In this document: positions 1 to 64,000 of the stretch, piece by piece | Layout of the letters: every line of letters begins with the position of its first letter | Position numbering within the stretch: the stretch's first letter is position 1 | Source: Chloroflexota bacterium | Lineage (GTDB): Bacteria > Chloroflexota > Anaerolineae > Ardenticatenales > JAADHH01 | Assembly (NCBI GenBank): GCA_013151955.1 | Contig: JAADHH010000041.1 | Span: forward strand, 8,969-72,968 | Direction: 5' to 3' | Length of the DNA: 64,000 bases | Notes under the pieces: generated by a model | The model's database searches: none | The model's input: the letters and a program-made list of their open reading frames with translations, nothing else | What the model was told of the DNA's origin: nothing | Made by a program: the position numbers and the translations under genes

Positions 1-2530
1 CCACTTCCGGTGCCGGCGTCTCCTCCGGCGGGATCGGCTCTTTGGCCAGGGCGATCTCCAGGGCTTGCTCGATGCGTTCGACCAATTCGAAGTGCATGTC
101 ATCACGCACTTCATCGGGCAGGTCATCCAGGTCCTTCTCGTTGCGTTTGGGCAGGATGACAGTGGTCAGCTCTGCGCGATGGGCGGCCAGCATCTTCTGT
201 TTGATGCCGCCCACCGGCAACACCTGGCCACGCAGGGTGATTTCGCCGGTCATGCCCACGTTGGGGCGCACCGGGCGACGGGTGAGGAGAGAGGTGAGGG
301 CCGTCACCATGGTCACACCGGCAGAGGGACCATCTTTGGGGATAGCGCCGGCCGGCACGTGCAAATGGATGTCGGTATTCTCGAAGACATCGTCTGGGAT
401 GTTTTGGCGGCTGGCGCTGGCCCGCACATAGCTTTGGGCGATTTTCGCGGACTCGCGCATCACTTCGCCCAGTTGGCCGGTCAGGGTCAGCCCACCCTTG
501 CCCGGCATCTTCGTTGCCTCGACGAAGAGGATGTCGCCACCGACAGCGGTGACGGCCAGGCCGGTGGCCACCCCCGGACGGGAGGTCCGTTCGGGCACTT
601 CCAGGTAAAACTTTGGTTTGCCCAAGTATTCCAATACAATATCGGCATCTACAATGACGGGCTCTGTCACCGTGCCGGCAGCGATCTTCGTGGCCACCTT
701 GCGGCACACGCTGCCAATTTCCCGTTCCAGGTTGCGGACGCCGGCTTCGCGTGTGAAATCCCGAATGATTGCGCGCAGCCCATCGGGTGTGAATTGGATT
801 TCGTCTTCCCGCAGGGTTGTGGCGCGCATTTGACGGGGAACCAGGTAGCCCTCGGCGATCTTCACCTTCTCGCCCTCGGTGTAGCCGTCCAGTTCTAGAA
901 TCTCCATGCGGTCGCGCAAGGGGGCCGGAATCGGGCTGAGCAGATTGGCGGTGGTGATGAACATGACCTGAGAAAGGTCAAAGTCCACGTCCAGGTAGTG
1001 GTCGCGGAAGGCGTTGTTCTGCTGCGGATCGAGGACTTCGAGCAGGGCGGAGGAGGGGTCGCCCCGCCAATCGGTGCCGATTTTATCCACCTCGTCGAGC
1101 ATAAAGACCGGATTGCGTGTGCCGGCCCGTTTGACTGCCTGGACAATGCGGCCGGGCATTGCGCCGATGTAGGTGCGGCGGTGGCCGCGAATTTCCGCTT
1201 CGTCCCGCATACCACCCAGCGACATGCGCGTAAACTTGCGGCCCATGGCCCGGGCAATCGAACGACCCAGTGAGGTTTTGCCTGTACCCGGCGGCCCCAC
1301 GAAACACAAGATTGCCCCTTCGGCGATGGGGTCTTGCAAAGCCAGGGGGAGGTCTTCCTGCGGCTGCTCCTCCACAGGTTCTGGGGCGACAGCGGAATCT
1401 TCGGTGACCTCTTGCCCATTGCCCGGCTCGATTTCTTCCTCCGGTTCTTCCGCGCGTTCGAGGCGCAGCTTACGAACGGCCAGGTATTCGATGATTCGTT
1501 CTTTGATTTCTTCCAGGTCGTAGTGGTCCTCGTCGAGAACTTTTTGGGCGTGGGGAATATCCAGATTATCGTCCGTGCTGACCTGCCAGGGAAGGTCCGT
1601 AAGCCAGTCCAGGTAGGTTTTGATCACGGAGTATTCTGCGGCCTGGGGGGGCATCTTCTCCATGCGTCCCAACTCACGTAGCGCTTCTTTTTTTGCTTCC
1701 GCGGTCATGCCGGCGGCATCAATCTTTTCGCGGTATTCTTGCGTGACCTGTGCGCCCTCGTCGCCTTCGCCCAATTCTTTCTGGATCGCTTTGAGTTGTT
1801 CGCGCAAAAAGTATTCCCGCTGCATTTTTTCCATTTCGGACTGCGCTTCGGTCTGAATCTTGCGTCCCAGTTCCAGCACTTCGAGCTCTTTGTTCAAGAT
1901 GGTCGTGAGCTTGCGCAACTTGGCACCGATATAGTCTGCCTCCAGAATTTCCTGCGCATCGGGGATGTCCATGCGGATGCTGGTGGCGATGAGGTAGGCA
2001 AGATGGCGCGGGTCATCGGCGTTCATGGCCGCCATCATCAGTTCGTCGGGCAGGTGGGGCACCAGTGCGATGAGCCTCCGGAAAAGGTCGGTCAGGTTTC
2101 GGACCAGCGCTTCGACCTCTACGCTTTCTTCGACGATGTCTGGACGCAGGTGCAGTGATGCCCGGAGGTAGGGTGTTTCGGAGATCCATTGTTCGATTGC
2201 GAACCGTTCCATGCCCTGAATAATGAGGCGCACAGAACCATCGGGGGTCTTGAGCAAACGATGAATCAGCGCGGCGGTGCCGATTTGATACACGTCACTG
2301 GGGCCGGGTTGTTCCACTGTGGGGTCTTTCATAGCCACCAGGCCGATGATGCGGTCGCCAATGACTGCGTCATCTACCAGCCGGATCGATCGGGCCTGTT
2401 CCGCACTGAGTGGCAACACGGTTAACGGAAAAACGACGGTGTTGCGTAGGGGAAGGATGGGCAATTCATGTGGAATGACCATCCCATCAGGATCGGATTG
2501 TGTTAGGAATGGTTGATTGTCTTGGGCCAT
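1..2530 (-). CDS. lon: ATP-dependent Lon protease (C-terminus runs off the left edge of the window)
   Basis: Absent from the supplied ORF track because it is edge-truncated. Reverse-strand translation from ATG 2530-2528 gives [43 protein letters not shown] (Lon N-terminal pattern) and stays open to position 2. Walker [10 protein letters not shown] is encoded near 1268-1300. The left end reads [29 protein letters not shown]...[21 protein letters not shown], the Lon protease domain with the catalytic Ser context PKDGPSAG. Confidence 0.9.
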
Positions 2531-2550
2531 GATGGTATTCTCCCTTTGCC

Positions 2551-3006
2551 TTATAAAACGACTGTAGTAACCGGCACATGTTTTGTCGGGCGATTTTTCC
2601 TTGGCAAAGTAATTGTCAAGAATCCGCCGGCATATTGGGCTTGGATGTTCTCGGAGTCGATGGCCCAAGGAATGTGTACCTGACTAATAAAATCGCCATA
2701 ACAGATTTCCATTTGCTGGTAGACACGATTTGTGGTTTGTTCCGGCGCGTGCCTCGTGCCATTGATCGTAAGTACATCATCCGCAAACATGACCGAAAAA
2801 TCTTGCCCGCGCATACCGGAAACCTCAACGACGACGACAATGGCTTCATCAGATTCAAAAACGTCTGTGGGGGGTTTCCAGGCACGTTGGTGCGAGTAGT
2901 GCATGTTCGAGACCCAACGGCTTCCAATCGCCATCTGTTCGACGAATTGGTTCACTTCCGCTTGTACGCTCACGATTTCTCGAGAACCTCTTTCACGATG
3001 CGTCAT
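2551..3006 (-). CDS. Hsp20/alpha-crystallin family small heat-shock protein
   Basis: 151-aa track ORF with an alpha-crystallin-domain pattern ([22 protein letters not shown]...[12 protein letters not shown]...[12 protein letters not shown]). Lies next to lon. Confidence 0.85.
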
Positions 3007-3042
3007 GTTTCTGCTCCTGTCCAGGCTGGTCTGCTACGAAAA

Positions 3043-3140
3043 TAACGTGTCGAGTGTCAGGTGTCACGTAATGCGTTATGCGTGTTGCGCGCCACTCGCT
3101 CATTGACAATTGAAAATTGACATTTGATCATTGATCATTG
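3043..3140. repeat. Run of about 14 phased heptanucleotide units between the GGDEF gene and hsp20
   Basis: Read directly from the sequence: AACGTGT CGAGTGT CAGGTGT CACGTAA TGCGTTA TGCGTGT TGCGCGC CACTCGC, then CATTGAC AATTGAA AATTGAC ATTTGAT CATTGAT CATTG. The 5' part resembles the family-B repeat (..cacgttattttc..) in reverse orientation. Confidence 0.7.
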
Positions 3141-3193
3141 CACTGCCCTGGTGGTGGCGCGTAACGGCGCTCAGTGTCACGATGCCAAGGCTT

Positions 3194-4714
3194 CTAATAC
3201 TCGGTTACCACGCGATTGCGTCCGTTTGTCTTGGCCTGGTAGAGGGCAGAATCGACTTTGGCGATGATCGCTTCGCTATCGTCTGTGCCGCAATCCGGCC
3301 AGGCCGTCACGCCTATGCTCACGGTGACGCGCGCATCGCCGGCCGTTGTGTGCACAACCGTATCGGCGATGCGGGTACGCACCCGCTCCGCAACCAGTGA
3401 GGCTTGAGCCGACTCTGTCTCGGGGAGAAGAACCATGAACTCCTCGCCTCCGTAACGTCCTATTTCATCTGGCTCGCGCAACTCTTCTATACACTGGGAC
3501 ACGATGGCCTGGAGCACTTGATCGCCAACCTGGTGGCCGAAGGTATCGTTCACGCGTTTGAAATGATCAATGTCCAGCATCATCAGTCCGAAGGGCCTCC
3601 CGTAGCGACTGCTGCGCAACATCTCCTGGTCAAGGAGGTGCAAGAAGTGGCTGCGGTTGTATATGCCGGTCAGTCCATCGGTAATGGCCATCTGCCGGAT
3701 CTTGTCATACAACCAGGCATTTTCCATGACCACGGCCGCTTGAGAGACCAGTTGTTGCGCGGTGCGCTCGTCTTCGGGACCAATGAGCAGTCTGTGGTCA
3801 CCGGCGATGACGAATACGCCTTTCGCTGCGCCCCCTCTCAAAATGGGTATGTGATAGACCGTCTCCAACTGGTTGCGCATGGGGGCGGGGCTGTCGTCGT
3901 GTTGAGAAGGTGCCACGTATCGCCGAATCTGCTGGCCCTGCCCATCAAAAGGGAGCGAGGCTTCTTGCAGGGCCTTTTCTTCCAGCCTGGCGATATAGGT
4001 TGGACTTACCGGCCGGATCGGAACGATGTGCAATGCCGTGTCCTGTTCTATGGTGTGTACCAGCGCAACGGCATCAATCTCGAACATCTGGGCAATCTTT
4101 TTCACGGCAGCGCGCACAGTGTCGTGGTAGCTTACCATGGGAGAGGCCAACTGCGTGATCTCATTCATGACGGTGACTTCGTAGAGTCGCCGGTCCAACA
4201 GGTTGTTCACGCGCTCCAATATACTGAAGGGGGTGGATGATTGAGATACGGCCCCTTCTGGTTGAGTCGGACGGACTTTATGGTGTTTCGCGAGCAATTC
4301 CTGGACAAGGGCAAGCAATTCATCCGTATCGCCCCCCTTGGTAAGGTATCCATCGGCACCGGTGCTCAACCCCCAGTAGCGGTCGGTGCGTTGCGATTTG
4401 GACGTAAGCATGATCACAGGAATGTCTGTCGTTGCCGGATCGCTTTTCAAGAGACGGCACACTTGATAGCCATTGATTTGGGGCATCATGATATCGAGTA
4501 TGATAAGATCAGGGGCTTGTTCATAGGCGGCTTGAATTGCTTGGAAGCCATCCAGAACGGTACTTGTTTTATACCCCGCACCCTCCAGAATTGCCCCAGT
4601 CATTCGCAAAACCAGCCGGCTGTCATCAGCGATCAAGATGTGCTTCTTCTCGCGATCCGCCGGCATTTCACTCCCGACTTCTTGTTGGCTCATGTGCCAA
4701 GAACCTCCAGGCAT
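3194..4714 (-). CDS. Response-regulator receiver + GAF-like + GGDEF diguanylate cyclase (RxxD I-site present)
   Basis: REC motif KKHILIADD...DLIILDIMMP. GGDEF domain with REPDEIGRYGGEEF (RxxD five residues before GGEEF). The stop of cheA (4715-4717) directly abuts ATG 4714. An alternative start at ATG 4693 has GGAGG about 10 nt upstream. Confidence 0.85.
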   Translation of the reverse strand: MPGGSWHMSQQEVGSEMPADREKKHILIADDSRLVLRMTGAILEGAGYKTSTVLDGFQAIQAAYEQAPDLIILDIMMPQINGYQVCRLLKSDPATTDIPVIMLTSKSQRTDRYWGLSTGADGYLTKGGDTDELLALVQELLAKHHKVRPTQPEGAVSQSSTPFSILERVNNLLDRRLYEVTVMNEITQLASPMVSYHDTVRAAVKKIAQMFEIDAVALVHTIEQDTALHIVPIRPVSPTYIARLEEKALQEASLPFDGQGQQIRRYVAPSQHDDSPAPMRNQLETVYHIPILRGGAAKGVFVIAGDHRLLIGPEDERTAQQLVSQAAVVMENAWLYDKIRQMAITDGLTGIYNRSHFLHLLDQEMLRSSRYGRPFGLMMLDIDHFKRVNDTFGHQVGDQVLQAIVSQCIEELREPDEIGRYGGEEFMVLLPETESAQASLVAERVRTRIADTVVHTTAGDARVTVSIGVTAWPDCGTDDSEAIIAKVDSALYQAKTNGRNRVVTEY

Positions 4715-6508
4715 TCACGATGCTTGTGGTCGCCAAGTCTGAATGAGTTTCGCTAGATGCGCTGTGTCCAAGATGATTACGATGCGCCCGTCGCCCATTA
4801 TGGTCGCGCCGGCAGTCTTTGGTGCGTTGGCCAAAAAAGGGCCCAAAGACTTGGATATTACTTCCTGTTCGTCCAGCAAGTGGTCTACAGCCAGGGCCGA
4901 CAAGCCGGTGTGTCTCAGAATGACGACCGGAATTGCATTCCCGTTTGGCGTCCAGGCAGATTTGTTTTCCAAAAGCTCATAGAGAGGAGCCAACGGAACT
5001 ATTTTGTCCCGGTATCGTAGAGCGAGACGGCCATCGATTCGTTGGATGGCTTCGGCGCGCACTACGCCGGTGGAAACCACAGATAGCGTGGGCAGCGCCC
5101 ACTGGTATCCTCCACATTCCACAAACAGGGCGTGGACGGTGGAAAGGGACAGGGGGAACGTGAGTACAAACCGGGTACCCTTTCCCAGGTCACTGGAGAC
5201 CAAAAACGTGCCCCGCAGTGCTTCCACCTGTTGTCGGGCGGCACTCATCCCCACGCCCCGTCCAGATGTGTCCGTGAGTTGCTTGCTGGTGCTCAGTCCA
5301 TCGTGAAAGATGAGCTCTATGGCCTGGTCGTCGTCCATCTGCTCCGCTTCGGCGGTCGAGATGATGCCCTTCTCCACAGCCCGCGATTTGATGCGCGATG
5401 GGTCGATGCCTCTGCCATCATCCTCGACCGTGATCTGCACGCGGTCCCCCCCCAGTGTGGCAGAAATGTGGATGTGGCCGGAAGGTGGCTTGCCCCGGGT
5501 TATTCGTTCATCCACCGGCTCGATGCCATGGTCTACGGCATTGCGCAACAGGTGGATTAGGGGGGAGGCCAATCCTTCGATGATTTCTCTATCGAGGGCG
5601 GTTTCGCCTCCTTCGATAGTCAGGCGGACATCTTTGCCCTGCTGTCGCGCCAGATCGCGAGCTGCCCGGGGCAAAACCGAGAGGACCGTAGAAACCGGCA
5701 AAAGGCGCATGTAGAGAACTTGTTCTTTCAACTGGTCTGTCAAGTCATCGGTGACATCCAGGTATTGCTCGTAGGTGAGCTCCAATTCGCTGACATACCG
5801 GTAGAGGTCGCGAAGCTGGTTCGTGGCCCACACGCTGCGCTCTGAATCTTGTTTTTCTGTGGTGCGGTCATTGCCATTTTGTCCCATGGTCTCGCGACCG
5901 AGCTTGCGCAACCGGGCGGCAAGATCACCCAGTTCCCTAAGGTATCGAAGCGACTGGAGCTTTGTCATGGTCAACTCAGAACTGATTGAGACCAGGCGAT
6001 CGATTTGTCCTACGCTGACGCGGAGTGTTTCTATGGTTGTGGGGCGTGCCGCAGATTGTATGTCGGGAACAGGTGTTTCTGCGGGCTCGGCCTGTACTTC
6101 GATTGTTTTCCCTTCTGCCGCAGCAACCAGTGCTTCGCACAGCTCGTCCACATCCAGTGAAGCCGTCTCCTGCTTTTCAGCAGCACGTGTGTGAATCTCT
6201 ATGGCATCTATGCCACGGAGCAGAAGGTCGTTGAGTGCCGGTGTGATGGGCTTCTTTTCTCTTTCCAGCGTTTCGAAGACATCCTCCATGCTGTGGGCCA
6301 CACGCGCTATGGTTTCCAGCCCCATAATTTTCGCGGCTCCCTTTATGCTGTGGGCAGCGCGAAAGACATCGTGCAGGCTCTCGATGTTATCCGGGTTCCT
6401 CTCCAACTCCAGCAGGCCGGAAGTGATCGCTTGAATGCGCTCTTCAATTTCCTGGACGAATTCGCCCATAAAGGCGGAAACGTCAAACCCATCTGCGAGA
6501 TTTGTCAT
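4715..6508 (-). CDS. cheA: Chemotaxis histidine kinase CheA
   Basis: HPt motif HSIKGAAKIMGL. N-box HLLRNAVDHGIE, G1 DDGRGID, G2 GRGVGMSA. C-terminal CheW-like region. ATGA start/stop overlap with cheW at 6505-6508. Confidence 0.9.
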   Translation of the reverse strand: MTNLADGFDVSAFMGEFVQEIEERIQAITSGLLELERNPDNIESLHDVFRAAHSIKGAAKIMGLETIARVAHSMEDVFETLEREKKPITPALNDLLLRGIDAIEIHTRAAEKQETASLDVDELCEALVAAAEGKTIEVQAEPAETPVPDIQSAARPTTIETLRVSVGQIDRLVSISSELTMTKLQSLRYLRELGDLAARLRKLGRETMGQNGNDRTTEKQDSERSVWATNQLRDLYRYVSELELTYEQYLDVTDDLTDQLKEQVLYMRLLPVSTVLSVLPRAARDLARQQGKDVRLTIEGGETALDREIIEGLASPLIHLLRNAVDHGIEPVDERITRGKPPSGHIHISATLGGDRVQITVEDDGRGIDPSRIKSRAVEKGIISTAEAEQMDDDQAIELIFHDGLSTSKQLTDTSGRGVGMSAARQQVEALRGTFLVSSDLGKGTRFVLTFPLSLSTVHALFVECGGYQWALPTLSVVSTGVVRAEAIQRIDGRLALRYRDKIVPLAPLYELLENKSAWTPNGNAIPVVILRHTGLSALAVDHLLDEQEVISKSLGPFLANAPKTAGATIMGDGRIVIILDTAHLAKLIQTWRPQAS

Positions 6509-7005
6509 GGTTTTGTGTCGTCCATAAGAATGGTCGATAGTCGGTCTGCATCCAAGACACCGACAAGTTGGCCATCCACATCAATGAAGCCACGGAACAG
6601 TTGCGGCCCGGCCGGAGTGGATAAAGGGGGCGCTATCTCCGTGTCGGAAACCTCACGCACATCACCGGTATGTGATGTCAGCAAGCCACAAGCGTGCCCG
6701 CCCACCGAGACCATGAGGATGCAGCAATCGGTTTCGTGCGAGTCCCGCGCTATTTGCCCGTAGATTTGGGCAAGGTCCACGACTGCGGTGATGTTGCCGC
6801 GCAAGTTCACGACCCCGGCAATGTACGGCGGCATATCCGGCACCGGCGTGATCGGCAGCATGGGTTCTACACTCAATACGTGCTCGATTTCCAGGGCCAA
6901 CTGCATCTCTCCTACGTCGAAAACTACGTAGGGTGTGCACTCTGCGGTTGTTTTCGCCTGACGAGACGAATGTGCATTTGAATTGGATTGGGCCATATTC
7001 CCCAT
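6505..7005 (-). CDS. cheW: Chemotaxis coupling protein CheW
   Basis: 166-aa ORF with a CheW-like pattern (YVVFDVGEMQLALEIEHVLSV...VVNLRGNITAVVDL...GFIDVDGQLVGVLD). Translationally coupled to cheA. Confidence 0.85.
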   Translation of the reverse strand: MGNMAQSNSNAHSSRQAKTTAECTPYVVFDVGEMQLALEIEHVLSVEPMLPITPVPDMPPYIAGVVNLRGNITAVVDLAQIYGQIARDSHETDCCILMVSVGGHACGLLTSHTGDVREVSDTEIAPPLSTPAGPQLFRGFIDVDGQLVGVLDADRLSTILMDDTKP

Positions 7006-7025
7006 CTTCGTTTCAAGAAGTTCAA

Positions 7026-7156
7026 GTATCTTCGCAAAAAGTAGGGGCGTACCCTTGCGGTCGCCCTACGGGGCAGGGTCGCCCTACGGGGCAGGCGCAA
7101 GGCCGGCAAGGGCAGGCGCAAGGCCGTGCCCCTACCCCGAATTATTGAGAAGATAC
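7026..7156. mobile_element. MITE family A, copy 1 (131 bp)
   Basis: Terminal inverted repeat gtatcttcGcaa ... ttgagaagatac. Internal GC-rich tandem duplications (gtcgccctacggggcagg x2, gcaggcgcaaggccg x2). Flanked by near-identical 8-mers aagttcaa (7018-7025) and cagttcaa (7157-7164). Confidence 0.65.
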
Positions 7157-7164
7157 CAGTTCAA

Positions 7165-7323
7165 ATTCTAAAGCAGTCACCATGAGCGATTGCGCGCCAC
7201 CAACAATGAAAATCGTGTGGAGCGTCGAGCGTGAAGGCGTGAAACGTATTGCGTATTGCGTCTTACGCATCACGCATCACGTTTACGTTTTACCTGACAC
7301 CTGACACGTTATTTTCAAAGCAG
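7165..7323. repeat. Family-B composite intergenic repeat (B1 hairpin module + B2 heptad-doublet module)
   Basis: B1: aaagcagtcaccatgagcgattgcgcgccaccaacaatgaaaat, also at 46977-47019. B2: cgtattg cgtattg cgtctta cgcatca cgcatca cgttta cgtttta cctgaca cctgaca cgttattttcaaagcag, also at 32138-32217, 46913-46983, and in reverse at 24307-24396. Its 3' end overlaps the stop codon of the selenoprotein gene. Confidence 0.8.
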
Positions 7324-7551
7324 CGCACGAAGTGCTGTCTCCACCTCCGGATATGCCGGATGCCTCCCGGTCTCTTTCTTGGAATAGACCAACGTATCTT
7401 TCACAGAAATCTCGAAAACGCCTCCCGTGGAGGGGATAAGCGTGAGCGATGATATTTCATGCTCAAAGTCGGCCAAGATATTTTCCGCCATACTGACGGC
7501 TCGTGGACGATAGTTTCAGACGGCGCAGTATTCAATCGTAATCTTTGGCAT
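7315..7551 (-). CDS. SelW/Rdx-family selenoprotein (CxxU), in-frame TGA at 7516-7518 read as selenocysteine
   Basis: Not in the ORF track because it is split by TGA. Hand translation of the minus strand gives MPKITIEYCAV[TGA]NYRPRAVSMAENILADFEHEISSLTLIPSTGGVFEISVKDTLVYSKKETGRHPAYPEVETALRALL, ending at stop 7315-7317. It matches the SelW/Rdx pattern (I/V-x-YC-x-x-C/U-x-Y ... TG-x-FEV/I ... SKK). GGAG sits 6 nt before the ATG. A small hairpin CCGUC-AGUAU-GGCGG (7499-7485) lies 16 nt after the UGA. Confidence 0.75.
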
Positions 7552-7612
7552 GTTGTGCTCCCCCGTAGGAATTGCGCAATACAGTTCTATTGTTACTGCT
7601 CAGGCAAGGCCC

Positions 7613-7741
7613 GTGCCGGATTGAAATCGGCACTGGGTGCCCCACCAAGCCGCTGAAAGCGGCTGAATCTCCACCGGTAGTAGGGGCGCAAAGCTGTGCG
7701 CCCCTACTACCGTGTGGCCAGTGACGGCTTCAGCCCGTCAC
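7613..7741. repeat. Array of four consecutive perfect or near-perfect hairpins
   Basis: Four hairpins: gtgccgg/tcggcac (7613-7633), agccgc-tgaaa-gcggct (7648-7664), a 15-bp perfect stem ggtagtaggggcgca-aagctg-tgcgcccctactacc (7676-7711), and gtgacgg-cttcagc-ccgtcac (7721-7741). None is followed by a T-run. The third shares the gtaggggcg...cgcccctac core with MITE family A. Confidence 0.7.
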
Positions 7742-7835
7742 GGCAAGGCGGCCTGAGCTGTAACGTTCTATTTGAAGTATAGCACAATGCCCAAGGCTCG
7801 TCAAGGTTATCATCGCAAACGGATAAACAACCTCC

Positions 7836-7864
7836 TTGACAGTTCTTCAATTTTATGATATTAT
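7836..7864 (+). promoter_or_regulatory. Sigma70-type promoter TTGACA-N17-TATTAT upstream of the ATPase/NACHT pair
   Basis: TTGACA at 7836-7841, a 17-nt spacer, and TATTAT at 7859-7864. It sits in a locally AT-rich stretch (about 7780-7940) that contrasts with the GC-rich surroundings. Confidence 0.55.
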
Positions 7865-8041
7865 CTTTTTACCAAATAATTTGGATATGTATTTTCACAG
7901 ACGGACCCAGACAAAGCCTTTCTTGATCTGAGAAAATCTGTGTCTCTCCAACTCGCCGGATTACGATGCAGCTTCGTCGGACGGCAACAAAGAATTGATG
8001 GTGTCAGGCAACGCAACAAAATGAGCGAGGAGGTACCCTGG

Positions 8042-9361
8042 ATGGCCCGACCGCCATTTCCTCATTCAGCACACACCTTTGAAGAGGCCTACGCAAATAC
8101 CGACTACCGGCTACCACTTCGCGATGAACAGTTGGATTATTTCTACGTTGCGCGTGCGTCAGGGACCTCACGATTGGAGGTGTTGAAGCAAGCACTGTCC
8201 TTGGGCACCGCAAAAGGCCTGGACACCAAGTTCCTGGTTACGGGGCACCTGGGCTGTGGCAAGTCGACGGAGATCAACCGCCTGGTCAAAGACATCGCCA
8301 CACAAGAAGACTTGCGCGAGAACCTGTTTGTGGTGTCCTACTCGGCCAGCGACCTGCTGGACTTGCAAGACGTGGACTATACCGATATTGCCTTCTCCAT
8401 TGTGGCCGGAGTCTACGACCGGCTTCACGAACTGGACATCACCTTCTCCAGCGACACCATCGAGAAGATAACCGAATGGATCAGCATGGAGGTAGAGACG
8501 TTCACCTCCACCACCCTCGGTGCGGAAATCGAGTTGGCCGGTGGACAGGTGGGGATTGGCCGCTTACTCAACATGATGAATCTCATTGGGATCAATATCC
8601 GTGGCGGCGGCACGCGTGGCAAGGAAGTGCGCCGGCTGGTAAAGAAGCGCGCGCCCGAATTACGAGATTTGGTCAACAACCTGCTGGAGGAGTTGCGCGA
8701 GCTTACGGGAATGTCCGTTTTGTTGGTCATCGATGATCTCGATAAATTGCGCAAGGATGATGCCGTGCGCGTGTTTCGCGAGGATGGCCCCTTCCTGACT
8801 CTGCTCAACTGTATGGCCATCTACACCGCGCCCGTTTCTATGATGTACCAATTGGGTGAATCGCCCAGCTTCGAGAAGTACCAACGCTACGCTGTGCCCA
8901 TGTTCAAGGTGGCATCACACAACGGGTCCGCTGAATCGGGCGACCTGGACCGGCTTGTCGAAATGGTCTATCGCCGGGTCTCCCCCGAACTCTTCGTCCC
9001 CGGCATCATTGAACAAATGGCGGTCACGTGCGGTGGTGTCGTTCGCCACCTCATAAAAATGGTACAGGATAGTTGCCTGTATTGTCAGACCTTCCAACAT
9101 CCCGTGATCGATGCCGAGGCCTATTCCTGGGTGCTCGAACGCCTGAAGCAAGACTACAGCAGATGGTTGGGCCGGGCCGACTACGAAATACTGAAACGCA
9201 TACACCAGACGAAATCGTGTCACGACGCAGAAGAGGCCTGGGAATATCTGCAATCGCTCTGTGTCCTCGAATATAGCAACGGGGGGTATTGGTACGACCT
9301 GCATCCCGTTGTACAGATGCTACTTGGAGAGCGAACGCCCAATGCGGAGGAGAGCGCATGA
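8042..9361 (+). CDS. P-loop NTPase (AAA+/ORC-Cdc6- or STAND-like), partner of the downstream NACHT protein
   Basis: The track ORF is 7940..9361 (GTG). I prefer ATG 8042 because GAGGAGG (8027-8033) lies 8 nt upstream. Walker A is VTGHLGCGKST (about 8243-8269). Walker B is VLLVIDDLDKL (about 8719-8748). The stop TGA 9359-9361 overlaps ATG 9358 of the next gene (ATGA). Confidence 0.7.
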   Translation: MARPPFPHSAHTFEEAYANTDYRLPLRDEQLDYFYVARASGTSRLEVLKQALSLGTAKGLDTKFLVTGHLGCGKSTEINRLVKDIATQEDLRENLFVVSYSASDLLDLQDVDYTDIAFSIVAGVYDRLHELDITFSSDTIEKITEWISMEVETFTSTTLGAEIELAGGQVGIGRLLNMMNLIGINIRGGGTRGKEVRRLVKKRAPELRDLVNNLLEELRELTGMSVLLVIDDLDKLRKDDAVRVFREDGPFLTLLNCMAIYTAPVSMMYQLGESPSFEKYQRYAVPMFKVASHNGSAESGDLDRLVEMVYRRVSPELFVPGIIEQMAVTCGGVVRHLIKMVQDSCLYCQTFQHPVIDAEAYSWVLERLKQDYSRWLGRADYEILKRIHQTKSCHDAEEAWEYLQSLCVLEYSNGGYWYDLHPVVQMLLGERTPNAEESA

Positions 9362-12300
9362 CAAAAGATCAGATCGCCGGCCACCTCGCGCAAGCCACAG
9401 ACGAGGAGTTGAATGCTCGTTTTCCGGAACAGATCAACCTGCTCGTCAACATGATCCGTCTGAGCAGGCTGGGGGGCATCGCCACCGTTGAATGTGACGA
9501 CATCGCCCTCCGAAAAAGACTCTTCCGATTCTTCCACAACAAGCTCCGCGAATCCAATATTTATCTCTATCCGGTGGAGGTAAACGAACATGACCTAAAC
9601 CTGGTGCGCTTCCTTCGGGATTTGACGGAACGCTCCGGCTTCAAAGACTTGGAACTCATCGGGCGCTACGAAAACATTGCCCTGTTCATCTATGGCCTGG
9701 AAAAATTCGACACAGAACAGCAAGAACAATTCCTCGCTTCGCTCAACCTGTTCCGCGATACCACCACGATCATCAAGCAGCCGATCATCATTTGGGCCAC
9801 CGGCAAGTTCGTGACGCGCATGGCCCGCGAATCACCAGATTTTTGGAGCTGGAAGGGTATGCTCTTCCAATTCGCCGGCAATGGCCACGAGGCGCAAACA
9901 GAATCGCAATTGCCTCCGCTCCAGCGCTACCTGCACGGCCTGATGAACGATCCCGATTTTGCCATTTGGCGCGATCTATACGTGCCGCTGCGCGGGTTTC
10001 CCCTGCGTTCCCCGCCGGCCTGGAGTGCCGGAGAGCGCGCAACCATCCGCGAACGCCCGGTGAAGGATGATCATCTTTCCCAGAACCTGGCCATGGGGAG
10101 TGCGAAGCCCCCGGCGAGAGGCGAAGCAGATAATTTGCTGAACCTGTTAGCACGTCCGCACAATGTTGTGGTGCTCGGTTCACCCGGCGCAGGAAAAACC
10201 ACGCTGCTTCGCTATCTGGCACAAGCACAGGCCCGCCGTGCCTGGAAAGGCCTGCGCCAGGGAGCGACCCCGGAGCCTATCCCGGTCTTCCTGCGACTCA
10301 ACCTGATGCGCAAAGGACGCACCTTTCACCAACTGATTCACGATGCGTTCCTCTTCTACAACTTTGACTCCATCGAGGAAACTGCCCAATTGAGCCGCCT
10401 GCTTGAAGGCAACCCGCAAGCCAGCGTCGCGGGATTGTCGTCCGACCAGCGCTTTCTGTTCCTCTGCGACGGACTCGGTGAGGTTCCCCGCGAACAACGC
10501 GGTGAACTGCGCCAGGCCATGCAACGCTTGCTCAAGCGGCACTATCTGGTGGTGACATGTCGCACCGAAAAATATCTGCCCATGGACGGCATGGATGTCT
10601 TGCTGATCGAGCCCCTGTCGGACGATGACATCCGCCGTTATGCCATGCGCTATCTGGGCGACAAACGAGGCAAACAACTGGCCCGCGAAGTGTTGGAGGA
10701 CGCGGCCCTGACCGAGCTTGCCCGCAGCCCGCTGGTGCTATACATGCTCACACGCATTGCGGACGACTCCTCCGAGGAGGAAACCCTGCCCATGAATCGG
10801 GGCATCCTCTTCCAGCGTTTCACGGACAATCTCTTGCGTCGTACAGAAGCGGAATGGTGGCGCTTGTTCGGACGCACGCGCAGTCGTGTGAACCTCGACG
10901 TCAGCAGACAAGCCCTGGCCGAACTGGCCTATAAAATGCAACACGACCGCGTGACCCGTATCCACAGCGAACGTTGCTATTGGATCGTCCGCGAGGCTAC
11001 CTATGTCACGCCGACAAATGCTTCGGCAAAGGGTATCTTCGAGGGGTTGATCCATTCCGGGATCATCCGCCTGTCGGGGGACCGTATCCAGGTGGAGTTT
11101 ATGCACCAGGCGGTTCGCGAGTACTTCGCGGCGCTGAAGATCCAGGAAAGCAACGAAAGTCTGGCGTCCTATTTGTCCGACGAGGCGGGGTTGAGGATGT
11201 GGGGCGGCACGGCTACCCTCCTCTTCGGAATTGTCGACAATCATGCCGCTTTGTACCGCGACATTGTTGGGGATGGCACCAATTACCACCGGCTGTGGCT
11301 GGCAGCGCGCGGGCTGGCCACGCTTCCCGATGAATCGGGGGCGCTGGCCGAGATCGGGCGTGCGGTGGCAGACAACCCACACGATTCCGCCGTCTTCGAC
11401 CTGTGTCGCGGGTTGGCGCACGAAGGGCAGGGTGAATTTCGTGAGGCCATCGCCATGTTTCGCCGGGCCATTGAACTGGACCCCCAGCTTGCCTATGCCT
11501 ACTACGATTTGGGTTGCGTCTTTCGCCAACTGGGGTACGTAGACTATGCCATCGCCGCTCAAAAAGAGGCCATTCGACGTCACCCAGAATTTGTAGATGC
11601 CTACAACCACCTGGGGATTACGTTCTTCGAGCAGGAGGATTACCGGCGAGCGCTACAAGTGTTCGAGGCGGCTGTAGAACTGGAACCGGACAACGCACAC
11701 CATTACTTTAATATCGGTCTGGTCCTTCAGGTTTTGCAACAATACAAGCCGGCGGCACAAGCTTTTGTGCGTGCCCTGCAGATCAAAGAGAATTATGCAG
11801 AGGCCGATCGCCAGTTGCAACTGCTTCGCAAGGCCCAAGAGACTCCCAATCTGTCACTGATCGACCAGATCGACCTGTTTCACGACCTGCCGTTGGCCCA
11901 ACGCCTGGCTTTGGCCCAAAACCTGCAAGCAGAAAAAGCCCCCGCCGGCACGATGATCATCGAGCAGGAGCAGCCCGCTCGAAGAATGTACATCATTGCC
12001 GAGGGCGAGGTGGAAGTCTGCTCTGCCGATGCCCAAAACCGGCCACTCAACATCCATCGCCTACAGCGAGGCGACCACTTCAGTGAAGCGGCGCTGCTGG
12101 AAGACGTCCTGCACTCGACCACCGCCACGGCAGTGACCAACGTGAAACTCCTGAGCCTGAGCAGGGAACACTTCGACCAGACAAAATCTCGCTTTCCAGC
12201 CCTCGCCCAAAAACTCGTGCAGACGCGCAACGCCCGTTTGCAACGAGACATTGAACATGCCCTGGAGGAAAGTGCGCGCCGCTACATGGAGCGTGACGGT

Positions 12301-12891
12301 TCCGCGGGAGCGAAAGGTGAAAAAGCGGTAGAACGGGAAATGACGGTGCTGGCCGCCTGCTTGAGCAATACGCACACGCTTACGGCCACCTTGGGGCCTA
12401 CGGGGATGCTGCAATTCCTCCAGGAATTCTATCTGCAAATGATACGTGCCGTCGGTGAAAAGGGTTTGGTCCAAAAATCAGTTGTCGGCGAGAAGGTCGT
12501 CGTCCTGTTCGATGAGCCGCTGGATGCGGTACGCACAGCTCTGGACATGCGTGCCCATTTCGACCGGTTGGTAAAAGCCTGGAAGAGAAAGCAACCCGAT
12601 TTCACGTCGGTTGGTTTGGGCATTGGGCTTTCCACCGGCAAAATCGCGCTGAAAGAAGACGCCGCAGCGCAGATCATGGCTGGGACGCCGGCACTGTTTG
12701 CCGACCGCTTGGCCGAACGGAGCGCCCCCGAGGGAGAAATCCATGTCGATGAGAAGACAAAGATGCTGCTGGGAGACCGTTTCGAGAATCTGATTCCGCT
12801 CGCGAAACCGGTCGTACTGGAAGGACTGGACGAGGAACCGGCACGCCTGTACCGTGTGCCTTGCGTCACCGGGCTGGAGAATGAAGCGTGA
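9358..12891 (+). CDS. Multidomain STAND protein: N-terminal domain of unknown function, NACHT NTPase, TPR repeats, cNMP-binding-like domain, class III cyclase-homology-like domain
   Basis: The track ORF 9289..12891 has an in-frame ATG at 9358 forming an ATGA overlap with the upstream stop.
- NACHT: VVVLGSPGAGKTTLLRYLA (10177-10203 encodes GSPGAGKTT), Walker B FLFLCDGLGEV (about 10453-10482), LVVTCRTEKY, IEPLSDDDIRRYAMRYL.
- About four TPRs (AIAMFRRAIELDPQLAYAYYDLG...VELEPDNAHHYFNIG; about 11440-11830).
- cNMP-binding fold (about 11870-12200; MYIIAEGEVEV...GDHFSEAALLED).
- C-terminal cyclase-homology-like region (about 12340-12860; MTVLAACLSNTHTL...VGLGIGLSTGKIAL). Confidence 0.8.
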   Translation: MTKDQIAGHLAQATDEELNARFPEQINLLVNMIRLSRLGGIATVECDDIALRKRLFRFFHNKLRESNIYLYPVEVNEHDLNLVRFLRDLTERSGFKDLELIGRYENIALFIYGLEKFDTEQQEQFLASLNLFRDTTTIIKQPIIIWATGKFVTRMARESPDFWSWKGMLFQFAGNGHEAQTESQLPPLQRYLHGLMNDPDFAIWRDLYVPLRGFPLRSPPAWSAGERATIRERPVKDDHLSQNLAMGSAKPPARGEADNLLNLLARPHNVVVLGSPGAGKTTLLRYLAQAQARRAWKGLRQGATPEPIPVFLRLNLMRKGRTFHQLIHDAFLFYNFDSIEETAQLSRLLEGNPQASVAGLSSDQRFLFLCDGLGEVPREQRGELRQAMQRLLKRHYLVVTCRTEKYLPMDGMDVLLIEPLSDDDIRRYAMRYLGDKRGKQLAREVLEDAALTELARSPLVLYMLTRIADDSSEEETLPMNRGILFQRFTDNLLRRTEAEWWRLFGRTRSRVNLDVSRQALAELAYKMQHDRVTRIHSERCYWIVREATYVTPTNASAKGIFEGLIHSGIIRLSGDRIQVEFMHQAVREYFAALKIQESNESLASYLSDEAGLRMWGGTATLLFGIVDNHAALYRDIVGDGTNYHRLWLAARGLATLPDESGALAEIGRAVADNPHDSAVFDLCRGLAHEGQGEFREAIAMFRRAIELDPQLAYAYYDLGCVFRQLGYVDYAIAAQKEAIRRHPEFVDAYNHLGITFFEQEDYRRALQVFEAAVELEPDNAHHYFNIGLVLQVLQQYKPAAQAFVRALQIKENYAEADRQLQLLRKAQETPNLSLIDQIDLFHDLPLAQRLALAQNLQAEKAPAGTMIIEQEQPARRMYIIAEGEVEVCSADAQNRPLNIHRLQRGDHFSEAALLEDVLHSTTATAVTNVKLLSLSREHFDQTKSRFPALAQKLVQTRNARLQRDIEHALEESARRYMERDGSAGAKGEKAVEREMTVLAACLSNTHTLTATLGPTGMLQFLQEFYLQMIRAVGEKGLVQKSVVGEKVVVLFDEPLDAVRTALDMRAHFDRLVKAWKRKQPDFTSVGLGIGLSTGKIALKEDAAAQIMAGTPALFADRLAERSAPEGEIHVDEKTKMLLGDRFENLIPLAKPVVLEGLDEEPARLYRVPCVTGLENEA

Positions 12892-13026
12892 AATGTAGAG
12901 ACCACGGGAGCGAGCTGAAGGCGACGGAATCTCCATTCCGTTGCGGCGGCCAGACGTAGCCCTGGAAACCTCTCTTGAGTTGCGCGTTGTGTTGGAGCGT
13001 TGTCCCCTCTATGGTCTCGCGGTCGC

Positions 13027-14025
13027 CTATCGTTTATCGTCCATTTTCTGAATGAACGCATCGAGCGAAGTGGTGTCGAGGGCCACATCGAGCAAGCTCT
13101 CCAGGTGTGCAGCATCCAGCGTGCGCAGTTTCACCTCCACCCCGGAAGATACCCGCCCGAAGCGGTGCTCCAGCACCCGCAACAGTTGCCGCAGCGCGCC
13201 CTGTCTCAGGCCTTGCTCCAGACCCTGCTCCAAGCCTTGTTCCAGGCCCTGTTCCAAGCCTTGCTCCATCCACTTCTCCGCAATCGTGGCCATCAGTTCC
13301 CCTCCTTCCGGGACTCTCGCCTCCACAACTCTCCGCAGTTCTTCTTCCCGAAGCTTATCCGTCCCTACCGACAGATACCGCAACAACGTCTCCAGGTATT
13401 CCAGCCCCGTCTCCTGGCCTAACAGTTCTGCTCCTAACCCCAAAATATGCCCCAGATGCGTTTCTACATCATCCCGCAGAATGTACTTCAGCGTCAGCAA
13501 CCCCACCTGCAAGAGCACCGCTCCCTTGATCTCTTCGTCGCTGTAGGCCGACAGGTCGCACAGACAATACCGGTAGTCGGGCACGTACGCCCTCATCTCT
13601 TCCGGCGCGTCGAACAGGCTCCACAGGTCTAGCCCTACCTTCCATCTCGCTACCCCGTGATACAACACCACCGGCAGGATTGGCAACAGTTGCCCCTGCT
13701 GTCGCAAGTCTTGCTCCCATATCCGCACCACGTAGCGCAACAACTGAAAGGCAACACCCTCATCAGGATAGCTCTTGTGCTCGAACAGCACGTAAACGCG
13801 CGCTTCGCCTCCCTCTTTCCAGGCTACTTTGTAGAGCAGATCCGAAAAGTGTGTCCGCAACTCCGTGTCGACAAAGGTATCTTTGCTCGCTTCCAAGGTG
13901 GACAGGTCGAGCAAGTCTACCACCTCGGGCGGCAAGTAGTAGCGTATGAAGTCGCGGGCCGCCTCCCCGTGGGAGAGCAATTGTTTGAAAAAGTGGTCGT
14001 GGGGTGTGCTGATCCCGGTCATCAT
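13027..14025 (-). CDS. Rpn/YhgA-family recombination-promoting nuclease / putative transposase (PD-(D/E)xK) with DUF4351-like C-terminus
   Basis: N-terminus PHDHFFKQLLSHGEAARDFIRYYLP...FSDLLYKV...VYVLFEHKSYPD is typical of the Rpn/transposase_31 family. The C-terminus has an (EQGL)x5 repeat encoded by 12-nt tandem repeats (about 13198-13265), followed by a LRQLLRVLEHRFG... tail. Confidence 0.8.
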   Translation of the reverse strand: MMTGISTPHDHFFKQLLSHGEAARDFIRYYLPPEVVDLLDLSTLEASKDTFVDTELRTHFSDLLYKVAWKEGGEARVYVLFEHKSYPDEGVAFQLLRYVVRIWEQDLRQQGQLLPILPVVLYHGVARWKVGLDLWSLFDAPEEMRAYVPDYRYCLCDLSAYSDEEIKGAVLLQVGLLTLKYILRDDVETHLGHILGLGAELLGQETGLEYLETLLRYLSVGTDKLREEELRRVVEARVPEGGELMATIAEKWMEQGLEQGLEQGLEQGLEQGLRQGALRQLLRVLEHRFGRVSSGVEVKLRTLDAAHLESLLDVALDTTSLDAFIQKMDDKR

Positions 14026-14075
14026 GAGCCTCAGTCGTTGGTGTGTCAGAATGAAGGGATTTATGCCGATGCGTG

Positions 14076-14207
14076 GTATCTTCTCAAAAAGTAGGGGCGT
14101 ACCCTTGCGGTCGCCCTACGGGGCAGCGGTCGCCCTATGGGGCAGGCGCAAGGCCGGCAAGGGCAGGCGCAAGGCCGTGCCCCTACCCCGAATTATTGAG
14201 AAGATAC
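14076..14207. mobile_element. MITE family A, copy 2 (132 bp)
   Basis: TIR gtatcttctcaa ... ttgagaagatac. Perfect 8-bp direct repeat gatgcgtg immediately on both sides (14068-14075 and 14208-14215). Near-identical to copy 1. Confidence 0.75.
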
Positions 14208-14236
14208 GATGCGTGGTAGTAACCCTCGTAACGCAG

Positions 14237-14536
14237 TCAGAGTTGAAAACGACCGGTAGCTGGGACAACCTTATAATTGAAGTTCTCCACATATTGCAGC
14301 AACTGCTCTTGCAATTGTTCCCATTCCGGGTCTTTCAATATCTTCCGCATCATGTCAATGTTGTTGGTCACGCTGCCAGCGAGAATCTGCGGCCCCTGTC
14401 CGTAGACCGTATACCAGGCCTCCGTAGGTTCAAGGCCCAGCCGTATCAGCGCTGGGGCAAATTCGCTGGTAATGTAATCCAGATAGGTGCTTTCGTGACC
14501 TGCCCGTATGTCCCAAGTCATTAAAAGTTTTACCAT
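14237..14536 (-). CDS. Small conserved-looking hypothetical protein (99 aa)
   Basis: The track ORF is 14237..14596. The internal ATG 14536 is preceded by AGAGG 5 nt upstream. The product MVKLLMTWDIRAGHESTYLDYITSEF... has no motif I can assign. Confidence 0.45.
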   Translation of the reverse strand: MVKLLMTWDIRAGHESTYLDYITSEFAPALIRLGLEPTEAWYTVYGQGPQILAGSVTNNIDMMRKILKDPEWEQLQEQLLQYVENFNYKVVPATGRFQL

Positions 14537-14665
14537 GTCAACCTCTGAACAGACTGTGGTGGAACCCTTCTCATTCAATGAATTGTACCACAACATAGGC
14601 CGGCGAGCAAACGCCTATTCGGCTGGAATGTCGGCGTATGTGGCACAAATCGGGAGGAAAAGCTG

Positions 14666-14738
14666 AGCCACCCGTCGGACTCGAACCGACAACCTAGCGC
14701 TTACGAAGCGCTTGCTCTTCCTATTGAGCTAGGGTGGC
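14666..14738 (-). tRNA. tRNA-Thr (anticodon CGU)
   Basis: Hand-folded cloverleaf: GCCACCC-TA-GCTC-AATAGGAA-GAGC-A-AGCGC-TTCGTAA-GCGCT-AGGTT-GTCGG-TTCGAGT-CCGAC-GGGTGGC-T. 73 nt. CCA is not encoded. Confidence 0.85.
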
Positions 14739-14747
14739 GTCCCGAAG

Positions 14748-14776
14748 ATTATAGCATAGCCCTGCCGGGAAGTCAA
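14748..14776 (-). promoter_or_regulatory. Promoter TTGACT-N17-TATAAT for tRNA-Thr
   Basis: The reverse strand reads ttgact-tcccggcagggctatgc-tataat. The -10 element ends about 9 nt before the tRNA 5' end. Confidence 0.6.
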
Positions 14777-14820
14777 ACCAATCGGTGTGTGCGGGGGTGA
14801 CACAACCCACCAGCGAAAAC

Positions 14821-14849
14821 TTGCCTTGTAGCGAAAAACATGATACAAT
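14821..14849 (+). promoter_or_regulatory. Promoter TTGCCT-N17-TACAAT for tRNA-His/tRNA-Arg
   Basis: ttgcct-tgtagcgaaaaacatga-tacaat. The -10 element ends 10 nt before tRNA-His. Confidence 0.6.
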
Positions 14850-14859
14850 GTAAGCACGT

Positions 14860-14933
14860 GGTGAGCGTAGCCGAGAGGTTAAGGCACCTGGTTGTGGCCC
14901 AGGAGATCGTGGGTTCGATCCCCACCGCTCACC
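14860..14933 (+). tRNA. tRNA-His (anticodon GUG) with encoded G-1
   Basis: G-1 + GTGAGCG acceptor. Anticodon arm CCTGG-TTGTGGC-CCAGG. T-arm GTGGG-TTCGATC-CCCAC. 3' acceptor CGCTCAC + C. Confidence 0.85.
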
Positions 14934-14943
14934 CCTGTACCAT

Positions 14944-15016
14944 GCGCCCGTAGCTCAATGGATAGAGTACCTGACTTCGAATCAGTAGGTTGCAGGTTCG
15001 AGTCCTGCCGGGCGCG
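14944..15016 (+). tRNA. tRNA-Arg (anticodon UCG)
   Basis: GCGCCCG acceptor. D-arm GCTC-AATGGATA-GAGT. Anticodon loop CTTCGAA (one C-U mismatch at the top of the stem). T-arm GCAGG-TTCGAGT-CCTGC. 3' acceptor CGGGCGC-G. Confidence 0.8.
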
Positions 15017-15033
15017 CTGAGGAGTATTTCCCA

Positions 15034-17244
15034 ATGTCATCAGCCATTGTCGGCCAGTCCATTCCTCGCGTGGATGCGCGCGCAAAGGTCACCGGTGAGG
15101 CGCTTTACCCCGGTGACCTCTTCCGCCCTGACATGTTGCAGATGAAAATCCTCTTTGCCGGTCGTCCCCATGCCCGCATCCGCGCCATCGAAACGTCCCA
15201 GGCCGCAGCCTATCCCGGTGTCGTGGCCCTGTTCACGGCCGACGACGTGCCGGTCAACGAATATGGCCTGATCGTCCCCGACCAGCCTGTCCTTTGTGGT
15301 GTGGGCGACAGGGTGCGCTTCATCGGCGACCAGGTGGCGCTGGTCGTTGCCGAAACCGAGGCGGCCGCCGCAGCCGCCCGCGACCTGATCCGCGTGGAAT
15401 ACGAAGACCTGCCGGCCGTCACCGATCCGCGCGAGGCTATGCGGCCCGGCACGCCGCAACTTCACGCCGATTACCCAAACAATACCCTCGTCCATTACCG
15501 TATCCGCAAAGGGGACGTGGACCGGGCCTTTGCGCAGGCCGACGTGATCATCGAGGGTGCGTATTACACGCCGCAACAAGAACATGCCTACTTGCAGCCG
15601 GAGGCCGGCCTGGGCTATATCGATGAGGCGGGCCGCGTGACGGTCGAAGTCGCCGGGCAGTGGACGCACGAAGACCAGGAGCAAATCGCGCACGCCCTGG
15701 ACCTGCCGCTCGACAAAGTGCGCGTGCGCTATGCGGCCATCGGCGGTGCCTTCGGGGGGCGCGAGGATATGTCCGTGCAAATCGTCCTGGCCCTCGCCGC
15801 CTGGAAACTGCGCCGACCGGTGAAGATCGTCTGGTCGCGTGAAGAATCGATCATTGGGCACCACAAGCGCCATGCCATGTTCTTCAAGACGCGCTGGGGG
15901 GCGACCCGCGAGGGCCGGCTCGTCGCTGCCCAGGTCGAAGCGGTCGCCGATGCCGGCGCTTATGCCTGCACCACCACGAAAGTTGTTGGCAATACCACGC
16001 TGATGTGTACCGGCCCTTACAACATTCCCCACATACACGTGGATAGCTATGCCGTCTACACCAACAACATCCCCGCCGGCGCATTCCGCGGGTTTGGTGG
16101 CCCACAGGGGTTGTTCGTCGCCGAGATGCAGATGAGCAAGCTGGCCGAAGCCCTGGAGATGGACCCGATTGAGCTACGCCGGCGCAACCTGCTCGGCGAA
16201 GGAGACCTCCTGTCGGTCGGCACACCCTTGCCCAAAGGCGTGACCATCGCCCAGGTGGTTGATACCTGTGCGCAACGCCTCGCCGAGGTGGCCGAAACGC
16301 CCCTCCCGGCCAGTTTCTCGTCCCCCCCCTGGGTTACGGGATGGGGGTTCTCCTGCGGTTTCAAGAACGTCGGCTTCAGCTTCGGTGCGCCGGAGCAGTG
16401 CATGGCGACCATCGAACTGCGTGGCAGCTCCGCGATCGAGGAGGTTGTGCTCTACCATGCCGGCGCAGAGGTCGGGCAGGGCGCACACACCGTCCTGGCC
16501 CAGATGGCCGCCGAAGCGGTGGGCGTACCGGTGGAGAACGTGCGCCTGGTCGTTTCGGATACGGCGACCAGTGGCGATTCGGGCAGCGCCTCCGCCTCGC
16601 GGATGACGTTCATGGCCGGCAATGCCATTCGGGGTGCTGCCAGGCTGGCCCTGGAGGCCTGGCGTGCCGCAGAACGTCCGGCCACCGGCACGTATCAATT
16701 TCGCCCCCCCCGAACGACGCCTTATGACCCGAAAACCGGCAAGAGCGAACCGAACTTTGCCTACGGGTACGTGGCCCAGGCAGTACAGGTGGCGGTAGAT
16801 ACGGAAACGGGTCAAATCCGCTTGCTGCAAGTAATCTCGGCGAACGATGTCGGGCGGGCGGTCAACCCGCAACTGGTCCAGGGCCAGATCGAGGGAGGGG
16901 TCGTGCAGGCGCAAGGGTGGGCTACGCTCGAAAATTTCATTGTGCGCGACGGCCAGGTGGAGACGCCACACCTCAGCACCTATCTCATCCCCACCGTCCT
17001 GGATGTGCCGGAGCACGTCGAGTCGCTGATCCTGGAATATGCCGACCCGATTGGGCCGTGGGGTGCGCGCGGCATGGGCGAGATGCCCTTCCTGCCATTG
17101 GCGCCGGCCCTGGTCGCCGCGCTCCACGATGCGACGGGCGTCTGGTTCGACGATTTGCCCATTTCGGCGGAGCGTATGGTGGAAACGTACGGGGACGGTA
17201 CACACAACCGTGTCGCGCAAGCGACACCTGGAAGAGTCGTGTAA
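15034..17244 (+). CDS. Molybdopterin-dependent hydroxylase large subunit (xanthine dehydrogenase / aldehyde oxidase / CoxL family)
   Basis: 736 aa. N-terminus VGQSIPRVDARAKVTGEALYPGD, GGAFGGRED and FRGFGGPQG motifs, and C-terminal GMGE. GAGGAG lies upstream of the ATG. Confidence 0.85.
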   Translation: MSSAIVGQSIPRVDARAKVTGEALYPGDLFRPDMLQMKILFAGRPHARIRAIETSQAAAYPGVVALFTADDVPVNEYGLIVPDQPVLCGVGDRVRFIGDQVALVVAETEAAAAAARDLIRVEYEDLPAVTDPREAMRPGTPQLHADYPNNTLVHYRIRKGDVDRAFAQADVIIEGAYYTPQQEHAYLQPEAGLGYIDEAGRVTVEVAGQWTHEDQEQIAHALDLPLDKVRVRYAAIGGAFGGREDMSVQIVLALAAWKLRRPVKIVWSREESIIGHHKRHAMFFKTRWGATREGRLVAAQVEAVADAGAYACTTTKVVGNTTLMCTGPYNIPHIHVDSYAVYTNNIPAGAFRGFGGPQGLFVAEMQMSKLAEALEMDPIELRRRNLLGEGDLLSVGTPLPKGVTIAQVVDTCAQRLAEVAETPLPASFSSPPWVTGWGFSCGFKNVGFSFGAPEQCMATIELRGSSAIEEVVLYHAGAEVGQGAHTVLAQMAAEAVGVPVENVRLVVSDTATSGDSGSASASRMTFMAGNAIRGAARLALEAWRAAERPATGTYQFRPPRTTPYDPKTGKSEPNFAYGYVAQAVQVAVDTETGQIRLLQVISANDVGRAVNPQLVQGQIEGGVVQAQGWATLENFIVRDGQVETPHLSTYLIPTVLDVPEHVESLILEYADPIGPWGARGMGEMPFLPLAPALVAALHDATGVWFDDLPISAERMVETYGDGTHNRVAQATPGRVV

Positions 17245-17245
17245 A

Positions 17246-19516
17246 TTGAAAGGACGTTTTTCGTTTCCAAAGGGATGGCTCACGTGGACGCTGCTGCTGT
17301 TCATGCTCCTTTGCGTGAGCTGGGCTATCGAAGCGGCAGGCTGGGCAGAGCATTTGAACTTGCTCCAATCGGCCGCCATCATCTCCCTGATCGTTGGCTA
17401 CCTTCTCGCCCGTTCCTCCTGGCCGGGCCCAATCGTACACTTGATGGGGGGATTGTCTGGCCTGCTCTGGGTGGGTTACCTGGGCACTACACTTTTTCCA
17501 CGCACAGAAAATTGGGGCCAACGTCTTGCACAATTGGTAATTCATGTCACCCTGTGGGCGGAAGCCGTCGCAAATGGAGGCAATAGCGCAGACAATCTCG
17601 TCTTTGTGCTTACGATGGCTCTGCTCATTTGGGGGCTGGGGTACATAGCGACCTGGCTGGTCTTTCGCCATCACAACGCCCTGGTTTCCGTAGTCGTCTT
17701 GGGTTCCGTTCTTCTGGTCAACGTGTATTACGCCCGGAACGACGAAACCGCATTTGTCTTGTTCTTTCTGGCGCTGGCCTTCTTGCTGATCATCAGAAGC
17801 AATCTCACCCTGCAAGAAGAAGAATGGCAGGCCGGCGACATCCGCTATAATCCTGACCTGGCCTTCTACTTCTTGCGGGACGGAGCCTTTCTGGCCGTGA
17901 TCGTGATAGCCATGGCCTGGTTTGCCCCGGCCTCGCTCACCGATCCGCGGCTGACTCCGCTGACCGCGCGTTTGGCCCGGCCTTGGCACCAAGTGCAACA
18001 ACATTGGAGCAAACTCTTTTCTTCCCTCCACTACGGGAAAAGTCAGCCGGGCACGACCTACTTTGGCACGACCCTCGCTTTTTCGGGGCCGGTGAATCTG
18101 TCGGACCGGGTGGTCATCAAAGTTCGCGCGGATGGCGGACGCTACTGGCGCGGTGCGGTATACGACAAATATTCCAGCGCCGGATGGGTCAACACAGACA
18201 ATGTCCTGCTGGAGGTGGGAAAACCGCCAACGCGATTGCCGGTCGTGCCATACCAGAAACGTCACCTGCTTACCCAAACCTACCAGTTGCTTTCTCCCAA
18301 CGGGAACCTGTTGTTCGCTGCGGCGCAACCGGCGCAAGTCAGCCTGGGCACACGGGCCTTGCTCACACCCCTCTCCTCCACGCCGGCAAGCCCGGGGCAA
18401 CCGGTGAACTCGGCGTCCATCTCGATGTTGTATAGCGTGGAATCTCTTTACCGGGGCCAGGAGTACCAGGTCAATTCGTACATCTCGTATGCCGATGTCC
18501 AAAGCTTGCGCCAGGCAGGCACCGATTATCCGGCCTGGGTACGTGCGCGTTATCTGGAACTTCCCGATTCCCTTCCGGAACGTGTGCGCCAGGAGGCTCG
18601 CCAAGTGGTTCGCGGTCTGGATACGCCGTACGATAAGGCCAAGGCCCTGGAGACCTTTTTGCGTGGGTTCCGGTACAACGAGGCCATCCCCGCCCCCCCC
18701 GCGGGCCAGGACGGCGTGGACTACTTCCTCTTCGATGTCCGCGAAGGATACTGCGATTATTATGCCTCGGCCCTGGCGGTGATGCTGCGCTCGGTTGGCG
18801 TCCCGGCGCGCATTGCGTCTGGGTATGCCCAGGGGGAGAAAAGCGCTTCAGACAATACGTTCATTGTGCGCGAGCGGGATGCCCACTCCTGGGTAGAAGT
18901 TTATTTTCCCGGATATGGTTGGGTGGAATTTGAACCTACGGCTGCGCAGCCCCCGATCAATCGTCCGGAAACCGGCACGGACCGGGAAACCACTGTGGGT
19001 GGTGCGCTGCGCCCAACGCCGGAGCCGGGCGAATCGACCGCTTCGCGCCTTGACCGGCTGCGGGACGTCTCTGCGCTTGGCGACGTACCGGCTACGGGCT
19101 TGCAAGAGGTGCTCCGTAAATCGGCCACCCGGATAGGCTGGTCTGCGCTTATTCTGGGCTTGCTTTCTGTGTTGCTCGGCGGGGTGGTTTGGCGCAGCAA
19201 GTGGCAACGGGAGCAACAGCATGCCCCGCTGGTGTTGAGCATATACCGCCAGGTGAAAGTGCTTGGCTTTCTTGGCGGGTTCCCGGCCCAGGAGTGGCAG
19301 ACGGTTCGTGAATATGCCGCTTCCCTCGCCGAGTACAGCCGGCTTTCAAAGGGTCTCCTGCTCCGTCTGGCCGATCTGGTTACGCAGCGGTTGTATGCTC
19401 CGGAGGGCCACAGCGAACACGAGGGGGCGGATCATCGAGAGGCCGAAACGCTGTGGCAACGTATTCGGTGGCCGCTGATTCGTTTTGCTTTGCGTCCTCG
19501 TTGGCCCCGGCGTTAG
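17246..19516 (+). CDS. Transglutaminase-like membrane protein (TgpA-like)
   Basis: Polytopic N-terminus followed by a transglutaminase core (EGYCDYYASALAVMLRSVGVPARIASGY...DAHSWVEVYFPGYGWVEFEPT). The track start 17039 would overlap the upstream gene by about 200 nt. An in-frame TTG at 17246 lies just after the upstream stop, and the first ATG is at 17303. The start is uncertain. Confidence 0.75.
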   Translation: MKGRFSFPKGWLTWTLLLFMLLCVSWAIEAAGWAEHLNLLQSAAIISLIVGYLLARSSWPGPIVHLMGGLSGLLWVGYLGTTLFPRTENWGQRLAQLVIHVTLWAEAVANGGNSADNLVFVLTMALLIWGLGYIATWLVFRHHNALVSVVVLGSVLLVNVYYARNDETAFVLFFLALAFLLIIRSNLTLQEEEWQAGDIRYNPDLAFYFLRDGAFLAVIVIAMAWFAPASLTDPRLTPLTARLARPWHQVQQHWSKLFSSLHYGKSQPGTTYFGTTLAFSGPVNLSDRVVIKVRADGGRYWRGAVYDKYSSAGWVNTDNVLLEVGKPPTRLPVVPYQKRHLLTQTYQLLSPNGNLLFAAAQPAQVSLGTRALLTPLSSTPASPGQPVNSASISMLYSVESLYRGQEYQVNSYISYADVQSLRQAGTDYPAWVRARYLELPDSLPERVRQEARQVVRGLDTPYDKAKALETFLRGFRYNEAIPAPPAGQDGVDYFLFDVREGYCDYYASALAVMLRSVGVPARIASGYAQGEKSASDNTFIVRERDAHSWVEVYFPGYGWVEFEPTAAQPPINRPETGTDRETTVGGALRPTPEPGESTASRLDRLRDVSALGDVPATGLQEVLRKSATRIGWSALILGLLSVLLGGVVWRSKWQREQQHAPLVLSIYRQVKVLGFLGGFPAQEWQTVREYAASLAEYSRLSKGLLLRLADLVTQRLYAPEGHSEHEGADHREAETLWQRIRWPLIRFALRPRWPRR

Positions 19517-20733
19517 GCAGACAGTTCCTCGTTCTCGCGTTCCTCTATAATCGTACGCAATATTCCCAAGATTGCCTGGGAGACTCGATTGCGGGGCTCG
19601 GCTATCAAGACCGGTATGCCCCGGTTTGCCGACGCGGTGACCGTAGGGCCTCCGCTGGGAATGCGGTAGGTAATCGGCAGGGAAAGCCATTGTTCCACGT
19701 CTTTTGGGGATATACCTACACGTGAATTGTGCCGGTTGAGAACCACCTTCACTTGTCGTTCGTCATAACCCAGCGCATTCAATACGGCCAGGAAGTGGCG
19801 GGCGTTCTTCAGGGCCCCGATTTCGGGTACGACAATCAAGAGGGCCAGGTCGGCGGCTTCGAGTATGGTCAACGTGCGGTCGTCATACGATTGGGGGCAG
19901 TTGATCACGATCCAATCGAACAGACGCGGGAGCAAGACAAAGAGTTGCTGTAGGTGTTCGGAAGTGATCAACTCGGAGTGCTCTGGGCGCGTGGGGCCCA
20001 GCATGACGCGCACGCCGGTTTGCTCGTGGCGGGGCATTAGCCCCTTGACGAATTCTGCCTCCAGGGCATCAGCCCCAATATCGTTGTAAGCATCCGCAAA
20101 GTCGCTGATTGTGTGCGTGGGCTTGATGTCCAAGAGCAAGCCACAGTCGCCGAAACTGAGGTCCGCGTCCAGCAAAGCCGTCGAAGACTTGGTACTCATA
20201 CGCAACCCGACGGCGAGATTGATAGCCAACATGGTTTTGCCGACGCCTCCCTTGGCACCAAAAACAACGATGACCTTTCCTTTTTGGGTGATAGGCCGCA
20301 TCACAAGGGGGCCTGTGCCGGGAACCATTTTCTTGCGGCGTTCGCTACGTTCAGAACGTACGCGCTCGGCCACTTCGCGGATGGTTTCAACGAGCGTCGT
20401 GTTGTCAATCGGCTTGGTCAGATAACTGCGCGCACCGGCCATCATGCACCGCCGGAGATGCCACGTGTCGAAGGCTGTGGTCAGGACGACGACCGCCAGG
20501 TCCCTTTCGCGCGTGGTGTATTGCCAGATCGCCTTGGGACCTTCCATGTCCGGCAGGTCATCGGCAAGCAGGACGACGTCTATCTCTGTCGTTTGGAGGA
20601 TTTCCAACCCCTCGGACGCGGTCCCGGCTTGCCCCACAATCTGCATGTCGTGATGGAAGGAGAGCGTCGTGGTGAGGAGCGCGCGAATCTCCGGAAGTCG
20701 TTCGACAATTAGTATCCGATATGGATCGTTCAC
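19513..20733 (-). CDS. Response-regulator receiver fused to a ParA/MinD-type ATPase (CpaE/TadZ-like)
   Basis: REC: YRILIVERLPE...DVVLLADDLPDM. Deviant Walker A: VFGAKGGVGKTMLAINLA. GTG start at 20733. Its stop overlaps the convergent stop of the transglutaminase gene (TTAG at 19513-19516). Confidence 0.8.
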   Translation of the reverse strand: MNDPYRILIVERLPEIRALLTTTLSFHHDMQIVGQAGTASEGLEILQTTEIDVVLLADDLPDMEGPKAIWQYTTRERDLAVVVLTTAFDTWHLRRCMMAGARSYLTKPIDNTTLVETIREVAERVRSERSERRKKMVPGTGPLVMRPITQKGKVIVVFGAKGGVGKTMLAINLAVGLRMSTKSSTALLDADLSFGDCGLLLDIKPTHTISDFADAYNDIGADALEAEFVKGLMPRHEQTGVRVMLGPTRPEHSELITSEHLQQLFVLLPRLFDWIVINCPQSYDDRTLTILEAADLALLIVVPEIGALKNARHFLAVLNALGYDERQVKVVLNRHNSRVGISPKDVEQWLSLPITYRIPSGGPTVTASANRGIPVLIAEPRNRVSQAILGILRTIIEERENEELSA

Positions 20734-20752
20734 GGGTTTTTCCTTTACTTTG

Positions 20753-20844
20753 GTATCTTCTCAATAATCCGTGGTAGGGGCATAGCCTTGCGCTTGCCCC
20801 GTAGGGCGACCGCAAGGGATCGCCCCTACTTTTTGAGAAGATAC
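20753..20844. mobile_element. MITE family A, copy 3 (92-bp deletion derivative, opposite orientation)
   Basis: TIR gtatcttctcaa ... ttgagaagatac. Perfect 8-bp target-site duplication ttactttg at 20745-20752 and 20845-20852. It lacks the internal tandem duplications of copies 1 and 2. It sits 20 nt upstream of the GTG start of the REC-ParA gene. Confidence 0.8.
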
Positions 20845-20902
20845 TTACTTTGAACATAGCGGTCAGGCCACAGACGTGCCGGGCGAAGGCCCGCCTGTGT
20901 AG

Positions 20903-21056
20903 TTTGACAATGTCACATTTCCTTGCACGGCGGTTGAAACCGCGTGCTACCGGTGGCGAAGGCCACCTGCGTGGCCTCGTTTAGCTGCCGCAGGGCAGCT
21001 TCGCCCCACGTAGCCGCGAATTCATTCGCCAGGCGTTCGAATGTGACATTGTCAAA
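20903..21056. other. 154-nt highly structured element closed by a perfect 17-bp inverted repeat
   Basis: tttgacaatgtcacatt (20903-20919) pairs with aatgtgacattgtcaaa (21040-21056). At least four internal hairpins: gcacggcgg-ttgaaa-ccgcgtgc, cgaaggccac-ctgc-gtggcctcg, agctgcc-gcag-ggcagct, and gcgaa-ttca-ttcgc. Could be an ncRNA, a terminator complex or a MITE-like element. Single copy in this window. Confidence 0.6.
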
Positions 21057-21091
21057 GTAGGCAGGTCGCCCGACGGTACGTGCGACCACGG

Positions 21092-22642
21092 TCACGAACG
21101 GTGCTGCTTGAAAGGGATTTCCAGCATGACTCGCGTGCCCTTGCCCAGCCACGTCTTTATCGCCCAATGGGCCTCGATCAACTCTGCGCGCTCACGCATG
21201 TTCAGCAAGCCAAAACTGTATCGCTGGTCGTAGGTATCTTCGATCTGTTCCAGATCAAAGCCCAATCCGTCGTCTTGCACTACGACCGCCAGGGAATCAT
21301 GCTCCTTCTGAAGCGTGATCGAGATGTTGCGGGCCGATGCATGCTTGCGCGCGTTCTGTATCGCTTCCTGAAGTATTGCAAAGACGATGCGTTGGGTCTT
21401 CGTTGGCAATTCATTCGCAGCCGGCGTAACGTCCAGGGAAAAAGTGATTCCAGGGGTGGTGTCACGCAATTGCTCAATATATGATTCTAAGGCAGCCACC
21501 AGGCCTTTGGTTTCCAGAACAATGGGGCGAAGCCCAAAGATCAAAGACCGGGCGTCTCGAACTGCCTGTCGCACCATCGCTCGCAGGCTATCCAACTCTT
21601 CTTTGACGTTGGCCAGCGGGCTTCCCTGCTCCATCAAGGTTGCTATCTCGTCGATGTTTATGATCATAGCTGTGAGCAACTGGACCAGACCATCGTGCAG
21701 GTCGCGGGCCAGTTCACGGCGCACTTCTTCCTGGGCGTCGATGATGTGGTCTCGCTCTTCTCGCAGACTCTCGTACAGGCGCGCATTTTGTACGGCGACA
21801 GCGATCTGTGAGGCGAAAACATTGAGCAACCGCGCATCCGACATCGTGTAGTTGGGGCGTCCCTTGAGCCGGCTGACGTTGAGCACGCCCAGATACTGTT
21901 CCTTGAAGGTCAGGGGAACGCTCATGGCGGAGCCGATTTTCTTGCTCCGCGCACGGTTTGCGTAAGGCGTCTCCTCCAGTCCCCCCAAGAGAAGCAAGGG
22001 CTTCCCCTGCGTGACCACTTCACCCGAAATAGTCCCTTCGATGGGCACGCGGGTGCCCGGCGGAATGTCGCGCGATAGGCCCCGGTGTGCGGCAATCACC
22101 AGGTAGCCCTTTTCAATGTCTCTTTCGAGCAACATTACCGATACGGTATCGGGCTCGAAAGTCTGATCCACCTGCTTAAGGATTTCTCGAAATAGCGTCT
22201 CGATCTCCAGGTTGCTGGTCAGGGTGCGGCCCAACTCCATCAGGCGAATGAGTGCAGAGAGATGGGCCTTGTCCTCCCGCCAATTGCGTATTTCCAACCA
22301 ACGGTTCACGGTCGTGGCAATGTCTGCGCTGGAACAGGGTTTGGCCAGGTAATCAAAAGCGCCCAGGCGCATGGCATGGGTGGCCGAAGAGACGGTTGCA
22401 TTTTCGGCCAGGACAATGACGTCTGAAGAGGGGTAATGCAGACTAATCTCATCGAGCAAGCCGGCCGTCTCTGAATCGGTACCCAGGAGTATCAGGCCAT
22501 ATTCCCGCTCGGCCAGAGCGGATATTGTCAGATCGGGGGAAGTGAGCTCCTGCACTTCCAGCGCAACTTGAGCGAGCACGCTCTTGCAAATCTCGCGCGT
22601 GGTTTCGTCCCGATCAACGACCAGCACATACGGTGCGGGCAT
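21092..22642 (-). CDS. Hybrid sensor: REC + GAF + HisKA_3/HATPase_c histidine kinase (NarX/LiaS-type)
   Basis: N-terminal REC-like region (YVLVVDRDETT...LILLGTDS). GAF-like middle. H-box DLHDGLVQLLTAM, N-box QEAIQNARKHA, G1 DDGLGF, and FGLLNMRERAELI. Confidence 0.8.
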   Translation of the reverse strand: MPAPYVLVVDRDETTREICKSVLAQVALEVQELTSPDLTISALAEREYGLILLGTDSETAGLLDEISLHYPSSDVIVLAENATVSSATHAMRLGAFDYLAKPCSSADIATTVNRWLEIRNWREDKAHLSALIRLMELGRTLTSNLEIETLFREILKQVDQTFEPDTVSVMLLERDIEKGYLVIAAHRGLSRDIPPGTRVPIEGTISGEVVTQGKPLLLLGGLEETPYANRARSKKIGSAMSVPLTFKEQYLGVLNVSRLKGRPNYTMSDARLLNVFASQIAVAVQNARLYESLREERDHIIDAQEEVRRELARDLHDGLVQLLTAMIINIDEIATLMEQGSPLANVKEELDSLRAMVRQAVRDARSLIFGLRPIVLETKGLVAALESYIEQLRDTTPGITFSLDVTPAANELPTKTQRIVFAILQEAIQNARKHASARNISITLQKEHDSLAVVVQDDGLGFDLEQIEDTYDQRYSFGLLNMRERAELIEAHWAIKTWLGKGTRVMLEIPFKQHRS

Positions 22643-22648
22643 ATTTTA

Positions 22649-23215
22649 TTACTCTTCTAGCTCAATTACAAATGTAACAGCCGTAGGCACGGGATCGCTC
22701 GTTCGCCGATCCAGTGTGGTGATGTTCACTTTGCGGAATTGACCCAGGTCTTGCAACGCGCGTGCGTAGGAAAGGGCCAGCGAAGCGCTGCCGGCCCACC
22801 CGCGGACCTTGAGTATGTCCCCTTCTTGGGTGATGTCTTCCACACGGGTTCGTGGAGGCAGGGCCTGGAGAATCGAGGCGGTGAATCCAGAGACATGGGA
22901 TTGACGATCCTGAAGGATGGCCCGCTCCCGCTCCAGGCGTTCCGTCTGGTGTTTCGTGTCTTGCAGGCTGCGTCCCAGGAGTTCTTTCTCGGCCAACAAA
23001 TCATCTGTGTGACGCACTTGTTCTCGCACGTAATCGAGCTTACCTTGAATATCACGAACTCGAGAGTCTCCCATTGATTTTAGTTGCCAAAGGGGCAGCA
23101 GCGTAGCCACGGCAAAAGCGATCAACAGCCAACCCAGCCAGGCACTCCGGCCGGTTGGTCGTTGGCGAGGCCGCTGTTCGGGAAGTAGGTTGAGGTCCAA
23201 AAATTTTGTCTGCAA
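22649..23215 (-). CDS. pilN: PilN-like type IV pilus assembly protein
   Basis: N-terminal LDLNLLPEQR signature, a single TM segment (WLGWLLIAFAVATLLPLW), a coiled-coil, then a C-terminal alpha/beta domain. Confidence 0.7.
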   Translation of the reverse strand: MQTKFLDLNLLPEQRPRQRPTGRSAWLGWLLIAFAVATLLPLWQLKSMGDSRVRDIQGKLDYVREQVRHTDDLLAEKELLGRSLQDTKHQTERLERERAILQDRQSHVSGFTASILQALPPRTRVEDITQEGDILKVRGWAGSASLALSYARALQDLGQFRKVNITTLDRRTSDPVPTAVTFVIELEE

Positions 23216-23229
23216 GGCGTCTCCAGCCT

Positions 23230-24138
23230 TCAGAATTGCTTCATGGCCAGCCCCAAACAGGTCAGGTACTGGGCCACCGGAAGGTCATCGGGACAGTCGA
23301 AAGGAGCCGGCGCAACCAGGCAGGGGTGTTCCATCGCTTCACGCAGCGCCGCTTGCAGCATGGGCTGGTCGGCCAATGACCCGCTCAGCCAGAAGGGCAC
23401 TGCGGCATGAATGTGCATACCCGTTCGTTTATTTCCATCCTGGGATAGCTCCAGATTTCGAGCAACAATCAGTTCCTGTAGTTCTTCGACAAGCCGGACG
23501 ATCTTGTCTGTGGTTGTGGAAACGGACGGGAAGTCCAGTGGCAGCACCCGCACCCTTTGGGGCAGCGCCCCATCCACAATGACCAGGGTCATGAGCAGCC
23601 GTTCCAGGTCTACGAGCACAGCATTTTGCTGGCCGGCCGCTCGAATCAGGGCCAGGGGCTTCAGGTCGACGGCAACCGGGTCAATCTCTGCCTGTTGCAG
23701 AGCGGTCAAATACGATTCCATGGCCACTTTTGGAATCACGAGCATGAAGAGATGTTGTCTCCCGTTCTTCTCTACAATTTGCCAGGCAAGTTGTCCCTTG
23801 TCCACCGGCAGCCACCGCGCGGCGATTTCGCGCGCGGCCTCGTCCGTCATCGCCGGGCCGTCCGCGTCCAGGGGAACCAAGCGCGAAGCCGTGCCGACTC
23901 CGGCAATACCCAACACAACGCGATTGCGTGACGCCTGGTGGTCCGAGATGAGTTTATTGACGATCTCGGCCAGGGCCGCACGATTCCGGACCTGGCCGCG
24001 CACCACGACACCTTCGGGGAGTGATGCAGAGCCCCATCGCACCACTTCTTCACCGATGATTCCGGCCAGCCGGACGGTATCGTCTTCTACCGAGAGCGCG
24101 GTTGTCTCGCGGCGAAGGAACGTTCGTAAACCCAACAT
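23230..24138 (-). CDS. pilM: PilM-like (actin-fold) pilus assembly protein
   Basis: PilM-like pattern (...RLVPLD...AREIAARWLPVD...LFMLVIPKVAMESYLTALQQAEIDPVAVDLKPLALIRA...). The track start 24276 would translate the family-C repeat (FWGESDGSPQNWG), so I use ATG 24138 (MLGLRTF...). Confidence 0.7.
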   Translation of the reverse strand: MLGLRTFLRRETTALSVEDDTVRLAGIIGEEVVRWGSASLPEGVVVRGQVRNRAALAEIVNKLISDHQASRNRVVLGIAGVGTASRLVPLDADGPAMTDEAAREIAARWLPVDKGQLAWQIVEKNGRQHLFMLVIPKVAMESYLTALQQAEIDPVAVDLKPLALIRAAGQQNAVLVDLERLLMTLVIVDGALPQRVRVLPLDFPSVSTTTDKIVRLVEELQELIVARNLELSQDGNKRTGMHIHAAVPFWLSGSLADQPMLQAALREAMEHPCLVAPAPFDCPDDLPVAQYLTCLGLAMKQF

Positions 24139-24188
24139 CAACTCCTTTTTTTCTGGTATGAAAATAGACGGCTTTCTGGCCCCCCTAA

Positions 24189-24236
24189 CCCCCCAATTCT
24201 GGGGGGAACCATCCGACTCCCCCCAGAATTGGGGGG
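24189..24236. repeat. Family-C palindrome (C6-AATTCT-G6 ... C6-AGAATT-G6)
   Basis: ccccccaattctgggggg (24189-24206) and its exact reverse complement ccccccagaattgggggg (24219-24236). A second, diverged copy lies at 59341-59400. Confidence 0.8.
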
Positions 24237-24306
24237 CGGGGGGGGCTTCCGACGTCCGCCGCTCCACGGTTTTCATCCTTGGTGGCGATCAGCCGCTCAT
24301 GATGAC

Positions 24307-24396
24307 TGCTTTGAAAATAACGTGTCACGTGTCACGTAAAACGTGATGCGTGATGCGTAAGACGCAATACGTTTTACGTCTTCACGTTTCACGCCC
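24307..24396. repeat. Family-B2 heptad-doublet repeat, reverse orientation
   Basis: ctgctttgaaaataa cgtgtca cgtgtca cgtaaaa cgtgatg cgtgatg cgtaaga cgcaata cgtttta cgtcttc acgtttcac, with a CG every 7 nt. Confidence 0.8.
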
Positions 24397-24397
24397 C

Positions 24398-24432
24398 CTA
24401 CTCCCTACTCCCTACTCCCTACTCCCTACTCC
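24398..24432. repeat. Tandem heptanucleotide (CTACTCC)x5
   Basis: Five exact head-to-tail copies, counted base by base. Confidence 0.95.
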
Positions 24433-24491
24433 TGACTTCTTGCTTCGTTCATCATTCCGTACTCATCGTTTCAGAGTCGCCCCCGGCGTCA

Positions 24492-26504
24492 CTATTTTGG
24501 ATAAAGCTCCAACGTCCAGCTTTGCAGTGTTCCCGTGCGGCCCTCCACTTGATCGAGCGCTTCCAAATCCCAATCTCCCAGAGAGTCCTGGTCGATCAAG
24601 CTTTTCAGTGCCGGCGTGGTAGACGTTGTGAACCAGCCTCGAATCTCTGTACGTTGCGTATCGTTGGGGCCGGCCTGATAGAGCGTGACACGCGTTCCTG
24701 CCGGGGAGACCAGGGTGACGACAAGGTCACGGATGTCATCATGGGTGATGTTGACCAGTACGCGCACATCCCGAACAACGAAATCGTCTGCCACAGTCAC
24801 GATGCTAATTGCCGGGCCTGCCGGAAAATCGGGTATGTCCAGATCCGGCGTCTCGTCCCGTGGGTAAGCGTGTGGCTCCAGGGTTGGTGTGGGGCTAATC
24901 GTCGGCGTATAGGTGGGGCGCGGCGTGTAGGTGGCAATTGGCGTGCCTGTGCCCACGCGCGTGGCCGTAGATGTTGGCTGATATTGCCCGACGCCTCCCT
25001 TCGAGCGTTGCCAATTGATGATCACAACCTGGTGCCCGGAACCTCTGTCCCCGCAATCCGTGTCGTCCGTAAATACGGTCAGCCGTTCGGAGATTTCCCA
25101 GCCACGATCTGGATCGAAGACCGCCACATACCATTTTCCGGCCTTGGGATAGGCGGCCAAGGTGTAGTCATAGTACCCCGATGCTTTCGTGGGATCTGTG
25201 CCAGATTCTTTCGACAAGGGCAAGTCTGCCGGCGCTCCATCCCACCACACTTTGATTCGTGTCCCCCTCAACGGACGCCCCGATTCGTCCGTGACATATC
25301 CTTGAATTGAGGTCAATCCGCAATTTGGCAGATACGTTATGTCCCCCTTGAGAGTAAATTCGTATGGCGACGGCGTGGCCGTGGCCGTACCGGTGGCTGT
25401 GGGGGTACGGGTGATCGTAGGCGTGCCGGTCGGTGCTGCCGTCACCGGGAATCGTGTGGGGGAGGGAATCGCCGTGGCCGTATTCTGTGCCGGTCGCACC
25501 GGTGAGGGGGAAGGCACAGGCGTAGGCAGCACCGGCCCGCCCGGAGTCACAGAGACGAGCGGTGTGGCGGTGATGGCGGCTTTCACCTTGAGCAATCCCA
25601 GAACGGCCTCATTGCCATTCGGGTCAATTGCCAGGGCGTTTACGAACTGTTCTTCCGCCAATTCGGGGGAGCCATTCGCCAGGAGCGCCTCGCCGTAGGC
25701 GACGTACGTGTCATAGAAGAGTTTGGAAATATCGGATGCGTCAGGCTGCCGGGCCTTCAGGCGGATCAGCACACTCAAGGCCAATTCGTAATCGTTGGAG
25801 GCCATCGCCGCTTCATAGTCTGTGCGCAGGCTGGCAATCCGTTCTTCGTTCCCCGGTGTGGGACGCGGCTGGGGGATGCTTACGCGCGCGATTGTGCTGG
25901 TCAAGATGCGCACCACGCCGTCGAAGCGGTAGGTGTCGCCCCGCGCGTGCAGGCTCGTATCGGTCAACTGGGTGCCGGGTGCCAGTTCGTTTTCCAGGCG
26001 GGTGATGAAGGTCATCAAGGCATCCAAGTCTCCCTCGGCACGTACCTGGTAGCTTAGCGCGTCGAAGGTCTCGTTGGCGACCGTTTCGGTCACCGCATCT
26101 TGGGCACGGAGCATGGTCACATTCACCCCGCTGTTGTTGCCGGCCTGCAGGATGCTGTCCACGATGCTGACGTTTTCCCCGCTGCCCGGCAAAGCTGCCT
26201 GTGCGGATACCAGGCGGAGTTGCGCGGCGTTGAGGTCTTCGCGCAAGCGGCTCACTTCTTCGTCCAGACCGGGCTGGGTTGTAGCCAGTAGGCTTCTGGC
26301 GTTCTCCAATTCAGTGGCCATTTTGCTCTGCTCCCCGCGCTGGCCCAGGAAAGCATGGATGAAGTACGCATAGAGCAGAATCAACACAGCGCCCACCGCC
26401 ACCAGCAGAAACAGGCGAGAGTGCAGCGTCTCCCTGAAGCGGTTGGGAGGGCCTTCAGGTCGAAGGTTATTCAAAATTTGCCGTACAGGTGATTGATGTG
26501 CCAT
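24492..26504 (-). CDS. PilO-like membrane protein fused to a TPR-like region, Pro/Thr linkers, a CarboxypepD_reg-like module and a C-terminal proprotein-convertase P-domain
   Basis: N-terminus: a TM segment (LFLLVAVGAVLILLYAYFI) plus a coiled-coil and a PilO-like fold. Middle: YGEALLANGSPELAEEQFVNALAIDPN (TPR-like), PT-rich linkers and GYVTDESGRPLRGTRIKV. C-terminus: VRDVRVLVNITHDDIRDLVVTLVSPAGTRVTLYQ...LGDWDLEALDQVEGRTGTLQSWTLELY (P-domain pattern). Confidence 0.7.
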   Translation of the reverse strand: MAHQSPVRQILNNLRPEGPPNRFRETLHSRLFLLVAVGAVLILLYAYFIHAFLGQRGEQSKMATELENARSLLATTQPGLDEEVSRLREDLNAAQLRLVSAQAALPGSGENVSIVDSILQAGNNSGVNVTMLRAQDAVTETVANETFDALSYQVRAEGDLDALMTFITRLENELAPGTQLTDTSLHARGDTYRFDGVVRILTSTIARVSIPQPRPTPGNEERIASLRTDYEAAMASNDYELALSVLIRLKARQPDASDISKLFYDTYVAYGEALLANGSPELAEEQFVNALAIDPNGNEAVLGLLKVKAAITATPLVSVTPGGPVLPTPVPSPSPVRPAQNTATAIPSPTRFPVTAAPTGTPTITRTPTATGTATATPSPYEFTLKGDITYLPNCGLTSIQGYVTDESGRPLRGTRIKVWWDGAPADLPLSKESGTDPTKASGYYDYTLAAYPKAGKWYVAVFDPDRGWEISERLTVFTDDTDCGDRGSGHQVVIINWQRSKGGVGQYQPTSTATRVGTGTPIATYTPRPTYTPTISPTPTLEPHAYPRDETPDLDIPDFPAGPAISIVTVADDFVVRDVRVLVNITHDDIRDLVVTLVSPAGTRVTLYQAGPNDTQRTEIRGWFTTSTTPALKSLIDQDSLGDWDLEALDQVEGRTGTLQSWTLELYPK

Positions 26505-26549
26505 AGCTTTCGCTGAAGTGGAAATTCCTTCGGAATCGATCAGACTGAA

Positions 26550-27845
26550 TTAGATGTCAACGAAATAGGCTTCACACGCCTGGTCAAGGAGTTCCTTGTC
26601 CAGTACCGGTCTGATTCCACGGTATGTTGCAATATCAATAATTTGGTCCAGAATATCTCGTGGATAGACGGCCTTCAATTCCCGCCCTGCGTCCCGGAAA
26701 TGCTTTTGCAGCAAGTAGGCAAAGCTTCTTTGGTCATACGGGATGTTCTTGCTTTGACAAGCCCGCCGAAAGATTTCATGGAATTCTCTTTCCGTAGGGT
26801 CCATTACGTGGATCTTGTGCCGAATACGGCGCAGAAAGGCATGGTCTACCAACTCGGTGGGGTTCAGATTGGTGGAGAAGACCACGAGCTCTTCAAACGG
26901 GACTTCCAGTTTCATGCCGGTGTGCAGGGTCAAATAATCTACGCGCGTATCCAGGGGCACGATCCAGCGGTTGAGCAGGGATCGTGGCGGGACCTGTTGC
27001 CTGCCGAAATCATCGATGAGGAACATGCCGCCATTGGCCTTCATCTGGAAAGGGGCCTCGTATGTTTTTGAGACTGGGTCATAGATGAGGTCAAGGTTTT
27101 CCAGAGTCAATTCTCCCCCCACGACGACAGCAGGGCGTTCTATCGTAATCCAACGTTCATCCGGCCGGCGCACCCCCATCTCTCCGGTGGTCTTGCCCTT
27201 CGGTTTTTCCAAAGCGACAGGCCTGTGCGTTACCGCATCGAAAATACGGATCACTTGCCCATCGACGGTAACGGCGTAGGGTATGTGTACCTGTCCCCGG
27301 AGCATCCGCACGATGGAGGTGGCGATGCTGGTCTTGCCGTTGCCCGGAGGGCCGTACAAGAAGAGGGAGCGACCCGAATTGACCGCCGGACCGATTTTAT
27401 CGTAGGTGCGGCGCGAGAATGTATATGCCTGAAGCGCTGCTTCCACGTCTGCCGGGCGCACAACGACGGAAGCGACGGTTTCTTGCCGGACGACGGTTGA
27501 ATACTGCTCCAGTGTGACCGGCACCGGCCCCACATATTGGTTGCGGTCGAGCGCCTCCTGTGTGCGTGCTGCACCTTTGGCGGACAGAATGTATCGAAAG
27601 GCCCGTTCTCCGAAGCCGCCGCCCGAACCGGTGATGCGCACCAGTTCTTCGCGTTTCAAGAACTCCAGAATTGGTTCTACCACATTGACAAAGGGCATGC
27701 GCAGAGAAGCAGCCACTTCCTGGCCGCTAAACTCGCCGGCATTGTAGATTGTTTTCAAGGTCAAATTGACCAGAAAGTGCATGGAAAGGCCCGTCTCTTC
27801 GATTGAGCGGGGTTCCAAAAGAACCTCTTTGTAAGAAGTAGTCAT
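26550..27845 (-). CDS. AAA+ ATPase with an N-terminal winged-helix-like domain
   Basis: Walker A LFLYGPPGNGKTSIA. Walker B GGMFLIDDFGRQ. Sensor-1 VVFSTN. The track start 28061 overlaps the upstream kinase, so I use ATG 27845 (MTTSYKEV...), 25 nt after the kinase stop. Confidence 0.75.
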   Translation of the reverse strand: MTTSYKEVLLEPRSIEETGLSMHFLVNLTLKTIYNAGEFSGQEVAASLRMPFVNVVEPILEFLKREELVRITGSGGGFGERAFRYILSAKGAARTQEALDRNQYVGPVPVTLEQYSTVVRQETVASVVVRPADVEAALQAYTFSRRTYDKIGPAVNSGRSLFLYGPPGNGKTSIATSIVRMLRGQVHIPYAVTVDGQVIRIFDAVTHRPVALEKPKGKTTGEMGVRRPDERWITIERPAVVVGGELTLENLDLIYDPVSKTYEAPFQMKANGGMFLIDDFGRQQVPPRSLLNRWIVPLDTRVDYLTLHTGMKLEVPFEELVVFSTNLNPTELVDHAFLRRIRHKIHVMDPTEREFHEIFRRACQSKNIPYDQRSFAYLLQKHFRDAGRELKAVYPRDILDQIIDIATYRGIRPVLDKELLDQACEAYFVDI

Positions 27846-27870
27846 CTGACTCAACCCGTTCTGAAATCCA

Positions 27871-29490
27871 TTATGCTCTTGCAGTTTGTGTGGGCTGCCG
27901 CCCTGGAATGGTGAAACAGAATGTGCTGCCTTGTCCCGGTGTACTCTCCACCCAAATCCGTCCGCCATGGAGCTCGACCAGCCCCCGGACAATAGATAGG
28001 CCCAGTCCCAATCCGCTGTGGCGCCGGGTGAGCGAGTCTTCCACCTGGTAGAATCGGTCAAAAATTCGTTCGCGCTCGGGGAGGGAAAGTCCCGCGCCGG
28101 TATCCTGAACCTTTATCGTCACTTCGGCCTCTCCGCCGTAGGCATTGACCCGGACCTGTCCACCCTCCGGAGTAAATTTGATAGCGTTGGAGAGGAGGTT
28201 GCCCAGGATCAGTTCTAGTTTTTGTTGGTCCGCTTCGATTTCTTGCAGATCGTCTGAAATCTCCGTCGAGAGTTGCTGGTGCTTATCTTCCGCCAGGGGA
28301 GCGAAAGCCATCACGGCCGTTTCAATGACATCGCGGAGGGCCACACTGTCGACATTCAACGTCACCTCTCGCCTGTCCAGGTAGCGGAGGTTCATCATGT
28401 CATCCACAATTGTGCGCAGCCGCAGGGCATTCTGGGTTACCACATTGAGGTACTCCTTTGCCTCGCCCTCCGGCAGGAAGTCATCGAGAAAGTTGCTATA
28501 CCCCAGAACCAAGGCCAGCGGTGTGCGCAATTCATGGGCCACGATATTGATGAATTCACTTTTCAGATGGTCTATCTTCGCCAGTTCCCGGTAGGCATCT
28601 TCCATCTTGGCGAAGAGGCGCGCATTCTCAATTGCCGCGGCCGCTTGTCCGGCCAACACGGCGATAAGTTCCCGGTCTCCGGCCGAGAAGAGGGGGGTTT
28701 CGGTTTCATTGAAGAGAATGAGAAATCCGCTGAACTGTTCTTTGATCTGCAGGAGGTGCCATAGGAGCGAATTCAGCTTCATACCCGCGGGAACCAGGCT
28801 ACGGCAAAAGGCCGGCAGGGGGCCGGAGGAAGCATTCCATAAGACTGCCCCGGGTGACGAAAGGACCGGGTTCTCCGAAATGTCGGCCAGGGCCACGAAA
28901 TACGATTCAGGCGATTGGACAGGCCCCCGGCTCGCAGCCACCGTCAGGTATCCTTCGTCGTGATCGTACTGTAAGAGCACGCCGGCGGTAGCGCCTGTCT
29001 CTGTGACCGCGGTATCCAGTATCTTGTGCAGAAGCATGTCCAGGTCGATGTTGGTCATGAAGGACCGGCTGACTTCGAACAAAGGGATGAGCGCCTTGAG
29101 GCGCACGTTTTCTCTGCGCAGTCGTTCCTGCGTGAGGGCACGGTTCACTGCCTCCACAAGGTTCGAGGGGGTAAAGGGTTTGACGATGAACTCGATGAAT
29201 CCTAGCTTCAGGGCCTCTATGGCCATTTCCATCGTGCCGTAGCCGGTCATCCCGACGCCAATGATATCCGGGTCGATTTTCCGGATCGCGCGGAAGGTCT
29301 CCAGACCGCCCATGCCGGGCATTTTCATGTCTGTCAGGAGGACATGAAAACGTTCGGTGCGGGCGATCTCCAACGCTTCCGCACCATCCCCGGCAACCTG
29401 CACAGTGTAACCCTCATTCCTGAGGACCTGTCCTGCCAGGTCGCGCACATCGGGTTCGTCATCGGCGATCAGGATGCGTTCATCGGCCAC
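27871..29490 (-). CDS. Hybrid sensor: REC + GAF + HisKA/HATPase_c histidine kinase
   Basis: REC: RILIADDEPDVRDL...HVLLTDMKMPGMGG. H-box HELRTPLALVLG. N-box GNLLSNAIKFTPEGG. G1 QDTGAGL. G2 GLGLGLSIV. The track start 29697 overlaps the DUF362 gene. An in-frame GTG at 29490 has AGGAGA 6 nt upstream. Confidence 0.8.
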   Translation of the reverse strand: MADERILIADDEPDVRDLAGQVLRNEGYTVQVAGDGAEALEIARTERFHVLLTDMKMPGMGGLETFRAIRKIDPDIIGVGMTGYGTMEMAIEALKLGFIEFIVKPFTPSNLVEAVNRALTQERLRRENVRLKALIPLFEVSRSFMTNIDLDMLLHKILDTAVTETGATAGVLLQYDHDEGYLTVAASRGPVQSPESYFVALADISENPVLSSPGAVLWNASSGPLPAFCRSLVPAGMKLNSLLWHLLQIKEQFSGFLILFNETETPLFSAGDRELIAVLAGQAAAAIENARLFAKMEDAYRELAKIDHLKSEFINIVAHELRTPLALVLGYSNFLDDFLPEGEAKEYLNVVTQNALRLRTIVDDMMNLRYLDRREVTLNVDSVALRDVIETAVMAFAPLAEDKHQQLSTEISDDLQEIEADQQKLELILGNLLSNAIKFTPEGGQVRVNAYGGEAEVTIKVQDTGAGLSLPERERIFDRFYQVEDSLTRRHSGLGLGLSIVRGLVELHGGRIWVESTPGQGSTFCFTIPGRQPTQTARA

Positions 29491-29501
29491 CGGGCTATCT
29501 C

Positions 29502-30725
29502 CTACTTTCGAATTGATTGCGTCAATTTCCAGAGCATGGCCAGCCCCGCTGCGGCTACTCCGGAAGTAAGGGCAAAGAATGGCAACTTGGATCCGTATCC
29601 TGGATTGACCGGGCCTTGACCATACGTGCGTAACAATTCGCCCCATTCTGTTTGCAAAGCCCACTCGACTCTGGGGCGACCGATGAAAGGATACCAATAG
29701 ACATTGTGATAAAAGTTCGATGCGGCGTATGACCAGGGCACCAAGGGGGTGCGCAACAGGAAGTGTTCCAGGGGTTTCATGGCACCGTGGTAGATCATCT
29801 TCTGCCCCCTGCTGGCAAATGTATTCTCCGCGCCGGAGAAGTGCCAGTTTTGCTCGGCAGCATCTTCATCGCCCACGATTTCAATTTCGCGGGGGTCTCC
29901 AACCCCGAGTCCCTTCTCATGTGCCAGGCGAATAAAGGGCAGCGAGAGGGGGTCGAAGCCCATCAGTTTGGCAGCCGTCGCATCGAGGGCGACCTGGTCG
30001 CTGGAAGCGAGGATGACGTTCTTCACATGCGGGCGCATGGCACGGGGACCGGGGCCATCGCCGGCGAACGTGCCGTCCATGACGGCAAAAATCCCCGGAT
30101 GAATGTCTTGTTGAATGGTGAGCAAATCAACCAGGGTCTCATGAATGACGCTGTGCGTCCAGTGTCGTCGCTCATTCAGCAGGCCGCCAAAGGCATTCTT
30201 CATGGATCCGGTCATCGTGGTGAAGACATGAGTCTTGGTCTGCGGCAGGTGGATGATGTTCTTGCCGATGAAGTCTTTGGGGATGCGAACGCCATCCCGG
30301 TAAATCTGGTCGAGCACCAGGAACGGCTCCTTTGGCTCGTAGACGGTCCATTCCACCTGCGGTTCGTAGATGTGAAATTCGGGCAGGCCATAGCGGTCCG
30401 CAACGAACTTTTGCCGGTTGTTGACCTCACCTTCGCGGGCGTCCACGACCACGGTGCGGTTGTGTGTCGCCAACACCCGCTCCTTGTCAAAGCCGTCGTT
30501 CAACAAGGTGCGGATCACCCCTTCCAATTGCCAGGGTGTTGTGGAGCAACCGGGGTACCAGATTTGCCAGGAAATGTTGATCTTCAGCAAGGTGTCTAGT
30601 TCGGAGGAGAGCACCTTTTGGTAATCGGCCAGGTGCATCAAGCGTTCATAATCGTCTAACACAGTTTGGGGAGTCGTGCGCAGAATGGCCACCCGTCCCT
30701 TGCCCGGAAAGTCTTGACTGGTCAC
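29502..30725 (-). CDS. DUF362 domain-containing protein
   Basis: 407 aa. The pattern LKINISWQIWYPGCSTTPWQLEGVIRTL...KTHVFTTMTGSMKNAFGGLL...MDGTFAGDGPGP is typical of DUF362. Confidence 0.7.
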   Translation of the reverse strand: MTSQDFPGKGRVAILRTTPQTVLDDYERLMHLADYQKVLSSELDTLLKINISWQIWYPGCSTTPWQLEGVIRTLLNDGFDKERVLATHNRTVVVDAREGEVNNRQKFVADRYGLPEFHIYEPQVEWTVYEPKEPFLVLDQIYRDGVRIPKDFIGKNIIHLPQTKTHVFTTMTGSMKNAFGGLLNERRHWTHSVIHETLVDLLTIQQDIHPGIFAVMDGTFAGDGPGPRAMRPHVKNVILASSDQVALDATAAKLMGFDPLSLPFIRLAHEKGLGVGDPREIEIVGDEDAAEQNWHFSGAENTFASRGQKMIYHGAMKPLEHFLLRTPLVPWSYAASNFYHNVYWYPFIGRPRVEWALQTEWGELLRTYGQGPVNPGYGSKLPFFALTSGVAAAGLAMLWKLTQSIRK

Positions 30726-30947
30726 AGAATAACGCTCCTTTTTTCGTGGGTATCCTGAGGCGCTGTAAAAGTGTTACCGCGCGCGATTTCGTCATAATCG
30801 CTTCCATGGTTCATCGGGAAAGAGGGGGGAAGCGATTTGCCTGTTACTCATTCATGGTAGTATACCACGCTTTGTGGCTGGTGGCAAAAAACGGAAAAAA
30901 GAGGTGGTCAGGCCGGCACGGACCGACCGATCTTGTGGATTCTGGGT

Positions 30948-30976
30948 TTGCCATGCCCGCCATTCAGGGGTATAAT
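30948..30976 (+). promoter_or_regulatory. Promoter TTGCCA-N17-TATAAT with an approximately 190-nt leader before the membrane-protein gene
   Basis: ttgcca-tgcccgccattcagggg-tataat. The leader contains several hairpins (aacctgt-tgaa-acaggtt, agtgcgt-ttta-acgcact) and doubled short units (acttcgcag x2, cttggtgg x2). Confidence 0.55.
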
Positions 30977-31168
30977 ACTTTCGACGTAACTACTCAGGCT
31001 TCGGCAAGCAATGAATTGCCCGCCTATAATTGCGAAACCTGTTGAAACAGGTTGCTGTCGTGCTGGAATAGTGCGTTTTAACGCACTTCGCAGACTTCGC
31101 AGTCTCAGGCGGCGAATTCATTCGTCGCTTGGTGGCTTGGTGGCAGACTGAGCAGTAACCTTTCGACC

Positions 31169-32125
31169 ATGACTATCTTACGCGAGAAGACGAGACCTGC
31201 TGTGGCAACCACTCCCACATCGTCTCCACCATTTACACTGTTTGATTTGCGACTCAGGTTGGGACAGCGACGCCTGTGGTTTGGCCCGGCTGTCGCCGGC
31301 ATCTGTGGTGCGCTCGCTTCCGGAATGGTCGGTTTGAACGCAGCCAGCGCAATCTCCTTGGTGCTGCTCACATTCCTGGCGGACCCGCTGCTGGGCGCGA
31401 TCTGGACCACGTTGGCTACCTCCGGAGAGTTTGCGGCGACCGATGCCGAAGCCGCAGAGCAGCCACCCATCTGGCACTTCCCCACGTTGCCCTACACCAC
31501 GCCCGGCAGTCCCGGCGACCGTCTGCACCGGTGGCTCGACCACCTGGCGAACGAAACCCCGATGCCCTCGATCCTGGCGGCGATTGGGGGAAAACTTCTG
31601 TTTGCCCTGGGAGTTTCTCTCGTCCTGGGCCCCGTCGTTGCCTTGGTGACTTCCATTGCGCTGGTGTGGGCCTTGTTCTGGACAAGGATCGTGGATCGTC
31701 CCCACTCTGCCGGCGCGCGTGCAGTCTTTGCGCTGGGGCTGCCATGGTTGTTGGGCTTCGTGACCTTTGCGAATAGTCCGTTGTTGCCGGCCGGCACGCC
31801 GGCATTGCTCTCATCACCCGCCGGCGGTCTGTCTATGGACTGGGTTCTCCCTCTGCTGCCGGCTGTGGCATACAGCATCATCGGGGCCGGCCTATGGCGT
31901 GGCGAATCGCTTTTGGGCGCGAATTTGGTTCAGGGCGCGTTGGTCGTATTGCTGTTTGCCATGAAGGCCCCCCTGCTCGCCTCCATCGTTGCCTACGCGC
32001 TTGTCTTCCAGATCTCTCTGCAACCCCACCGGAAAAGATTTGGCCATTCCTGGTATCTTCGTCACAGCCAGTGGTTTGTGCTGCTCGGCATGGTCGCGCT
32101 TGCTGTTGGCGTTGCCCCCGGGTAG
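31169..32125 (+). CDS. Polytopic integral membrane protein, function unknown
   Basis: 318 aa with multiple hydrophobic helices and no catalytic motif that I recognise. Confidence 0.55.
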   Translation: MTILREKTRPAVATTPTSSPPFTLFDLRLRLGQRRLWFGPAVAGICGALASGMVGLNAASAISLVLLTFLADPLLGAIWTTLATSGEFAATDAEAAEQPPIWHFPTLPYTTPGSPGDRLHRWLDHLANETPMPSILAAIGGKLLFALGVSLVLGPVVALVTSIALVWALFWTRIVDRPHSAGARAVFALGLPWLLGFVTFANSPLLPAGTPALLSSPAGGLSMDWVLPLLPAVAYSIIGAGLWRGESLLGANLVQGALVVLLFAMKAPLLASIVAYALVFQISLQPHRKRFGHSWYLRHSQWFVLLGMVALAVGVAPG

Positions 32126-32137
32126 TGAGACGCGGGG

Positions 32138-32217
32138 CGTATTGCGTGTTGCGTCTTACGCATCACGCATCACGTTTTACGTTTTACCTGACACCTGACA
32201 CGTTATTTTCAAAGCAG
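32138..32217. repeat. Family-B2 heptad-doublet repeat
   Basis: cgtattg cgtgttg cgtctta cgcatca cgcatca cgtttta cgtttta cctgaca cctgaca cgttattttcaaagcag. It ends exactly at the ribF stop codon (32218-32220). Confidence 0.85.
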
Positions 32218-33195
32218 CTACGTTATTTCTTCCACCTCGGGCAGCTTGGCGGGCGGAAGAATCTTCGGGGTCTGCGAAAGTATGCTTTGGGCTTGGGCAA
32301 CATCGCGGGTGAGTTGCGCACTCAACGCATCGACTCCCGCAAACTTGCGTTCATCGCGCAGCCTTTCCACGAAGTGTACGGCCATCTCCTGTCCATACAT
32401 AGGACCGCCGTGCCAGTCGATCAGGTGGGTTTCCACTGTGCGTTGTCCGTTATCGAAGGTGGGACGAGTGCCGACATTCGTCGCGCCGGGAATCCACTGC
32501 CCGGCCACTTGGACCCACGTAGCGTACACACCATCTGCCGGCAACAGCCGGTTGGTCGCCACAGCCAGGTTCGCTGTCGGAAAACCGGCCGGACCGCCGC
32601 GATGAGCGCCATGAACCACCGTGCCGGCCAAAAGGTAGTAGCGACCCAGTGCGTGCGCCGCGGCGGAAACTTCCCCCGCATCCAGCAGGGCGCGGATCCT
32701 TGAGCTGCTGATCCGCTCACCGGCCAGCGCCACACGGCGGACCGGGTGTACGGTGAACCCCAGTTGGATTCCCAGCTTCTTCAGAAAGGGTACGTTGCCT
32801 TGCCGGCGGTGACCAAGGGCAAAGTCCCGTCCCACCCACAGCTCACGCATCTGCAAATCGTGCACCAGGAGATGCACAAAGTCCTCGGCACTGGTCTGGG
32901 CCAGGGCCGGCCCGAATTGTAGGCTGACGACGGTGTCCAGGCCCAGCGCGGAGAGGGTCTCCAGCCGTTCACGCGTTGATTGGAGAAAGCGTGGTGCTCG
33001 TTCGGGAGACAAAACGACGCGCGGATGCGGATCGAACGTGACCAATGCCGAAATCATGCCCTGGCGTTGCGCCCGCCTGGTTACGTGGTGAATCAGCGCC
33101 TGATGCCCGACGTGTACGCCATCGAAGGCACCGATCGTGAGGAGCGTGGGGCCGGCGATGTGTGCCTGATCAAATGCCCGGTAAACGACCGTCAT
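32218..33195 (-). CDS. ribF: Bifunctional riboflavin kinase / FMN adenylyltransferase
   Basis: TIGAFDGVHVGHQALI (nucleotidyltransferase motif) and a C-terminal riboflavin kinase (GFPTANL...GATNVGTRPTF). 4-nt overlap with truB. Confidence 0.9.
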   Translation of the reverse strand: MTVVYRAFDQAHIAGPTLLTIGAFDGVHVGHQALIHHVTRRAQRQGMISALVTFDPHPRVVLSPERAPRFLQSTRERLETLSALGLDTVVSLQFGPALAQTSAEDFVHLLVHDLQMRELWVGRDFALGHRRQGNVPFLKKLGIQLGFTVHPVRRVALAGERISSSRIRALLDAGEVSAAAHALGRYYLLAGTVVHGAHRGGPAGFPTANLAVATNRLLPADGVYATWVQVAGQWIPGATNVGTRPTFDNGQRTVETHLIDWHGGPMYGQEMAVHFVERLRDERKFAGVDALSAQLTRDVAQAQSILSQTPKILPPAKLPEVEEIT

Positions 33196-34169
33196 CCGTC
33201 TGGATCCACAAAAACTTTACGGGGCAGCCACTGCTTCTTTTCGGCATCGTAGGCAACCAGGGCCAGAAGACGCTCCTGCGGATCGTAGGCTCTCCAAAGT
33301 TTGGCGCGCGCGCCCGACCGTTCCGGCAGGCCCGGTGGTAAGGGCCTCATCAGGGCCTGTCCATGGAGCAGCTTCTGTGCCTCGCCTGATTCAAAAGTAA
33401 CCGGGGGAAAGGAGGATAACGCCGAATCCAGGGGATGCAAGAAACGCCCGGCTCGATGTTCCCGAAAAGCATCACGGAGGGCCTCGAGAGGGGTGGCCGT
33501 TTCAACCGTAAATTGCCCACTGGCCGTACGGCAGAGGGCGCTGAGATGGGCATCGCACCCCAATGCGCGGCCCAGATCATGGGCCAACGAGCGGACGTAC
33601 GTGCCCGGGCCACAGGTGATATCGACAGACAGGATGGGGCGTTGCCACGAACGAATCGTGATTTGTTCCACCGTTACCGTGCGGGGGGCAAGCGTCACTT
33701 TCTCTCCCTTGCGGGCAAGCTCGTAGAGGGGGCGGCCATTTCGCTTTAGGGCCGAGTATAGCGGTGGCACCTGCTCGATTTGACCGGTGAAGCGACGTAA
33801 AGCTCGTTCGATTGCCTGGACGGAGACTGGAATGTGCCCGGACGGGGAAATCGAGACAACGGTGCCCTGTGCGTCATAGGTGTCGGTGCTGCTGCCAAAG
33901 GTGATTCCCGCACGATAGCGTTTGGTGCTGCGCATGAGATATTCTGCAACACGGGTGGCCTTTCCCAGGCAAACCAACAGGACGCCCTCGGCCATGGGAT
34001 CGAGCGTGCCGGCATGACCCACACGGCGTATTCCTGACCACCGGCGAATCATTGCAACCACGTCGTGTGAGGTTGGCCCCACCGGTTTGTGTACGTTGAG
34101 GATGCCCGGGGGGAGGGCGTCTTTGGGGAATGGTTCATGTTGTGATGGCATCTCGTGAACACTAGCCAT
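33192..34169 (-). CDS. truB: tRNA pseudouridine(55) synthase TruB
   Basis: GILNVHKPVGPTSHDVV...VGHAGTLDPMAEGVLLVCLGKATR (catalytic Asp context). The start is uncertain: ATG 34169 or 34151, while the track start 34283 overlaps the upstream gene. Confidence 0.85.
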   Translation of the reverse strand: MASVHEMPSQHEPFPKDALPPGILNVHKPVGPTSHDVVAMIRRWSGIRRVGHAGTLDPMAEGVLLVCLGKATRVAEYLMRSTKRYRAGITFGSSTDTYDAQGTVVSISPSGHIPVSVQAIERALRRFTGQIEQVPPLYSALKRNGRPLYELARKGEKVTLAPRTVTVEQITIRSWQRPILSVDITCGPGTYVRSLAHDLGRALGCDAHLSALCRTASGQFTVETATPLEALRDAFREHRAGRFLHPLDSALSSFPPVTFESGEAQKLLHGQALMRPLPPGLPERSGARAKLWRAYDPQERLLALVAYDAEKKQWLPRKVFVDPDG

Positions 34170-35112
34170 CGAATGAAGCTCGCACCTCGGCCAGGACACG
34201 GCCCACTGCCTGCCGCAAAGGGCCGTCCACGGTGCAGCCGGCAGCCTGGGGGTGACCGCCGCCGCCCAGTCGAAAGGCGACATCGGCGACGTTGTACCCC
34301 GGGCGTGAGCGCATACTCACTTCAATCTTGTCGTCATCTCGCTCGGTGAATAGGATGGCCGCATTCGCCTCGCGAGCGGTCGCCAGCACGTTGACAACGC
34401 CGTTCGTCGCCGTCCGATCCACGCCGCAAGCGCGACGCATAGCCACCGTGTTGGTAGCCCACAATAGACCGCCGGAAAAATCCATGCTTTCGATAACTTT
34501 GCCCCACAACTGTAGCGACTTTAGGGCATGATTGTTGAAAACCTGGTCGGTGATTTCGGCCAGCGGGGCGCCGGCCTCCACCAGCTCCGCAGCAACCTTC
34601 AGGATTCGCGGGGTGGTGCTGGATGTACGAAAGCCTCGTGTGTCCGTCAATGCTCCGGTGAGCAGGCAAGTGGCGATGCGAGAGTCCAGCGCAACTCCCA
34701 GGAAAGGCAAGAGGTCGAAGATCATCTCGCACGTCGCGACATAGGTGGGGCCGACCCAGTTGACTGTGGCGAAACGGGTATTCGTGACATGGTGGTCAAT
34801 GCTGACGACCGTAAAGTCTGCTACCAGCTCCGCAGCAAAGCAGTCTCCGAACCGTGTGGCGTCGCTGCCGTCCAGCGTGACAATAAGGTCTTGCGTCGTT
34901 GCGGAAAGTGGGGAGATTTCATTGCTGCCGGGCAAGAAGGCATAGATTTCCGGCACCGCATCCGGGCAGGCGGGATAGACTCTCTTGCCGATCTTGCGCA
35001 GTGCCCAGGTGAGCCCCAGGATCGATCCGATGGCGTCACCATCTGGGTCTTTGTGGCTGATCACCAAAATGTTTTGTGCGCGCAGGATCGCTTCGGCAAC
35101 CTGTGCTTTCAT
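34162..35112 (-). CDS. DHH-family phosphoesterase (NrnA-like oligoribonuclease/pAp phosphatase)
   Basis: ISHKDPDGDAIGS, SIDHHVTN and GGGHPQAAG motifs. ATGA overlap with rbfA. Confidence 0.8.
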   Translation of the reverse strand: MKAQVAEAILRAQNILVISHKDPDGDAIGSILGLTWALRKIGKRVYPACPDAVPEIYAFLPGSNEISPLSATTQDLIVTLDGSDATRFGDCFAAELVADFTVVSIDHHVTNTRFATVNWVGPTYVATCEMIFDLLPFLGVALDSRIATCLLTGALTDTRGFRTSSTTPRILKVAAELVEAGAPLAEITDQVFNNHALKSLQLWGKVIESMDFSGGLLWATNTVAMRRACGVDRTATNGVVNVLATAREANAAILFTERDDDKIEVSMRSRPGYNVADVAFRLGGGGHPQAAGCTVDGPLRQAVGRVLAEVRASFDG

Positions 35113-35456
35113 GTTTTCTGCTCCGCGGATATCTCGTCAAGGATATCGAGTAGGTGTTTTGTTTGCACGAAACTATCATCGAGGACGAAGGACAAGGTGG
35201 GCGTATAACGCAAATTCAGCCGGGCGCTCAGCTCGCGACGAAGAAAGCCGCTGGCCTTTCGTAGGGCACGAATGGCCTCACCGCGACGCTCGTCTTCAAG
35301 CACGCTGAAGTAGACTGTCGCCTGTTTCAAATCATCTGTGGTATGCACCTTCGTCAGGGTCACGAGGTGCAACCGGGGGTCACGTATTTCCTGTTCAAGC
35401 AACAAGCTCAACGTTTCTTGTACTTGCCGGCTAACCTGTAAAGCACGTCTGCTCAT
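35109..35456 (-). CDS. rbfA: Ribosome-binding factor A
   Basis: 115 aa. Pattern R..RV...VQETLS.LL..EIRDPRL..VTLT.V..T.DL..A.VYFSV. Position after infB. Confidence 0.85.
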   Translation of the reverse strand: MSRRALQVSRQVQETLSLLLEQEIRDPRLHLVTLTKVHTTDDLKQATVYFSVLEDERRGEAIRALRKASGFLRRELSARLNLRYTPTLSFVLDDSFVQTKHLLDILDEISAEQKT

Positions 35457-35522
35457 TTTCGATACCCAGTTTACCGAGCCACTCCAAGTTGGGTTGCAAA
35501 ACCAGGGGAGCGGGGTGTCAAA

Positions 35523-37298
35523 TTATACCTGCTCTTGAATAAATGCTTCAATGATGTCGCCCGGTTGGAGTGCCTCAAATCCTTCCAGTCCAATTCCACA
35601 TTCGTATCCGGTGGCGACTTCTCGAACATCATCCTTGAACCGTCGCAGCGAGGAGATGGTGCTGCTGTGCAGCTCTTGTTCGCCGCGCCACACACGAGCA
35701 AACGCGCCACGTGTAATCTTTCCCTCGCGCACCATGCAGCCGGCAATGTTGCCGCGGCCTCGTATGTGGAAGACTTCTTGCACCTCGGCGCGTCCGATGG
35801 TAACATCCTGGTAGACCGGTTCGAGCATACCGGTGAGTGCTTTTTCCACATCATCTACGAGTTGGTAGATGACTTTGTAGGTTCGAATATCCACGCCTTC
35901 TTTTTCGGCAACGGTATGGGCCGAAATGTCACCCTCTACGTTAAATCCAATGACGATGGCGTTGGAAGCCGCTGCTAACATAATGTCTGTTTCGGATATA
36001 TTGCCCGTACCCTTACGCAGTATCTTCACGCGGAGGTTTTCATCGCCAAGTTGTTGAAGGGAATTGACAATTGGCTCTAGGGAGCCCTGAACATCCACCT
36101 TGAGGATGATATTTAGCTTCTGCACCTGACCTGCTTGGAAGCGTGCATAGATATCCTGCAAGGTCATGCGTTGGGGGCGTTTGGTCAGGTCTGCGCGTCT
36201 GGACGCTTCGGCTTCTGCCCGCGAGCGTGCTTTACGCTCGGTGGGCATTACCTCGAAGAGTTCTCCAGCTTCTGGGATGCCATTGAAACCCAAGACTTGA
36301 ACGGGCGTAGAGGGGGGGGCTTCCTCAATGCGTTTGCCCTGATCATTGAACATCGCGCGCACACGACCACTGACTTTGCCGGCCACAAAATTATCACCGC
36401 TGTGCAGGCAGCCGTTTTGCACCAATACCGTCGCCATGGGCCCGCGCGTCCGGTCGAGCGTTGCCTCCAGGATCGTGCCGACGGCGGGGCGATCGGGATT
36501 GGCCCGAAAATTCGACATGTCCACAACGAGCAGGATCATGTCCAGAAGCGTGTCAATGCCCACCCCCTGCTTGGCAGAGGTGGGGACGACGATGGTGTCC
36601 CCGCCCCAATCTTCCGGCACAAGATCGACTTCGGCCATTTGCTGCATGACCCGGTCTGGGTTCGCGTTTTCCACATCGATTTTGTTCAGCACGACGATGA
36701 CCGGCACCTGCGCTGCTCTGGCGTGGTCCAGGGCCTCTTTGGTCTGGGGCATAACCCCATCGTTGGCGGCGATCACCAGAATGGCGATGTCGGTGACCTG
36801 GGCTCCCCGCGCGCGCATGGCCGTGAAGGCTTCATGTCCGGGCGTGTCGATGAATGTGATTTTCCGGCCCTGCCGTTCCACCTGGTAGGCTCCTGTGTGC
36901 TGGGTTATCCCCCCATGTTCTTCTTCGGTTACGCGCGTTTTGCGGATGGCGTCCAGCAGCGTCGTTTTGCCGTGGTCCACGTGGCCAAGTACGGTGACGA
37001 TGGGGGGGCGTGGCTGCAGGTCTTCTTCGCGTTCGTCCGCATACAGGTCTCGCTTCGTAGGAGTGGCTGCTTCCTCATGTTCTTCGCTTACCTCTTCTTC
37101 TGTTTCCCGGACGGTGAACCCCATTTCCTCAGCAACAATCGCTGCGGTATCAAAGTCAATCGTCTGGTTGATGTTGGCCATTACGCCATTCGCCATCAAC
37201 TCTTTGATGACGCTGATGGGGCTGGCTTCCATCAGATCGGCAAGTTCCCGAACGGTAATGGTTTCAGGAATAACGATGTTTTTGTTCTGTTGGCTCAT
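35523..37298 (-). CDS. infB: Translation initiation factor IF-2
   Basis: GTPase motifs VLGHVDHGKTTLLD, DTPGHEAF and NKID. C-terminal IF-2 domains. Operon context. Confidence 0.95.
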   Translation of the reverse strand: MSQQNKNIVIPETITVRELADLMEASPISVIKELMANGVMANINQTIDFDTAAIVAEEMGFTVRETEEEVSEEHEEAATPTKRDLYADEREEDLQPRPPIVTVLGHVDHGKTTLLDAIRKTRVTEEEHGGITQHTGAYQVERQGRKITFIDTPGHEAFTAMRARGAQVTDIAILVIAANDGVMPQTKEALDHARAAQVPVIVVLNKIDVENANPDRVMQQMAEVDLVPEDWGGDTIVVPTSAKQGVGIDTLLDMILLVVDMSNFRANPDRPAVGTILEATLDRTRGPMATVLVQNGCLHSGDNFVAGKVSGRVRAMFNDQGKRIEEAPPSTPVQVLGFNGIPEAGELFEVMPTERKARSRAEAEASRRADLTKRPQRMTLQDIYARFQAGQVQKLNIILKVDVQGSLEPIVNSLQQLGDENLRVKILRKGTGNISETDIMLAAASNAIVIGFNVEGDISAHTVAEKEGVDIRTYKVIYQLVDDVEKALTGMLEPVYQDVTIGRAEVQEVFHIRGRGNIAGCMVREGKITRGAFARVWRGEQELHSSTISSLRRFKDDVREVATGYECGIGLEGFEALQPGDIIEAFIQEQV

Positions 37299-37745
37299 TG
37301 ACCTGTATCTCCTTCACCCCAAAGTTCCCAACCTTTGACACGTCAGGACGTGCAAGGTCGTTTGTCCGGCAGCGTTTCCTTTGTATTTTCTCTTTCCTCT
37401 TTGGTCGTTACTCTGGTTACTTTTCTTTTCCTACGGGGAAAAAATATCCCCATGCTCTGGGCCGAAGCAGCAACCATATTAGATGGATGCCGGTAAGACT
37501 ACCCGGACAATGGCCATCACCCACGGTCTGTGAAAGACCGTGGTGTGCGCACATTTCGCCCGGTATCGCTCCGGCCCCAAGTGCGGACGCGATTCAGGCT
37601 TGGCCCGGGATGCGTTCAGCAGCAGCATGGGGGTGGGGATAACTAATTTCAGCCGATCAAGTTTTAGCAGGTCTTCATGCACCTGTCTCCCGATCTGACA
37701 TGTTCCCCATTTCCCCGATACGTTTTCTTGCCGGCATGTGACGGA

Positions 37746-38036
37746 TCACTGGTCACCGGTATCGAAGTTCGGAAACTTGTTTGCTTGTGCCTGCAACATA
37801 GCCCAATCTTTCTCCGACAATTTCGTTCGCAGAGCCCGTTCAATCTGCCCTTTGCTTAGTGCTCGATCCCAACACTGCCTGTTTGCACAGAGGTACGCGC
37901 CGCGGCCAGCCATTTTCCCTTTTGGGTCGATCTGTACGCTCTGATCCGCCACCCGAACGATGCGGATCATTTCCCGCTTTCCGCGGGCGGTCCGACAGCC
38001 AATGCAAGTTCGCATAGGCTTGTGCTTGCGTGCCAC
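37746..38036 (-). CDS. ylxR: YlxR/RnpM (DUF448) RNA-binding protein
   Basis: MRTCIGCR...GRGAYLC signature. Starts 3 nt after the nusA stop. Confidence 0.85.
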
Positions 38037-38039
38037 AGA

Positions 38040-39620
38040 TTATCCCTCGTCATCGCCGGCGTCATCGTCGAGAGGTGCGTTGTTCAGAGATTCCAAGACG
38101 TTCTCGTCTTTCCAGTTCTCCAGCTCTTCTTGCCAGCTCAGCGGCCGGCGTTTCTGTTTCTTTTTCTTACGCTTTTTCTCTTCGGGGATCAAGTCTTCGA
38201 TCTGCACCTTGATATCTTGTTTTTCTTGTTCCAGGGCTTTTCGTACCCACGCAGGTACGACGGGTTTGGGTTTCTCCGGTGGTTTCTCTACCTCTTCGGA
38301 TTCCTCTGCCACTTCCTTTGGTGGTGTGGCGACGGCCTCTGGAGCGGGGGGCTCGGGAACCGGTTCTGGCAGGACATCTTTTTCTGGTGTCTCGATTGTT
38401 GGCTCAAGGCCGGGCAATTCTTCGGCAGTTTCTTGCTCGCCTTCTTCTCGCTCTGCCAATTCTGCCGCGGCAAGCAACGAACGAGCTTCTTCCAACCGTT
38501 TCTGCTCTGCTACGCGTTGTGCTTCCGCTTCTTCCATGCGCCGGCGGGCCTCAGACAAGCGCACCGTTTCCTTGGCCGCCTCGCTGGCACTTTTTATGTC
38601 AATTCGCCAACCGGTCAGCTTGGCTGCCAACCGGGCATTTTGCCCTTCTTTGCCAATAGCCAGGGAAAGTTGCTTATCGGGCACCACAACGACAGCCGTG
38701 TTCCCCTCCTGGTGGCTTTCATCTAGGTAGACATCCAGGACGCGAGCGGGGCTGAGCGAATTCCCGACGAACAGCACGGGGTTCGGATTCCATTGTACGA
38801 CGTCTATTTTCTCTCCGCTGAGTTCGTTGACCACGCTCTGGATACGACTGCCCTTCATGCCTACGCAGGCACCCACAGGGTCTATGCCCTCCTGTGTAGC
38901 GCTCACGGCGACCTTCGAGCGTTGGCCCGCTTCGCGCGCGATCATTTTGATCTCCACGGTGCCATTGAAAATCTCGGGGACTTCCAGTTCCAACAGCCGG
39001 CGTAACATTTCGCGCCGGGTACGGGAGACAGAGACTTGCGGCCCCCGAGAACCTTCCTTCTGTACGCTATATACGTAAGCGCGTACCCGTTGGCCAATAC
39101 GGAAACGCTCGCTGGGTAACTGTTCGCTTTTCGGCAAGATGGCCTCGACTTTGCCCAAGCTCAGACGCACCAGGCCATTTCTGTCGACACTCTGCACCGT
39201 GCCGTTTACGATTTCGCCTTCGCGATCCTGGTATTGTACAAACAGGGCGTCTCTCTCTGCACCACGGATGCGTTGCAGAATGGCCTGTTTTGCGGCTTGC
39301 GTGGCGATACGACCAAAGTTCTTGGGCGTGATGTCTTCTTTGATTTTTTCTCCGAGTTGCGCATCTTTGCGCAGACGTTGTGCATGAGCAAGGTCAATTT
39401 CATGATCCTCGTCAAGTACCTCCACAACAACGGTCTTTTCCGTGAATAGACGTGCGCCGCCGGTGGTGCTGTCCAGTTCAACAGAGATGTCGGCAACGAA
39501 TCCAAAGTCCTTCCGGTAGGCAGAGATAAGCGCATCCTCCACCGCCTTGAGGACAACATCTTTGGAGAGACCTCGTTCTGCGCATACTTGGTTTATCGCA
39601 ACAATAAAATCATTTTTCAT
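38040..39620 (-). CDS. nusA: Transcription termination/antitermination factor NusA with a long charged C-terminal extension
   Basis: N-terminus [28 protein letters not shown]1 and KH domains ([36 protein letters not shown]), then an approximately 170-aa Glu/Lys/Pro-rich tail. Confidence 0.95.
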
Positions 39621-39693
39621 CTATTGGCCCTTACAACAAGAAAAGTGGGGGGTACCCACTCCTTGCTCTACACAGACTATGACAACCTTGCCA

Positions 39694-39722
39694 ATTATAG
39701 CATCGTTTGGCTAAACACGCAA
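39694..39722 (-). promoter_or_regulatory. Promoter TTGCGT-N17-TATAAT for the nusA operon
   Basis: The reverse strand reads ttgcgt-gtttagccaaacgatgc-tataat, about 70 nt upstream of the nusA ATG. No rimP gene lies between the promoter and nusA. Confidence 0.55.
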
Positions 39723-39829
39723 ATGGTCTTTCGGGGAAGAGCGTCATTTTTTTGCAGACCAAGCCCCCGGCACGTCCAAATTTGGTGGCCCTCTGCGCCA
39801 TGTCCATTCTGTCACAAAGGTGAGCAAAA

Positions 39830-39858
39830 TTGACAAACTGGCCCAACCGTGGTATGGT
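39830..39858 (+). promoter_or_regulatory. Promoter TTGACA-N17-TATGGT (with TGn extended -10) for the gltD-like gene
   Basis: ttgaca-aactggcccaaccgtgg-tatggt. AGGAGG lies 9 nt before ATG 39986. Confidence 0.55.
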
Positions 39859-39985
39859 ATGGGCTAGAAGACAACTTGTACCGGCGCTTGTTCGGAGGTT
39901 GGCGCGTGGTCAAGATTTGCTGGCAAGTGTGGCGTTATCAGCACGATAACCCCCCAAGTTTTCCTTACTTAGGAGGATAAAAACG

Positions 39986-41425
39986 ATGTCAAAGCAGCAG
40001 CGGCCGAAGGTAGATCGAAAAGCACGTCTGCAGATTCCCCCAAACAACGTGAAGAAACGCCCGCCTGCGGAGCGTATCAAGGATTTTGAGGAAATCTATC
40101 CTTTTTTCTATGATCTGGAGACGGCCAAGCTCGAAGCCCAGCGTTGTATCCAGTGTCCCGGAGCGCCTTGTGTCAAAGCATGTCCCATCCACAACGACAT
40201 TCCCGGCGCTTTCTGGCTCTTGGAGCATGGCGATCTCATCGGCGCCGCAAACACATTCCGCAAGACAAGCATCATGCCGGAAGTTTGTGGCCGTATCTGC
40301 CCGCAAGAAATCTTGTGTGAAGGATCATGTGTCGTGGGCAAGAAAAATGTCCCCGTACACATCGGCAAGCTGGAAGCCTACGTGGCCGATTACCAACGCA
40401 CCAACTTTGGGTTGCCGCCACGGGAGAAAGCGGACCCCGTAGGCCAGAAAATCGCCGTCGTCGGTGCCGGCCCGGCCGGTTTGGAGGTGGCCGAAGAAAT
40501 GAGCACGAGGGGCTACGCGGTAACGGTGTTCGATGCGTGGCCCGAACCCGGGGGCTTGCTCCTCTATGGCATTCCCAATTTCAAACTGGACAAGGAAATC
40601 GTCACGACAAAGATCGCTCTCCTAGAAGAATTGGGAGTCAAATTCACCTGCAATACGAAGGTGGGCGAAGATGTAACCATCGATGAGTTGCTCGATGGAT
40701 ACGACGCCGTGTTCCTGGGAATAGGCGCGCCGGTCTGCGCATCACAAAACGTCCCCGGCGAAGATTTGAAAGGGATCTACTACGCTACAGACTATCTCGT
40801 GCGCGGAAACCTCGCGCCGGAACTGTTGCCGGAACACCAGCGCACACCCCTGGAGGTTGGCAAACGCGTTGCTGTGATCGGCGGTGGTGACACGGCCATG
40901 GATTGCGTGCGCACTTCCATTCGCCTGCCCCAGGTGGAAACCGTCACCTGCGTCTACCGCCGCACGGAGAAAGAAATGCCCGGTCGAGCCGAAGAACGTT
41001 CCAATGCCAAGGAAGAAGGGGTCCAATTTGAATTCCTGACCGTGCCGGTGCGGTACATTGGAAACGATGATGGCCAGGTAACGGCCATGGAATGTGTGCG
41101 CATGGAGTTGGGCGAACCAGACTCCTCGGGGCGGCGACGGCCAATTCCCATCGAAGGAAGCAACTTCATTCAGGAAGTGGATACCGTGATCCTCTCACTC
41201 GGTTATTGGCCAGACCCCGCACTGGGCGAAAAAACGGAAAACCTCCAAACGCACAAGTGGGGCCTATTCGTGGTAGACGAAGAAACCGGCGCTACCAGTC
41301 GCGAAGGTGTATTTGCCGGTGGCGACGCCGTACGAGGTGCCGACCTTGTGGTCACGGCCCTGGCCTCGGCCAAGGTTGCCGTAAAGGGCATGGACGCCTA
41401 CCTGAAAGCAAAACGAAGCGCATAA
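39986..41425 (+). CDS. Glutamate synthase small-subunit-like NAD(P)H-dependent oxidoreductase (GltD family)
   Basis: N-terminal Fe-S Cys cluster (CIQCPGAPCVKACP...CGRICPQEILCEGSC) and two Rossmann motifs (VVGAGPAGLEVA, VIGGGDTAMDC). Confidence 0.85.
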   Translation: MSKQQRPKVDRKARLQIPPNNVKKRPPAERIKDFEEIYPFFYDLETAKLEAQRCIQCPGAPCVKACPIHNDIPGAFWLLEHGDLIGAANTFRKTSIMPEVCGRICPQEILCEGSCVVGKKNVPVHIGKLEAYVADYQRTNFGLPPREKADPVGQKIAVVGAGPAGLEVAEEMSTRGYAVTVFDAWPEPGGLLLYGIPNFKLDKEIVTTKIALLEELGVKFTCNTKVGEDVTIDELLDGYDAVFLGIGAPVCASQNVPGEDLKGIYYATDYLVRGNLAPELLPEHQRTPLEVGKRVAVIGGGDTAMDCVRTSIRLPQVETVTCVYRRTEKEMPGRAEERSNAKEEGVQFEFLTVPVRYIGNDDGQVTAMECVRMELGEPDSSGRRRPIPIEGSNFIQEVDTVILSLGYWPDPALGEKTENLQTHKWGLFVVDEETGATSREGVFAGGDAVRGADLVVTALASAKVAVKGMDAYLKAKRSA

Positions 41426-41574
41426 GCTTGCCGGAGACCTTGTTGCGGGTCTTCAGCAAGATTCCTGGGGAAGCTAAGACCCGGCAACCCTTTGATCCTG
41501 TAACCGGCGGCCATTCCTGGGGCCCGTGAATCTTCGATCACGATCTGCTCCCCATCGAATTGGAGTAATCTATC

Positions 41575-42225
41575 ATGTCGGATGCACAAGAATCATCCCA
41601 CGTTGGCAACGATGCCGACATGGTACTGCCCCCAGAAGCTGTCAAAGTTGCCTTCTTAACGGTGAGAGAAGTTGTAGGGCAGGGTGGCATAGATACTTTG
41701 CTGCGCCGTGCTGGCCTGGAAGAATACGAAGGGCGCACCAGCCTGGAAAAAGACGAGCAGGTGACATTTGGCCACATCGGTCGCCTGACGCAAGCGATGA
41801 TTGACCTCTATGGTATGCGAGGCGCTAAGGCGATCCTGAGACGTACCGGCCGCGTGCAGTTCCGGACGTGGCGAGAAGCGTATCCCAAAGCAATTGACAC
41901 TGCCAAGGTTGCCCTGCGCGCGTTCCCCCTCCTCACCCGTCTACGACTTGTCCTGAACAGCATTTCCCTGGCCGCCAATCAAATCGGCCATGTCGAGTGT
42001 CATGTCAGCCAGGACGACGATTATATCTTTTTCGAAGCGTGCCAATGTCCGTATTGCTCTACTTTGCAAGCGGAGAACCCACTTTGTGAAACGGCAGTTG
42101 GCGCTTTGGAAGAGCTTACCACTTGGGTTAGCAATGGCAAACGTTTTGAAGTGACAGAGGTTGCCTGCCGAGCATTGGGGGACCCGGTCTGTCGCTTTGC
42201 AATCTTGAAGAAGCCTTTGGAATGA
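41575..42225 (+). CDS. V4R (4-vinyl reductase-like) domain protein
   Basis: The C-terminal pattern FFEACQCPYCS...CETAVGALEE...EVACRALGDPVCRF is typical of V4R small-molecule-binding domains. Confidence 0.6.
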   Translation: MSDAQESSHVGNDADMVLPPEAVKVAFLTVREVVGQGGIDTLLRRAGLEEYEGRTSLEKDEQVTFGHIGRLTQAMIDLYGMRGAKAILRRTGRVQFRTWREAYPKAIDTAKVALRAFPLLTRLRLVLNSISLAANQIGHVECHVSQDDDYIFFEACQCPYCSTLQAENPLCETAVGALEELTTWVSNGKRFEVTEVACRALGDPVCRFAILKKPLE

Positions 42226-42242
42226 ACGCGTGTGGCTGCTCG

Positions 42243-43439
42243 TTACCGGCAGGCCAACAGTTGCACACCATCCACGTACATGGCCGACGTTTTGCCGTCC
42301 CCATCGTTGAACACGTTGAAGTACAGACGAAGCGTCCAGCCCCGGTAGGCCGATAGATCCTTCTCGAAGTATACCCAATCCCCATCTGTCACCGCAGCGT
42401 GCAGCGGTCTCTGGCGAATGCGATACTTATCGTCCAATACCAGTGCGACCTGTGAGTCGCCCCCATCCGTATCCTCTGTCAGGCGATATGCCCAAAAGGA
42501 CAGCGTGGCCGTGATGGTATCTGATGGTACCTCCACTGTCTGCCAGAAGGAGGAATAGCTCTGGTAGTCGGAACCGCCTACCACGCCAAGCCGCATGGCG
42601 TGTGTGCCGGAATGTGACCGGGTGGCCAATATGGTGGCCGGCTTGGGTGTGGCCCCCAGTACCCATCCTGCACTTCCCTCCTCGAAGTCGCCGTTCTGCA
42701 CCAGGTCGCCACAAGTCCCCGGTGCTGGAAGGGATGCAGCAGAGGGGGGCGGGGAAGGCGATGGCGTGGGGCTGACCGGTGGCGTGGGCGTGAGACCGCC
42801 GTCCGCCGGGGTTGCTGAGGCCCCCTCGCCTCCCTGCTTGTCGATCAGCCCGCGTGGCTCGCAAATGGTCAGATGGACGCTGTCCACGTACAAAGCCGTT
42901 TTTCCACCGCTGCCATCGTTGAAAACATTTACGTAAATGCGGACAGTCTCCCCGCGAAACTGAGCCAAGTCCACCGTCACCTGCTGCCAGTCGTTTCCTT
43001 TTAAGAGACCCCGTAACGGGGTGAGCAAAAGGCGATAGTGGCTATCCAAAACGCGAATCTCCTGCCGGTCGGAACCGGTGGTCGGGTCATCGGACACCGG
43101 CAGCACCCACATATCCAACACGGCCCGGACGGCATTTTTGGGTATCTGTACGGTTTGCCAGATGGAAGCATAGTTTCGCACGTTCTTCCCCTGGACGATG
43201 CCCAAGCGCATTGCTCGTTTGCCTTCCCGCGTGTGTGCAGTCTCCGGAGCGACAAACTTGGTCAGCGGTGTTTTGTGCCAGGTGCCGGAACTCTCGAACT
43301 CTCCACCTGGCAAGACTTCACGGCAGGTCAGGTCATTCGCGGGTCCCTCTGCCAGTGTCGCGTGCAAACGCAAAGGGGAAGCGGACAATAAGAGGGCTAC
43401 AACCCAGCCAATCACAGCAACACGAGCATAGTTGCGCAT
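42243..43439 (-). CDS. Secreted protein with two paralogous CBM-like (jelly-roll) domains joined by a PT-rich linker
   Basis: Signal peptide (VAVIGWVVALLLSASP). Two approximately 150-aa halves align to each other (C..(L/V)..G(D/E)FE...MRLG(I/V)V.G....Y.S.WQTV.(I/V)P...(V/L)(R/L).Y(V/F)NVFNDG.G.KT(A/S).YVD.V.L..C). Confidence 0.65.
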   Translation of the reverse strand: MRNYARVAVIGWVVALLLSASPLRLHATLAEGPANDLTCREVLPGGEFESSGTWHKTPLTKFVAPETAHTREGKRAMRLGIVQGKNVRNYASIWQTVQIPKNAVRAVLDMWVLPVSDDPTTGSDRQEIRVLDSHYRLLLTPLRGLLKGNDWQQVTVDLAQFRGETVRIYVNVFNDGSGGKTALYVDSVHLTICEPRGLIDKQGGEGASATPADGGLTPTPPVSPTPSPSPPPSAASLPAPGTCGDLVQNGDFEEGSAGWVLGATPKPATILATRSHSGTHAMRLGVVGGSDYQSYSSFWQTVEVPSDTITATLSFWAYRLTEDTDGGDSQVALVLDDKYRIRQRPLHAAVTDGDWVYFEKDLSAYRGWTLRLYFNVFNDGDGKTSAMYVDGVQLLACR

Positions 43440-43691
43440 CTCCCTACCTCCAAAAGCAAATTCAGCACTGGCCTGACCGTCACGATTTCAACTCACTGGT
43501 ATTACCTATTATACACGGATTGCTGCCAATTGTAAAATAGTGTCCATGAGCGGGGCATGCGCAGCGAATGCCCGGGGAGTACGAGGGGTGTCCCCTCGTC
43601 TCTCCCTCCCCCTACATTTCGGGGTTTGCGGCGAACCGCTGCACATGCCCATGAGCGGCGGGCGACGGAACACGCATTGGGCCACAAGACA

Positions 43692-43724
43692 AGAAGTTCA
43701 ACTTCTCCGAGAAGTTGAACTTCT
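43692..43724. promoter_or_regulatory. Two tandem 15-bp palindromes AGAAGTT-S-AACTTCT (candidate operator)
   Basis: agaagttcaacttct (43692-43706), ccg, then agaagttgaacttct (43710-43724). Centre-to-centre spacing is 18 bp. Located in a divergent intergenic region. Confidence 0.4.
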
Positions 43725-43757
43725 GGCATCGTGTGGCCAGTATCTGATTGGGCCGGT

Positions 43758-43792
43758 AAAGGTTGCCAACTTTCCAAAAGTTGGCAACCTTT
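43758..43792. promoter_or_regulatory. 35-bp perfect palindrome (16-bp arms, 3-nt centre)
   Basis: aaaggttgccaacttt-cca-aaagttggcaaccttt. Lies 100 nt upstream of the LysM promoter -35 element. Confidence 0.4.
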
Positions 43793-43892
43793 CGAGCGCC
43801 AAAACAATCTATGTTAAACTTAACCGTAAACTGCACCATAAAACATACGTTAAAGGCTCGGAAAATTATCCTTAAATAAACGTTATAGTCAC

Positions 43893-43921
43893 TTGACATT
43901 TCCATGAATTTGTAGTATTAT
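43893..43921 (+). promoter_or_regulatory. Promoter TTGACA-N17-TATTAT for the LysM gene
   Basis: ttgaca-tttccatgaatttgtag-tattat, in an AT-rich stretch. GGTGGTGGA lies upstream of ATG 43966. Confidence 0.55.
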
Positions 43922-43965
43922 ATGAGGAGAAATGTAAAACCACAATCGACGAAGGTGGTGGAAGC

Positions 43966-45240
43966 ATGATAAAAACGAAACGATTCTTTATACTCATGTT
44001 GGTCGTATTGCTTTCGGCCTCTATGTTGACCATAACGAGTGCAGCAGCAGCTTCACCTGCATCAGGGCCCAACATCCACATTGTGCAACCCGGCGAGACA
44101 CTCTTCTCCATCGCCTGGCATAATGGGACCACGGTACAGGCCCTGATGGCCGCGAACGGCTTGCATAGCACGCTCATCTATTCCGGACAGGGCTTGCTGA
44201 TTCCGACAGCCGTTGCTGCTGCGCCGCCCCCCGCCGGCAATTACATCGTGCAGGCGGGCGATACGCTATACAGCATTGCCCGCACCCATGGGACATCGGT
44301 CGATGCATTGATGCAAGCAAACGGGCTCTCCAACACCTGGATATGGGTCGGCCAGGCTCTGATCATTCCGAATGGAAGTGCTCCCGCACCCGTTGCCCAA
44401 CCGGTAAGCATGCAGTACTACGTTGTCCAATGGGGTGACACACTCTACTCTGTCGCCTGGCGATTTGGCGTTCCTGCCGACGCCCTGGCCCAGGCAAATG
44501 GCATCGCCCCGGACGGCTGGCTGTATGCCGGACAGCGCCTGATCATCCCCAATGGGGCCCACGCCCCGGCTCCGCCGGCGTATGGGGCACCGACTGCACC
44601 GGCGGGCCCGGCCACCTACTACATTTGCCAGCCGGGCGACACCCTGAATAGCATTGCCTACCGGTTCAACATCAACCCGTGGGCATTGGCACAGGCCAAT
44701 GGGCTCTCCAACAACGGATGGGTGTACGCGGGCCAGCAACTGGTCATCCCCGGTGTATATCAGGGCAACCCGGTTCCGCCCCCCATGTCTGGGCCAAGCT
44801 ACATACCTGCCTCCGGCGGTTGTACTGCTTGTCCGCCGCCACCGCCCCCCTGCACGACGTGCGCGCCGCCCGAGGTGCCGCCGACGGATAACCAGCCGCC
44901 GGTGGTCACCACAGCGTGGCAAGGCAGTGTGATCAGCAACACGAACGGCACCGCGGATACGCGAGAGTTCAACTCCGTCATCCGCGTAACCATGCCCGGG
45001 CACAAGGATTGGCCGGTGACCGTGTGGGCCTTACCCATTCAAGACAGCACCTTCCACATCACCGGGCGCACCGGAACGAAACCAGAATTGGGAGAATATG
45101 GGGTGGAATTTGCCCCCTTCAAAGCGGGGTGGTATGCGGTCTATCCAGAGGGGCTGGATGCTCGAGTAGACATTTACTTAGATGGACACGGAACAATATA
45201 CTTGCAATTCGTCCAGGTCTCGCTTGCCGGAAGCCCGTAA
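43966..45240 (+). CDS. Secreted protein with multiple LysM peptidoglycan-binding repeats
   Basis: Signal peptide, then repeated Y.V..GDTL.SIA...G....L...N.L......GQ.L.IP units (about five copies) and a Pro-rich, Cys-containing C-terminal domain. Confidence 0.85.
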   Translation: MIKTKRFFILMLVVLLSASMLTITSAAAASPASGPNIHIVQPGETLFSIAWHNGTTVQALMAANGLHSTLIYSGQGLLIPTAVAAAPPPAGNYIVQAGDTLYSIARTHGTSVDALMQANGLSNTWIWVGQALIIPNGSAPAPVAQPVSMQYYVVQWGDTLYSVAWRFGVPADALAQANGIAPDGWLYAGQRLIIPNGAHAPAPPAYGAPTAPAGPATYYICQPGDTLNSIAYRFNINPWALAQANGLSNNGWVYAGQQLVIPGVYQGNPVPPPMSGPSYIPASGGCTACPPPPPPCTTCAPPEVPPTDNQPPVVTTAWQGSVISNTNGTADTREFNSVIRVTMPGHKDWPVTVWALPIQDSTFHITGRTGTKPELGEYGVEFAPFKAGWYAVYPEGLDARVDIYLDGHGTIYLQFVQVSLAGSP

Positions 45241-45259
45241 TCTTCGAACCTGACCTTCA

Positions 45260-45296
45260 AACCTGACAGGTTTCTAAAACCTGTCAGGTTTTTTTC
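45260..45296 (+). terminator. Rho-independent terminator after the LysM gene (possibly weakly bidirectional)
   Basis: 13-bp stem aacctgacaggtt / aacctgtcaggtt, loop tctaa, followed by a T-run (45289-45295). Confidence 0.75.
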
Positions 45297-45298
45297 TG

Positions 45299-46693
45299 CT
45301 AACGGCGATGATGAGCTACGAGAATATCGATGTAGACATCTTCCCCCGTCTCGCCTGTCTTCTGGCTATGCACCCGTCTGAGGGGGGGCAAGAGATGGCG
45401 CTCCAGAGAGATTCCTAAGGCCTGGTCCACAAGGTCTACGGCTCGTGCAGCGGAGGCAATATTGTAGCGCACTTCCAGACCGGACGGGTCATCGAAGAAG
45501 AAGCCGCAACTGGTGTACATACGTTGCCGGTTGTAGAAAGCCTCCAGCAAGAGGCGCGCGCGACGTGCTTCCGCCCAATTGAGCGTACGCTGCAACAGAC
45601 CCTCGACAAATGTGTCGACAGGTTGCTTCCCCAGAAGCACCTCTATGTAATTGAGACGCACTTTTTTTGGGGGGATGCCTTTCGCCTGCCAATAATCATC
45701 AAACAATTCGTCAAAAGCGGTCGCCAAACCATCCAGGCCGGCACGCAGATATTTCTTCCAGGTGCCATCTCCGGCGCAGCAATCGCAATCTCCTCGCCAT
45801 CGCTCCACGCCGTGATGGCAACTCCAAGAAGTCTGCTCGACCACACCTACTTCGTCCTGAACGGGGTGATGTAGCAAATAGCGAGCGGGGTAGGTCGTGG
45901 AGATGCCGGCCTCTGCCGAGCTTCCGTTCAGCAGGTATTCGAGAAACTTGTCGCGCCACTCCTGGTGGTGTCCGTACAATTCGCCATCGCTGGCCACCAG
46001 GATCAGCGGATCGTAGTCGTGGTCTTCGGGGTAGCGGGGTAAAAGCGTTTCGGTCACAAAGGCATCGGCATTGGCCGTCGTGCCCGGATCAAAGGAAATA
46101 CTGCCAGACAGATCGCCCTGATAAAAGAAAACGACAATCGAACGTTTTGACGGAAGTGGAACACGATAGGGGACGGTCACGTCCAAATCATCGTCCACGG
46201 CTTGCCACGGAGCGAGGATGGTGAAGGCAATTCCATTGTCCACGAGGACTTCCAGCGTATCCACGTCGACTGCCGTTTCAGGCAACCACATTCCCTGAGG
46301 AAGGCGTCCAAAACGATGTTGAAAATCGGCAATGCCCCAGGAAATTTGAAGCTCTTTATCCTTTGCACTGGCCAGGGGCAGTATGGTATGGTTGTAAGGC
46401 TGCGCGATGGCATTCCCTACCCCATAGCGTTCAACGCTTATCCGGTCGTCGAACAAGATTCTGTGGTATGTCCCGGGGGCGTGTTGTTGTAGCCAGGACA
46501 TCAAAGTGGGGCCAACATCGAAACTTATGCCACGAAAGTTTCCTAGTCGCGCATTGGGAGCATAGCACTCCGCAAGAATCCGTTCGTTCCAGTCATGAAA
46601 AGGCGTCGCTCCCGGTTCTTTTGGGACACGTCCGGTAAATGGATCCACCCTGGATGGCTGATAAAAATGTCCGTGAATGCAAAGTTGTCTCAT
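45299..46693 (-). CDS. Glycoside hydrolase family 57-like protein (GH57/DUF3536 type)
   Basis: N-terminus CIHGHFYQPSRVDPFTGRVPKEPGATPFHDWNERILAECYAPN, which I recognise as the GH57/DUF3536 family pattern. Confidence 0.7.
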   Translation of the reverse strand: MRQLCIHGHFYQPSRVDPFTGRVPKEPGATPFHDWNERILAECYAPNARLGNFRGISFDVGPTLMSWLQQHAPGTYHRILFDDRISVERYGVGNAIAQPYNHTILPLASAKDKELQISWGIADFQHRFGRLPQGMWLPETAVDVDTLEVLVDNGIAFTILAPWQAVDDDLDVTVPYRVPLPSKRSIVVFFYQGDLSGSISFDPGTTANADAFVTETLLPRYPEDHDYDPLILVASDGELYGHHQEWRDKFLEYLLNGSSAEAGISTTYPARYLLHHPVQDEVGVVEQTSWSCHHGVERWRGDCDCCAGDGTWKKYLRAGLDGLATAFDELFDDYWQAKGIPPKKVRLNYIEVLLGKQPVDTFVEGLLQRTLNWAEARRARLLLEAFYNRQRMYTSCGFFFDDPSGLEVRYNIASAARAVDLVDQALGISLERHLLPPLRRVHSQKTGETGEDVYIDILVAHHRR

Positions 46694-46794
46694 AGGGTGC
46701 GTAGTCAGTCAGCGATTCTTAATCGGCCCTGTGTGTTACCGGAGATACGCGATCGGACGACGGGCGAAATGGCGTGCCAAGCGTGCGTGTGAAA

Positions 46795-47032
46795 ACATAA
46801 AACGTGACGCCTGACGCAACCCGTTCGCCATGACAAACCGGGCGCGCCATTTTCAAAGTGGTACCATTGAGCGCGGTTGCGCGCGCCACCAGGGATGAAA
46901 ATGGCGGGACGTGAAACGTCTTGCGTCTTACGCATCACGTTTTACGGATTACGTGACACATGACACGTTATTTTCAAAGCAGTCACCATGAGCGGCTGCG
47001 CGCCACCAATCATGAAAATGGAGCGTCGGGCG
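46795..47032. repeat. Composite family-B repeat: two B1 hairpin modules flanking one B2 heptad module
   Basis: ccattttcaaagtggtaccattgagcgcggttgcgcgcgccaccagggatgaaaatgg, then gtgaaacgtcttgcgtcttacgcatcacgttttacggattacgtgacacatgacacgttattttcaaag, then cagtcaccatgagcggctgcgcgccaccaatcatgaaaatgg. Confidence 0.8.
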
Positions 47033-47109
47033 CCGGAAGCCCCCCGTCCCCCAAAAAAATTTTTCGGGGGAGGAGGTAGGGGGGGGCAGTACCTGACCGG
47101 CTATTTCTT

Positions 47110-47307
47110 TTATGCCCCTTTGCTATCGTTGCCAGCAACTGGGGCCGGCGACGGCTTTTCTTCTTCGTCCGCTCCTTCGGAGGCGCGCCGAAACTCACGA
47201 ATACCCTTCCCCAAAGCACCGCCCACTTCGGGCAAGCGACCCACACCAAAAACGATGATCACGATCACCAGGATGATGATCAGTTCCATAGGCCCTAAAC
47301 TAGCCAT
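47110..47307 (-). CDS. tatA: Twin-arginine translocase subunit TatA/E
   Basis: [46 protein letters not shown] lies 7 nt before ATG 47307. The track start 47313 is a GTG two codons upstream. Confidence 0.9.
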
Positions 47308-47624
47308 GTTCACACTCCTTTATCTACAAAAGTATAAACTGTGACACGTACAACAGCTTCACAACCTCCACGCATCACCCCTCACGATTTACGTACAGAC
47401 AGGGGTGTCCAAACGCTCCCCTTCCGCCGCCACGCGGTCGGGCTGACGTGTACCTTCTCACGCCGCTCGCCTGTATTCTTATGGTTGTATCAGCACTTCC
47501 GCTGGAATGTCAAGCTCCGCATGAAGTCGCCGTACCTATCCGGTTATACTCCTCATGGCTTCCCGCAAAGCAGATGTAGAGAATATTCTCTTAGAGCTTT
47601 GCGAAAGATGATGCGCATGCCTGT

Positions 47625-47653
47625 ATTATATCACGCTCCTGACGAGGGGGCAA
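47625..47653 (-). promoter_or_regulatory. Promoter TTGCCC-N17-TATAAT about 305 nt upstream of tatA
   Basis: The reverse strand reads ttgccc-cctcgtcaggagcgtga-tataat. Only ORFs of 10 codons or fewer lie between it and tatA. Confidence 0.5.
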
Positions 47654-47756
47654 ATCCATGTTCACGTTTTTTTCAGCGGTTGGTCTCGCTGCGCAGCCCA
47701 ACGCGGTGGGACTGCCCGTTATCCTGCAACTCCATGTATGAACGCACGGGGGCGTC

Positions 47757-49331
47757 CTAACCATCATTGTACGACAATCGCCTCAGAAAGTCAAAGGCAA
47801 AACGTTGGAAGTAGCGTACTTCGCGACTCCCGGCCAGGTAACTCACGACCAGGAAAATGGCCGACCCAACCAACAGCCCCCCGCCGGCCTGCAAGATAGC
47901 TCCCCGCCCCGCGAAGGACCGCATCCACCAGACCAACGCCAGCGCCATGACCAGTGCGCTGAAAAGCGTATGCAACACAGAACGGACAAGCTGCCTCCCC
48001 ATCAGCCCCCCCAGTCGCGGTCTGAGGAGAATCAGGAGCAGGGTCATCTCCAAGATCGTCGCCGTCGAGTTGCTGAGCGCCAACCCGCCCTGCGCCAGCG
48101 GGTGAATCAGCCACAGGCTCAGGCCCAAATTGATCGCCATGGCCATCAAGCTGATGATCACCGGGGTCTTGGTGTCGTGCAGGGCATAGAACGCGCGGGA
48201 GGTGATCTCCACACTGGCATGGGCAAACAGGCCAATTGCATAGAACTGCAACGTCCAGGCCACGATCTGCGTGGAGGAAGCATCAAACGCGCCGCGTTGT
48301 AGCAGCAACACGACCAACGGTTTGCGCAGCAACACCAACCCCACCGCAGAAGGTATGGTGAGAAACAAGATGGTCCGCAGGGTCGTCGTGAAGGCATCAC
48401 GCACCTTGCCCAACTGCCCCTCGGCCGCCAGTCGCGAAAAGGTGGGAAAAGCGGCCGTGGAGACAGCCATCGCAAAGATGCCTTGGGGTAGGAGCATCAG
48501 CAGCCAGGCATAATTCAGGGCCGAAAGCCGGCCGGCCGGCAACCCGGAAGCCAATATCGTGTTGACCAGGAAATTGACCTGCACAGCGGCCAGCCCCAAG
48601 ACGCGCGGCCCCATCAGCCGCCCGACCTCCCGCACACCGGCGTCGCGCAGCCCCAACACGGGACGATAGCGCGCCCCCTCACGAATCAACGCCGGCACCT
48701 GGATCAGCAGGTGGCCACTCGCACCGATCACCACGCCCCACGCCAGCCCAAAGACGCCCATGCGTGGCCCCAGCAGCAGCGCACCGGCCATGATCGAGAG
48801 GTTGTAGACGGATGGGGAGAGCGCCGGAAAGAGAAAATGTTGCCGCGCGTTCAGCACACCCATGCAAAGCCCGCTGATCGCAAAGATGACCGTGGCCAGC
48901 AGCATCCAGCGCATCAGATAGGCCGTGAGGTGCTGGGTTGCCGGATCGAAGCCGGGGGCAATGATGTATCGCACCAACGGCTCGGCTGCGATTGCGCCGA
49001 CCAGGGCCAGTGTTCCCAAAAGAATGAGCAGCAAGTTGGCAACTGCGGAAGCAAGCCGCCAGGCCCCTTCTTCATCGTCACGGGTCAACTGGGCAGTGAA
49101 AGTTGGAATGAAAGCAGAAGCCAGCGCACCGCCGGCAATCAACTGAAAGAGGAGGTCGGGAATACGAAACGCGGCCAGGTAGGCATCCAGCTCGCGGCTG
49201 GTGCCGAATTGGTAGCCGATGGCCGCTTCCCGCCCCAGCCCGAGCAGCCGGCTGAGCACGAATCCGGCCATGACAATGCTTGCAGCGCGGGCAATCTGCC
49301 GCTTGCCGTCAGAATTCAAAGCACCCCCCAA
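47757..49331 (-). CDS. murJ: Lipid II flippase MurJ (MviN family)
   Basis: 524 aa, about 14 TM segments. N-terminus AASIVMAGFVLSRLLGLGREAAIGYQFGTS..LDAYLAAFRIPDLLF. Confidence 0.9.
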   Translation of the reverse strand: MGGALNSDGKRQIARAASIVMAGFVLSRLLGLGREAAIGYQFGTSRELDAYLAAFRIPDLLFQLIAGGALASAFIPTFTAQLTRDDEEGAWRLASAVANLLLILLGTLALVGAIAAEPLVRYIIAPGFDPATQHLTAYLMRWMLLATVIFAISGLCMGVLNARQHFLFPALSPSVYNLSIMAGALLLGPRMGVFGLAWGVVIGASGHLLIQVPALIREGARYRPVLGLRDAGVREVGRLMGPRVLGLAAVQVNFLVNTILASGLPAGRLSALNYAWLLMLLPQGIFAMAVSTAAFPTFSRLAAEGQLGKVRDAFTTTLRTILFLTIPSAVGLVLLRKPLVVLLLQRGAFDASSTQIVAWTLQFYAIGLFAHASVEITSRAFYALHDTKTPVIISLMAMAINLGLSLWLIHPLAQGGLALSNSTATILEMTLLLILLRPRLGGLMGRQLVRSVLHTLFSALVMALALVWWMRSFAGRGAILQAGGGLLVGSAIFLVVSYLAGSREVRYFQRFAFDFLRRLSYNDG

Positions 49332-49393
49332 AAACAGACACCAGAAGATAGTGTCCGATTACCGTCCCCCTCTATGCGCAAATTGACCACCCA

Positions 49394-49438
49394 GGGGACA
49401 AGGAGATGGGGAGATGGGGAGATTTTCCCCTTGTCCCC
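49394..49438. repeat. Inverted repeat ggggacaagg / ccttgtcccc enclosing a (GGAGATGG)x2.75 tandem
   Basis: Read directly from the sequence. Located upstream of murJ. Confidence 0.7.
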
Positions 49439-49487
49439 TTGCCCCCCCTCACCTTGCCTCACTAGCAGTTTGTCGGAGAAAGAATCA

Positions 49488-49570
49488 GGGGACACAGATT
49501 TGCAGGATAAACACAGATTTTTCGATAATTGTTGCCTGAAATCTGTGTTTCTCTGTGAGAATCTGTGTCC
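49488..49570. repeat. Family-D nested inverted repeat (CACAGATTT motif)
   Basis: ggacacagatt (49490-49500) pairs with aatctgtgtcc (49560-49570). aaacacagattt (49509-49520) pairs with aaatctgtgttt (49539-49550). Motif copies also occur at 59238-59275. Confidence 0.8.
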
Positions 49571-49604
49571 TAATAAGAAGAAAACAGACCTCTCCGACAG
49601 CCTG

Positions 49605-51716
49605 CTAGGGGGACGAATCATCCGGCGGTTGCGGCAGCCCGGAATTCAAGGCCATTCTCAATTCATCGGCATGGGTCGACTCGACCAGTGCAGTGACCCG
49701 GTCATTGGCCTCGATGACTGTGTTGCCCCTGACGATTTGCACATTTTGCCCCCGACGAATGGAGATGAGGACGCAGTTTTCCGGCAATTCTACGTCACAG
49801 ACCTTTTTCCCGATGACTGGTGATTCGGGGTGGATCAAGATGTCCAGAATGTCTGTCCCGGTGAGCCGCCCCAGCCGCAGTTGATCGGTACGCTCTTGCA
49901 GTTCCACGCGACGCAGGATGGCCGTCTGGTACGCCTTGATGATGTCGTAGCGACGGACAGCGCCCAGCAATCGCCGGCGGTCGAACCGGTCCACGACAGG
50001 CAGCCGGCCCACGTCCCGTGTGCCCAGCCGGCGCAGGGCCAGCCAGATCGGTTCATCCGGCGTGGCCGTTAAGATGTTCGTGGTGGCGATGTCCCGAACG
50101 TGCAAGCTGTCTACGTCTGGCCGTTGCTCCGCGCGCGCCAGGTCTTGGATGGTCACGACACCGAACAACTTACCGTCTGAATCGAGCACCGGAAAGCCGT
50201 GGTGGTGGCTTTCCAAAAACGCTTTGCGCAATTCAGCCAGCGTCATATCGGTCGTGACGGTGTCTACATTGGCACTCATGGCCTCGCCGACCAGCACGCC
50301 ACGCATAACGTCTATGTCACGTCCACGTTCCAGGTGTACGCCGCGACGAGAGAGCTTGAGGGTGTAGATCGAATCGCGGCGCAGCTTTTCGGAGACGAGT
50401 GAGCTCAAGACGGTCGCCAGCATGAGCGGCAGGATCAGCCGGTAATCGCCGGACATTTCGAAGACGATGAGGATGGCGGTGATCGGCGCGTGCGCTGCGG
50501 CGGCAAAGACCGCGGCCATGCCCACCAGGGCGTACGCGCCGGCGCCGGCAGTTATGGTTGGGAACCAGGGATGCAGGATGTGTCCAAATGCGCCGCCAAA
50601 CATTGCGCCCATGAATAAGCCCGGGGCAAAGACTCCCCCCGAATTTCCCGATCCCAGGGTGAAGGAAGTACCCAGCATTTTGGCCAGGACCATGATGCCC
50701 AGAAAGAGGATTGTACCTTCCCCTTGAATGGCCTTCTCGATGTTGGAAAGGCCGGTTCCCAACGTCTGTGGGAGATAGAGGGCCAGCAGGCCGAGAAGCA
50801 ATCCTCCCACGGCCGGTTTCAGATATTCCGGAATGCGCCAGTTGTCGAAGATGTCCTCTGCGCCGTAGAGTGCGGTGACAAAGCCCCAACCGATCACGCC
50901 CGCACCAAGCCCCAGCAGCGCGTATGGCAAGACTTCCCAGGCGCTGACCATCGTGTAGGCGGGAACGACAAACGCCGGGCTTGTCCCCAGGAAGTGACGG
51001 CTGACCACGCTGGCCGCGACGGCGCAAACGACCACGCTGCCAAAGTAACTGGTGGTGAATTCGCCCAGAATCACTTCCAGGGCGAAGAGGCTGCCGGCGA
51101 TGGGGGCATTGAAGACGGCGGCGATTCCGGCGGCGGTGCCGCAGGCCACCAGGTTGCGGATGCGCTCGTCCGATAGGCGAAAAGCCTGCCCCAGCACAGA
51201 GCCGAGTACGGCTCCGATTTGCACGATGGGGCCTTCGCGTCCCACCGAGCCACCGCTGCCGATGCAGATGGAAGAGGCCACGGCCTTCACGCCGGCGACG
51301 ATGGGACGCATTCGCCCTCCCTGCAAAGCGATGGCTTGCATCACCTCGGGCACGCCGTGTCCTTTGGCTTCGCGGGCCACGAAGGTGATCAAGGGGCCGC
51401 CCAGCAAGCCGCCCAGTACCGGGATCAAAACGATGGAGAGGACTCCCAACCCCCCGAGCATCGGCTGTAATTGTTCAAAGAAGAAGTATGTAAAGAGATC
51501 GATCAGCCGGATGAAGATAACGGCCATGAGTCCTGTGCCGATCCCGACAAAGATGGCGGTGACGATGAGCATACCTGTTTCGGGGGGTTGCCAGCGGTCC
51601 AGGGCGATGCGCACATATTCCGAGAGGCGGGCAATTCCGCACCGAAGACGGGTGAGGAGGGGAGGGGGGGACGCGATGTGTGCTGGCAGAGATAGGGCGG
51701 CGGGGTCGGCTCTCAT
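49605..51716 (-). CDS. ClC-family chloride channel/antiporter with C-terminal CBS pair and TrkA_C (RCK_C) domain
   Basis: ClC motifs GSGGSVGREGP, GNSGGVFAPGLFMGA and PITAILIVFEM. CBS region (HHHGFPVLDSDGKLFGVVT). C-terminus NVQIVRGNTVIEANDRVTALV. ATGA overlap with the upstream paralog. Confidence 0.85.
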   Translation of the reverse strand: MRADPAALSLPAHIASPPPLLTRLRCGIARLSEYVRIALDRWQPPETGMLIVTAIFVGIGTGLMAVIFIRLIDLFTYFFFEQLQPMLGGLGVLSIVLIPVLGGLLGGPLITFVAREAKGHGVPEVMQAIALQGGRMRPIVAGVKAVASSICIGSGGSVGREGPIVQIGAVLGSVLGQAFRLSDERIRNLVACGTAAGIAAVFNAPIAGSLFALEVILGEFTTSYFGSVVVCAVAASVVSRHFLGTSPAFVVPAYTMVSAWEVLPYALLGLGAGVIGWGFVTALYGAEDIFDNWRIPEYLKPAVGGLLLGLLALYLPQTLGTGLSNIEKAIQGEGTILFLGIMVLAKMLGTSFTLGSGNSGGVFAPGLFMGAMFGGAFGHILHPWFPTITAGAGAYALVGMAAVFAAAAHAPITAILIVFEMSGDYRLILPLMLATVLSSLVSEKLRRDSIYTLKLSRRGVHLERGRDIDVMRGVLVGEAMSANVDTVTTDMTLAELRKAFLESHHHGFPVLDSDGKLFGVVTIQDLARAEQRPDVDSLHVRDIATTNILTATPDEPIWLALRRLGTRDVGRLPVVDRFDRRRLLGAVRRYDIIKAYQTAILRRVELQERTDQLRLGRLTGTDILDILIHPESPVIGKKVCDVELPENCVLISIRRGQNVQIVRGNTVIEANDRVTALVESTHADELRMALNSGLPQPPDDSSP

Positions 51717-53776
51717 TGGGGTTCGCCCGTGTCCGGTTTCGACGGTAACCGGCCAGACTTCAACATCGCAATCAATTCGTCTGCCTTGTCATGCGCAATC
51801 ACGGCCGTGACACGATCACCTGCTTGCAGGCAGATGTTGCCGTGCAGCATGATGCTCTTGCCGTGCCGGTGCGTCGTGATCAGCAAGCCGCTTTCAGGCA
51901 GAGTCAATTCGCATACGGGACGGCCCACAGCATAGTCGCCCGACTCAATATCAATTTCTACAACCCGCGTGCCGGTGAGTTTGCCCAGGCGTAGTTTCTC
52001 CGTCTGTTCCTGTTTTTCGATTCTGCGTATGATGGCCCGCTGGTAGGCGTGGATGATGTCGTACCGGCGTACGGCTCCGAGCAAGCATTTCGGATTGGCG
52101 CGGTCCACCACCGGCAGGCGACCAACGTCGCGTGTGCCCAGCCGGCGCAGGGCCTGCCAGACCGGTTCGTCGGGATAGGTCACCAGAATATCTGTGGTGG
52201 CGATGTCGCGCACAACCAAGTCGTCGATGGGGCCTCTCTGTTTGGCACGCTCCAAGTCCTGGATGGTCACAACGCCATAGAGTTCCTCTTTTTCGTTCAG
52301 GACGGGGAACCCGTGGTGGTGGCTGCGGACGAAGACCAACTCCAGGTCGGTAAGGGACAAGTCGGTAGGCACAGTGTCCACATCGCGGGTCATCGCTTCC
52401 CAAACGGACACCCCTTTCATCACGTCGATATCCTGGCCCCGTTCCAGACGCACCCCGCGACTGAGCAATTCCAGCGAATAGACCGACTCGCGGTGCAGAA
52501 ACTCGGAAAGGAAGGTGCTGATCACGGTAGCAAACATCAGCGGCAGGATCACGCGGTAGTCCTGGGTCATTTCGAAGGGGATCATGATGGCTGTGATCGG
52601 TGCGCGAATGGCGCCGGCCAGGACCGCGGCCATGCCCACCAGAGCATAGGCCGGAGGCGCGGCGACATACCCGGGGAATAGCTGGTTGACGATCTGCCCA
52701 AAGGCCCCGCCCAGCATGGCACCCAGGAACAGGGAGGGCGCAAACACGCCACCGATGCCTCCTGAGCCGAGGGTAATGGCCGTCGCCACAATTTTGATGA
52801 CGACCAGCGCTAGGAGCAATTTCACCGCCATGCCCCCGTCACTCAACACTGTGCCCACGGCCTCGTAGCCGACGCCAAAGATCTGCGGGAAGGCTACGCC
52901 GATGCCTCCGACAATCAGGCCTCCGAACACTGTTTTGGCCATCGGGGACCAGGAGGAAAGGGTAAAGCGGTTCCTGGCCTGTTCCAGAGCCTGCATGTAG
53001 ACCACAGCGACCACCGCCGCAAGAATCCCCAGCACCGAATAGAGGCCCAGTTCCCAAAAACCGACGAAAGAGTACGACGGTATCTGGAAGGCCGGCTGCC
53101 GGCCGACCATCGCTTGGGTGACCGCCGCAGAGACGACGGCCGACAGAACGACGACTCCAAAGGCGGCGGTGGTGAACTGGCCCAAAACGATTTCCAAAGC
53201 AAAAAACACGCCGGAGATTGGCGCGTTGAAAGCAGAGGCAATGCCGGCGGCCGCACCACACGCGACCAGGGTACGGACCCGCTCGTCCGAGAGGTGCAAG
53301 GCTTGGCCTGTGCCCGAACCAATGGCCGCGCCGATTTGCACGCTGGGGTCTTCTGGGCCGGCGGAACCGCCCGATCCCAGGGTGAAGGCCGAGGCAAACA
53401 CACGCAGAAGGCTGCGTAGGGGGCGAACGCGCCCCCCGGACAGGGCGACCGATTCCATGACACCGGCCACGCCATGTCCGCGCCGGCCACGCAGCGGATA
53501 GCGAACGATGAGTGCTACGAGCAGCCCTCCGAGCGCAGGCAGAAGCAGTACCTGGAATGCTCCGAGGAATGAAAGGAATTGGTGGGCACCCCCAAAGAAG
53601 AGTTTGTGTACCCCTTCGATCAGCCTGTGGAACAGGACAGCAACTACCCCGGTGGTCAAACCCACTAAGATAGCCAAGAAGGTAAGAATGAGTTGTTCCG
53701 GAGGCTGGATCGTATCGAGTGTACGTGCCAGCTTCCATGAAAACCGCCGTAACGACGCTTGAACTGAGGCCACCAT
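51713..53776 (-). CDS. ClC-family chloride channel/antiporter with CBS pair and TrkA_C domain (tandem paralog)
   Basis: Same architecture as its neighbour (GSGGSAGPEDP, GSGGIGGVFAPSLFLGA, PITAIMIPFEM). The track start 53926 overlaps yfhO, so I use ATG 53776 (MVASVQASL...). Confidence 0.85.
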   Translation of the reverse strand: MVASVQASLRRFSWKLARTLDTIQPPEQLILTFLAILVGLTTGVVAVLFHRLIEGVHKLFFGGAHQFLSFLGAFQVLLLPALGGLLVALIVRYPLRGRRGHGVAGVMESVALSGGRVRPLRSLLRVFASAFTLGSGGSAGPEDPSVQIGAAIGSGTGQALHLSDERVRTLVACGAAAGIASAFNAPISGVFFALEIVLGQFTTAAFGVVVLSAVVSAAVTQAMVGRQPAFQIPSYSFVGFWELGLYSVLGILAAVVAVVYMQALEQARNRFTLSSWSPMAKTVFGGLIVGGIGVAFPQIFGVGYEAVGTVLSDGGMAVKLLLALVVIKIVATAITLGSGGIGGVFAPSLFLGAMLGGAFGQIVNQLFPGYVAAPPAYALVGMAAVLAGAIRAPITAIMIPFEMTQDYRVILPLMFATVISTFLSEFLHRESVYSLELLSRGVRLERGQDIDVMKGVSVWEAMTRDVDTVPTDLSLTDLELVFVRSHHHGFPVLNEKEELYGVVTIQDLERAKQRGPIDDLVVRDIATTDILVTYPDEPVWQALRRLGTRDVGRLPVVDRANPKCLLGAVRRYDIIHAYQRAIIRRIEKQEQTEKLRLGKLTGTRVVEIDIESGDYAVGRPVCELTLPESGLLITTHRHGKSIMLHGNICLQAGDRVTAVIAHDKADELIAMLKSGRLPSKPDTGEPQ

Positions 53777-53891
53777 CAGGTTCCGTCTGTCTGGGGTTCT
53801 TCCTCGTCTTTCTCCATCCGCTAGTATACCACAACCCGCATAGTTTGCCAAAAGGAGGTGGTAGCGTCTAAACTTGACTTTTGTGCCCGAA

Positions 53892-56678
53892 TCATCTTCG
53901 CCACAGCCTGCGCAAAGTCCAGGCAAGCATGACCAACGCAGTCACCACGCTGATCAATGCTCCCCAGCGCACGCTGCGCGGCTGGAATCTGAATTGGACA
54001 TGATGGGTTCCAGGCGGCACCGGAATGGCCCGAAAGAGGAGGTCTGCCCGCAAAATGGGTACGGGCTGCCCATCCACCCACGCCCGCCACCCCGGATAGT
54101 GCGCATCGGTGAGCATCAGAAAGGCCGGCTCCGCCGTCGAGACATCCAAATCTATGCGCTCCGGCTCGTAGCTTTGCATAACCACTTTGTCCGCTCCGGC
54201 CACCGGCAAAGGGGACGATATTTGCCCGGCGACCGGTGGTGGGCGTTTGGAAAGGAAGGCGGTCTCCTGCGGACGGAAGCGCGGGTCTTCCAACCTTTCC
54301 ACGACTACCGCATCTGGTTCTGTTTCCGCTTTGTGGACCAAGAAGGCGCGGGGCAGCACACGCAGGTTCTCGTAAATCTTCACATCGCCGCTGTGCGTGA
54401 GCCGGAAGTCCGGATGGATGGTGACCGTGTCGAAAGTCCCGGTGCGGGAATCGCGCAGGGACATGCCGCGAACGACAAAGGTCACGCCGGGCTGCAAGGC
54501 TTGCACGACAATCTTCTGCGCATGAAGAGCCTCGCCCCAAGTCCACAGCCCCAAGTATTCGGTCCCGTCCGGCCCCTGGCGTACGGGGAGCGCCAGGCCC
54601 CCCGCGCTCGTCCCGGACAAAGCAGTCTCCCGACCGACGTGTACCGTCCAGTGGTGTTGTTGGCCGTGCCGGCCAAAAACGGTCAACTCGGCCACGGCGG
54701 TACCGGTGGGGAGAGACGTGGCACTGATCACCGTCGAGACCAGGCCGAGGCCGGTTGCCGGGAAATCGGGCAGGGCGGTGAGCGTCAGGGTGGGCTGCTT
54801 CGACTGCTGAAGGGAAACTTTCAGCCCCAGGTCGTAATACACGCCCTCTACCCACCGGTCATCGAGTTTGTCACGAATCACGAACTTCACGTTCAGCAGG
54901 CTGAGCAGGGGTACGGGGGGCACGTCGGGCAGACGCTCGCGCAGCCGGCCGTCGGGATTGACGGCGATCTCCGATGAGGAGCGGCCGCTCGCCGTGGCCA
55001 GCAGCACCTTTTGAATGGCGCTGTAGCGCGCCAGTGGCAGCACGCCGCCACCGTACCCGTCCACGCTTTGCAGGCCGTACCGCATCGGCAAGTTGGGGGC
55101 CAGGATTTCCTTTTGCTTGGTAGCTACTACCAAATCGTACATTTCCTGGTCGGACAGGCTGGCACCCCATATCGTGCGCATGTCTGCCAGGTCGCCCGGG
55201 TCCCAGGTGAGTGCGGAAAGGCTCAACATGCGGAAAAGCCCCGGCGCGGTACGCAGGTGGGCGATACTGGGCCGGAGGTCGCTGTACGCTTCCGGTGCTG
55301 TGGGCCGCATGTAGGCCAGGGGCTGCCGGGCCCAGAACAATTCCACGGCAATGGCTGCCACCCACAGCAGCGCATAAACCGGCTGCCGTCCAAGGCGCTT
55401 TCGCAAAGCGAGCAGGGTCAACCCAACGCCAAACCAAATGCCCCAAAGAACCCAAACGCGCGCCGGCGGGCGCTGTAGGAATGGGCTGAGGAGGATGACG
55501 ACCGCGCCGGCCGGCAGCAAGAAGCGCGAAACGACAGGGCCGGGGCTGCGGACGTCCGATGAAGTGAGCCACTGCACACCCAACCCGGCCAGCAGGGATA
55601 TTCCCCACGTGGTCAACAACATCCACCGCGCCGGCGCTCGAAACAGGGCAAACCCGGGCACCGCATGATACAAGAGAAAGTAGAAAGGATTGAACACACC
55701 CAAAGCCAGAAAGATTCCGGCGGCGGTTGACACCAGCGCAAAGCGACGGAGCCGGTGCTTGCGACAGCCCCACCATCCCAGGCAAGCCAGGCAGAGGGCC
55801 AGAATGCCCACGTAGGCCACGTATTCGCTGAACAGGGCCGCATCGTAGCCAAAGGTCGGGAGCAGTCCGCGCAGCGCCAAACGAGGGTCGAACGAAAAGG
55901 AAACCGCTTGCCGGTAGGAAAGCCCCCCGGCGCGGATGGAAAGGCGGGAAAGTTCCGCTGTGGGCAGGAGTTGCACGGCCGCCAGCCCCGCGCCCAAAAG
56001 TGACATCTGCGCGAGGGGCCAGAGCGTTTTGCCCCACCAGGCCGGTCTGCGCCACGCGCTCACCGGTGCGCGAGAGAGGGCAAAGAGGCCGAGCGCGCTC
56101 AAGTTGATGTAGGCCGCTTGGGCATGGCCGGCCAGCAACATCACGGCGACTAGCAACCCGCCGGCCGGCACGGCCAACCGGCGACCGGCAAATGCCCGGT
56201 CCGCGGCGATCAGCAGCCAGGGGAGCCAGGCGGCGGTGTTGAGCTGGTTCACATGTTCGGCCTGCGCGCCCAAGAAGCCGGAGAGGGCGAAGACCATGGC
56301 GGTCGCCATGGCCGCGGGGGGACTTAGCTTGCCCACCCTGCGCGCGAAGATGTAGGCCCCGCACGCGGCCACGAATATGTGTATCACGATGGACCAGGCT
56401 ACTGCTCGTGGCGCGGACAGCCCCAGCAATGGCCAGTGCAGCGGGTAGAAAAGAGCAGTCTGACTATCGGCCAGGAAGGGCACTCCGAGGAAAATGTCGG
56501 GATTCCAGAGCGGCAGGCGACCGGTCAGGAGCGCATGAGCGGCGTAATCACGGTAGGGATAGAAGAAAGTAAATATGTCTACGCCGGCCAGTATGCGCTG
56601 GGTCAGAACCAACTTCCAGAAAAACGAGAGCACCAGCCCCCCCAAGAGGGCCAGAGCAAAGGAGTCTTTTCGTCTCAT
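53892..56678 (-). CDS. YfhO-family polytopic membrane protein (GT-C-like)
   Basis: 928 aa. N-terminus FFWKLVLTQRILAGVDIFTFFYPYRDYAAHALLTGRLPLWNPDIFLGVPFLADSQTALFYPLHW is typical of YfhO. Confidence 0.7.
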   Translation of the reverse strand: MRRKDSFALALLGGLVLSFFWKLVLTQRILAGVDIFTFFYPYRDYAAHALLTGRLPLWNPDIFLGVPFLADSQTALFYPLHWPLLGLSAPRAVAWSIVIHIFVAACGAYIFARRVGKLSPPAAMATAMVFALSGFLGAQAEHVNQLNTAAWLPWLLIAADRAFAGRRLAVPAGGLLVAVMLLAGHAQAAYINLSALGLFALSRAPVSAWRRPAWWGKTLWPLAQMSLLGAGLAAVQLLPTAELSRLSIRAGGLSYRQAVSFSFDPRLALRGLLPTFGYDAALFSEYVAYVGILALCLACLGWWGCRKHRLRRFALVSTAAGIFLALGVFNPFYFLLYHAVPGFALFRAPARWMLLTTWGISLLAGLGVQWLTSSDVRSPGPVVSRFLLPAGAVVILLSPFLQRPPARVWVLWGIWFGVGLTLLALRKRLGRQPVYALLWVAAIAVELFWARQPLAYMRPTAPEAYSDLRPSIAHLRTAPGLFRMLSLSALTWDPGDLADMRTIWGASLSDQEMYDLVVATKQKEILAPNLPMRYGLQSVDGYGGGVLPLARYSAIQKVLLATASGRSSSEIAVNPDGRLRERLPDVPPVPLLSLLNVKFVIRDKLDDRWVEGVYYDLGLKVSLQQSKQPTLTLTALPDFPATGLGLVSTVISATSLPTGTAVAELTVFGRHGQQHHWTVHVGRETALSGTSAGGLALPVRQGPDGTEYLGLWTWGEALHAQKIVVQALQPGVTFVVRGMSLRDSRTGTFDTVTIHPDFRLTHSGDVKIYENLRVLPRAFLVHKAETEPDAVVVERLEDPRFRPQETAFLSKRPPPVAGQISSPLPVAGADKVVMQSYEPERIDLDVSTAEPAFLMLTDAHYPGWRAWVDGQPVPILRADLLFRAIPVPPGTHHVQFRFQPRSVRWGALISVVTALVMLAWTLRRLWRR

Positions 56679-58321
56679 CTGGAGAGCGGCCCCGTGATGC
56701 GGTATATGGTAAACGACACGGAGCCGTCACGGCGATGCGCCCGGTACACGACCTGCCACCGCAGTCCGCCGGCGGCCAACTGGGCGGCCAACGGGCCGAA
56801 GTCGCGCCAGCTTGGAATCACCGTGTAGCGTGTTTGGGCGGGAGAGGCTGCGGCTTGCGTCGCCAGACTCTGCGGTGTGCTATACCAGCGAAAATCAAAG
56901 GGGGCACCAAAGAGGTAATACGCAAAATGGCGTCGCAACCGGTAGTGAAAGATGATGCTGCCGGCCGGCGCTTCCTGGCGGAGGAACGTCGCCACCTGGT
57001 CGATGCCCTGATAGGCACCGTGGTCTCCTCCAAGTGGGTATCCTCCCTGCGCGGCACGAAGGGCCTGCGGGGTCATGGCGGCTACGAAAAAGAGGGCAAC
57101 GACGACAGCATAGCCCATCGAATGGGGCCGGGGCCTTCCGCGGCCCATTCGCGCTATGCCGGCTCCCAAAAGCCAAAATGTCGCCCGGGCAAAGAGGATC
57201 GCGACCAGGGGCACCAGTCCCAACAAGTACCGGTCCCACACGTGAAACGTGAAGAGCCACTGAGTGAGCAGGTAGAGGAGGACAAAGCCGGCGAGAAGGC
57301 GGTCGAACAGGCGAAACCGCTTGTTTTCGTGGCGGCCCCCTGCGACCAGCAAGCTGCCGATCCCGAGGGCTGCCAGCAGGTTCAGCCAGCGTGAGGCGGT
57401 GAAATAGCCCAGCCAGGTGAGCCACCCCCCCAACCGTTCCCCCCAATCGACCGTTCGAGCCAAAGAGAGGCCGCCGTACCCTTCTGCCCCATGAAATAAG
57501 AACCCGGGGCGCTGGTGGCGGGTGGCATCCCAGGCCAGCCCCAGCGCAATAACGATTCCAAAACCCAGGAGAAATCGTCGCACCGTGGGCCACCAGGAAA
57601 AGGTCGAGTCGCCGGCTTCGTGCTGGCCAGGTTGCGGGCCGGCGGCGAGAAGGAGCGCGATGATCAGCGGCAGGAAGAGAGGCGCCGTCGGTTTGGTCAT
57701 GGTGGCCAGGCCGGCCGCGAGGCCCGCTCCTTCGGCGAAGCCGCCGGCTGCCGCTTCGAGGGAGCCGAGGATGAACACGACCATCCAGGGATCGGTGAAG
57801 ACGGTAGGGCCGAAAGAGATCGTGAAGGGAGAGAGCGTCACAAAAATGGCTGCCACCAGGCCCGTGCGCCTGTTGTAGAGGCGACGGCCCAGGCGATACG
57901 TGAGCACCACAATGAGCAACGCGGCAATCATGTTGGGCCAGCGGGCCGTTGCTTCCACCGGCGGGGCCACACGGAAAGAGAGCGCCAGCATCGAGAGAAA
58001 GATGGGCGGTTTGTCGATGGCGGTGTGATCAAAACCCGCATCCTGGCCGGAGGCAGCCCCCCATGCCCAGGCACTGTAAATGGCCTCGTCCTCGTGAAAC
58101 CGCTCGGCGGTCAGGCCGGGCAGACGGAGCCACAGAGCGGCAACCAGCAACATTGCCAGCGCCACCCACACGGCCACCGATGAAGCCTGCTCCCAACGGG
58201 CCGCCGGAATGGCCGGGCGATGCTTCCCGATGTCTACCACAGCCACGATTGACTTTCTTCGTCGCGCGCCCAAAGGTGGCCGAAGAGAAATCGGCGTGCT
58301 GTGTTGTACATCACGTAACAT
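56675..58321 (-). CDS. GT-C glycosyltransferase, family 39/83-like (ArnT/PMT_2-like)
   Basis: Polytopic. First-loop motif RFHEDEAIYSAWAW. The start is uncertain: the track start overlaps the upstream gene by 88 nt, and in-frame GTGs at 58246 and 58240 lie just after the upstream stop. Confidence 0.7.
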   Translation of the reverse strand: MLRDVQHSTPISLRPPLGARRRKSIVAVVDIGKHRPAIPAARWEQASSVAVWVALAMLLVAALWLRLPGLTAERFHEDEAIYSAWAWGAASGQDAGFDHTAIDKPPIFLSMLALSFRVAPPVEATARWPNMIAALLIVVLTYRLGRRLYNRRTGLVAAIFVTLSPFTISFGPTVFTDPWMVVFILGSLEAAAGGFAEGAGLAAGLATMTKPTAPLFLPLIIALLLAAGPQPGQHEAGDSTFSWWPTVRRFLLGFGIVIALGLAWDATRHQRPGFLFHGAEGYGGLSLARTVDWGERLGGWLTWLGYFTASRWLNLLAALGIGSLLVAGGRHENKRFRLFDRLLAGFVLLYLLTQWLFTFHVWDRYLLGLVPLVAILFARATFWLLGAGIARMGRGRPRPHSMGYAVVVALFFVAAMTPQALRAAQGGYPLGGDHGAYQGIDQVATFLRQEAPAGSIIFHYRLRRHFAYYLFGAPFDFRWYSTPQSLATQAAASPAQTRYTVIPSWRDFGPLAAQLAAGGLRWQVVYRAHRRDGSVSFTIYRITGPLSR

Positions 58322-59157
58322 TCCAACGCAAAGGGCGGAAATCCCAAAAATCCAACCAGCGGCATCTCAAACAACTTGATATCGGAGAGAATGGGCACGG
58401 CGTAAATCCATTTTCCGATAGCCCAGTAGTTCCAAAACTCCCACAGGATGCCGCAAATCAATCCGGCCAGGAGCAACGTGAACGTTCGTTGCCACTCTCC
58501 TCGTTCCCATTGTGCCAGCAGGGATTCCGCTCCCCAGCGATAATTCAGGGGGTCCAGGAAAAGGATGACGCCCAACCAAACAAAGCCAAAGGTGTAGGCC
58601 GCCAGAGGCAATGGGAGCAGTGGCGGAACCGCCAGGAATGTGAATCCCACAAGTACGGCCAGCAGCCGCCCACGGTCGGATAGCCGGAAGGGGCGAGAAA
58701 AGCGCTGTTGGAAAACGCCCAGGCCCTCGAGCAGCTCCATCGTCTCGAAAATCCCCGGTAGGATCGTAGCAAAAGACCAGAAGTATCCAAAATCCCGGAC
58801 AATCATGGCGTTGGGCAAACCGATATAGAACCAGTTTTGCAACCGGAAGTTGTAAACTTCGAAGATGAGCCAAAAGCCAACGGAAAGGGGGAGCATCATC
58901 AGGAACTCGCGTGGGCGGCTGCGAATCAGCGAACGTCCCCGCAGACGAAACACCAGATTGTCTACGAACAAAATATAGCCAGTCCATAGAATGGGGGTAA
59001 ACCATACGCGGACGAAGGTCACATTTCGAATTAGCATGAGTTCCGCCAGCACGATGATGAGCAATCCGGCTATACCGTAGCCATCCAGCCATCGGGTGTA
59101 GCCCTGGCGAGTATCCGAAGGTCGGATACGTGCTGTGTTCTTTGGTTCTTCGTTCAT
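58234..59157 (-). CDS. Polytopic membrane protein, function unknown
   Basis: 307 aa, Trp/Phe-rich TM helices. First gene of the membrane-protein/GT39/YfhO string. Confidence 0.5.
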   Translation of the reverse strand: MNEEPKNTARIRPSDTRQGYTRWLDGYGIAGLLIIVLAELMLIRNVTFVRVWFTPILWTGYILFVDNLVFRLRGRSLIRSRPREFLMMLPLSVGFWLIFEVYNFRLQNWFYIGLPNAMIVRDFGYFWSFATILPGIFETMELLEGLGVFQQRFSRPFRLSDRGRLLAVLVGFTFLAVPPLLPLPLAAYTFGFVWLGVILFLDPLNYRWGAESLLAQWERGEWQRTFTLLLAGLICGILWEFWNYWAIGKWIYAVPILSDIKLFEMPLVGFLGFPPFALECYVMYNTARRFLFGHLWARDEESQSWLW

Positions 59158-59237
59158 AGCATTGCTCCAAACCTACGCATTGTCCGAGGCTTCGCTCAGA
59201 CGATGTGGCCCCCGACGGGGCGGTTGACAAAAGGACA

Positions 59238-59275
59238 GGGGACACAGATTTACACAGGCTTCGCACACAGATTTT
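59238..59275. repeat. Family-D motif copies (direct)
   Basis: ggggacacagattt and cacacagatttt, the same motif as at 49488-49570. Confidence 0.6.
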
Positions 59276-59301
59276 TTCTGAAAGGTTTATCTCTGTTTTT
59301 C

Positions 59302-59400
59302 GTATCTTCTCAATAATTCGGGGTGAGCAGAGTGTCGCGCCCCCCTAACCCCCCAACTTTGGGGGGAATGTGCTCCCCCAGAATTGGGGGCCGGGGGCGT
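59302..59400. repeat. Chimeric repeat: one MITE-A end fused to a family-C palindrome
   Basis: gtatcttctcaataattcgggg (identical to the end of MITE copies 1-3), then cccctaaccccccaactttgggggg...cccccagaattggggg (family C). No matching second TIR is present. Confidence 0.65.
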
Positions 59401-59550
59401 CCCCCAGGTTATTTCACGTTGCCCATTATACCGCAGCGAAAGGGCCGTGTCAAAGCCTGTATCTTCAACTAACTGCTGCGTATTTGCAAGGATTCCAGAT
59501 TGCCAGTATAATTTGATAGGGTATGCCACGAAGAGCGTACGCATTACGCG

Positions 59551-61806
59551 GTGCGAAAGGGAAAACCGATGCCTGTCCGGTCAACTGCTGGTTCAACGCA
59601 CGCCTCTGCCGCAGGAATCGCGGCGAGACTGCGAGTTATGCCGCTGTTTGCCGCGCTGCGCGAGTCCGACCTGGCGCACTTGAGTACGCAGGGCGTATGG
59701 CAGAGGCGTGAAGCAGGCGACATACTGTTTCGCAAGGGGGAGGAGCCCCGCGCCTTCTACGTGGTCTATAGCGGACGCATCGAACTCCATGACGAGCTCG
59801 GGGATATCGAGCACAACGCCAAGGTGGGAACCATCCTCCCCAACGGATACATCGGTGCCTCCAACCTGCTGACGGGCCAGCCCTACACCTACACAGCAAT
59901 TGTCCCCGTCACTACCGAACTTTTCGTCCTGCGCAAGCGCTACTTCTACCAACTGCTTGCCCAACACCCAGAACTGGCGGCCTTTTTGCAAAGCTCGGAC
60001 GGAAATGCGGGAACGGCCCATGCGTCAGAAGAGTTTGGCCAGGCTACAACACCTCCCAAAGACGACGCCGAACTCCATCAGAGAATCTTGAATCGGCTGA
60101 AGGAGATTCCTCTGTTTGAAAAGTTGTCTGAGGAAGAGCGAGCACAGATTGCCTCTCTGATGTATTGGGAGCAGCACCCACCCAATACGGTTCTTTGCCA
60201 GCAAGGAGAAATCGGACGCACCTTTTACCTGATCGACCGCGGGTTGGTGATTGTGCGGCATGCCGATGACAGAGGCATCCAGCGCGTCTTGAACCAATTG
60301 GCCGAAGGCGATTTCTTCGGTGAGACTTCCCTTCTAACCGGGGAAGCACGGGATGCCACCGTCACCACACTCCAGGATGTGGAAGTCTTCGTACTCAACA
60401 AAGACGACTTCGACCAGTTGCTCGAAGAATACCCCAACATACGCCGCGAGCTGAACATCCGGGGAGAAATTCGAGAAAAGCTAAGCGCGCGGCGCTTCTC
60501 TGGCCGCGAGGAGGGGGAGTTCGCCGTTGCTTTTGAGCGCAAACACCCGTTTATCCTGCTAAAAACCTTGCTGTGGCCTATGCTCGTTGCCCTGCTGGTG
60601 GCGATTGCTCTGGGCGCAGGAGTCTACGCCGGGATCATCGCCGGCCGTTTCGCGCTCTGGACCGGCACATTTGCAGCAATTCCCTGGTTGCTCTGGATCG
60701 TGTGGGTGGCCTATGACTGGTACAATGATGACTATATTGTGACAGATCGCCGGGTAATCCACATCGAACGTGTGCTATTCTTTTTTGAGGAGCGTCACGA
60801 AGCAGCCCTGGAGAAAATTCAGAACATCAACATGATTACCCCGGGACCCCTCGCCAGATGGCTCAACTTTCATGATCTTATCATCCAAACGGCCGGGAGC
60901 AAAGGAAACATCATGTTCAGGAGCATCCCCCGCGCCGAGATGGTACGCGACCTGATCAACCAGCAAAAATCGCGTATTTACGCGCCGGAGCGTGCTGCAG
61001 AGCGCGAGCGCATGCGCCAAGAGCTGCGGGAGGAATTTGGGTGGTCGGCCTCGACACCGGCAGCCAGCAAAGAAGAACTGTCCGATCTTTCCCCGGCAGA
61101 GGAAGAGAGACGCCTCGGTCAAATCGGCAACTTGTTGGGCGGCATTGCCGAATATTTTCTGCCCCGTATGCGCATAGAAGAAGGGGATACGATTACCTGG
61201 CGGAAGCACTGGTTTGTGTTGCTTTCAGTCGCCTGGAAACCGGCTCTGCTCACATTTGTCCTCCTGGCTTTTCTCGTGGTGATGGCGTTTACCCCCTCGT
61301 CACTCGATCCCAGCTTGACTCGTTGGCTTGCAGGTGCTCTCGTTGTAGCCTTGTTGGTCGCTATCGCCCGTCTTTGGTGGCAATATGAAGACTGGCGAAA
61401 CGACATCTACATATTGTCCAATTCTGACATCAAGGACATAGACCGGCAGCCGCTGTGGCTCCATCAAGAAGTTCGCCAGGCCAGTTTGGGGCAGGTACAA
61501 GACGTCCGCTATGAAATTCCCGGGCCGCTTGCCGTGCTGCTGAGATTCGGAAACGTGCTGATTGAGACCGCCGGAAAATCAGGCCTGTTGACTTTTGAAA
61601 GTGTAGCCAATCCGGCAGAGATTCAAGAAGAGATTTTTCAACGCATTCAGCAATTCGAACGGAACAAGAAAAAGCGGGAGTGGGCGGACCGGCGTGCTGA
61701 AATGATTCACGCTTTGGGGTCCTACCACGAAGTGATGCAAGAACGGCCGGCCGCAAATGTGAACGAAGTTTCGGCAGCGGCTGACTTTGTACGAGAGGTG
61801 TCCTGA
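59551..61806 (+). CDS. Membrane protein with two N-terminal cNMP-binding domains and YdbT-like bPH (DUF304) repeats
   Basis: cNMP domain 2 has the canonical FFGETSLLTGEARDATV. Domain 1 has YIGASNLLTGQPYTYTA (degenerate). TM helices are followed by DWYNDDYIVTDRRVIHIE and EDWRNDIYILSNSDIKDID (bPH_2-type). The start is ATG 59551 or 59569. Confidence 0.75.
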   Translation: MRKGKPMPVRSTAGSTHASAAGIAARLRVMPLFAALRESDLAHLSTQGVWQRREAGDILFRKGEEPRAFYVVYSGRIELHDELGDIEHNAKVGTILPNGYIGASNLLTGQPYTYTAIVPVTTELFVLRKRYFYQLLAQHPELAAFLQSSDGNAGTAHASEEFGQATTPPKDDAELHQRILNRLKEIPLFEKLSEEERAQIASLMYWEQHPPNTVLCQQGEIGRTFYLIDRGLVIVRHADDRGIQRVLNQLAEGDFFGETSLLTGEARDATVTTLQDVEVFVLNKDDFDQLLEEYPNIRRELNIRGEIREKLSARRFSGREEGEFAVAFERKHPFILLKTLLWPMLVALLVAIALGAGVYAGIIAGRFALWTGTFAAIPWLLWIVWVAYDWYNDDYIVTDRRVIHIERVLFFFEERHEAALEKIQNINMITPGPLARWLNFHDLIIQTAGSKGNIMFRSIPRAEMVRDLINQQKSRIYAPERAAERERMRQELREEFGWSASTPAASKEELSDLSPAEEERRLGQIGNLLGGIAEYFLPRMRIEEGDTITWRKHWFVLLSVAWKPALLTFVLLAFLVVMAFTPSSLDPSLTRWLAGALVVALLVAIARLWWQYEDWRNDIYILSNSDIKDIDRQPLWLHQEVRQASLGQVQDVRYEIPGPLAVLLRFGNVLIETAGKSGLLTFESVANPAEIQEEIFQRIQQFERNKKKREWADRRAEMIHALGSYHEVMQERPAANVNEVSAAADFVREVS

Positions 61807-61954
61807 TATTTCACAACAAATGTTGGCTTTCCTAACCCACACAAGCCGGAACCCAAAAGGATTCTTGCCACAGATTGCACGAATTAACACGGAAAAAGAG
61901 AATCTCGTTGATAAGGTCCTGAAACGAGCACACAACGCCCGCTTCGCGCGTGGT

Positions 61955-64000
61955 ATGTGGGCCCTCCTCCCCCTTTTCCTCCTGGCGGGATGTGCCCAAC
62001 CGGCCACGTCGCCGGCGGCACCTCCCACGGTGACCCTTGCCGGTACGCTGATGCCCCTTATCGCCACCGGTACGCTCGACGCCGTCCGCCTGACCACACC
62101 TCCGGCGAGCGCCAGCGACCAGAACCCGGCCTTCTCGCCCGACGGCAGCCGCATCGTCTTCACCCGTTTCGAGAAGGGCTACAATGTCGGGCCGGCCGGC
62201 CTGTTCCTGCTCGACCTGAACACGAAGCAAATTACGCGACTGACGCCATGGGAAGACCAGGACAACGTCAACCTGCCCGGCAGCGCCTGGAACGCGACAC
62301 GCAAGCGCATCGTCTTCGCTTCCGACCGGGCCAACGCCGACGACCTCTGGCGCATTGCACCCGACGGCAGCGACTTTGGTCGCATCACCAGCCACAGCGG
62401 CCCGCCCTGGTACATCGAGCCTTCCTGGTCTCCGGACGGCCAGTGGATCGTCTTCGAGGCCGACGCCGGCGTGCCGGACGACCAGCAGCAGGGCAGCATT
62501 TGGAAGGTGCGCGCTGACGGCAGCGGTTTGACGACCCTGACCGACGGCCCCGGCAGCGGCACGGACGACCGCCAGCCCAACTGGTCGCCGGCCGGCGACC
62601 GCATCCTTTTCCAACGGCGCACGCCGGGCAGCGACGATTGGAACCTCTACACGATGGCGACCGACGGCAGCGACATCCGGCCGGCAACGACCGCCCCCTC
62701 CAGCGATACGGACGCCAGTTGGTCCCCCGATGGCCGCTGGATCGTCTACTCGTCCGACTACGGGGGATTGCCCATGCCGAACATTTTTGTGGTGCCGGCG
62801 GCCGGCGGCGCACCGGTCCGCGTGACCCACCACACCTCGTCCGAAGACGGCGCACCCTCCTGGTCGCCCGACGGCCGCTGGATCGCCTATGAATCGCATC
62901 TTGGCCAGGACGAAACCACGCCGGCCAGCCTGTGGCGCATCGCTGCGCCGGTGGGCACCCCAACGCCAACCCCGGCCCCGCAAGCCTTCGACAAGTGGAC
63001 GCTCTGGAGCGGAGGCACAAAACTGCGTGGGGCAAACATCTATCAGCGGCGCGTGTATCCGGAACTGGATGGGATCGAGTTCATGGGCTCCGGCCCCGTC
63101 GGCCCACCCTACGTCCAGACGGACCTCGACCAATTGGCCGGATGGGGCGCGAACTACGTCAACATCTCCCACCCCGGGCTCTTCACCGAGACGGCTCCGT
63201 ACACCGTTGACCTCAGCATCCAAAACAACTTGGACAATTTGCTCACGATGACCGCCCGAGCCGACATGTTCGCCGTGATCTCTTTTCGCAGCGGGCCGGG
63301 CCGGGCGGAGTTCAGTGTCTGTTGCCTGGGGGACAGTTGGTTCGACACGAGCTATCTCAACGATTCTGTGTGGCAGGATCAGGCTGCACAAGATGCCTGG
63401 GTAGAGATGTGGCGCTACACAGCCGAGCGGTACCGCAACAATCCCATCGTTGCCGGGTACGATCTGATGGTGGAGCCGAATTCGAACGAGGTTGGCAGCG
63501 ACGCCGTAAACGACCTGCTCGACATCTGGGACCCCCAGGAGTTTTATGCCAAATACGGGGGCTCGTTGTACGACTGGAATCAGCTCTACCCGCGTATTGT
63601 TGCCGCCATCCGCCAGGTGGATGCCGGTACGCCGATCTTGATTGGTGGCAACGGCTACAGCGCGGTCGACTGGCTGCCCTATGTCCGGCCAATCAGTGAC
63701 ACGCACACGCTCTTCACCATACACCAGTACGCGCCGATGGCCTTCACCCACCAGGAACCACCCCTGACCAACACGTACCCGGGGGTGTTCGATACGGACG
63801 ATGACGGCGTGAATGACCAGTTCGACCGGGCCTGGATAGACGATTGGCTCACCACAGTGGATACGTTCACCGCCACGCACGGCATTCCCGTCGCCGCAAA
63901 CGAATTCGGCACGATGCGCTGGGAAACGGGTGCCGCGGCGTTCATGAATGATGAGATGGCCCTGTTCGAACAGCGGGGGCTGAACTACGCTCTGTGGGAC
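61955..64000 (+). CDS. Lipoprotein: TolB-like PD40 beta-propeller fused to a GH5-like glycoside hydrolase (3' end beyond the window)
   Basis: Absent from the ORF track because it is edge-truncated. Hand translation from ATG 61955 gives MWALLPLFLLAGC (lipobox), then the blades FSPDGSRIVF, SWSPDGQWIVF, NWSPAGDRILF, SWSPDGRWIVYS and SWSPDGRWIAYES, a PT linker, then a TIM-barrel-like region with YDLMVEPN and VAANEFG contexts. The frame is open to 64000. An in-frame upstream ATG also exists at 61820. Confidence 0.8.
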   Translation, partial: MWALLPLFLLAGCAQPATSPAAPPTVTLAGTLMPLIATGTLDAVRLTTPPASASDQNPAFSPDGSRIVFTRFEKGYNVGPAGLFLLDLNTKQITRLTPWEDQDNVNLPGSAWNATRKRIVFASDRANADDLWRIAPDGSDFGRITSHSGPPWYIEPSWSPDGQWIVFEADAGVPDDQQQGSIWKVRADGSGLTTLTDGPGSGTDDRQPNWSPAGDRILFQRRTPGSDDWNLYTMATDGSDIRPATTAPSSDTDASWSPDGRWIVYSSDYGGLPMPNIFVVPAAGGAPVRVTHHTSSEDGAPSWSPDGRWIAYESHLGQDETTPASLWRIAAPVGTPTPTPAPQAFDKWTLWSGGTKLRGANIYQRRVYPELDGIEFMGSGPVGPPYVQTDLDQLAGWGANYVNISHPGLFTETAPYTVDLSIQNNLDNLLTMTARADMFAVISFRSGPGRAEFSVCCLGDSWFDTSYLNDSVWQDQAAQDAWVEMWRYTAERYRNNPIVAGYDLMVEPNSNEVGSDAVNDLLDIWDPQEFYAKYGGSLYDWNQLYPRIVAAIRQVDAGTPILIGGNGYSAVDWLPYVRPISDTHTLFTIHQYAPMAFTHQEPPLTNTYPGVFDTDDDGVNDQFDRAWIDDWLTTVDTFTATHGIPVAANEFGTMRWETGAAAFMNDEMALFEQRGLNYALWD

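Follow-up and report, generated by a model that had tools for sequence, protein, structure and literature searches.

What does the minus strand encode between positions 7551 and 7315 of the window (by which we mean the whole 64-kb stretch of DNA analysed), where the mechanical list of open reading frames offers the C-terminal 58-aa piece 7491-7315 alone? Translation of this strand gives MPKITIEYCAV-TGA-NYRPRAVSMAENILADFEHEISSLTLIPSTGGVFEISVKDTLVYSKKETGRHPAYPEVETALRALL-TGA, i.e., 77 sense codons plus one internal TGA and a terminal TGA, with the redox motif C9-A-V-U12 placed directly after ITIEY. The internal TGA may be a selenocysteine codon, a nonsense mutation, a stop codon preceding an independent short gene, or a codon read as some other amino acid; as will be argued here, the locus is very probably a genuine SelW-like selenoprotein gene whose internal TGA is decoded with the help of a SECIS hairpin. 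The elements of the gene are the following:

7315-7551, minus strand: coding sequence of a probable SelW-like (Rdx family) selenoprotein of 78 residues including Sec12, on the basis of its translation, profile matches and orthologs
7558-7564, minus strand: Shine-Dalgarno-like GGGGGAG, read from the sequence, 6 nt 5' of the ATG at 7551
7525-7527, minus strand: Cys9 codon TGC, first position of CxxU (motif C-A-V-U), three codons before the TGA
7516-7518, minus strand: in-frame UGA, proposed Sec codon, second position of CxxU; TGA in 64 of 64 orthologous sequences, Cys in CxxC relatives
7489-7491, minus strand: internal ATG (Met21), taken by gene callers as the start of the 58-aa product and not the true start
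7317-7315, minus strand: terminal TGA stop of the SelW-like gene, from the translation

The family to which the product belongs emerges from profile searches in which the full 78-residue product, with U replaced by C, was the query. Pfam PF10262 (Rdx) is matched with 80.6 bits (cutoff 22.6; E = 9.7e-23) over profile positions 1-73 of 74, an E-value that places the coding sequence far beyond chance, and NCBIfam models TIGR02174 (CXXU_selWTH) and NF041051 (SelT/SelW/SelH family (seleno)protein) are matched with 61.6 bits (cutoff 34.2) and 88.1 bits (cutoff 88), respectively. Among solved structures, the Cys-form Rdx proteins Atu0228 (2fa8, E = 1.5e-15), SAV_2001 (3dex), 2ojl, 2oka, 2obk and 2p0g align over 61-76 residues, with E-values from 1.5e-15 to 3e-8, and carry CxxC in the same columns in which the window gene has CxxU; they differ from it in having Cys at the second redox position, in their length (103-108 aa as deposited) and in that they need no recoding signal. 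The mouse SelW structure 2npb is matched more weakly (E = 0.0014); mammalian selenoprotein W has the family and the CxxU motif in common with the window gene, whereas its SECIS belongs to the 3' UTR; the hairpin described below, by contrast, is part of the coding sequence and directly follows the UGA. The eukaryotic SECIS is a 3' UTR element that makes use of SBP2 and eEFSec.

Because the product is similar to the solved Rdx structures, its sequence implies a thioredoxin-like fold, and from the combination of fold and motif it is most likely a thiol/selenol oxidoreductase, predicted to cycle via a Cys9-Sec12 selenenylsulfide. These data bear out what a first-pass annotation had read from the same DNA, namely that minus strand 7551-7315 is coding with an internal TGA, that it belongs to the SelW/Rdx family (all three models score above their thresholds), that a GGAG ribosome-binding site precedes it (the GGGGGAG at 7564-7558), and that the TGA falls on the second redox position, the motif of the window gene matching the CxxC of 2fa8, 3dex and 2ojl in every column. 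The comparison with Cys-form relatives which that annotation proposed gives a Cys in the U column, both in the solved structures and in the CxxC forms present in the databases.

The behaviour of the TGA in other genomes was followed in a single scan of a collection holding one genome per species, which yielded 63 loci encoding relatives, from at least eight phylum-level groups; together with the window gene these make up a set of 64 sequences. The closest relatives, 90-91% identical (L001 and L002), belong to two MAGs of uncultured Ardenticatenales (Chloroflexota); the other hosts include Acidimicrobiia, Gemmatimonadota, Verrucomicrobiota, Desulfuromonadales, an Anaerolineales MAG and Bacillaceae such as Halalkalibacter, Neobacillus and Salibacterium, and more. 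The U column is occupied by TGA in every one of the 64 sequences and the reading frame is intact, so that neither the sense codon nor the frameshift which, according to the first-pass annotation, would have betrayed a pseudogene was encountered. The first redox codon, on the other hand, is TGC in 52 sequences, TGT in nine and TGA in three; this synonymous variation of the Cys codon indicates that the 11 codons upstream of the UGA are translated and under constraint at the protein level.

Had a CxxC Rdx gene been turned into a pseudogene by a nonsense mutation, or apparently so by an error of assembly, this would account for the fact that gene callers take the UGA as a stop and return just a 58-aa fragment. 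Since, however, all 64 independent assemblies, spread over many phyla, have the TGA in this column, with conserved flanks and an unbroken frame, this explanation is effectively refuted, and the covarying hairpin found 3' of the UGA speaks against it as well; we consider its probability negligible. The same can be said of the possibility that the real gene is the 58-aa frame starting at the internal ATG 7491, the upstream 11 codons being an untranslated leader. An ATG is indeed present there, and the precomputed database annotation of this frame still matches PF10262. Yet a Shine-Dalgarno sequence precedes 7551 (its counterpart in L001 is GGGGGAA) and none precedes 7491, the 11 upstream codons spell the conserved family motif I-E-Y-C-x-x with its synonymously varying Cys, and the fragment is devoid of the family-defining redox motif. 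Moreover, an in-frame ATG at or near the 7491 position, on the downstream side of the UGA, is missing from about half of the orthologs, so that in these organisms the conserved C-terminal domain could not be expressed separately. Hence a start at 7491 is scarcely believable, and a SelW-like selenoprotein beginning at 7551 is the reading retained.

The fragment is nevertheless what the protein collections contain. Database proteins P0001-P0008 are 57-61 aa long and cover 72-74% of the query; when the 58-aa piece is used in an exhaustive search, the best 150 representatives include 78 short fragments lacking CxxC and about two dozen full-length CxxC forms (e.g., IEYCTGCR, ITYCRLCG, VEYCVPCGY). 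The window gene itself is present in public collections only as a 58-aa fragment without active site, and what follows from its identification is a correction of this annotation. Six further entries (P0019, P0021, P0039, P0103, P0108 and P0157) display a W in the Sec column, as in EYCTSWNY; these are best explained as annotation artefacts, the TGA having been translated under a code in which TGA = Trp.

Two groups of orthologs deserve a separate mention. In three independent Verrucomicrobia assemblies (L035:10016-10027, L036:10016-10027 and L049:6997-7008) the active site reads TAT TGA GGA ATG TGA AAC, so that TGA is found at both redox positions (UxxU); the single hairpin follows the second UGA at its usual position. 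Reviews of 2022 and 2026 (PMC9312934, PMC13188914) describe the SELENOW-like protein as PF10262 and give the family only as CxxU with one Sec. In seven Acidimicrobiia orthologs (L003, L004, L006, L010, L012, L014 and L018) there is no Shine-Dalgarno sequence and TAGGAT or TAGGGT stands 6-8 nt before the ATG, which suggests that these genes may be expressed from leaderless transcripts.

If the UGA is decoded, a signal is expected in its vicinity, and here the element of interest is the following:

7485-7499, minus strand: SECIS-like hairpin CCGUCA-GUA-UGGCGG, with a 6-bp stem and the loop GUA, starting 16 nt after the UGA

Numbered from the U of the UGA, the stem is formed by +20-25 and +29-34 and the loop by +26-28, with the loop G and U at +26 and +27. 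Taken singly, the window hairpin (about -7.8 kcal/mol) does not fold beyond chance when compared with shuffled sequences (z = +0.38), and in a positional test of minimum free energy it ranks 17th among the approximately 58 windows of 30 nt of its own gene; averaged over all orthologs, the segment that immediately follows the UGA exceeds the other windows of the same genes in stability by 2 sd (mean z -2.0).

The weight of the argument is carried by the comparison of the orthologs. In about 40 of them all six pairs are formed in a register identical to that of the window gene; all sequences having this register carry a GUN or GGN loop, whose first base is always G, and the ortholog alignment A1 shows no variation at G26 and a conservation of at least 90% at U27. 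In an ungapped alignment of 34 sequences, which had been pre-selected for pairing, 98.5% of the cells are paired, as against 25-50% if the 3' side of the helix is displaced by 1-3 columns; both sides have changed in four of the six pairs (e.g., C-G to G-C or U-A), and the 28 cells with changes on both sides compare with 5.4 +/- 1.9 in shuffles, a number reached by none of 500. The same holds when no selection is applied: for all 60 distinct sequences, 83% of the cells are paired (75 +/- 1.2 in shuffles) and 25 are changed on both sides (11 +/- 2.4), either value being reached by 0 of 1000 shuffles. RNAalifold, in turn, returns a helix identical to the proposed stem. Thus both the hairpin starting 16 nt after the UGA and the support by covariation which the first-pass annotation had asked of it are confirmed (0/500 and 0/1000 shuffles in the selected and unselected set, respectively). 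Some of the covarying pairs join the synonymous third base of a Val codon (GUC/GUG) to the third base of the codon two positions further on, where the change alters the residue (UUG Leu vs UUC Phe), and constraint on the protein does not by itself readily account for this.

The SECIS of E. coli fdhF, the reference for SelB-dependent recoding, provides a useful yardstick. In fdhF of the E. coli K-12 genome the UGA is codon 140, the loop GGUC lies at +22-25 and its G and U at +23 and +24; the window hairpin resembles this SECIS in lying directly 3' of the UGA and in having G-U in the apical loop, but differs from it by a much shorter stem (6 bp), a loop of 3 nt (GUA) and the absence of an evident bulged U. 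Position, a loop with G(U) and compensatory pairing, i.e., the attributes of a bacterial SECIS, support its classification as a candidate SECIS, the binding of SelB to it being putative. Rfam searches of the whole window at gathering score, and of 7300-7600 with E-values up to 10, give no SECIS family but only tRNAs and chance-level matches, a result that means only that the window hairpin is not covered by the curated models. What the comparison of the 64 sequences adds is a covariation-supported picture of a very small SECIS hairpin in the SelW-like family.

A variant of the hairpin, about 5 nt nearer to the UGA, is seen in the Acidimicrobiia-type orthologs (L003-L021, L025, L027, L028 and L046); here the stem is formed by +15-20 and +26-31 and the loop is CGUGA or CGUGC. 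The shift implies that the SECIS register varies between clades within one and the same protein family.

Could the UGA be read through, though not as selenocysteine, either by near-cognate suppression with Trp or Cys in an organism having no Sec machinery or as a result of UGA reassignment? Two observations might be invoked in its favor. One is represented by the family entries with W in the U column, for which translation under a TGA = Trp code is, as mentioned above, the better explanation; the other is that no sel genes are found in the 64-kb window. Indeed, tblastn searches with E. coli SelA, SelB and SelD, and the inspection of the tRNAs, revealed neither selA, selB, selD nor tRNA-Sec within these 64 kb, the only tRNAs of the window being tRNA-Thr, tRNA-His and tRNA-Arg. 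The single match of these tblastn searches, SelB-like and located at 36489-37001, was discarded, being part of IF-2 (35523-37298; TIGR00487, 783 bits), encoded in a nusA-infB-nrnA-truB-ribF block. Likewise, apart from the SelW-like gene, a search of the window for other open frames interrupted at CxxU or UxxC gave only out-of-frame, low-complexity candidates.

Several facts weigh against such a non-selenocysteine read-through. TGA is the commonest genuine stop of the window, terminating 18 of 37 long open frames and seven of the 14 identified genes, cheW, cheA and truB included, and the SelW-like gene itself ends in TGA. Since about half of the other genes of the window end in this way, the genetic code is not reassigned, and since UGA is a normal stop in this organism, its decoding at 7518-7516 must depend on the local context. 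Furthermore, the UGA is located at a catalytic position where Sec and Cys are interchangeable, the conserved hairpin corresponds in its geometry to a bacterial SECIS, and orthologs of the gene are physically linked to selD, selA, selB and selC. This linkage is most evident in 13 Bacillaceae loci (L026, L030-L034, L037, L040, L044, L051, L053, L055 and L062; about 8800-11700 in most), in which the immediate neighbours of the SelW-like ortholog are a divergent selD on one side and a co-oriented selA on the other, with selB within 10 kb in nine cases and tRNA-Sec in six; in L015 selD is found 8.5 kb from the ortholog. Altogether, insertion of an amino acid other than selenocysteine appears very unlikely, and selenocysteine remains the preferred assignment for the UGA.

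The selD-selW-selA arrangement of the Bacillaceae could also suggest, as an unlikely reading at the level of the family, that SelW-like proteins act in selenium handling itself. In the literature searched no account was found that combines SelW, selD and selA in Bacillus.

On these grounds we infer for the window gene a SelB-dependent insertion of selenocysteine, the presence of the Sec machinery in the source genome and a redox function of the product. The sequence of events may be envisaged as follows. Translation would start at ATG 7551, behind GGGGGAG, and would not terminate at the UGA 7518-7516, where the hairpin 7499-7485 would recruit SelB with GTP and Sec-tRNA(Sec); selenocysteine would be inserted at this codon and translation would run on to the terminal UGA 7317-7315, which is not accompanied by a hairpin of this type and would accordingly be left to act as a stop. 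The expected product is a 78-residue redox protein having a thioredoxin fold and a Cys-x-x-Sec active site. The gene would thereby mark its Ardenticatenales-like host as a probable selenium user.

How does this gene stand among the SelW-like selenoproteins already known? A survey of bacterial genomes published in 2006 counted ten SelW-like proteins and found very few or no Cys homologs in organisms using Sec (PMC1794560), and in the Global Ocean Sampling data SelW-like was the most abundant selenoprotein family, with 427 Sec as against 56 Cys forms (PMC2398784). The window gene shares with the prokaryotic members of the family a length of about 75-80 aa, the N-terminal motif [IL]-E-[YF]-C-x-x-U, a UGA-encoded Sec, a hairpin located within the coding sequence and the scarcity of Cys homologs among close relatives (PMC1794560, PMC2398784, PMC13188914). 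Compared with that family it is particular only in its Ardenticatenales-like host and in the cheW-cheA-RR/GGDEF neighbourhood described below; as judged from the sequence, neither its protein nor its predicted recoding signal departs from what is known. The SelW-like family is among the commonest and best-catalogued bacterial selenoproteins, the window gene is what a specialist would expect, and general knowledge of selenoproteins is left unchanged by it.

The surroundings of the gene raise a further question, namely whether it is functionally tied to the chemosensory genes lying downstream. The features concerned, the last three of which were identified by Pfam matches and are co-oriented with the selW-like gene and downstream of it, are:

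7776-7804, minus strand: promoter-like site TTGACG-17 nt-TATACT with an upstream TG (TGnTATACT), from a consensus scan
7005-6505, minus strand: cheW
6508-4715, minus strand: cheA
4714-3194, minus strand: response regulator with a GGDEF domain

Read along the minus strand, the promoter-like site is followed by the leader, the selW-like gene, a spacer of roughly 310 nt, cheW, cheA, RR-GGDEF, an hsp20-like ORF and Lon. The site 7804-7776 would act as a promoter, with a leader of roughly 220 nt. It is contained in a 58-nt block (7765-7822) that is 100% identical to L001; around this block the non-coding flanks and the leader cannot be aligned to L001, and for the coding DNA the identity is about 90%.

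L001 and L002 both have the order selW-like, cheW, cheA, RR-GGDEF, and in the latter the gap between the selW-like gene and cheW amounts to about 24-40 nt, which makes their co-transcription plausible in L002. In addition, a histidine kinase and a CheA-like hybrid kinase follow the SelW-like gene in L061 (Gemmatimonadetes). The idea that chemosensory linkage is a feature of the whole family was rejected, since it concerns only the three close Ardenticatenales sequences and L061, and among the loci compared no neighbouring gene is conserved across the SelW-like family. It is therefore a speculation of low probability that the SelW-like selenoprotein is co-transcribed with cheW-cheA-RR/GGDEF and provides these genes with an input sensing redox state or selenium; if true, the redox state would be coupled to c-di-GMP signalling in these Chloroflexota.

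The region between selW and cheW is hypervariable and built of short tandem repeats. At 7245-7307 it contains the heptamers CGTATTG, ACGCATC and ACCTGAC, each in 2.3-2.4 tandem copies; in the corresponding spacer of L001 (about 515-610) other heptamers are present, CAGATGT about four times and GCGTATT about twice, and in L002 there is almost no spacer between the two genes. Just upstream of cheW, at 7059-7123, there are GC-rich tandem repeats consisting of an 18-nt unit, GGTCGCCCTACGGGGCAG, in 2.1 copies, followed by about three copies of a 12-nt unit.

The leader of the selW-like gene harbors another repeat. The motif GTAGGGGCG has five occurrences in the window, as against 0.41 expected (7675-7712, 7041-7049, 14091-14099 and 20821-20829), and at 7675-7712, within the leader, it forms a near-perfect palindrome of 19+19 nt that is absent from L001. 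It may represent a small dispersed palindromic (REP-like) element.

Beyond the chemosensory genes, the minus strand of 1-3006 is occupied by the hsp20-like ORF (3006-2551) and by the gene for a Lon protease, which extends beyond the start of the window. A candidate conserved stretch without ORFs at 900-3190 was discarded, being made up of these same two genes; the stretch looked empty because the ORF list omits frames that run off the window end.

On the other side, divergent from the selenoprotein gene, the interval 7940-12891 (plus strand) and 13027-14025 (minus strand) begins with an ORF having a weak match to KAP-type P-loop NTPases, followed by the gene for a 1200-aa NACHT-TPR-cyclic-nucleotide-binding protein and then by a YhgA-like (Transposase_31) gene, which adjoins a tRNA cluster at 14.6-15.0 kb. 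This KAP-NACHT-YhgA region may be a mobile or defence-like island.

Follow-up and report, generated by a model that had tools for sequence, protein, structure and literature searches.

A candidate two-gene 'split STAND' module in a Chloroflexota bacterium, pairing an ORC/Cdc6-like ATPase with a multidomain NACHT protein

The window (the whole 64,000-nucleotide stretch of Chloroflexota DNA that was analysed) carries two overlapping genes, ORF-A and ORF-B, which encode a putative ATPase and a large multidomain STAND protein, respectively. The domains of ORF-B follow one another in the order N-terminal domain (Ndom), NACHT, helical region, TPR, cNMP-binding-like fold and cyclase-homology fold. 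The features of the locus are as follows:

7836–7864, plus strand: sigma-70-like promoter consensus TTGACA–17 nt–TATTAT with a TG extension (consensus match only)
8027–8033, plus strand: Shine-Dalgarno-like GAGGAGG, 8 nt 5' of the ORF-A ATG (read from the sequence)
8042–9361, plus strand: ORF-A, 439 aa, ORC/Cdc6-like AAA+/STAND-type ATPase (ORF call, Pfam, family alignment, fold match)
9346–9361, plus strand: coupling region, GGAGGAG and ATGA overlap (sequence)
9358–12891, plus strand: ORF-B, 1177 aa, multidomain STAND protein (ORF call, domain search, alignment)
9430–9882, plus strand: Ndom, ORF-B residues ~25–175 (alignment, predicted structure)
10162–10662, plus strand: NACHT NTPase core, residues 269–435 (Pfam, alignment)
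11395–11823, plus strand: TPR array, residues ~680–822, three to four repeats (Pfam)
11869–12252, plus strand: cNMP-binding fold, residues ~838–965, with a degenerate phosphate-binding cassette (Pfam, alignment; dN/dS = 0.089)
12328–12888, plus strand: class III cyclase-homology domain, residues ~991–1177, without catalytic residues (family profile, alignment; dN/dS = 0.12)

The two genes are joined as the preliminary description had it: the ATG of ORF-B (9358–9360) and the TGA of ORF-A (9359–9361) share the ATGA at 9358–9361, and both start codons are preceded by a Shine-Dalgarno-like site, that of ORF-B (GGAGGAG, 9346–9352) lying inside the 3' end of ORF-A. The ORF-A start at 8042 is supported by the 100% identity of its product to the database protein P0062, which is also 439 aa long. 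The promoter-like site, located ~178 nt upstream of this start, matches the consensus at 11 of 12 positions and is the top-scoring site of the region. It does lie in an AT-rich patch (GC 0.30–0.33 at 7800–7950, compared to ~0.55–0.60 in the flanks), but its role in driving the two genes, read from the consensus, is putative.

ORF-A was initially assigned to the AAA+/ORC-like P-loop NTPases, and this assignment held. Its Walker A (GHLGCGKST, residues 68–76) and Walker B (LLVIDDLDK, residues ~227–235) motifs are invariant across the family, as are several arginine residues in the family alignment, and the modelled structure (pLDDT 84) is predicted to comprise an AAA+ base, a helical lid and a C-terminal winged-helix-like end. 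The top Foldseek matches of this model are Cdc6/Orc1 proteins (7tjh_I, E = 5.8e-8), together with 2qby_A and 1fnn_A, the TM-scores of 0.39–0.53 denoting a likeness at the level of the fold only; further matches include RdrA, TnsC and CED-4. The NCBIfam model TIGR02928 (orc1/cdc6) did not match ORF-A. Pfam KAP_NTPase gave 22.8 bits (threshold 20) over profile positions 22–172 of 293 only; KAP annotation is absent from most ORF-A homologs, and the transmembrane insert that KAP proteins typically carry was not evident in an informal look at ORF-A. The conserved motifs and the predicted fold point to an active-looking ORC/Cdc6-like ATPase.

The first ~270 residues of ORF-B had been considered unassignable. 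Neither Pfam nor NCBIfam indeed matches Ndom, but the predicted structure suggests a dead AAA+-like domain at residues ~25–175. Ndom, which is the most conserved region of ORF-B in the family, is predicted to form a five-stranded alpha/beta domain (pLDDT 78.6) with 'VECDD' where Walker A would be, and it looks like an AAA+-like domain devoid of a P-loop. Its top structural matches (IstB, ORC2/ORC3, DnaC, Rif2, Sir3 and clamp-loader delta), several of which are nucleotide-dead AAA+ modules, have moderate TM-scores (0.4–0.5), and profile–profile comparison with ORF-A or NACHT detected no sequence homology. Among the best matches listed of 699 clusters (50% identity), the N-terminal position of Ndom is nearly universal, and all related pairs have it at the start of the partner protein; the modules that follow it vary (TPR only, NB-ARC-TPR, NACHT-HEAT, TPR-HEAT-EAD7, TPR-GTPase and others), EAD7 being present in one Ndom protein.

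The two genes are conserved as a pair, and usually overlap, in all relatives examined: ORF-A and ORF-B homologs are paired in all five of the looked-up homolog loci, and in 73 of 80 GTDB reference-genome loci the gene next after an ORF-A homolog encodes an Ndom protein, five of the seven exceptions being cut by a contig end. A 4-nt ATGA-type overlap is also called in loci L001, L002, L003 and L005. The GTDB loci belong to Chloroflexota, Cyanobacteria, Myxococcota, Planctomycetes and ANME archaea, and the NACHT-TPR-cNMP-cyclase version of the partner protein is found in Chloroflexota loci only. The preliminary description regarded ORF-A as a 'dedicated second ATPase', an unusual extra of an NLR-like protein; the sequence comparison reverses this picture, and indicates that ORF-A and Ndom are the widespread, conserved core of the system, to which individual lineages added NACHT, cNMP and cyclase domains. 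We tentatively propose, at somewhat less than even chances, that ORF-A and Ndom make up a two-gene 'split STAND' module, widespread in bacteria and archaea and not described before: a dead AAA+ adaptor, N-terminal in diverse sensor scaffolds (TPR, NB-ARC, NACHT, HEAT, EAD7), would both recruit its dedicated ORC/Cdc6-like ATPase and control it.

Both genes are under strong purifying selection, with dN/dS values of 0.04–0.12 over all domains. This selection, the chromosomal placement amid housekeeping genes and the likeness of the predicted ORF-A fold to DNA-binding initiators, including its C-terminal winged-helix-like element, are also consistent with a housekeeping regulator, whereby ORF-A would act as a DNA-binding, Orc1/Cdc6-like winged-helix ATPase and, responding to ORF-B, would govern transcription or replication. 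We regard this reading as improbable: the NCBIfam orc1/cdc6 and DnaA-related models score far under their cut-offs, and the core, syntenic regulator that the preliminary description had named as the alternative to its own view is not what was found. Indeed, the compared loci have only the ORF-A/ORF-B pair in common, with no target genes in conserved synteny, and the distribution of the pair is not core but patchy across distant phyla, with an enrichment in filamentous or aggregating lineages.

The NACHT module and the approximately four TPRs recognized earlier in ORF-B are borne out by Pfam: NACHT scores 39.4 bits (gathering cut-off 26.7), and the TPR region matches TPR_1 three times and TPR_2 four times. 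The NACHT motifs are GSPGAGKTT (Walker A) and FLFLCDGLGE (Walker B), and residues G277, K280, T281, D371, G372, E375 and R402 do not vary among 26 homologs. Such an intact NACHT within a STAND and TPR architecture fits an NLR-type antiphage or conflict system, in which TPR/NACHT would sense an invader protein and oligomerization would activate ORF-A or an unlinked effector, resulting in abortive infection. Other observations point the same way: the two-gene cassette occupies a different genomic setting at each locus, the patchy phyletic spread and filamentous/aggregating enrichment form a pattern that Kaur et al. tie to conflict systems (PMC7159879), the EAD7 of one Ndom protein is an effector-associated domain of conflict systems, and the P-loop region of ORF-A displays a weak PifA-like similarity in a PADLOC model search. 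We nonetheless judge this reading, which was the one first put forward for the locus, rather unlikely. PADLOC models gave no system-level match to the pair, and only partial single-domain matches (the cNMP part to Pycsar effectors, the P-loop to mad8); NCBIfam EruA reached 41 bits, where the cut-off is 1000; plasmid and phage searches for the pair returned no matches; and no nuclease, TIR, protease or pore-forming effector was found in the pair. Moreover, the sensor is conserved, not diversifying, as many TPR columns are invariant (dN/dS = 0.036).

The surroundings bear on the same question. The MITE-like repeats, Rpn/YhgA gene and three tRNAs from which an accessory island was surmised are present in the window around the pair, but the contexts of the homologs do not support an island. 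The neighbours called in L001, L002, L004, L005, L006 and the window, classed from Pfam calls, are mostly of housekeeping-type families that differ from locus to locus (haem synthesis, ClpB, rubrerythrins and glycosyltransferases, among others, for the homologs), the exceptions being, in L002, a CHAT/FGE-sulfatase gene (two genes downstream) and, in the window, the Rpn/YhgA gene. No defence-island setting was found among these Pfam-called neighbours. A conflict or immune role is possible. Note that a second protein encoded in the window carries two cNMP domains, so that the organism probably uses cyclic nucleotides.

The cNMP-binding and class III cyclase-homology folds first described at the C-terminus of ORF-B are both present, but key residues are lost in the window copy. 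Pfam cNMP_binding scores 64.6 bits (threshold 27.5) on residues 860–941. The window protein alone is under the Pfam Guanylate_cyc cut-off (18.0 bits versus 21.9) and reaches only E ~0.3 against PDB cyclases; the fold call is right at the family level, since the profile of the family C-termini (A2) strongly matches solved class III cyclase structures (CyaB 3r5g, E = 7.7e-31). The phosphate-binding cassette of the window protein reads FSEAALL...LHSTTA, compared to FGEIALL...PRTA(T/S), leaving a pocket FSE...HST (S909, H919, S920, T921) from which the Gly and Arg of FGE...R[TS]A are gone. In the cyclase domain, the metal positions Asp1 and Asp2 are C1001 and E1045 and the catalytic (transition-state) Asn position is L1113, the Arg being retained (R1117). 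Because the metal Asp, the catalytic Asn and the cassette Gly and Arg are gone, it is unlikely that the window copy makes or senses cAMP/cGMP.

In most homologs, the cNMP cassette is canonical (FGE...RTA), and the metal-binding pair is D/D in 18 of the 21 that bear a cyclase domain; of the proteins in the residue table, only the window protein and P0001 have a cNMP pocket and a cyclase site that are degenerate. The catalytic Asn is, however, replaced by I/V/L/M throughout the ~1150–1190-aa class, even where both Asp are present, and the long (~1310-aa) class, which has a second cNMP domain, retains the Asn with a Lys or His in place of the Arg; the whole family may therefore have little or no cyclase activity. 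The Ardenticatena homolog bears the UniRef name 'adenylate cyclase', and ORF-B could be read as an adenylate/guanylate cyclase under NACHT control and with cNMP feedback, making cAMP/cGMP that the adjacent cNMP domain senses. We hold this to be very unlikely, even though the family profile is clearly that of a class III cyclase, most homologs keep both metal Asp and the canonical pocket, the long class has its second cNMP domain (at one long-class locus, a GAF-GAF-HD gene overlaps the stop codon) and the window encodes the other two-cNMP-domain protein. Indeed, this reading is at odds with the Asp-to-Cys/Glu and Asn-to-Leu changes, the altered pocket and the low Pfam cyclase score of the window protein, with the missing Asn of the whole ~1150–1190-aa class and with the nearest other relatives of ORF-B (64–65% identity), which are devoid of any cyclase domain; furthermore, it leaves ORF-A and Ndom unexplained. 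Both cyclic-nucleotide domains are under purifying selection (dN/dS 0.089 for cNMP and 0.12 for cyclase). In the window protein and a 94%-identical relative, in which both have lost key residues, they are most likely now structural or regulatory pseudo-domains.

We give about even odds to the locus being a two-protein STAND/AAA+ nucleotide switch. Ndom would dock onto ORF-A by physical contact, on the model of the inactive subunits of ORC, clamp loaders and the predicted active/inactive STAND pairs of conflict systems; by analogy with other STAND proteins, the intact NACHT ATPase and the TPR array would sense a ligand and drive oligomerization; and oligomerization of ORF-B would change the state of bound ORF-A, the signal presumably travelling in this direction. 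The Chloroflexota NACHT-TPR-cNMP-cyclase extension probably tied the switch to a cyclic nucleotide, since in most members the cNMP pocket is intact and both metal Asp are kept. As no recognisable toxin or enzyme effector was identified in the pair, the output of the switch is a guess, the most plausible one being that it serves conflict or the stress response of filamentous or aggregating prokaryotes. If the split STAND proposal is true, the module would represent a signalling or conflict system of a new class, at work in multicellular-type prokaryotes; its Chloroflexota branch would have added, then partly dismantled, a cyclic-nucleotide loop.

Several known systems resemble the pair in part. 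Mycobacterial proteins of the Rv0386 type combine an N-terminal cyclase with an NB-ARC-like ATPase, TPR and a LuxR HTH, and Rv0386 is catalytically active; they are not known to carry a cNMP-binding domain or a partner ATPase. ORF-B, too, joins a STAND ATPase and TPRs to a class III cyclase domain in one polypeptide, but its cyclase is C-terminal (the reverse order) and has lost its catalytic residues, and its STAND clade is different. Pycsar identity was rejected: PycC models score only 17.8–19.6 bits over partial regions, and no TIR or transmembrane effector was found in the pair.

The pair shares with bNACHT systems a NACHT core with canonical Walker A/B motifs and a C-terminal repeat sensor. 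The C-terminal cyclic-nucleotide module, at first thought to be an unrecognised NACHT architecture, has precedents: cNMP cyclases and cNMP-binding domains have been catalogued among bacterial NACHT fusions, some NACHT-linked effector domains being located at the extreme C-terminus (Kibby et al., bioRxiv 10.1101/2022.07.19.500537; later in Cell). Unlike bNACHT proteins, ORF-B has a strictly conserved partner ATPase, its N-terminus is a predicted dead AAA+-like domain instead of an enzymatic effector, it has neither a defence context nor a PADLOC system match, and its cyclic-nucleotide domains are degenerate.

The predicted folds of ORF-A and Ndom are alike to those of initiator-clade AAA+ proteins (Orc1/Cdc6, ORC, DnaC/IstB and clamp loaders). 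In ORC and in clamp loaders, one complex holds active AAA+ subunits alongside nucleotide-dead ones. The likeness is nevertheless limited to TM-scores of 0.35–0.5 and 10–16% sequence identity, and the pair has neither a family-level HMM match nor a replication context.

Finally, the nSTAND2 operon and the iSTAND/iSTAND2 systems place an active STAND/AAA+-type NTPase with a wHTH beside a protein that starts with an eroded NTPase-like module and carries TPRs and C-terminal modules of variable kind behind it, and their authors predict a hetero-multimer (Kaur, Iyer, Burroughs, Aravind 2021, PMC8195603; Kaur et al. 2020, PMC7159879). Membership of the pair in nSTAND2 is not supported at the sequence level, as hhalign of the published nSTAND2 alignment detected no relationship (probability 0.2% versus Ndom and 1.3% versus ORF-A). 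The partners also differ: those of nSTAND2 bear GT4 or HEPN effectors, the example rows being from Pseudomonas (Gammaproteobacteria), whereas those of ORF-A bear TPR, NB-ARC or NACHT and occur in Cyanobacteria, Chloroflexota and archaea. What the two have in common is an architectural analogy only: the gene of an active NTPase stands ahead of one whose product begins with an eroded NTPase module and has variable C-terminal modules.

The two overlapping genes and the promoter-like site in front of them, which the preliminary description had picked out from the sequence, were recovered as follows:

7836-7864, + strand: promoter-like site, TTGACA-17-TATTAT with a TG extension (11/12 consensus positions)
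8042-9361, + strand: ORF-A, ORC/Cdc6-like ATPase gene (439 aa)
9358-12891, + strand: ORF-B, NACHT-TPR-cNMP-cyclase-like gene (1177 aa)

The promoter-like site is the top match within 6900-14700, as a consensus match only, and is surrounded by a trough of 30-33% GC. If used, it would give rise to a leader of about 170 nt; no riboswitch or other leader RNA was recognized by Rfam in the 5' region (6900-8200). The ATG of ORF-A at 8042 is preceded, 8 nt upstream, by GAGGAGG. Alternative starts exist (ATG at 8021, GTG at 7940), and ORF-A is 100% identical to a database entry of the same length, 439 aa (P0062, 'Chloroflexi bacterium'). The TGA of ORF-A shares the ATGA at 9358-9361 with the ATG of ORF-B, 6 nt upstream of which lies GGAGGAG. 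ORF-A and ORF-B are tightly linked and probably co-translated.

ORF-A gives weak Pfam matches to KAP_NTPase and AAA_16, and its relatives bear generic labels such as 'P-loop NTPase fold protein' or 'AAA family ATPase'. Its Walker A (GHxGCGKST) and Walker B (IDDLDK) motifs show no variation across the family. The structures closest to its AlphaFold model (pLDDT 84, pTM 0.84) are those of Cdc6/Orc1 (7tjh_I, E = 5.8e-8; 2qby_A; 1fnn_A), with RdrA, TnsC and CED-4 as further matches. The initial 'AAA+/ORC-like' label stands, and ORF-A is an active-looking ORC-like ATPase.

The NACHT, TPR and cNMP-binding folds first proposed for ORF-B by eye are borne out by Pfam, whereas the cyclase match of the window protein falls below the cut-off:

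ORF-B residues 269-435: NACHT (39.4 bits, cut-off 26.7)
ORF-B residues about 680-822: three to four TPR repeats (above cut-off)
ORF-B residues 860-941: cNMP_binding (64.6 bits)
ORF-B C-terminal: Guanylate_cyc (18.0 bits, below the 21.9 cut-off)

Likewise, a PDB search with the C-terminus of ORF-B alone reached cyclases only at E ~0.3, and a family profile was therefore required. This profile (A2, built from 13 family C-termini) matched Pseudomonas aeruginosa CyaB with E = 7.7e-31, along with many other class III cyclases, so the cyclase-homology fold is real at the level of the family. The residues checked in the NACHT module (Walker A, Walker B and R402) are identical in 26/26 sequences, and by these residues its ATPase looks active.

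When 26 homologs were aligned, conservation along ORF-B was highest over residues 25-172, which carry the motifs GGIATVECDD, FVYGxEK, LNLFRD, QPIVIWAT and APDFWSWKG. Neither Pfam (2025 copy) nor NCBIfam holds a model for this N-terminal domain (hereafter Ndom), and residues 1-270 gave nothing usable against either, apart from one chance match to YtfJ. The predicted structure of Ndom is a five-stranded alpha/beta fold (pLDDT 78.6, pTM 0.70), whose closest PDB structures are IstB, ORC2/ORC3/Orc1, DnaC, Rif2, Sir3, the clamp-loader delta subunit and TnsC (E-values from 5.8e-5, TM-scores 0.35-0.5). Several of these are nucleotide-dead AAA+ modules, and in Ndom 'VECDD' occupies the expected site of the P-loop. 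From this model, we read Ndom as a putative degenerate AAA+-like domain. Its derivation from the ATPase domain of ORF-A or from NACHT was rejected, as hhalign gave no profile-profile signal.

The co-occurrence of the two genes as neighbours, which had been suggested as a check, was found at five of five homolog loci inspected: an ORF-A homolog lies directly 5' of the ORF-B homolog. The nearest relatives belong to the Chloroflexota (Ardenticatenales, Anaerolineae and Caldilineae). The junction is a 4-nt overlap in Ardenticatena maritima (locus L001) and at loci L002, L003 and L005, and a gap of 30 nt at L006 and of 157 nt at L004. When the ORF-A alignment was scanned against one genome per GTDB species, at least 433 relatives were found, in Chloroflexota, many Cyanobacteria (Nostoc, Microcystis, Acaryochloris and others), Myxococcota, Planctomycetes, Armatimonadetes and Desulfobacteraceae, and, among archaea, in ANME-2, Methanoperedens and Halobacteria. 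Ndom opens the next gene in 73 of the 80 loci listed out of these, a gene that overlaps the ORF-A homolog or begins a few bases 3' of it; in five of the seven exceptions the sequence stops within about 200 nt of the ORF-A homolog, so that they are not assessable. Searched against 1.84 billion representatives, the Ndom profile itself retrieved 699 clusters at 50% identity, and the domain is N-terminal in nearly every case among the best matches listed.

What follows Ndom is variable. The common form has TPRs only (e.g. Nostoc proteins of roughly 593 aa), and the other variants are NB-ARC-TPR, NNH1-NACHT, NACHT-HEAT, TPR-HEAT-EAD7-TPR and TPR-GTPase; the NACHT-TPR-cNMP-cyclase form of the window occurs, among the loci scanned, in Chloroflexota only. 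Since the Ndom partner recurs while the parts after Ndom vary, the conserved core is ORF-A plus Ndom, a widespread unnamed two-gene module to which individual lineages have added NACHT, cNMP and cyclase domains. The initial view, in which the small ATPase was the unusual attachment to an NLR, is thereby inverted.

ORF-A or Ndom genes are present in multiple copies in some genomes. Two Ndom-TPR genes lie at locus L088 (1226-2788 and 7273-10788), and two ORF-A loci (L032 and L062) come from a single Myxococcota MAG; paralogous expansions of the module therefore seem likely in places.

Within the Chloroflexota subfamily, ORF-B homologs fall into three classes: a short one (about 955-985 aa) that terminates after the cNMP domain and has no cyclase, a middle one (about 1145-1194 aa) laid out as the window protein, and a long one (about 1305-1334 aa) with an additional cNMP domain in the Ndom-NACHT interval. 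In canonical cNMP-binding domains, an arginine binds the cyclic phosphate. Most homologs have the canonical pocket FGE(I/L)ALL...PRTA(T/S)V; the window protein and P0001, a relative 94% identical to it, have FSEAALL...LHSTTA in its place, the Gly and the Arg being gone. The metal-binding aspartates of the cyclase are present as D/D in 18 of the 21 cyclase-bearing homologs, and these positions are C1001 and E1045 in the window protein and P0001. The transition-state Asn position is occupied by I, V, L or M across the middle class (L1113 in the window protein); the long class retains the Asn and has the Arg replaced by Lys or His. Aligned to CyaB, middle-class proteins have Gln where the substrate-specifying Lys would sit, and long-class proteins mostly have Arg there. 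The nearest relatives besides P0001 (P0002-P0004, 64-65% identity) lack the cyclase domain altogether. Because the key residues of both the cNMP pocket and the cyclase are lost, it is very unlikely that the window ORF-B makes a cyclic nucleotide, or binds one canonically, and the 'adenylate cyclase' label of its relatives should not be carried over to it. Judged by the same residues, cyclase competence is uncertain for the entire family too.

Despite their degeneracy, the cNMP and cyclase domains are under selection rather than in decay. A comparison of the window with locus L009, which is 94% identical, gave a dN/dS of 0.035 for ORF-A and, within ORF-B, 0.044 for Ndom, 0.056 for NACHT and the helical region, 0.036 for the TPRs, 0.089 for the cNMP domain and 0.12 for the cyclase-homology domain. 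The last two are presumably kept as structural or regulatory pseudo-domains. The Chloroflexota branch thus offers a natural series of intact, degenerate and deleted cyclic-nucleotide modules, in which one can ask what a pseudo-cyclase or pseudo-cNMP domain does in an NLR-like protein.

At L004, a GAF-GAF-HD (HD_5) gene (5727-7523) begins at the final base of the ORF-B homolog (1804-5727), and its product could be a cyclic-nucleotide phosphodiesterase partner. A conserved downstream partner of this kind was rejected, as the gene is found at L004 only and is missing from the other long-class loci checked. Elsewhere in the window, an open frame of 764 codons (stop-to-stop, 59512-61803, + strand), with a MITE copy immediately 5', encodes two cNMP-binding domains (128.8 bits) and a bacterial PH domain (bPH_2); one of the cNMP domains scores 104.7 bits against the cNMP profile of the ORF-B family. 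This frame suggests that the organism uses cyclic nucleotide signalling despite the degenerate pocket of ORF-B.

The pair is surrounded in the window by the following features:

3194-4714, - strand: response regulator with a GGDEF domain (upstream of the pair)
4715-6508, - strand: CheA-like kinase (upstream of the pair)
6505-7005, - strand: CheW (upstream of the pair)
7026-7156 and 14076-14207: two copies of a roughly 131-nt MITE-like element with the terminal inverted repeats GTATCTTC..AAAAAGTAGGGG / CCCCGAATTATTGAGAAGATAC
7315-7551, - strand: Rdx/SelW-like gene of 78 codons, in-frame TGA at the CxxU redox position
13027-14025, - strand: Rpn/YhgA-type gene (Transposase_31, 201.7 bits, plus DUF4351)

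The chemotaxis-like cluster (3194-7005) has overlapping stop and start codons, is transcribed away from the pair and shows no association with it in homolog loci. From its sequence, 7315-7551 is probably a selenoprotein gene overlooked by plain ORF lists. Its product begins MPKITIEYCAV*NYRPRA..., with a Pfam Rdx score of 80.6 bits when Cys replaces the stop, and 7804-7776 holds a promoter-like site in the same orientation. Between this gene and ORF-A is a near-perfect 19+19-nt loopless palindrome (7675-7712; CGGTAGTAGGGGCGCAAAG/CTGTGCGCCCCTACTACCG) that has a GTAGGGGCG motif in common with the MITE ends. The two listed MITE copies, 98-99% identical and in direct orientation, bracket the SelW-like gene, the pair and the Rpn/YhgA gene; we do not claim a composite transposon or mobile unit, because further copies lie outside this block, near 20753-20844 and 59302-59323. 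The Rpn/YhgA gene, in which five tandem 12-nt units (13198-13279) encode an (EQGL)n stretch, lies 3' of the pair, as do three tRNA genes and metabolic genes.

Neighbours at homolog loci include genes for glycosyltransferases, FHA proteins, haem biosynthesis, ClpB, rubrerythrins and peptidases, a CHAT/FGE-sulfatase gene two genes 3' of the pair at L002 being an exception to such housekeeping neighbours. The set differs at every locus, and the two genes of the pair are all that is common. This change of context fits a conflict system, as do the patchy distribution across distant phyla, with filamentous or aggregating organisms favoured, the STAND and TPR parts, and the EAD7 domain on one member of the Ndom pairs; such traits have been associated with conflict systems of multicellular prokaryotes (Kaur et al., PMC7159879, PMC8195603). 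That the pair serves as an antiphage system is nonetheless unlikely in our judgement: PADLOC models, a check raised at the outset, produced only partial single-domain matches, and tblastn returned no plasmid or phage copies of the pair.

We favour a two-protein switch as the mechanism. Ndom would dock on ORF-A in a mixed active/inactive AAA+ assembly; a ligand sensed by the NACHT-TPR part would cause oligomerization, which would alter the nucleotide state or assembly of ORF-A, and ORF-A would deliver the output, possibly via its winged-helix end. The switch may have been modulated, in ancestral proteins whose cNMP and cyclase residues were intact, by the binding and perhaps also the synthesis of a cyclic nucleotide; that loop would have been lost in the lineage of the window protein. 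We hold this overall picture to be about evenly balanced between right and wrong, and our confidence in the anatomy of the pair by itself is much higher. Of the preliminary interpretation, pair conservation, the ORC-like ATPase and the folds were retained; the add-on ATPase, the defence context and the cyclic-nucleotide competence of the window ORF-B were not. If ORF-A and Ndom do form a complex, at least 433 reference-genome loci and 699 Ndom clusters, at present annotated just as 'P-loop NTPase' and 'TPR protein', would share a common explanation.

A second ATPase together with a cyclic-nucleotide module at the C-terminus had been described as an unrecognized architecture. Bacterial NACHT fusions that include cNMP cyclases and cNMP-binding domains, some NACHTs having effector domains at the extreme C-terminus, are catalogued by Kibby et al. 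(bioRxiv 10.1101/2022.07.19.500537), so the domain combination is already known and not itself new. Those NACHT genes were reportedly mostly solitary. Our search of the literature, which was not exhaustive, found no specific description of the ORF-A/ORF-B pair or of its exact architecture. The closest conceptual precedent is the nSTAND2 two-gene operon, in which an active STAND with a wHTH precedes a second protein that combines an eroded STAND, TPRs and a variable effector; a hetero-multimer was predicted for it (Kaur et al. 2021, PMC8195603). Membership of the pair in nSTAND2 was rejected, since hhalign comparison with the published alignment gave a probability of 0.2% for Ndom and 1.3% for ORF-A; nSTAND2 is therefore an analogue and not the same family. 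The pair brings together signalling proteins of the STAND/NLR-like kind and a pairing of active and inactive NTPases and, if ORF-A and Ndom form a complex, would represent a new wiring of such sensors, in which the readout is a separate ORC-like ATPase reached via a pseudo-ATPase adaptor, in contrast to a fused enzymatic effector.

Follow-up and report, generated by a model that had tools for sequence, protein, structure and literature searches.

The short inverted-repeat elements of the analysed window, a 64-kb stretch of contig C66, are in our assessment non-coding MITEs that carry the ends of a single-ORF IS66-type (ISBst12-like) insertion sequence and were moved in trans with 8-bp staggered insertion (probability about 0.9). 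The genome to which the window belongs (G000) is a draft MAG of 3.02 Mb in 166 contigs, with 58.7% G+C and 86% completeness; its named relatives assign it to the order Ardenticatenales of the Chloroflexota. Under this interpretation, MITEs of 88-170 bp would keep only the ~22-bp terminal inverted repeats (TIRs; GTATCTTCTCAATAAnncGGGG) of an insertion sequence of 1.76-1.85 kb; a transposase supplied in trans would bind both MITE ends, staggered cuts 8 bp apart would be made at insertion, and repair would leave an 8-bp duplication. The mechanism is ordinary mobile DNA; the family itself seems undescribed, and the accessible literature yielded no description of a family with this end sequence or of IS66-derived MITEs like it.

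MITE copies in the window and across the genome

The original prediction described three copies with inverted ends of GTATCTTCTCAA and duplicated flanks, and all three are present as first described. Copy 1 (7026-7156, plus strand, 131 bp) belongs to a long subfamily in which the 92-bp type carries internal tandem duplications; its left end, GTATCTTCGCAA, has one mismatch to the 12-bp end, and its target-site duplications (TSDs), AAGTTCAA on the left (7018-7025) and CAGTTCAA on the right (7157-7164), match at 7/8 positions. Copy 2 (14076-14207, plus strand, 132 bp) has perfect 12-bp inverted ends and is flanked by GATGCGTG on both sides (14068-14075 and 14208-14215; 8/8). Copy 3 (20753-20844, minus strand, 92 bp), a member of the 92-bp subfamily in the orientation opposite to copies 1 and 2, terminates in the perfect 12-bp inverted ends GTATCTTCTCAA and TTGAGAAGATAC and lies between two copies of TTACTTTG (20745-20752 and 20845-20852; 8/8).

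Sequence comparison revealed that copies 1 and 2, which share 97.7% identity, represent the 92-bp type enlarged by tandem duplication of 19-bp and ~21-bp units. Elsewhere, the 19-bp unit of the window-type core (GGTCGCCCTACGGGGCAGC) is found in 1 to at least 4 tandem copies (C137:15593-15796, C160:12559-12707, C85:15293-15462). A truncated fourth copy (59302-59413, plus strand) consists of the left 22-bp end and the G-rich core of the ~123-bp subfamily; its sequence stops at ...CAGGTTATT and the right end is absent, intact ~123-bp members having both ends. This copy sits at a TGTTTTTC hot-spot within another repeat, and its end accounts for the seventh occurrence of the 12-mer (up to 1 mismatch) in the window; shuffled sequences predict 0.09. 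Every window copy folds as one long hairpin (z = -5.6 to -8.8), that of copy 3 reaching -55 kcal/mol (z = -8.8). None of the copies has coding capacity, the overlapping ORFs being spurious only.

Across the genome, we identified 80 paired copies of 88-170 bp, plus ~70 further ends. Many unpaired ends adjoin contig ends or runs of N, indicating that the family clearly breaks the assembly. A perfect 8-bp TSD flanks 43 of the 78 scorable pairs and a 7/8 match is found at 15 more, compared with 1 perfect 8-bp duplication in 20,000 random controls; nothing but 8 bp fits the genome-wide pairs. The TSDs vary in sequence, with 49 distinct 8-mers among 58 copies, and are AT-rich (65% A+T versus 41% for the genome). 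The genome-wide copy count and TSD check proposed at the outset thus returned many further copies with exact duplications. An open frame reads through 6 of the 80 copies, compared with 70% of random sites.

The 12-bp inverted repeat of the original prediction holds over those 12 bp but understates the extent of conservation. The functional end spans ~22 bp, comprising positions 1-15 and GGGG at positions 19-22, and the consensus of 154 MITE ends reads GTATCTTCTCAAtAanncGGGG.

The full-length IS66-type partner

A genome of the same order contains an element of 1794 bp whose ends read GTATCACCTCAA..., with an 8-bp TSD (TTCATCTT) and one ORF of 546 aa that fills the element; the remaining ORFs are antisense overlaps, and neither tnpA nor tnpB is present. 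Searching with this 546-aa transposase returned 80 loci, many of which are elements of 1.76-1.85 kb bounded by exactly GTATCTTCTCAATAA...GGGG and flanked by perfect 8-bp TSDs, the latter seen at ~20 full-length elements. Four full-length copies occur in Ca. Amarolinea aalborgensis and two in the closed 10.4-Mb genome of Ardenticatenaceae FR_9, with further ones in Chloroflexia and Terriglobia MAGs. Taken over 38 insertion-sequence ends, the consensus (GTATCtTCTCAATAAnccGGGG) gives the 22-nt motif already seen for the MITE ends, and one MITE end equals the right end of an Amarolinea element over 24 nt. A search for an insertion sequence with the same ends, suggested with the original prediction, therefore found such elements in related genomes, with the same 8-bp TSDs. 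The closed Ardenticatenaceae genome G016, of the same order, holds intact insertion sequences together with a 143-bp MITE (TSD AAAACGGC), showing that a single genome within this order can house both autonomous and miniature forms.

The transposase (~540 aa) matches PF03050 (DDE_Tnp_IS66) with 53.9-56.6 bits, above the cut-off of 23.1, although only in part (profile positions 129-283 and a second stretch). Its score against the NCBIfam IS66 equivalog NF033517 falls below the cut-off (119.2 versus 180 bits), which indicates a divergent branch rather than a typical TnpC. Annotated plasmid records name the protein only 'transposase'.

The ISBst12 group, exemplified by ISBst12 of Geobacillus stearothermophilus and by ISDge4 of Deinococcus geothermalis with its 8-bp direct repeat, has one ORF per element, direct repeats of 8 bp and ends that follow the pattern GTRACTNCTCAGCA (PMC12898284). 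The partner resembles this group in its single transposase ORF, the lack of tnpA/tnpB, the DDE_Tnp_IS66 domain and the 8-bp TSDs, and its ends, like those of ISDge4, begin with GTA and share GTAnCTnCTCA (GTAACTGCTCAGCA versus GTATCTTCTCAATA). It departs from the group in that its transposase is longer (~540 aa versus 449 aa for ISDge4), matches the Pfam model in part only and lies below the NCBIfam IS66 cut-off, and in that its ends differ in sequence and carry the conserved GGGG at 19-22. The window elements, in turn, are non-coding derivatives and not the insertion sequence itself. Judged by ORF layout, TSD length and ends against the description of ISDge4, the predicted architecture of the partner matches an ISBst12-like element.

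Within G000, a PF03050 profile search of the assembly detected no IS66-type transposase, and neither tblastn (queries: four full-length transposases) nor blastn (queries: three whole elements) recovered anything beyond the shared ends. The matching transposase is absent from both the window and the assembled genome, in agreement with the non-autonomy originally proposed. It was likewise not found in G001 and G002 (same genus) or G003 (same family), all fragmented MAGs; the one IS66 match in G001 belongs to another element, which lacks these ends. An isolated end close to the terminus of contig C57, with an RBS-like site and an ATG after it, was considered as the start of a full-length element and rejected, as it shows no similarity to such elements beyond 27 nt.

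Multi-copy elements of 1.8 kb usually drop out of fragmented MAG assemblies. In other MAGs the insertion sequence often forms a stand-alone contig of ~1.8 kb, and the shortest G000 contig is 3 kb, so that a contig of this kind would be lost here. We infer that a transposase copy exists, or recently existed, in the organism and is missing from the 86%-complete draft; the IS66-type transposase found in the relatives would be the enzyme that moves these MITEs.

Insertion sites, subfamilies and rival explanations

The family prefers AT-rich intergenic targets and hot-spots inside other repeats. Approximately two thirds of all copies are nested in other repeat families, and for nested copies the host repeat has up to 36 paralogues that lack the MITE and carry a single 8-mer. 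The hot-spot cacaGAAAAACAgaga is occupied by elements of different lengths, some at a 2-bp offset, a pattern that favours separate insertions at the same site over the spread of a single composite. Copies 2 and 3 are flanked by sequence that matches nothing else in the genome; the concern raised with the original prediction, that the flanks might belong to a longer conserved repeat, does not apply to these two copies.

Unoccupied sites in related genomes, which the original prediction had suggested looking for, were found for copy 1. At the orthologous cheW site, G001 carries one AAGTTCAA and lacks exactly 139 bp (131 + 8), and the site is also unoccupied in G002. In the reciprocal comparison, four insertions of G001 (L130, L132, L133 and L149) correspond to empty sites in G000, and two (L131 and L136) are common to both genomes. 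The positions of copies 2 and 3 hold no MITE of this family in G001, G002 or G003, where the intergenic DNA has diverged or the contig ends; at the copy 3 site, G002 reads TTACTTTG-AGA up to the contig end.

Exact end 12-mers number 166 in G000 and 83 in G001, with only 3 in G002 of the same genus, 16 in G003 (same family), 11 in G016 (same order) and 4 in G030 (same class), against 0-1 occurrences of the reversed pattern used as control. Sister species thus have very different copy numbers, and this spread, along with the identical 91-bp copies described below, indicates recent lineage-specific bursts.

Four main subfamilies share the same ends and differ in their cores: a 91-bp subfamily (n = 29), in which many copies are 100% identical; the 92-bp subfamily (n = 16 paired), which includes copy 3; a ~123-bp subfamily with a G-rich core (n = 14); and a 111-132-bp subfamily (n = 11), which includes copies 1 and 2. 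Mean identity within the subfamilies of the window is only 91-93%. The cores are related to palindromes that exist throughout the genome without terminal repeats, namely a 34-bp hairpin, AGAAGTTCGACTTCT-ggc-AGAAGTCGAACTTCT, at 20 loci and a G-rich double palindrome at 35 loci. This resemblance suggests that a single end pair has become joined to various host palindromes.

The stand-alone 34-bp hairpin forms a REP-like family in its own right (AGAAGTTCGACTTCT-loop-AGAAGTCGAACTTCT, with a AGAAGTTCAAC variant), present at no fewer than 20 loci (e.g., C138:30352-30385 and C164:11020-11053) and also at the site in G002 that is orthologous to copy 1 (contig C61). The hairpin is similar to the core of the 91-bp MITE, and MITEs have in turn inserted into it more than once, with TSDs AAGTTCAA, TTCAACTT and GTTCAACT. 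About 15 copies of the 91-bp subfamily show a partial duplication of 2-16 nt at one terminus (e.g., TTGAGAAGATA-TTGAGAAGATAC), with the 8-bp TSD intact beyond it; examples are C8:11685-11786, C19:6275-6377, C99:1493-1600, C132:16449-16548 and C163:5789-5885. These micro-duplications coincide with the point at which other contigs break or carry runs of N (element bases 88-90), and they are probably scaffold-join artefacts.

Because all copies fold into long GC-rich hairpins, are strongly intergenic and have cores resembling the palindromes at the 20 and 35 loci above, they could also be read as REP/BIME-type extragenic palindromes that a RAYT tyrosine transposase or recombination had disseminated and that serve as structural or terminator hairpins. 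REP/BIME elements are likewise GC-rich intergenic palindromes, and G000 does contain stand-alone hairpins like the MITE cores. However, REPs are not known to make a TSD or to carry terminal repeats of the insertion-sequence type, whereas the window MITEs have both TSDs and TIRs that match an insertion sequence. With exact 8-bp TSDs at 43 of 78 copies, precise empty sites and ends equal to those of a DDE insertion sequence, the TSDs and empty sites largely refute a REP/BIME origin, which we regard as extremely improbable, and the original preference for transposition over a REP-type hairpin is upheld. It is also very unlikely that the MITEs derive from another 8-bp-duplicating family (IS256, ISL3, IS1595 and others) and match IS66-type ends by coincidence. 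Several families do make 8-bp duplications and no partner is assembled in G000, but 15 contiguous terminal bases plus GGGG at 19-22 are common to dozens of IS66-type elements, the insertion sequence and a MITE occur together in one closed genome, and no transposase of another family was seen between these ends.

The copies might alternatively be immobile relics of a past amplification, persisting as fossils after loss of the partner, some of them perhaps co-opted as 5'-UTR hairpins. The failure to find the partner in G000, G001, G002 and G003, the two insertions common to two species and the 91-93% mean identity of the window's subfamilies are all in keeping with this idea. The many 100% identical 91-bp copies speak against it, as do the insertions that differ between two same-genus species in both directions and the contrast between 3 ends in G002 and 166 in G000, which points to recent bursts; furthermore, MAGs that are 86-93% complete would probably miss a repeated insertion sequence. 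We therefore judge immobility to be unlikely, if still credible. MITEs mobilised by an IS66-type transposase remain the preferred reading, and the family combines the features by which MITEs are recognised: short (<300 bp) non-coding elements with TIRs, TSDs of fixed length and varied sequence, empty sites, and ends shared with an autonomous element.

Comparable elements are known from other bacteria. Correia elements of Neisseria, RUP of Streptococcus pneumoniae and Nezha of cyanobacteria are short, non-coding and multi-copy, with TSDs and with TIRs that match an insertion sequence; like the window MITEs, they are intergenic, often lie by start codons and form hairpins in RNA. The window MITEs differ from them in their IS66/ISBst12-like parent, the 8-bp TSD and the several unrelated cores carried on one end pair.

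Gene context and possible effects

Each of the three copies in the window lies close to the start of a gene. Copy 1 is positioned 20 nt upstream of the ATG (7005) of cheW (6505-7005, minus strand; PF01584, 99.8 bits), which lies downstream of it, and falls within the divergent region where the promoter of the cheW-cheA unit must lie. Copy 3 precedes a gene for a receiver fused to a ParA/MinD-type ATPase (REC-ParA; 19513-20733, minus strand; PF00072, PF10609) and sits directly 5' of the likely ribosome-binding site; a hybrid kinase gene is located upstream of REC-ParA on the same strand. The distance of 20 nt originally given for both signalling genes is exact for cheW, but for REC-ParA the interval to the GTG (20733) is 19 nt. 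Copy 2 lies 50 nt upstream of a gene for a YhgA/Rpn-like PD-(D/E)XK protein of the 'Transposase_31' type (13027-14025, minus strand; PF04754, with a C-terminal DUF4351).

This YhgA-like gene contains an EQGL tandem-repeat stretch (12-nt repeats at 13198-13279) and is 92% identical in G001. As a potential mobiliser of the adjacent MITE it was rejected, since it belongs to an unrelated nuclease family, a different class of enzyme, has no matching ends and is kept in G001 without the MITE.

Additional repeat families occur near the MITEs. A second family of ~150 bp lies directly beside copy 1 (7170-7323), with ends CTGCTTTGAAAATAACGTGTCA... and internal short repeats of the ACGCATCACG type; further window copies are located at 3031-3089, 24270-24400, 32145-32217 and 46908-47018. 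The family is represented in G001 and G002, and the orthologous G002 site lacks it. A third high-copy short repeat (~87 bp at 7592-7677) has more than 35 matches in G001 at 85-95% identity. At a distance of 50 nt from copy 3, an element of ~170 bp (20894-21065) is enclosed by the inverted repeat GTAGTTTGACAATGTCACATT / AATGTGACATTGTCAAAGTAGG; the motif at its termini also borders G-rich palindromes at other places in the genome.

Along the cheW transcript, the last part of copy 1 is a GC-rich hairpin followed by UUUUUG, a configuration that a simple terminator scan did not flag; promoter and terminator scans inside the MITEs found nothing. Judging from their position, the hairpin-forming insertions by the cheW and REC-ParA start codons may change expression, a possibility raised with the original prediction. 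A broader scenario, which we put forward tentatively as possible rather than probable, is that the IS66-type end pair repeatedly captured unrelated host palindromes (the 34-bp REP-like hairpin, the G-rich double palindrome and a GTAG-rich hairpin with the variable 19-bp tandem unit), thereby founding the subfamilies. The resulting elements would preferentially land at specific 8-mers in other intergenic repeats and by start codons, and would act as modular 5'-UTR hairpins or terminator-like structures tuning genes such as cheW and REC-ParA.

For genome analysis, the family accounts for many contig breaks in these MAGs, and its masking or annotation is advisable, as the hairpins could be mistaken for regulatory RNAs or small genes. 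With two insertions ~20 nt from the start codon of a signalling gene, the window offers candidate examples of 5' untranslated regions altered by a transposon. Collectively, the family provides a well-documented example of MITEs from a poorly studied single-ORF branch of IS66, with a defined functional end of ~22 bp, in an uncultured Chloroflexota lineage.
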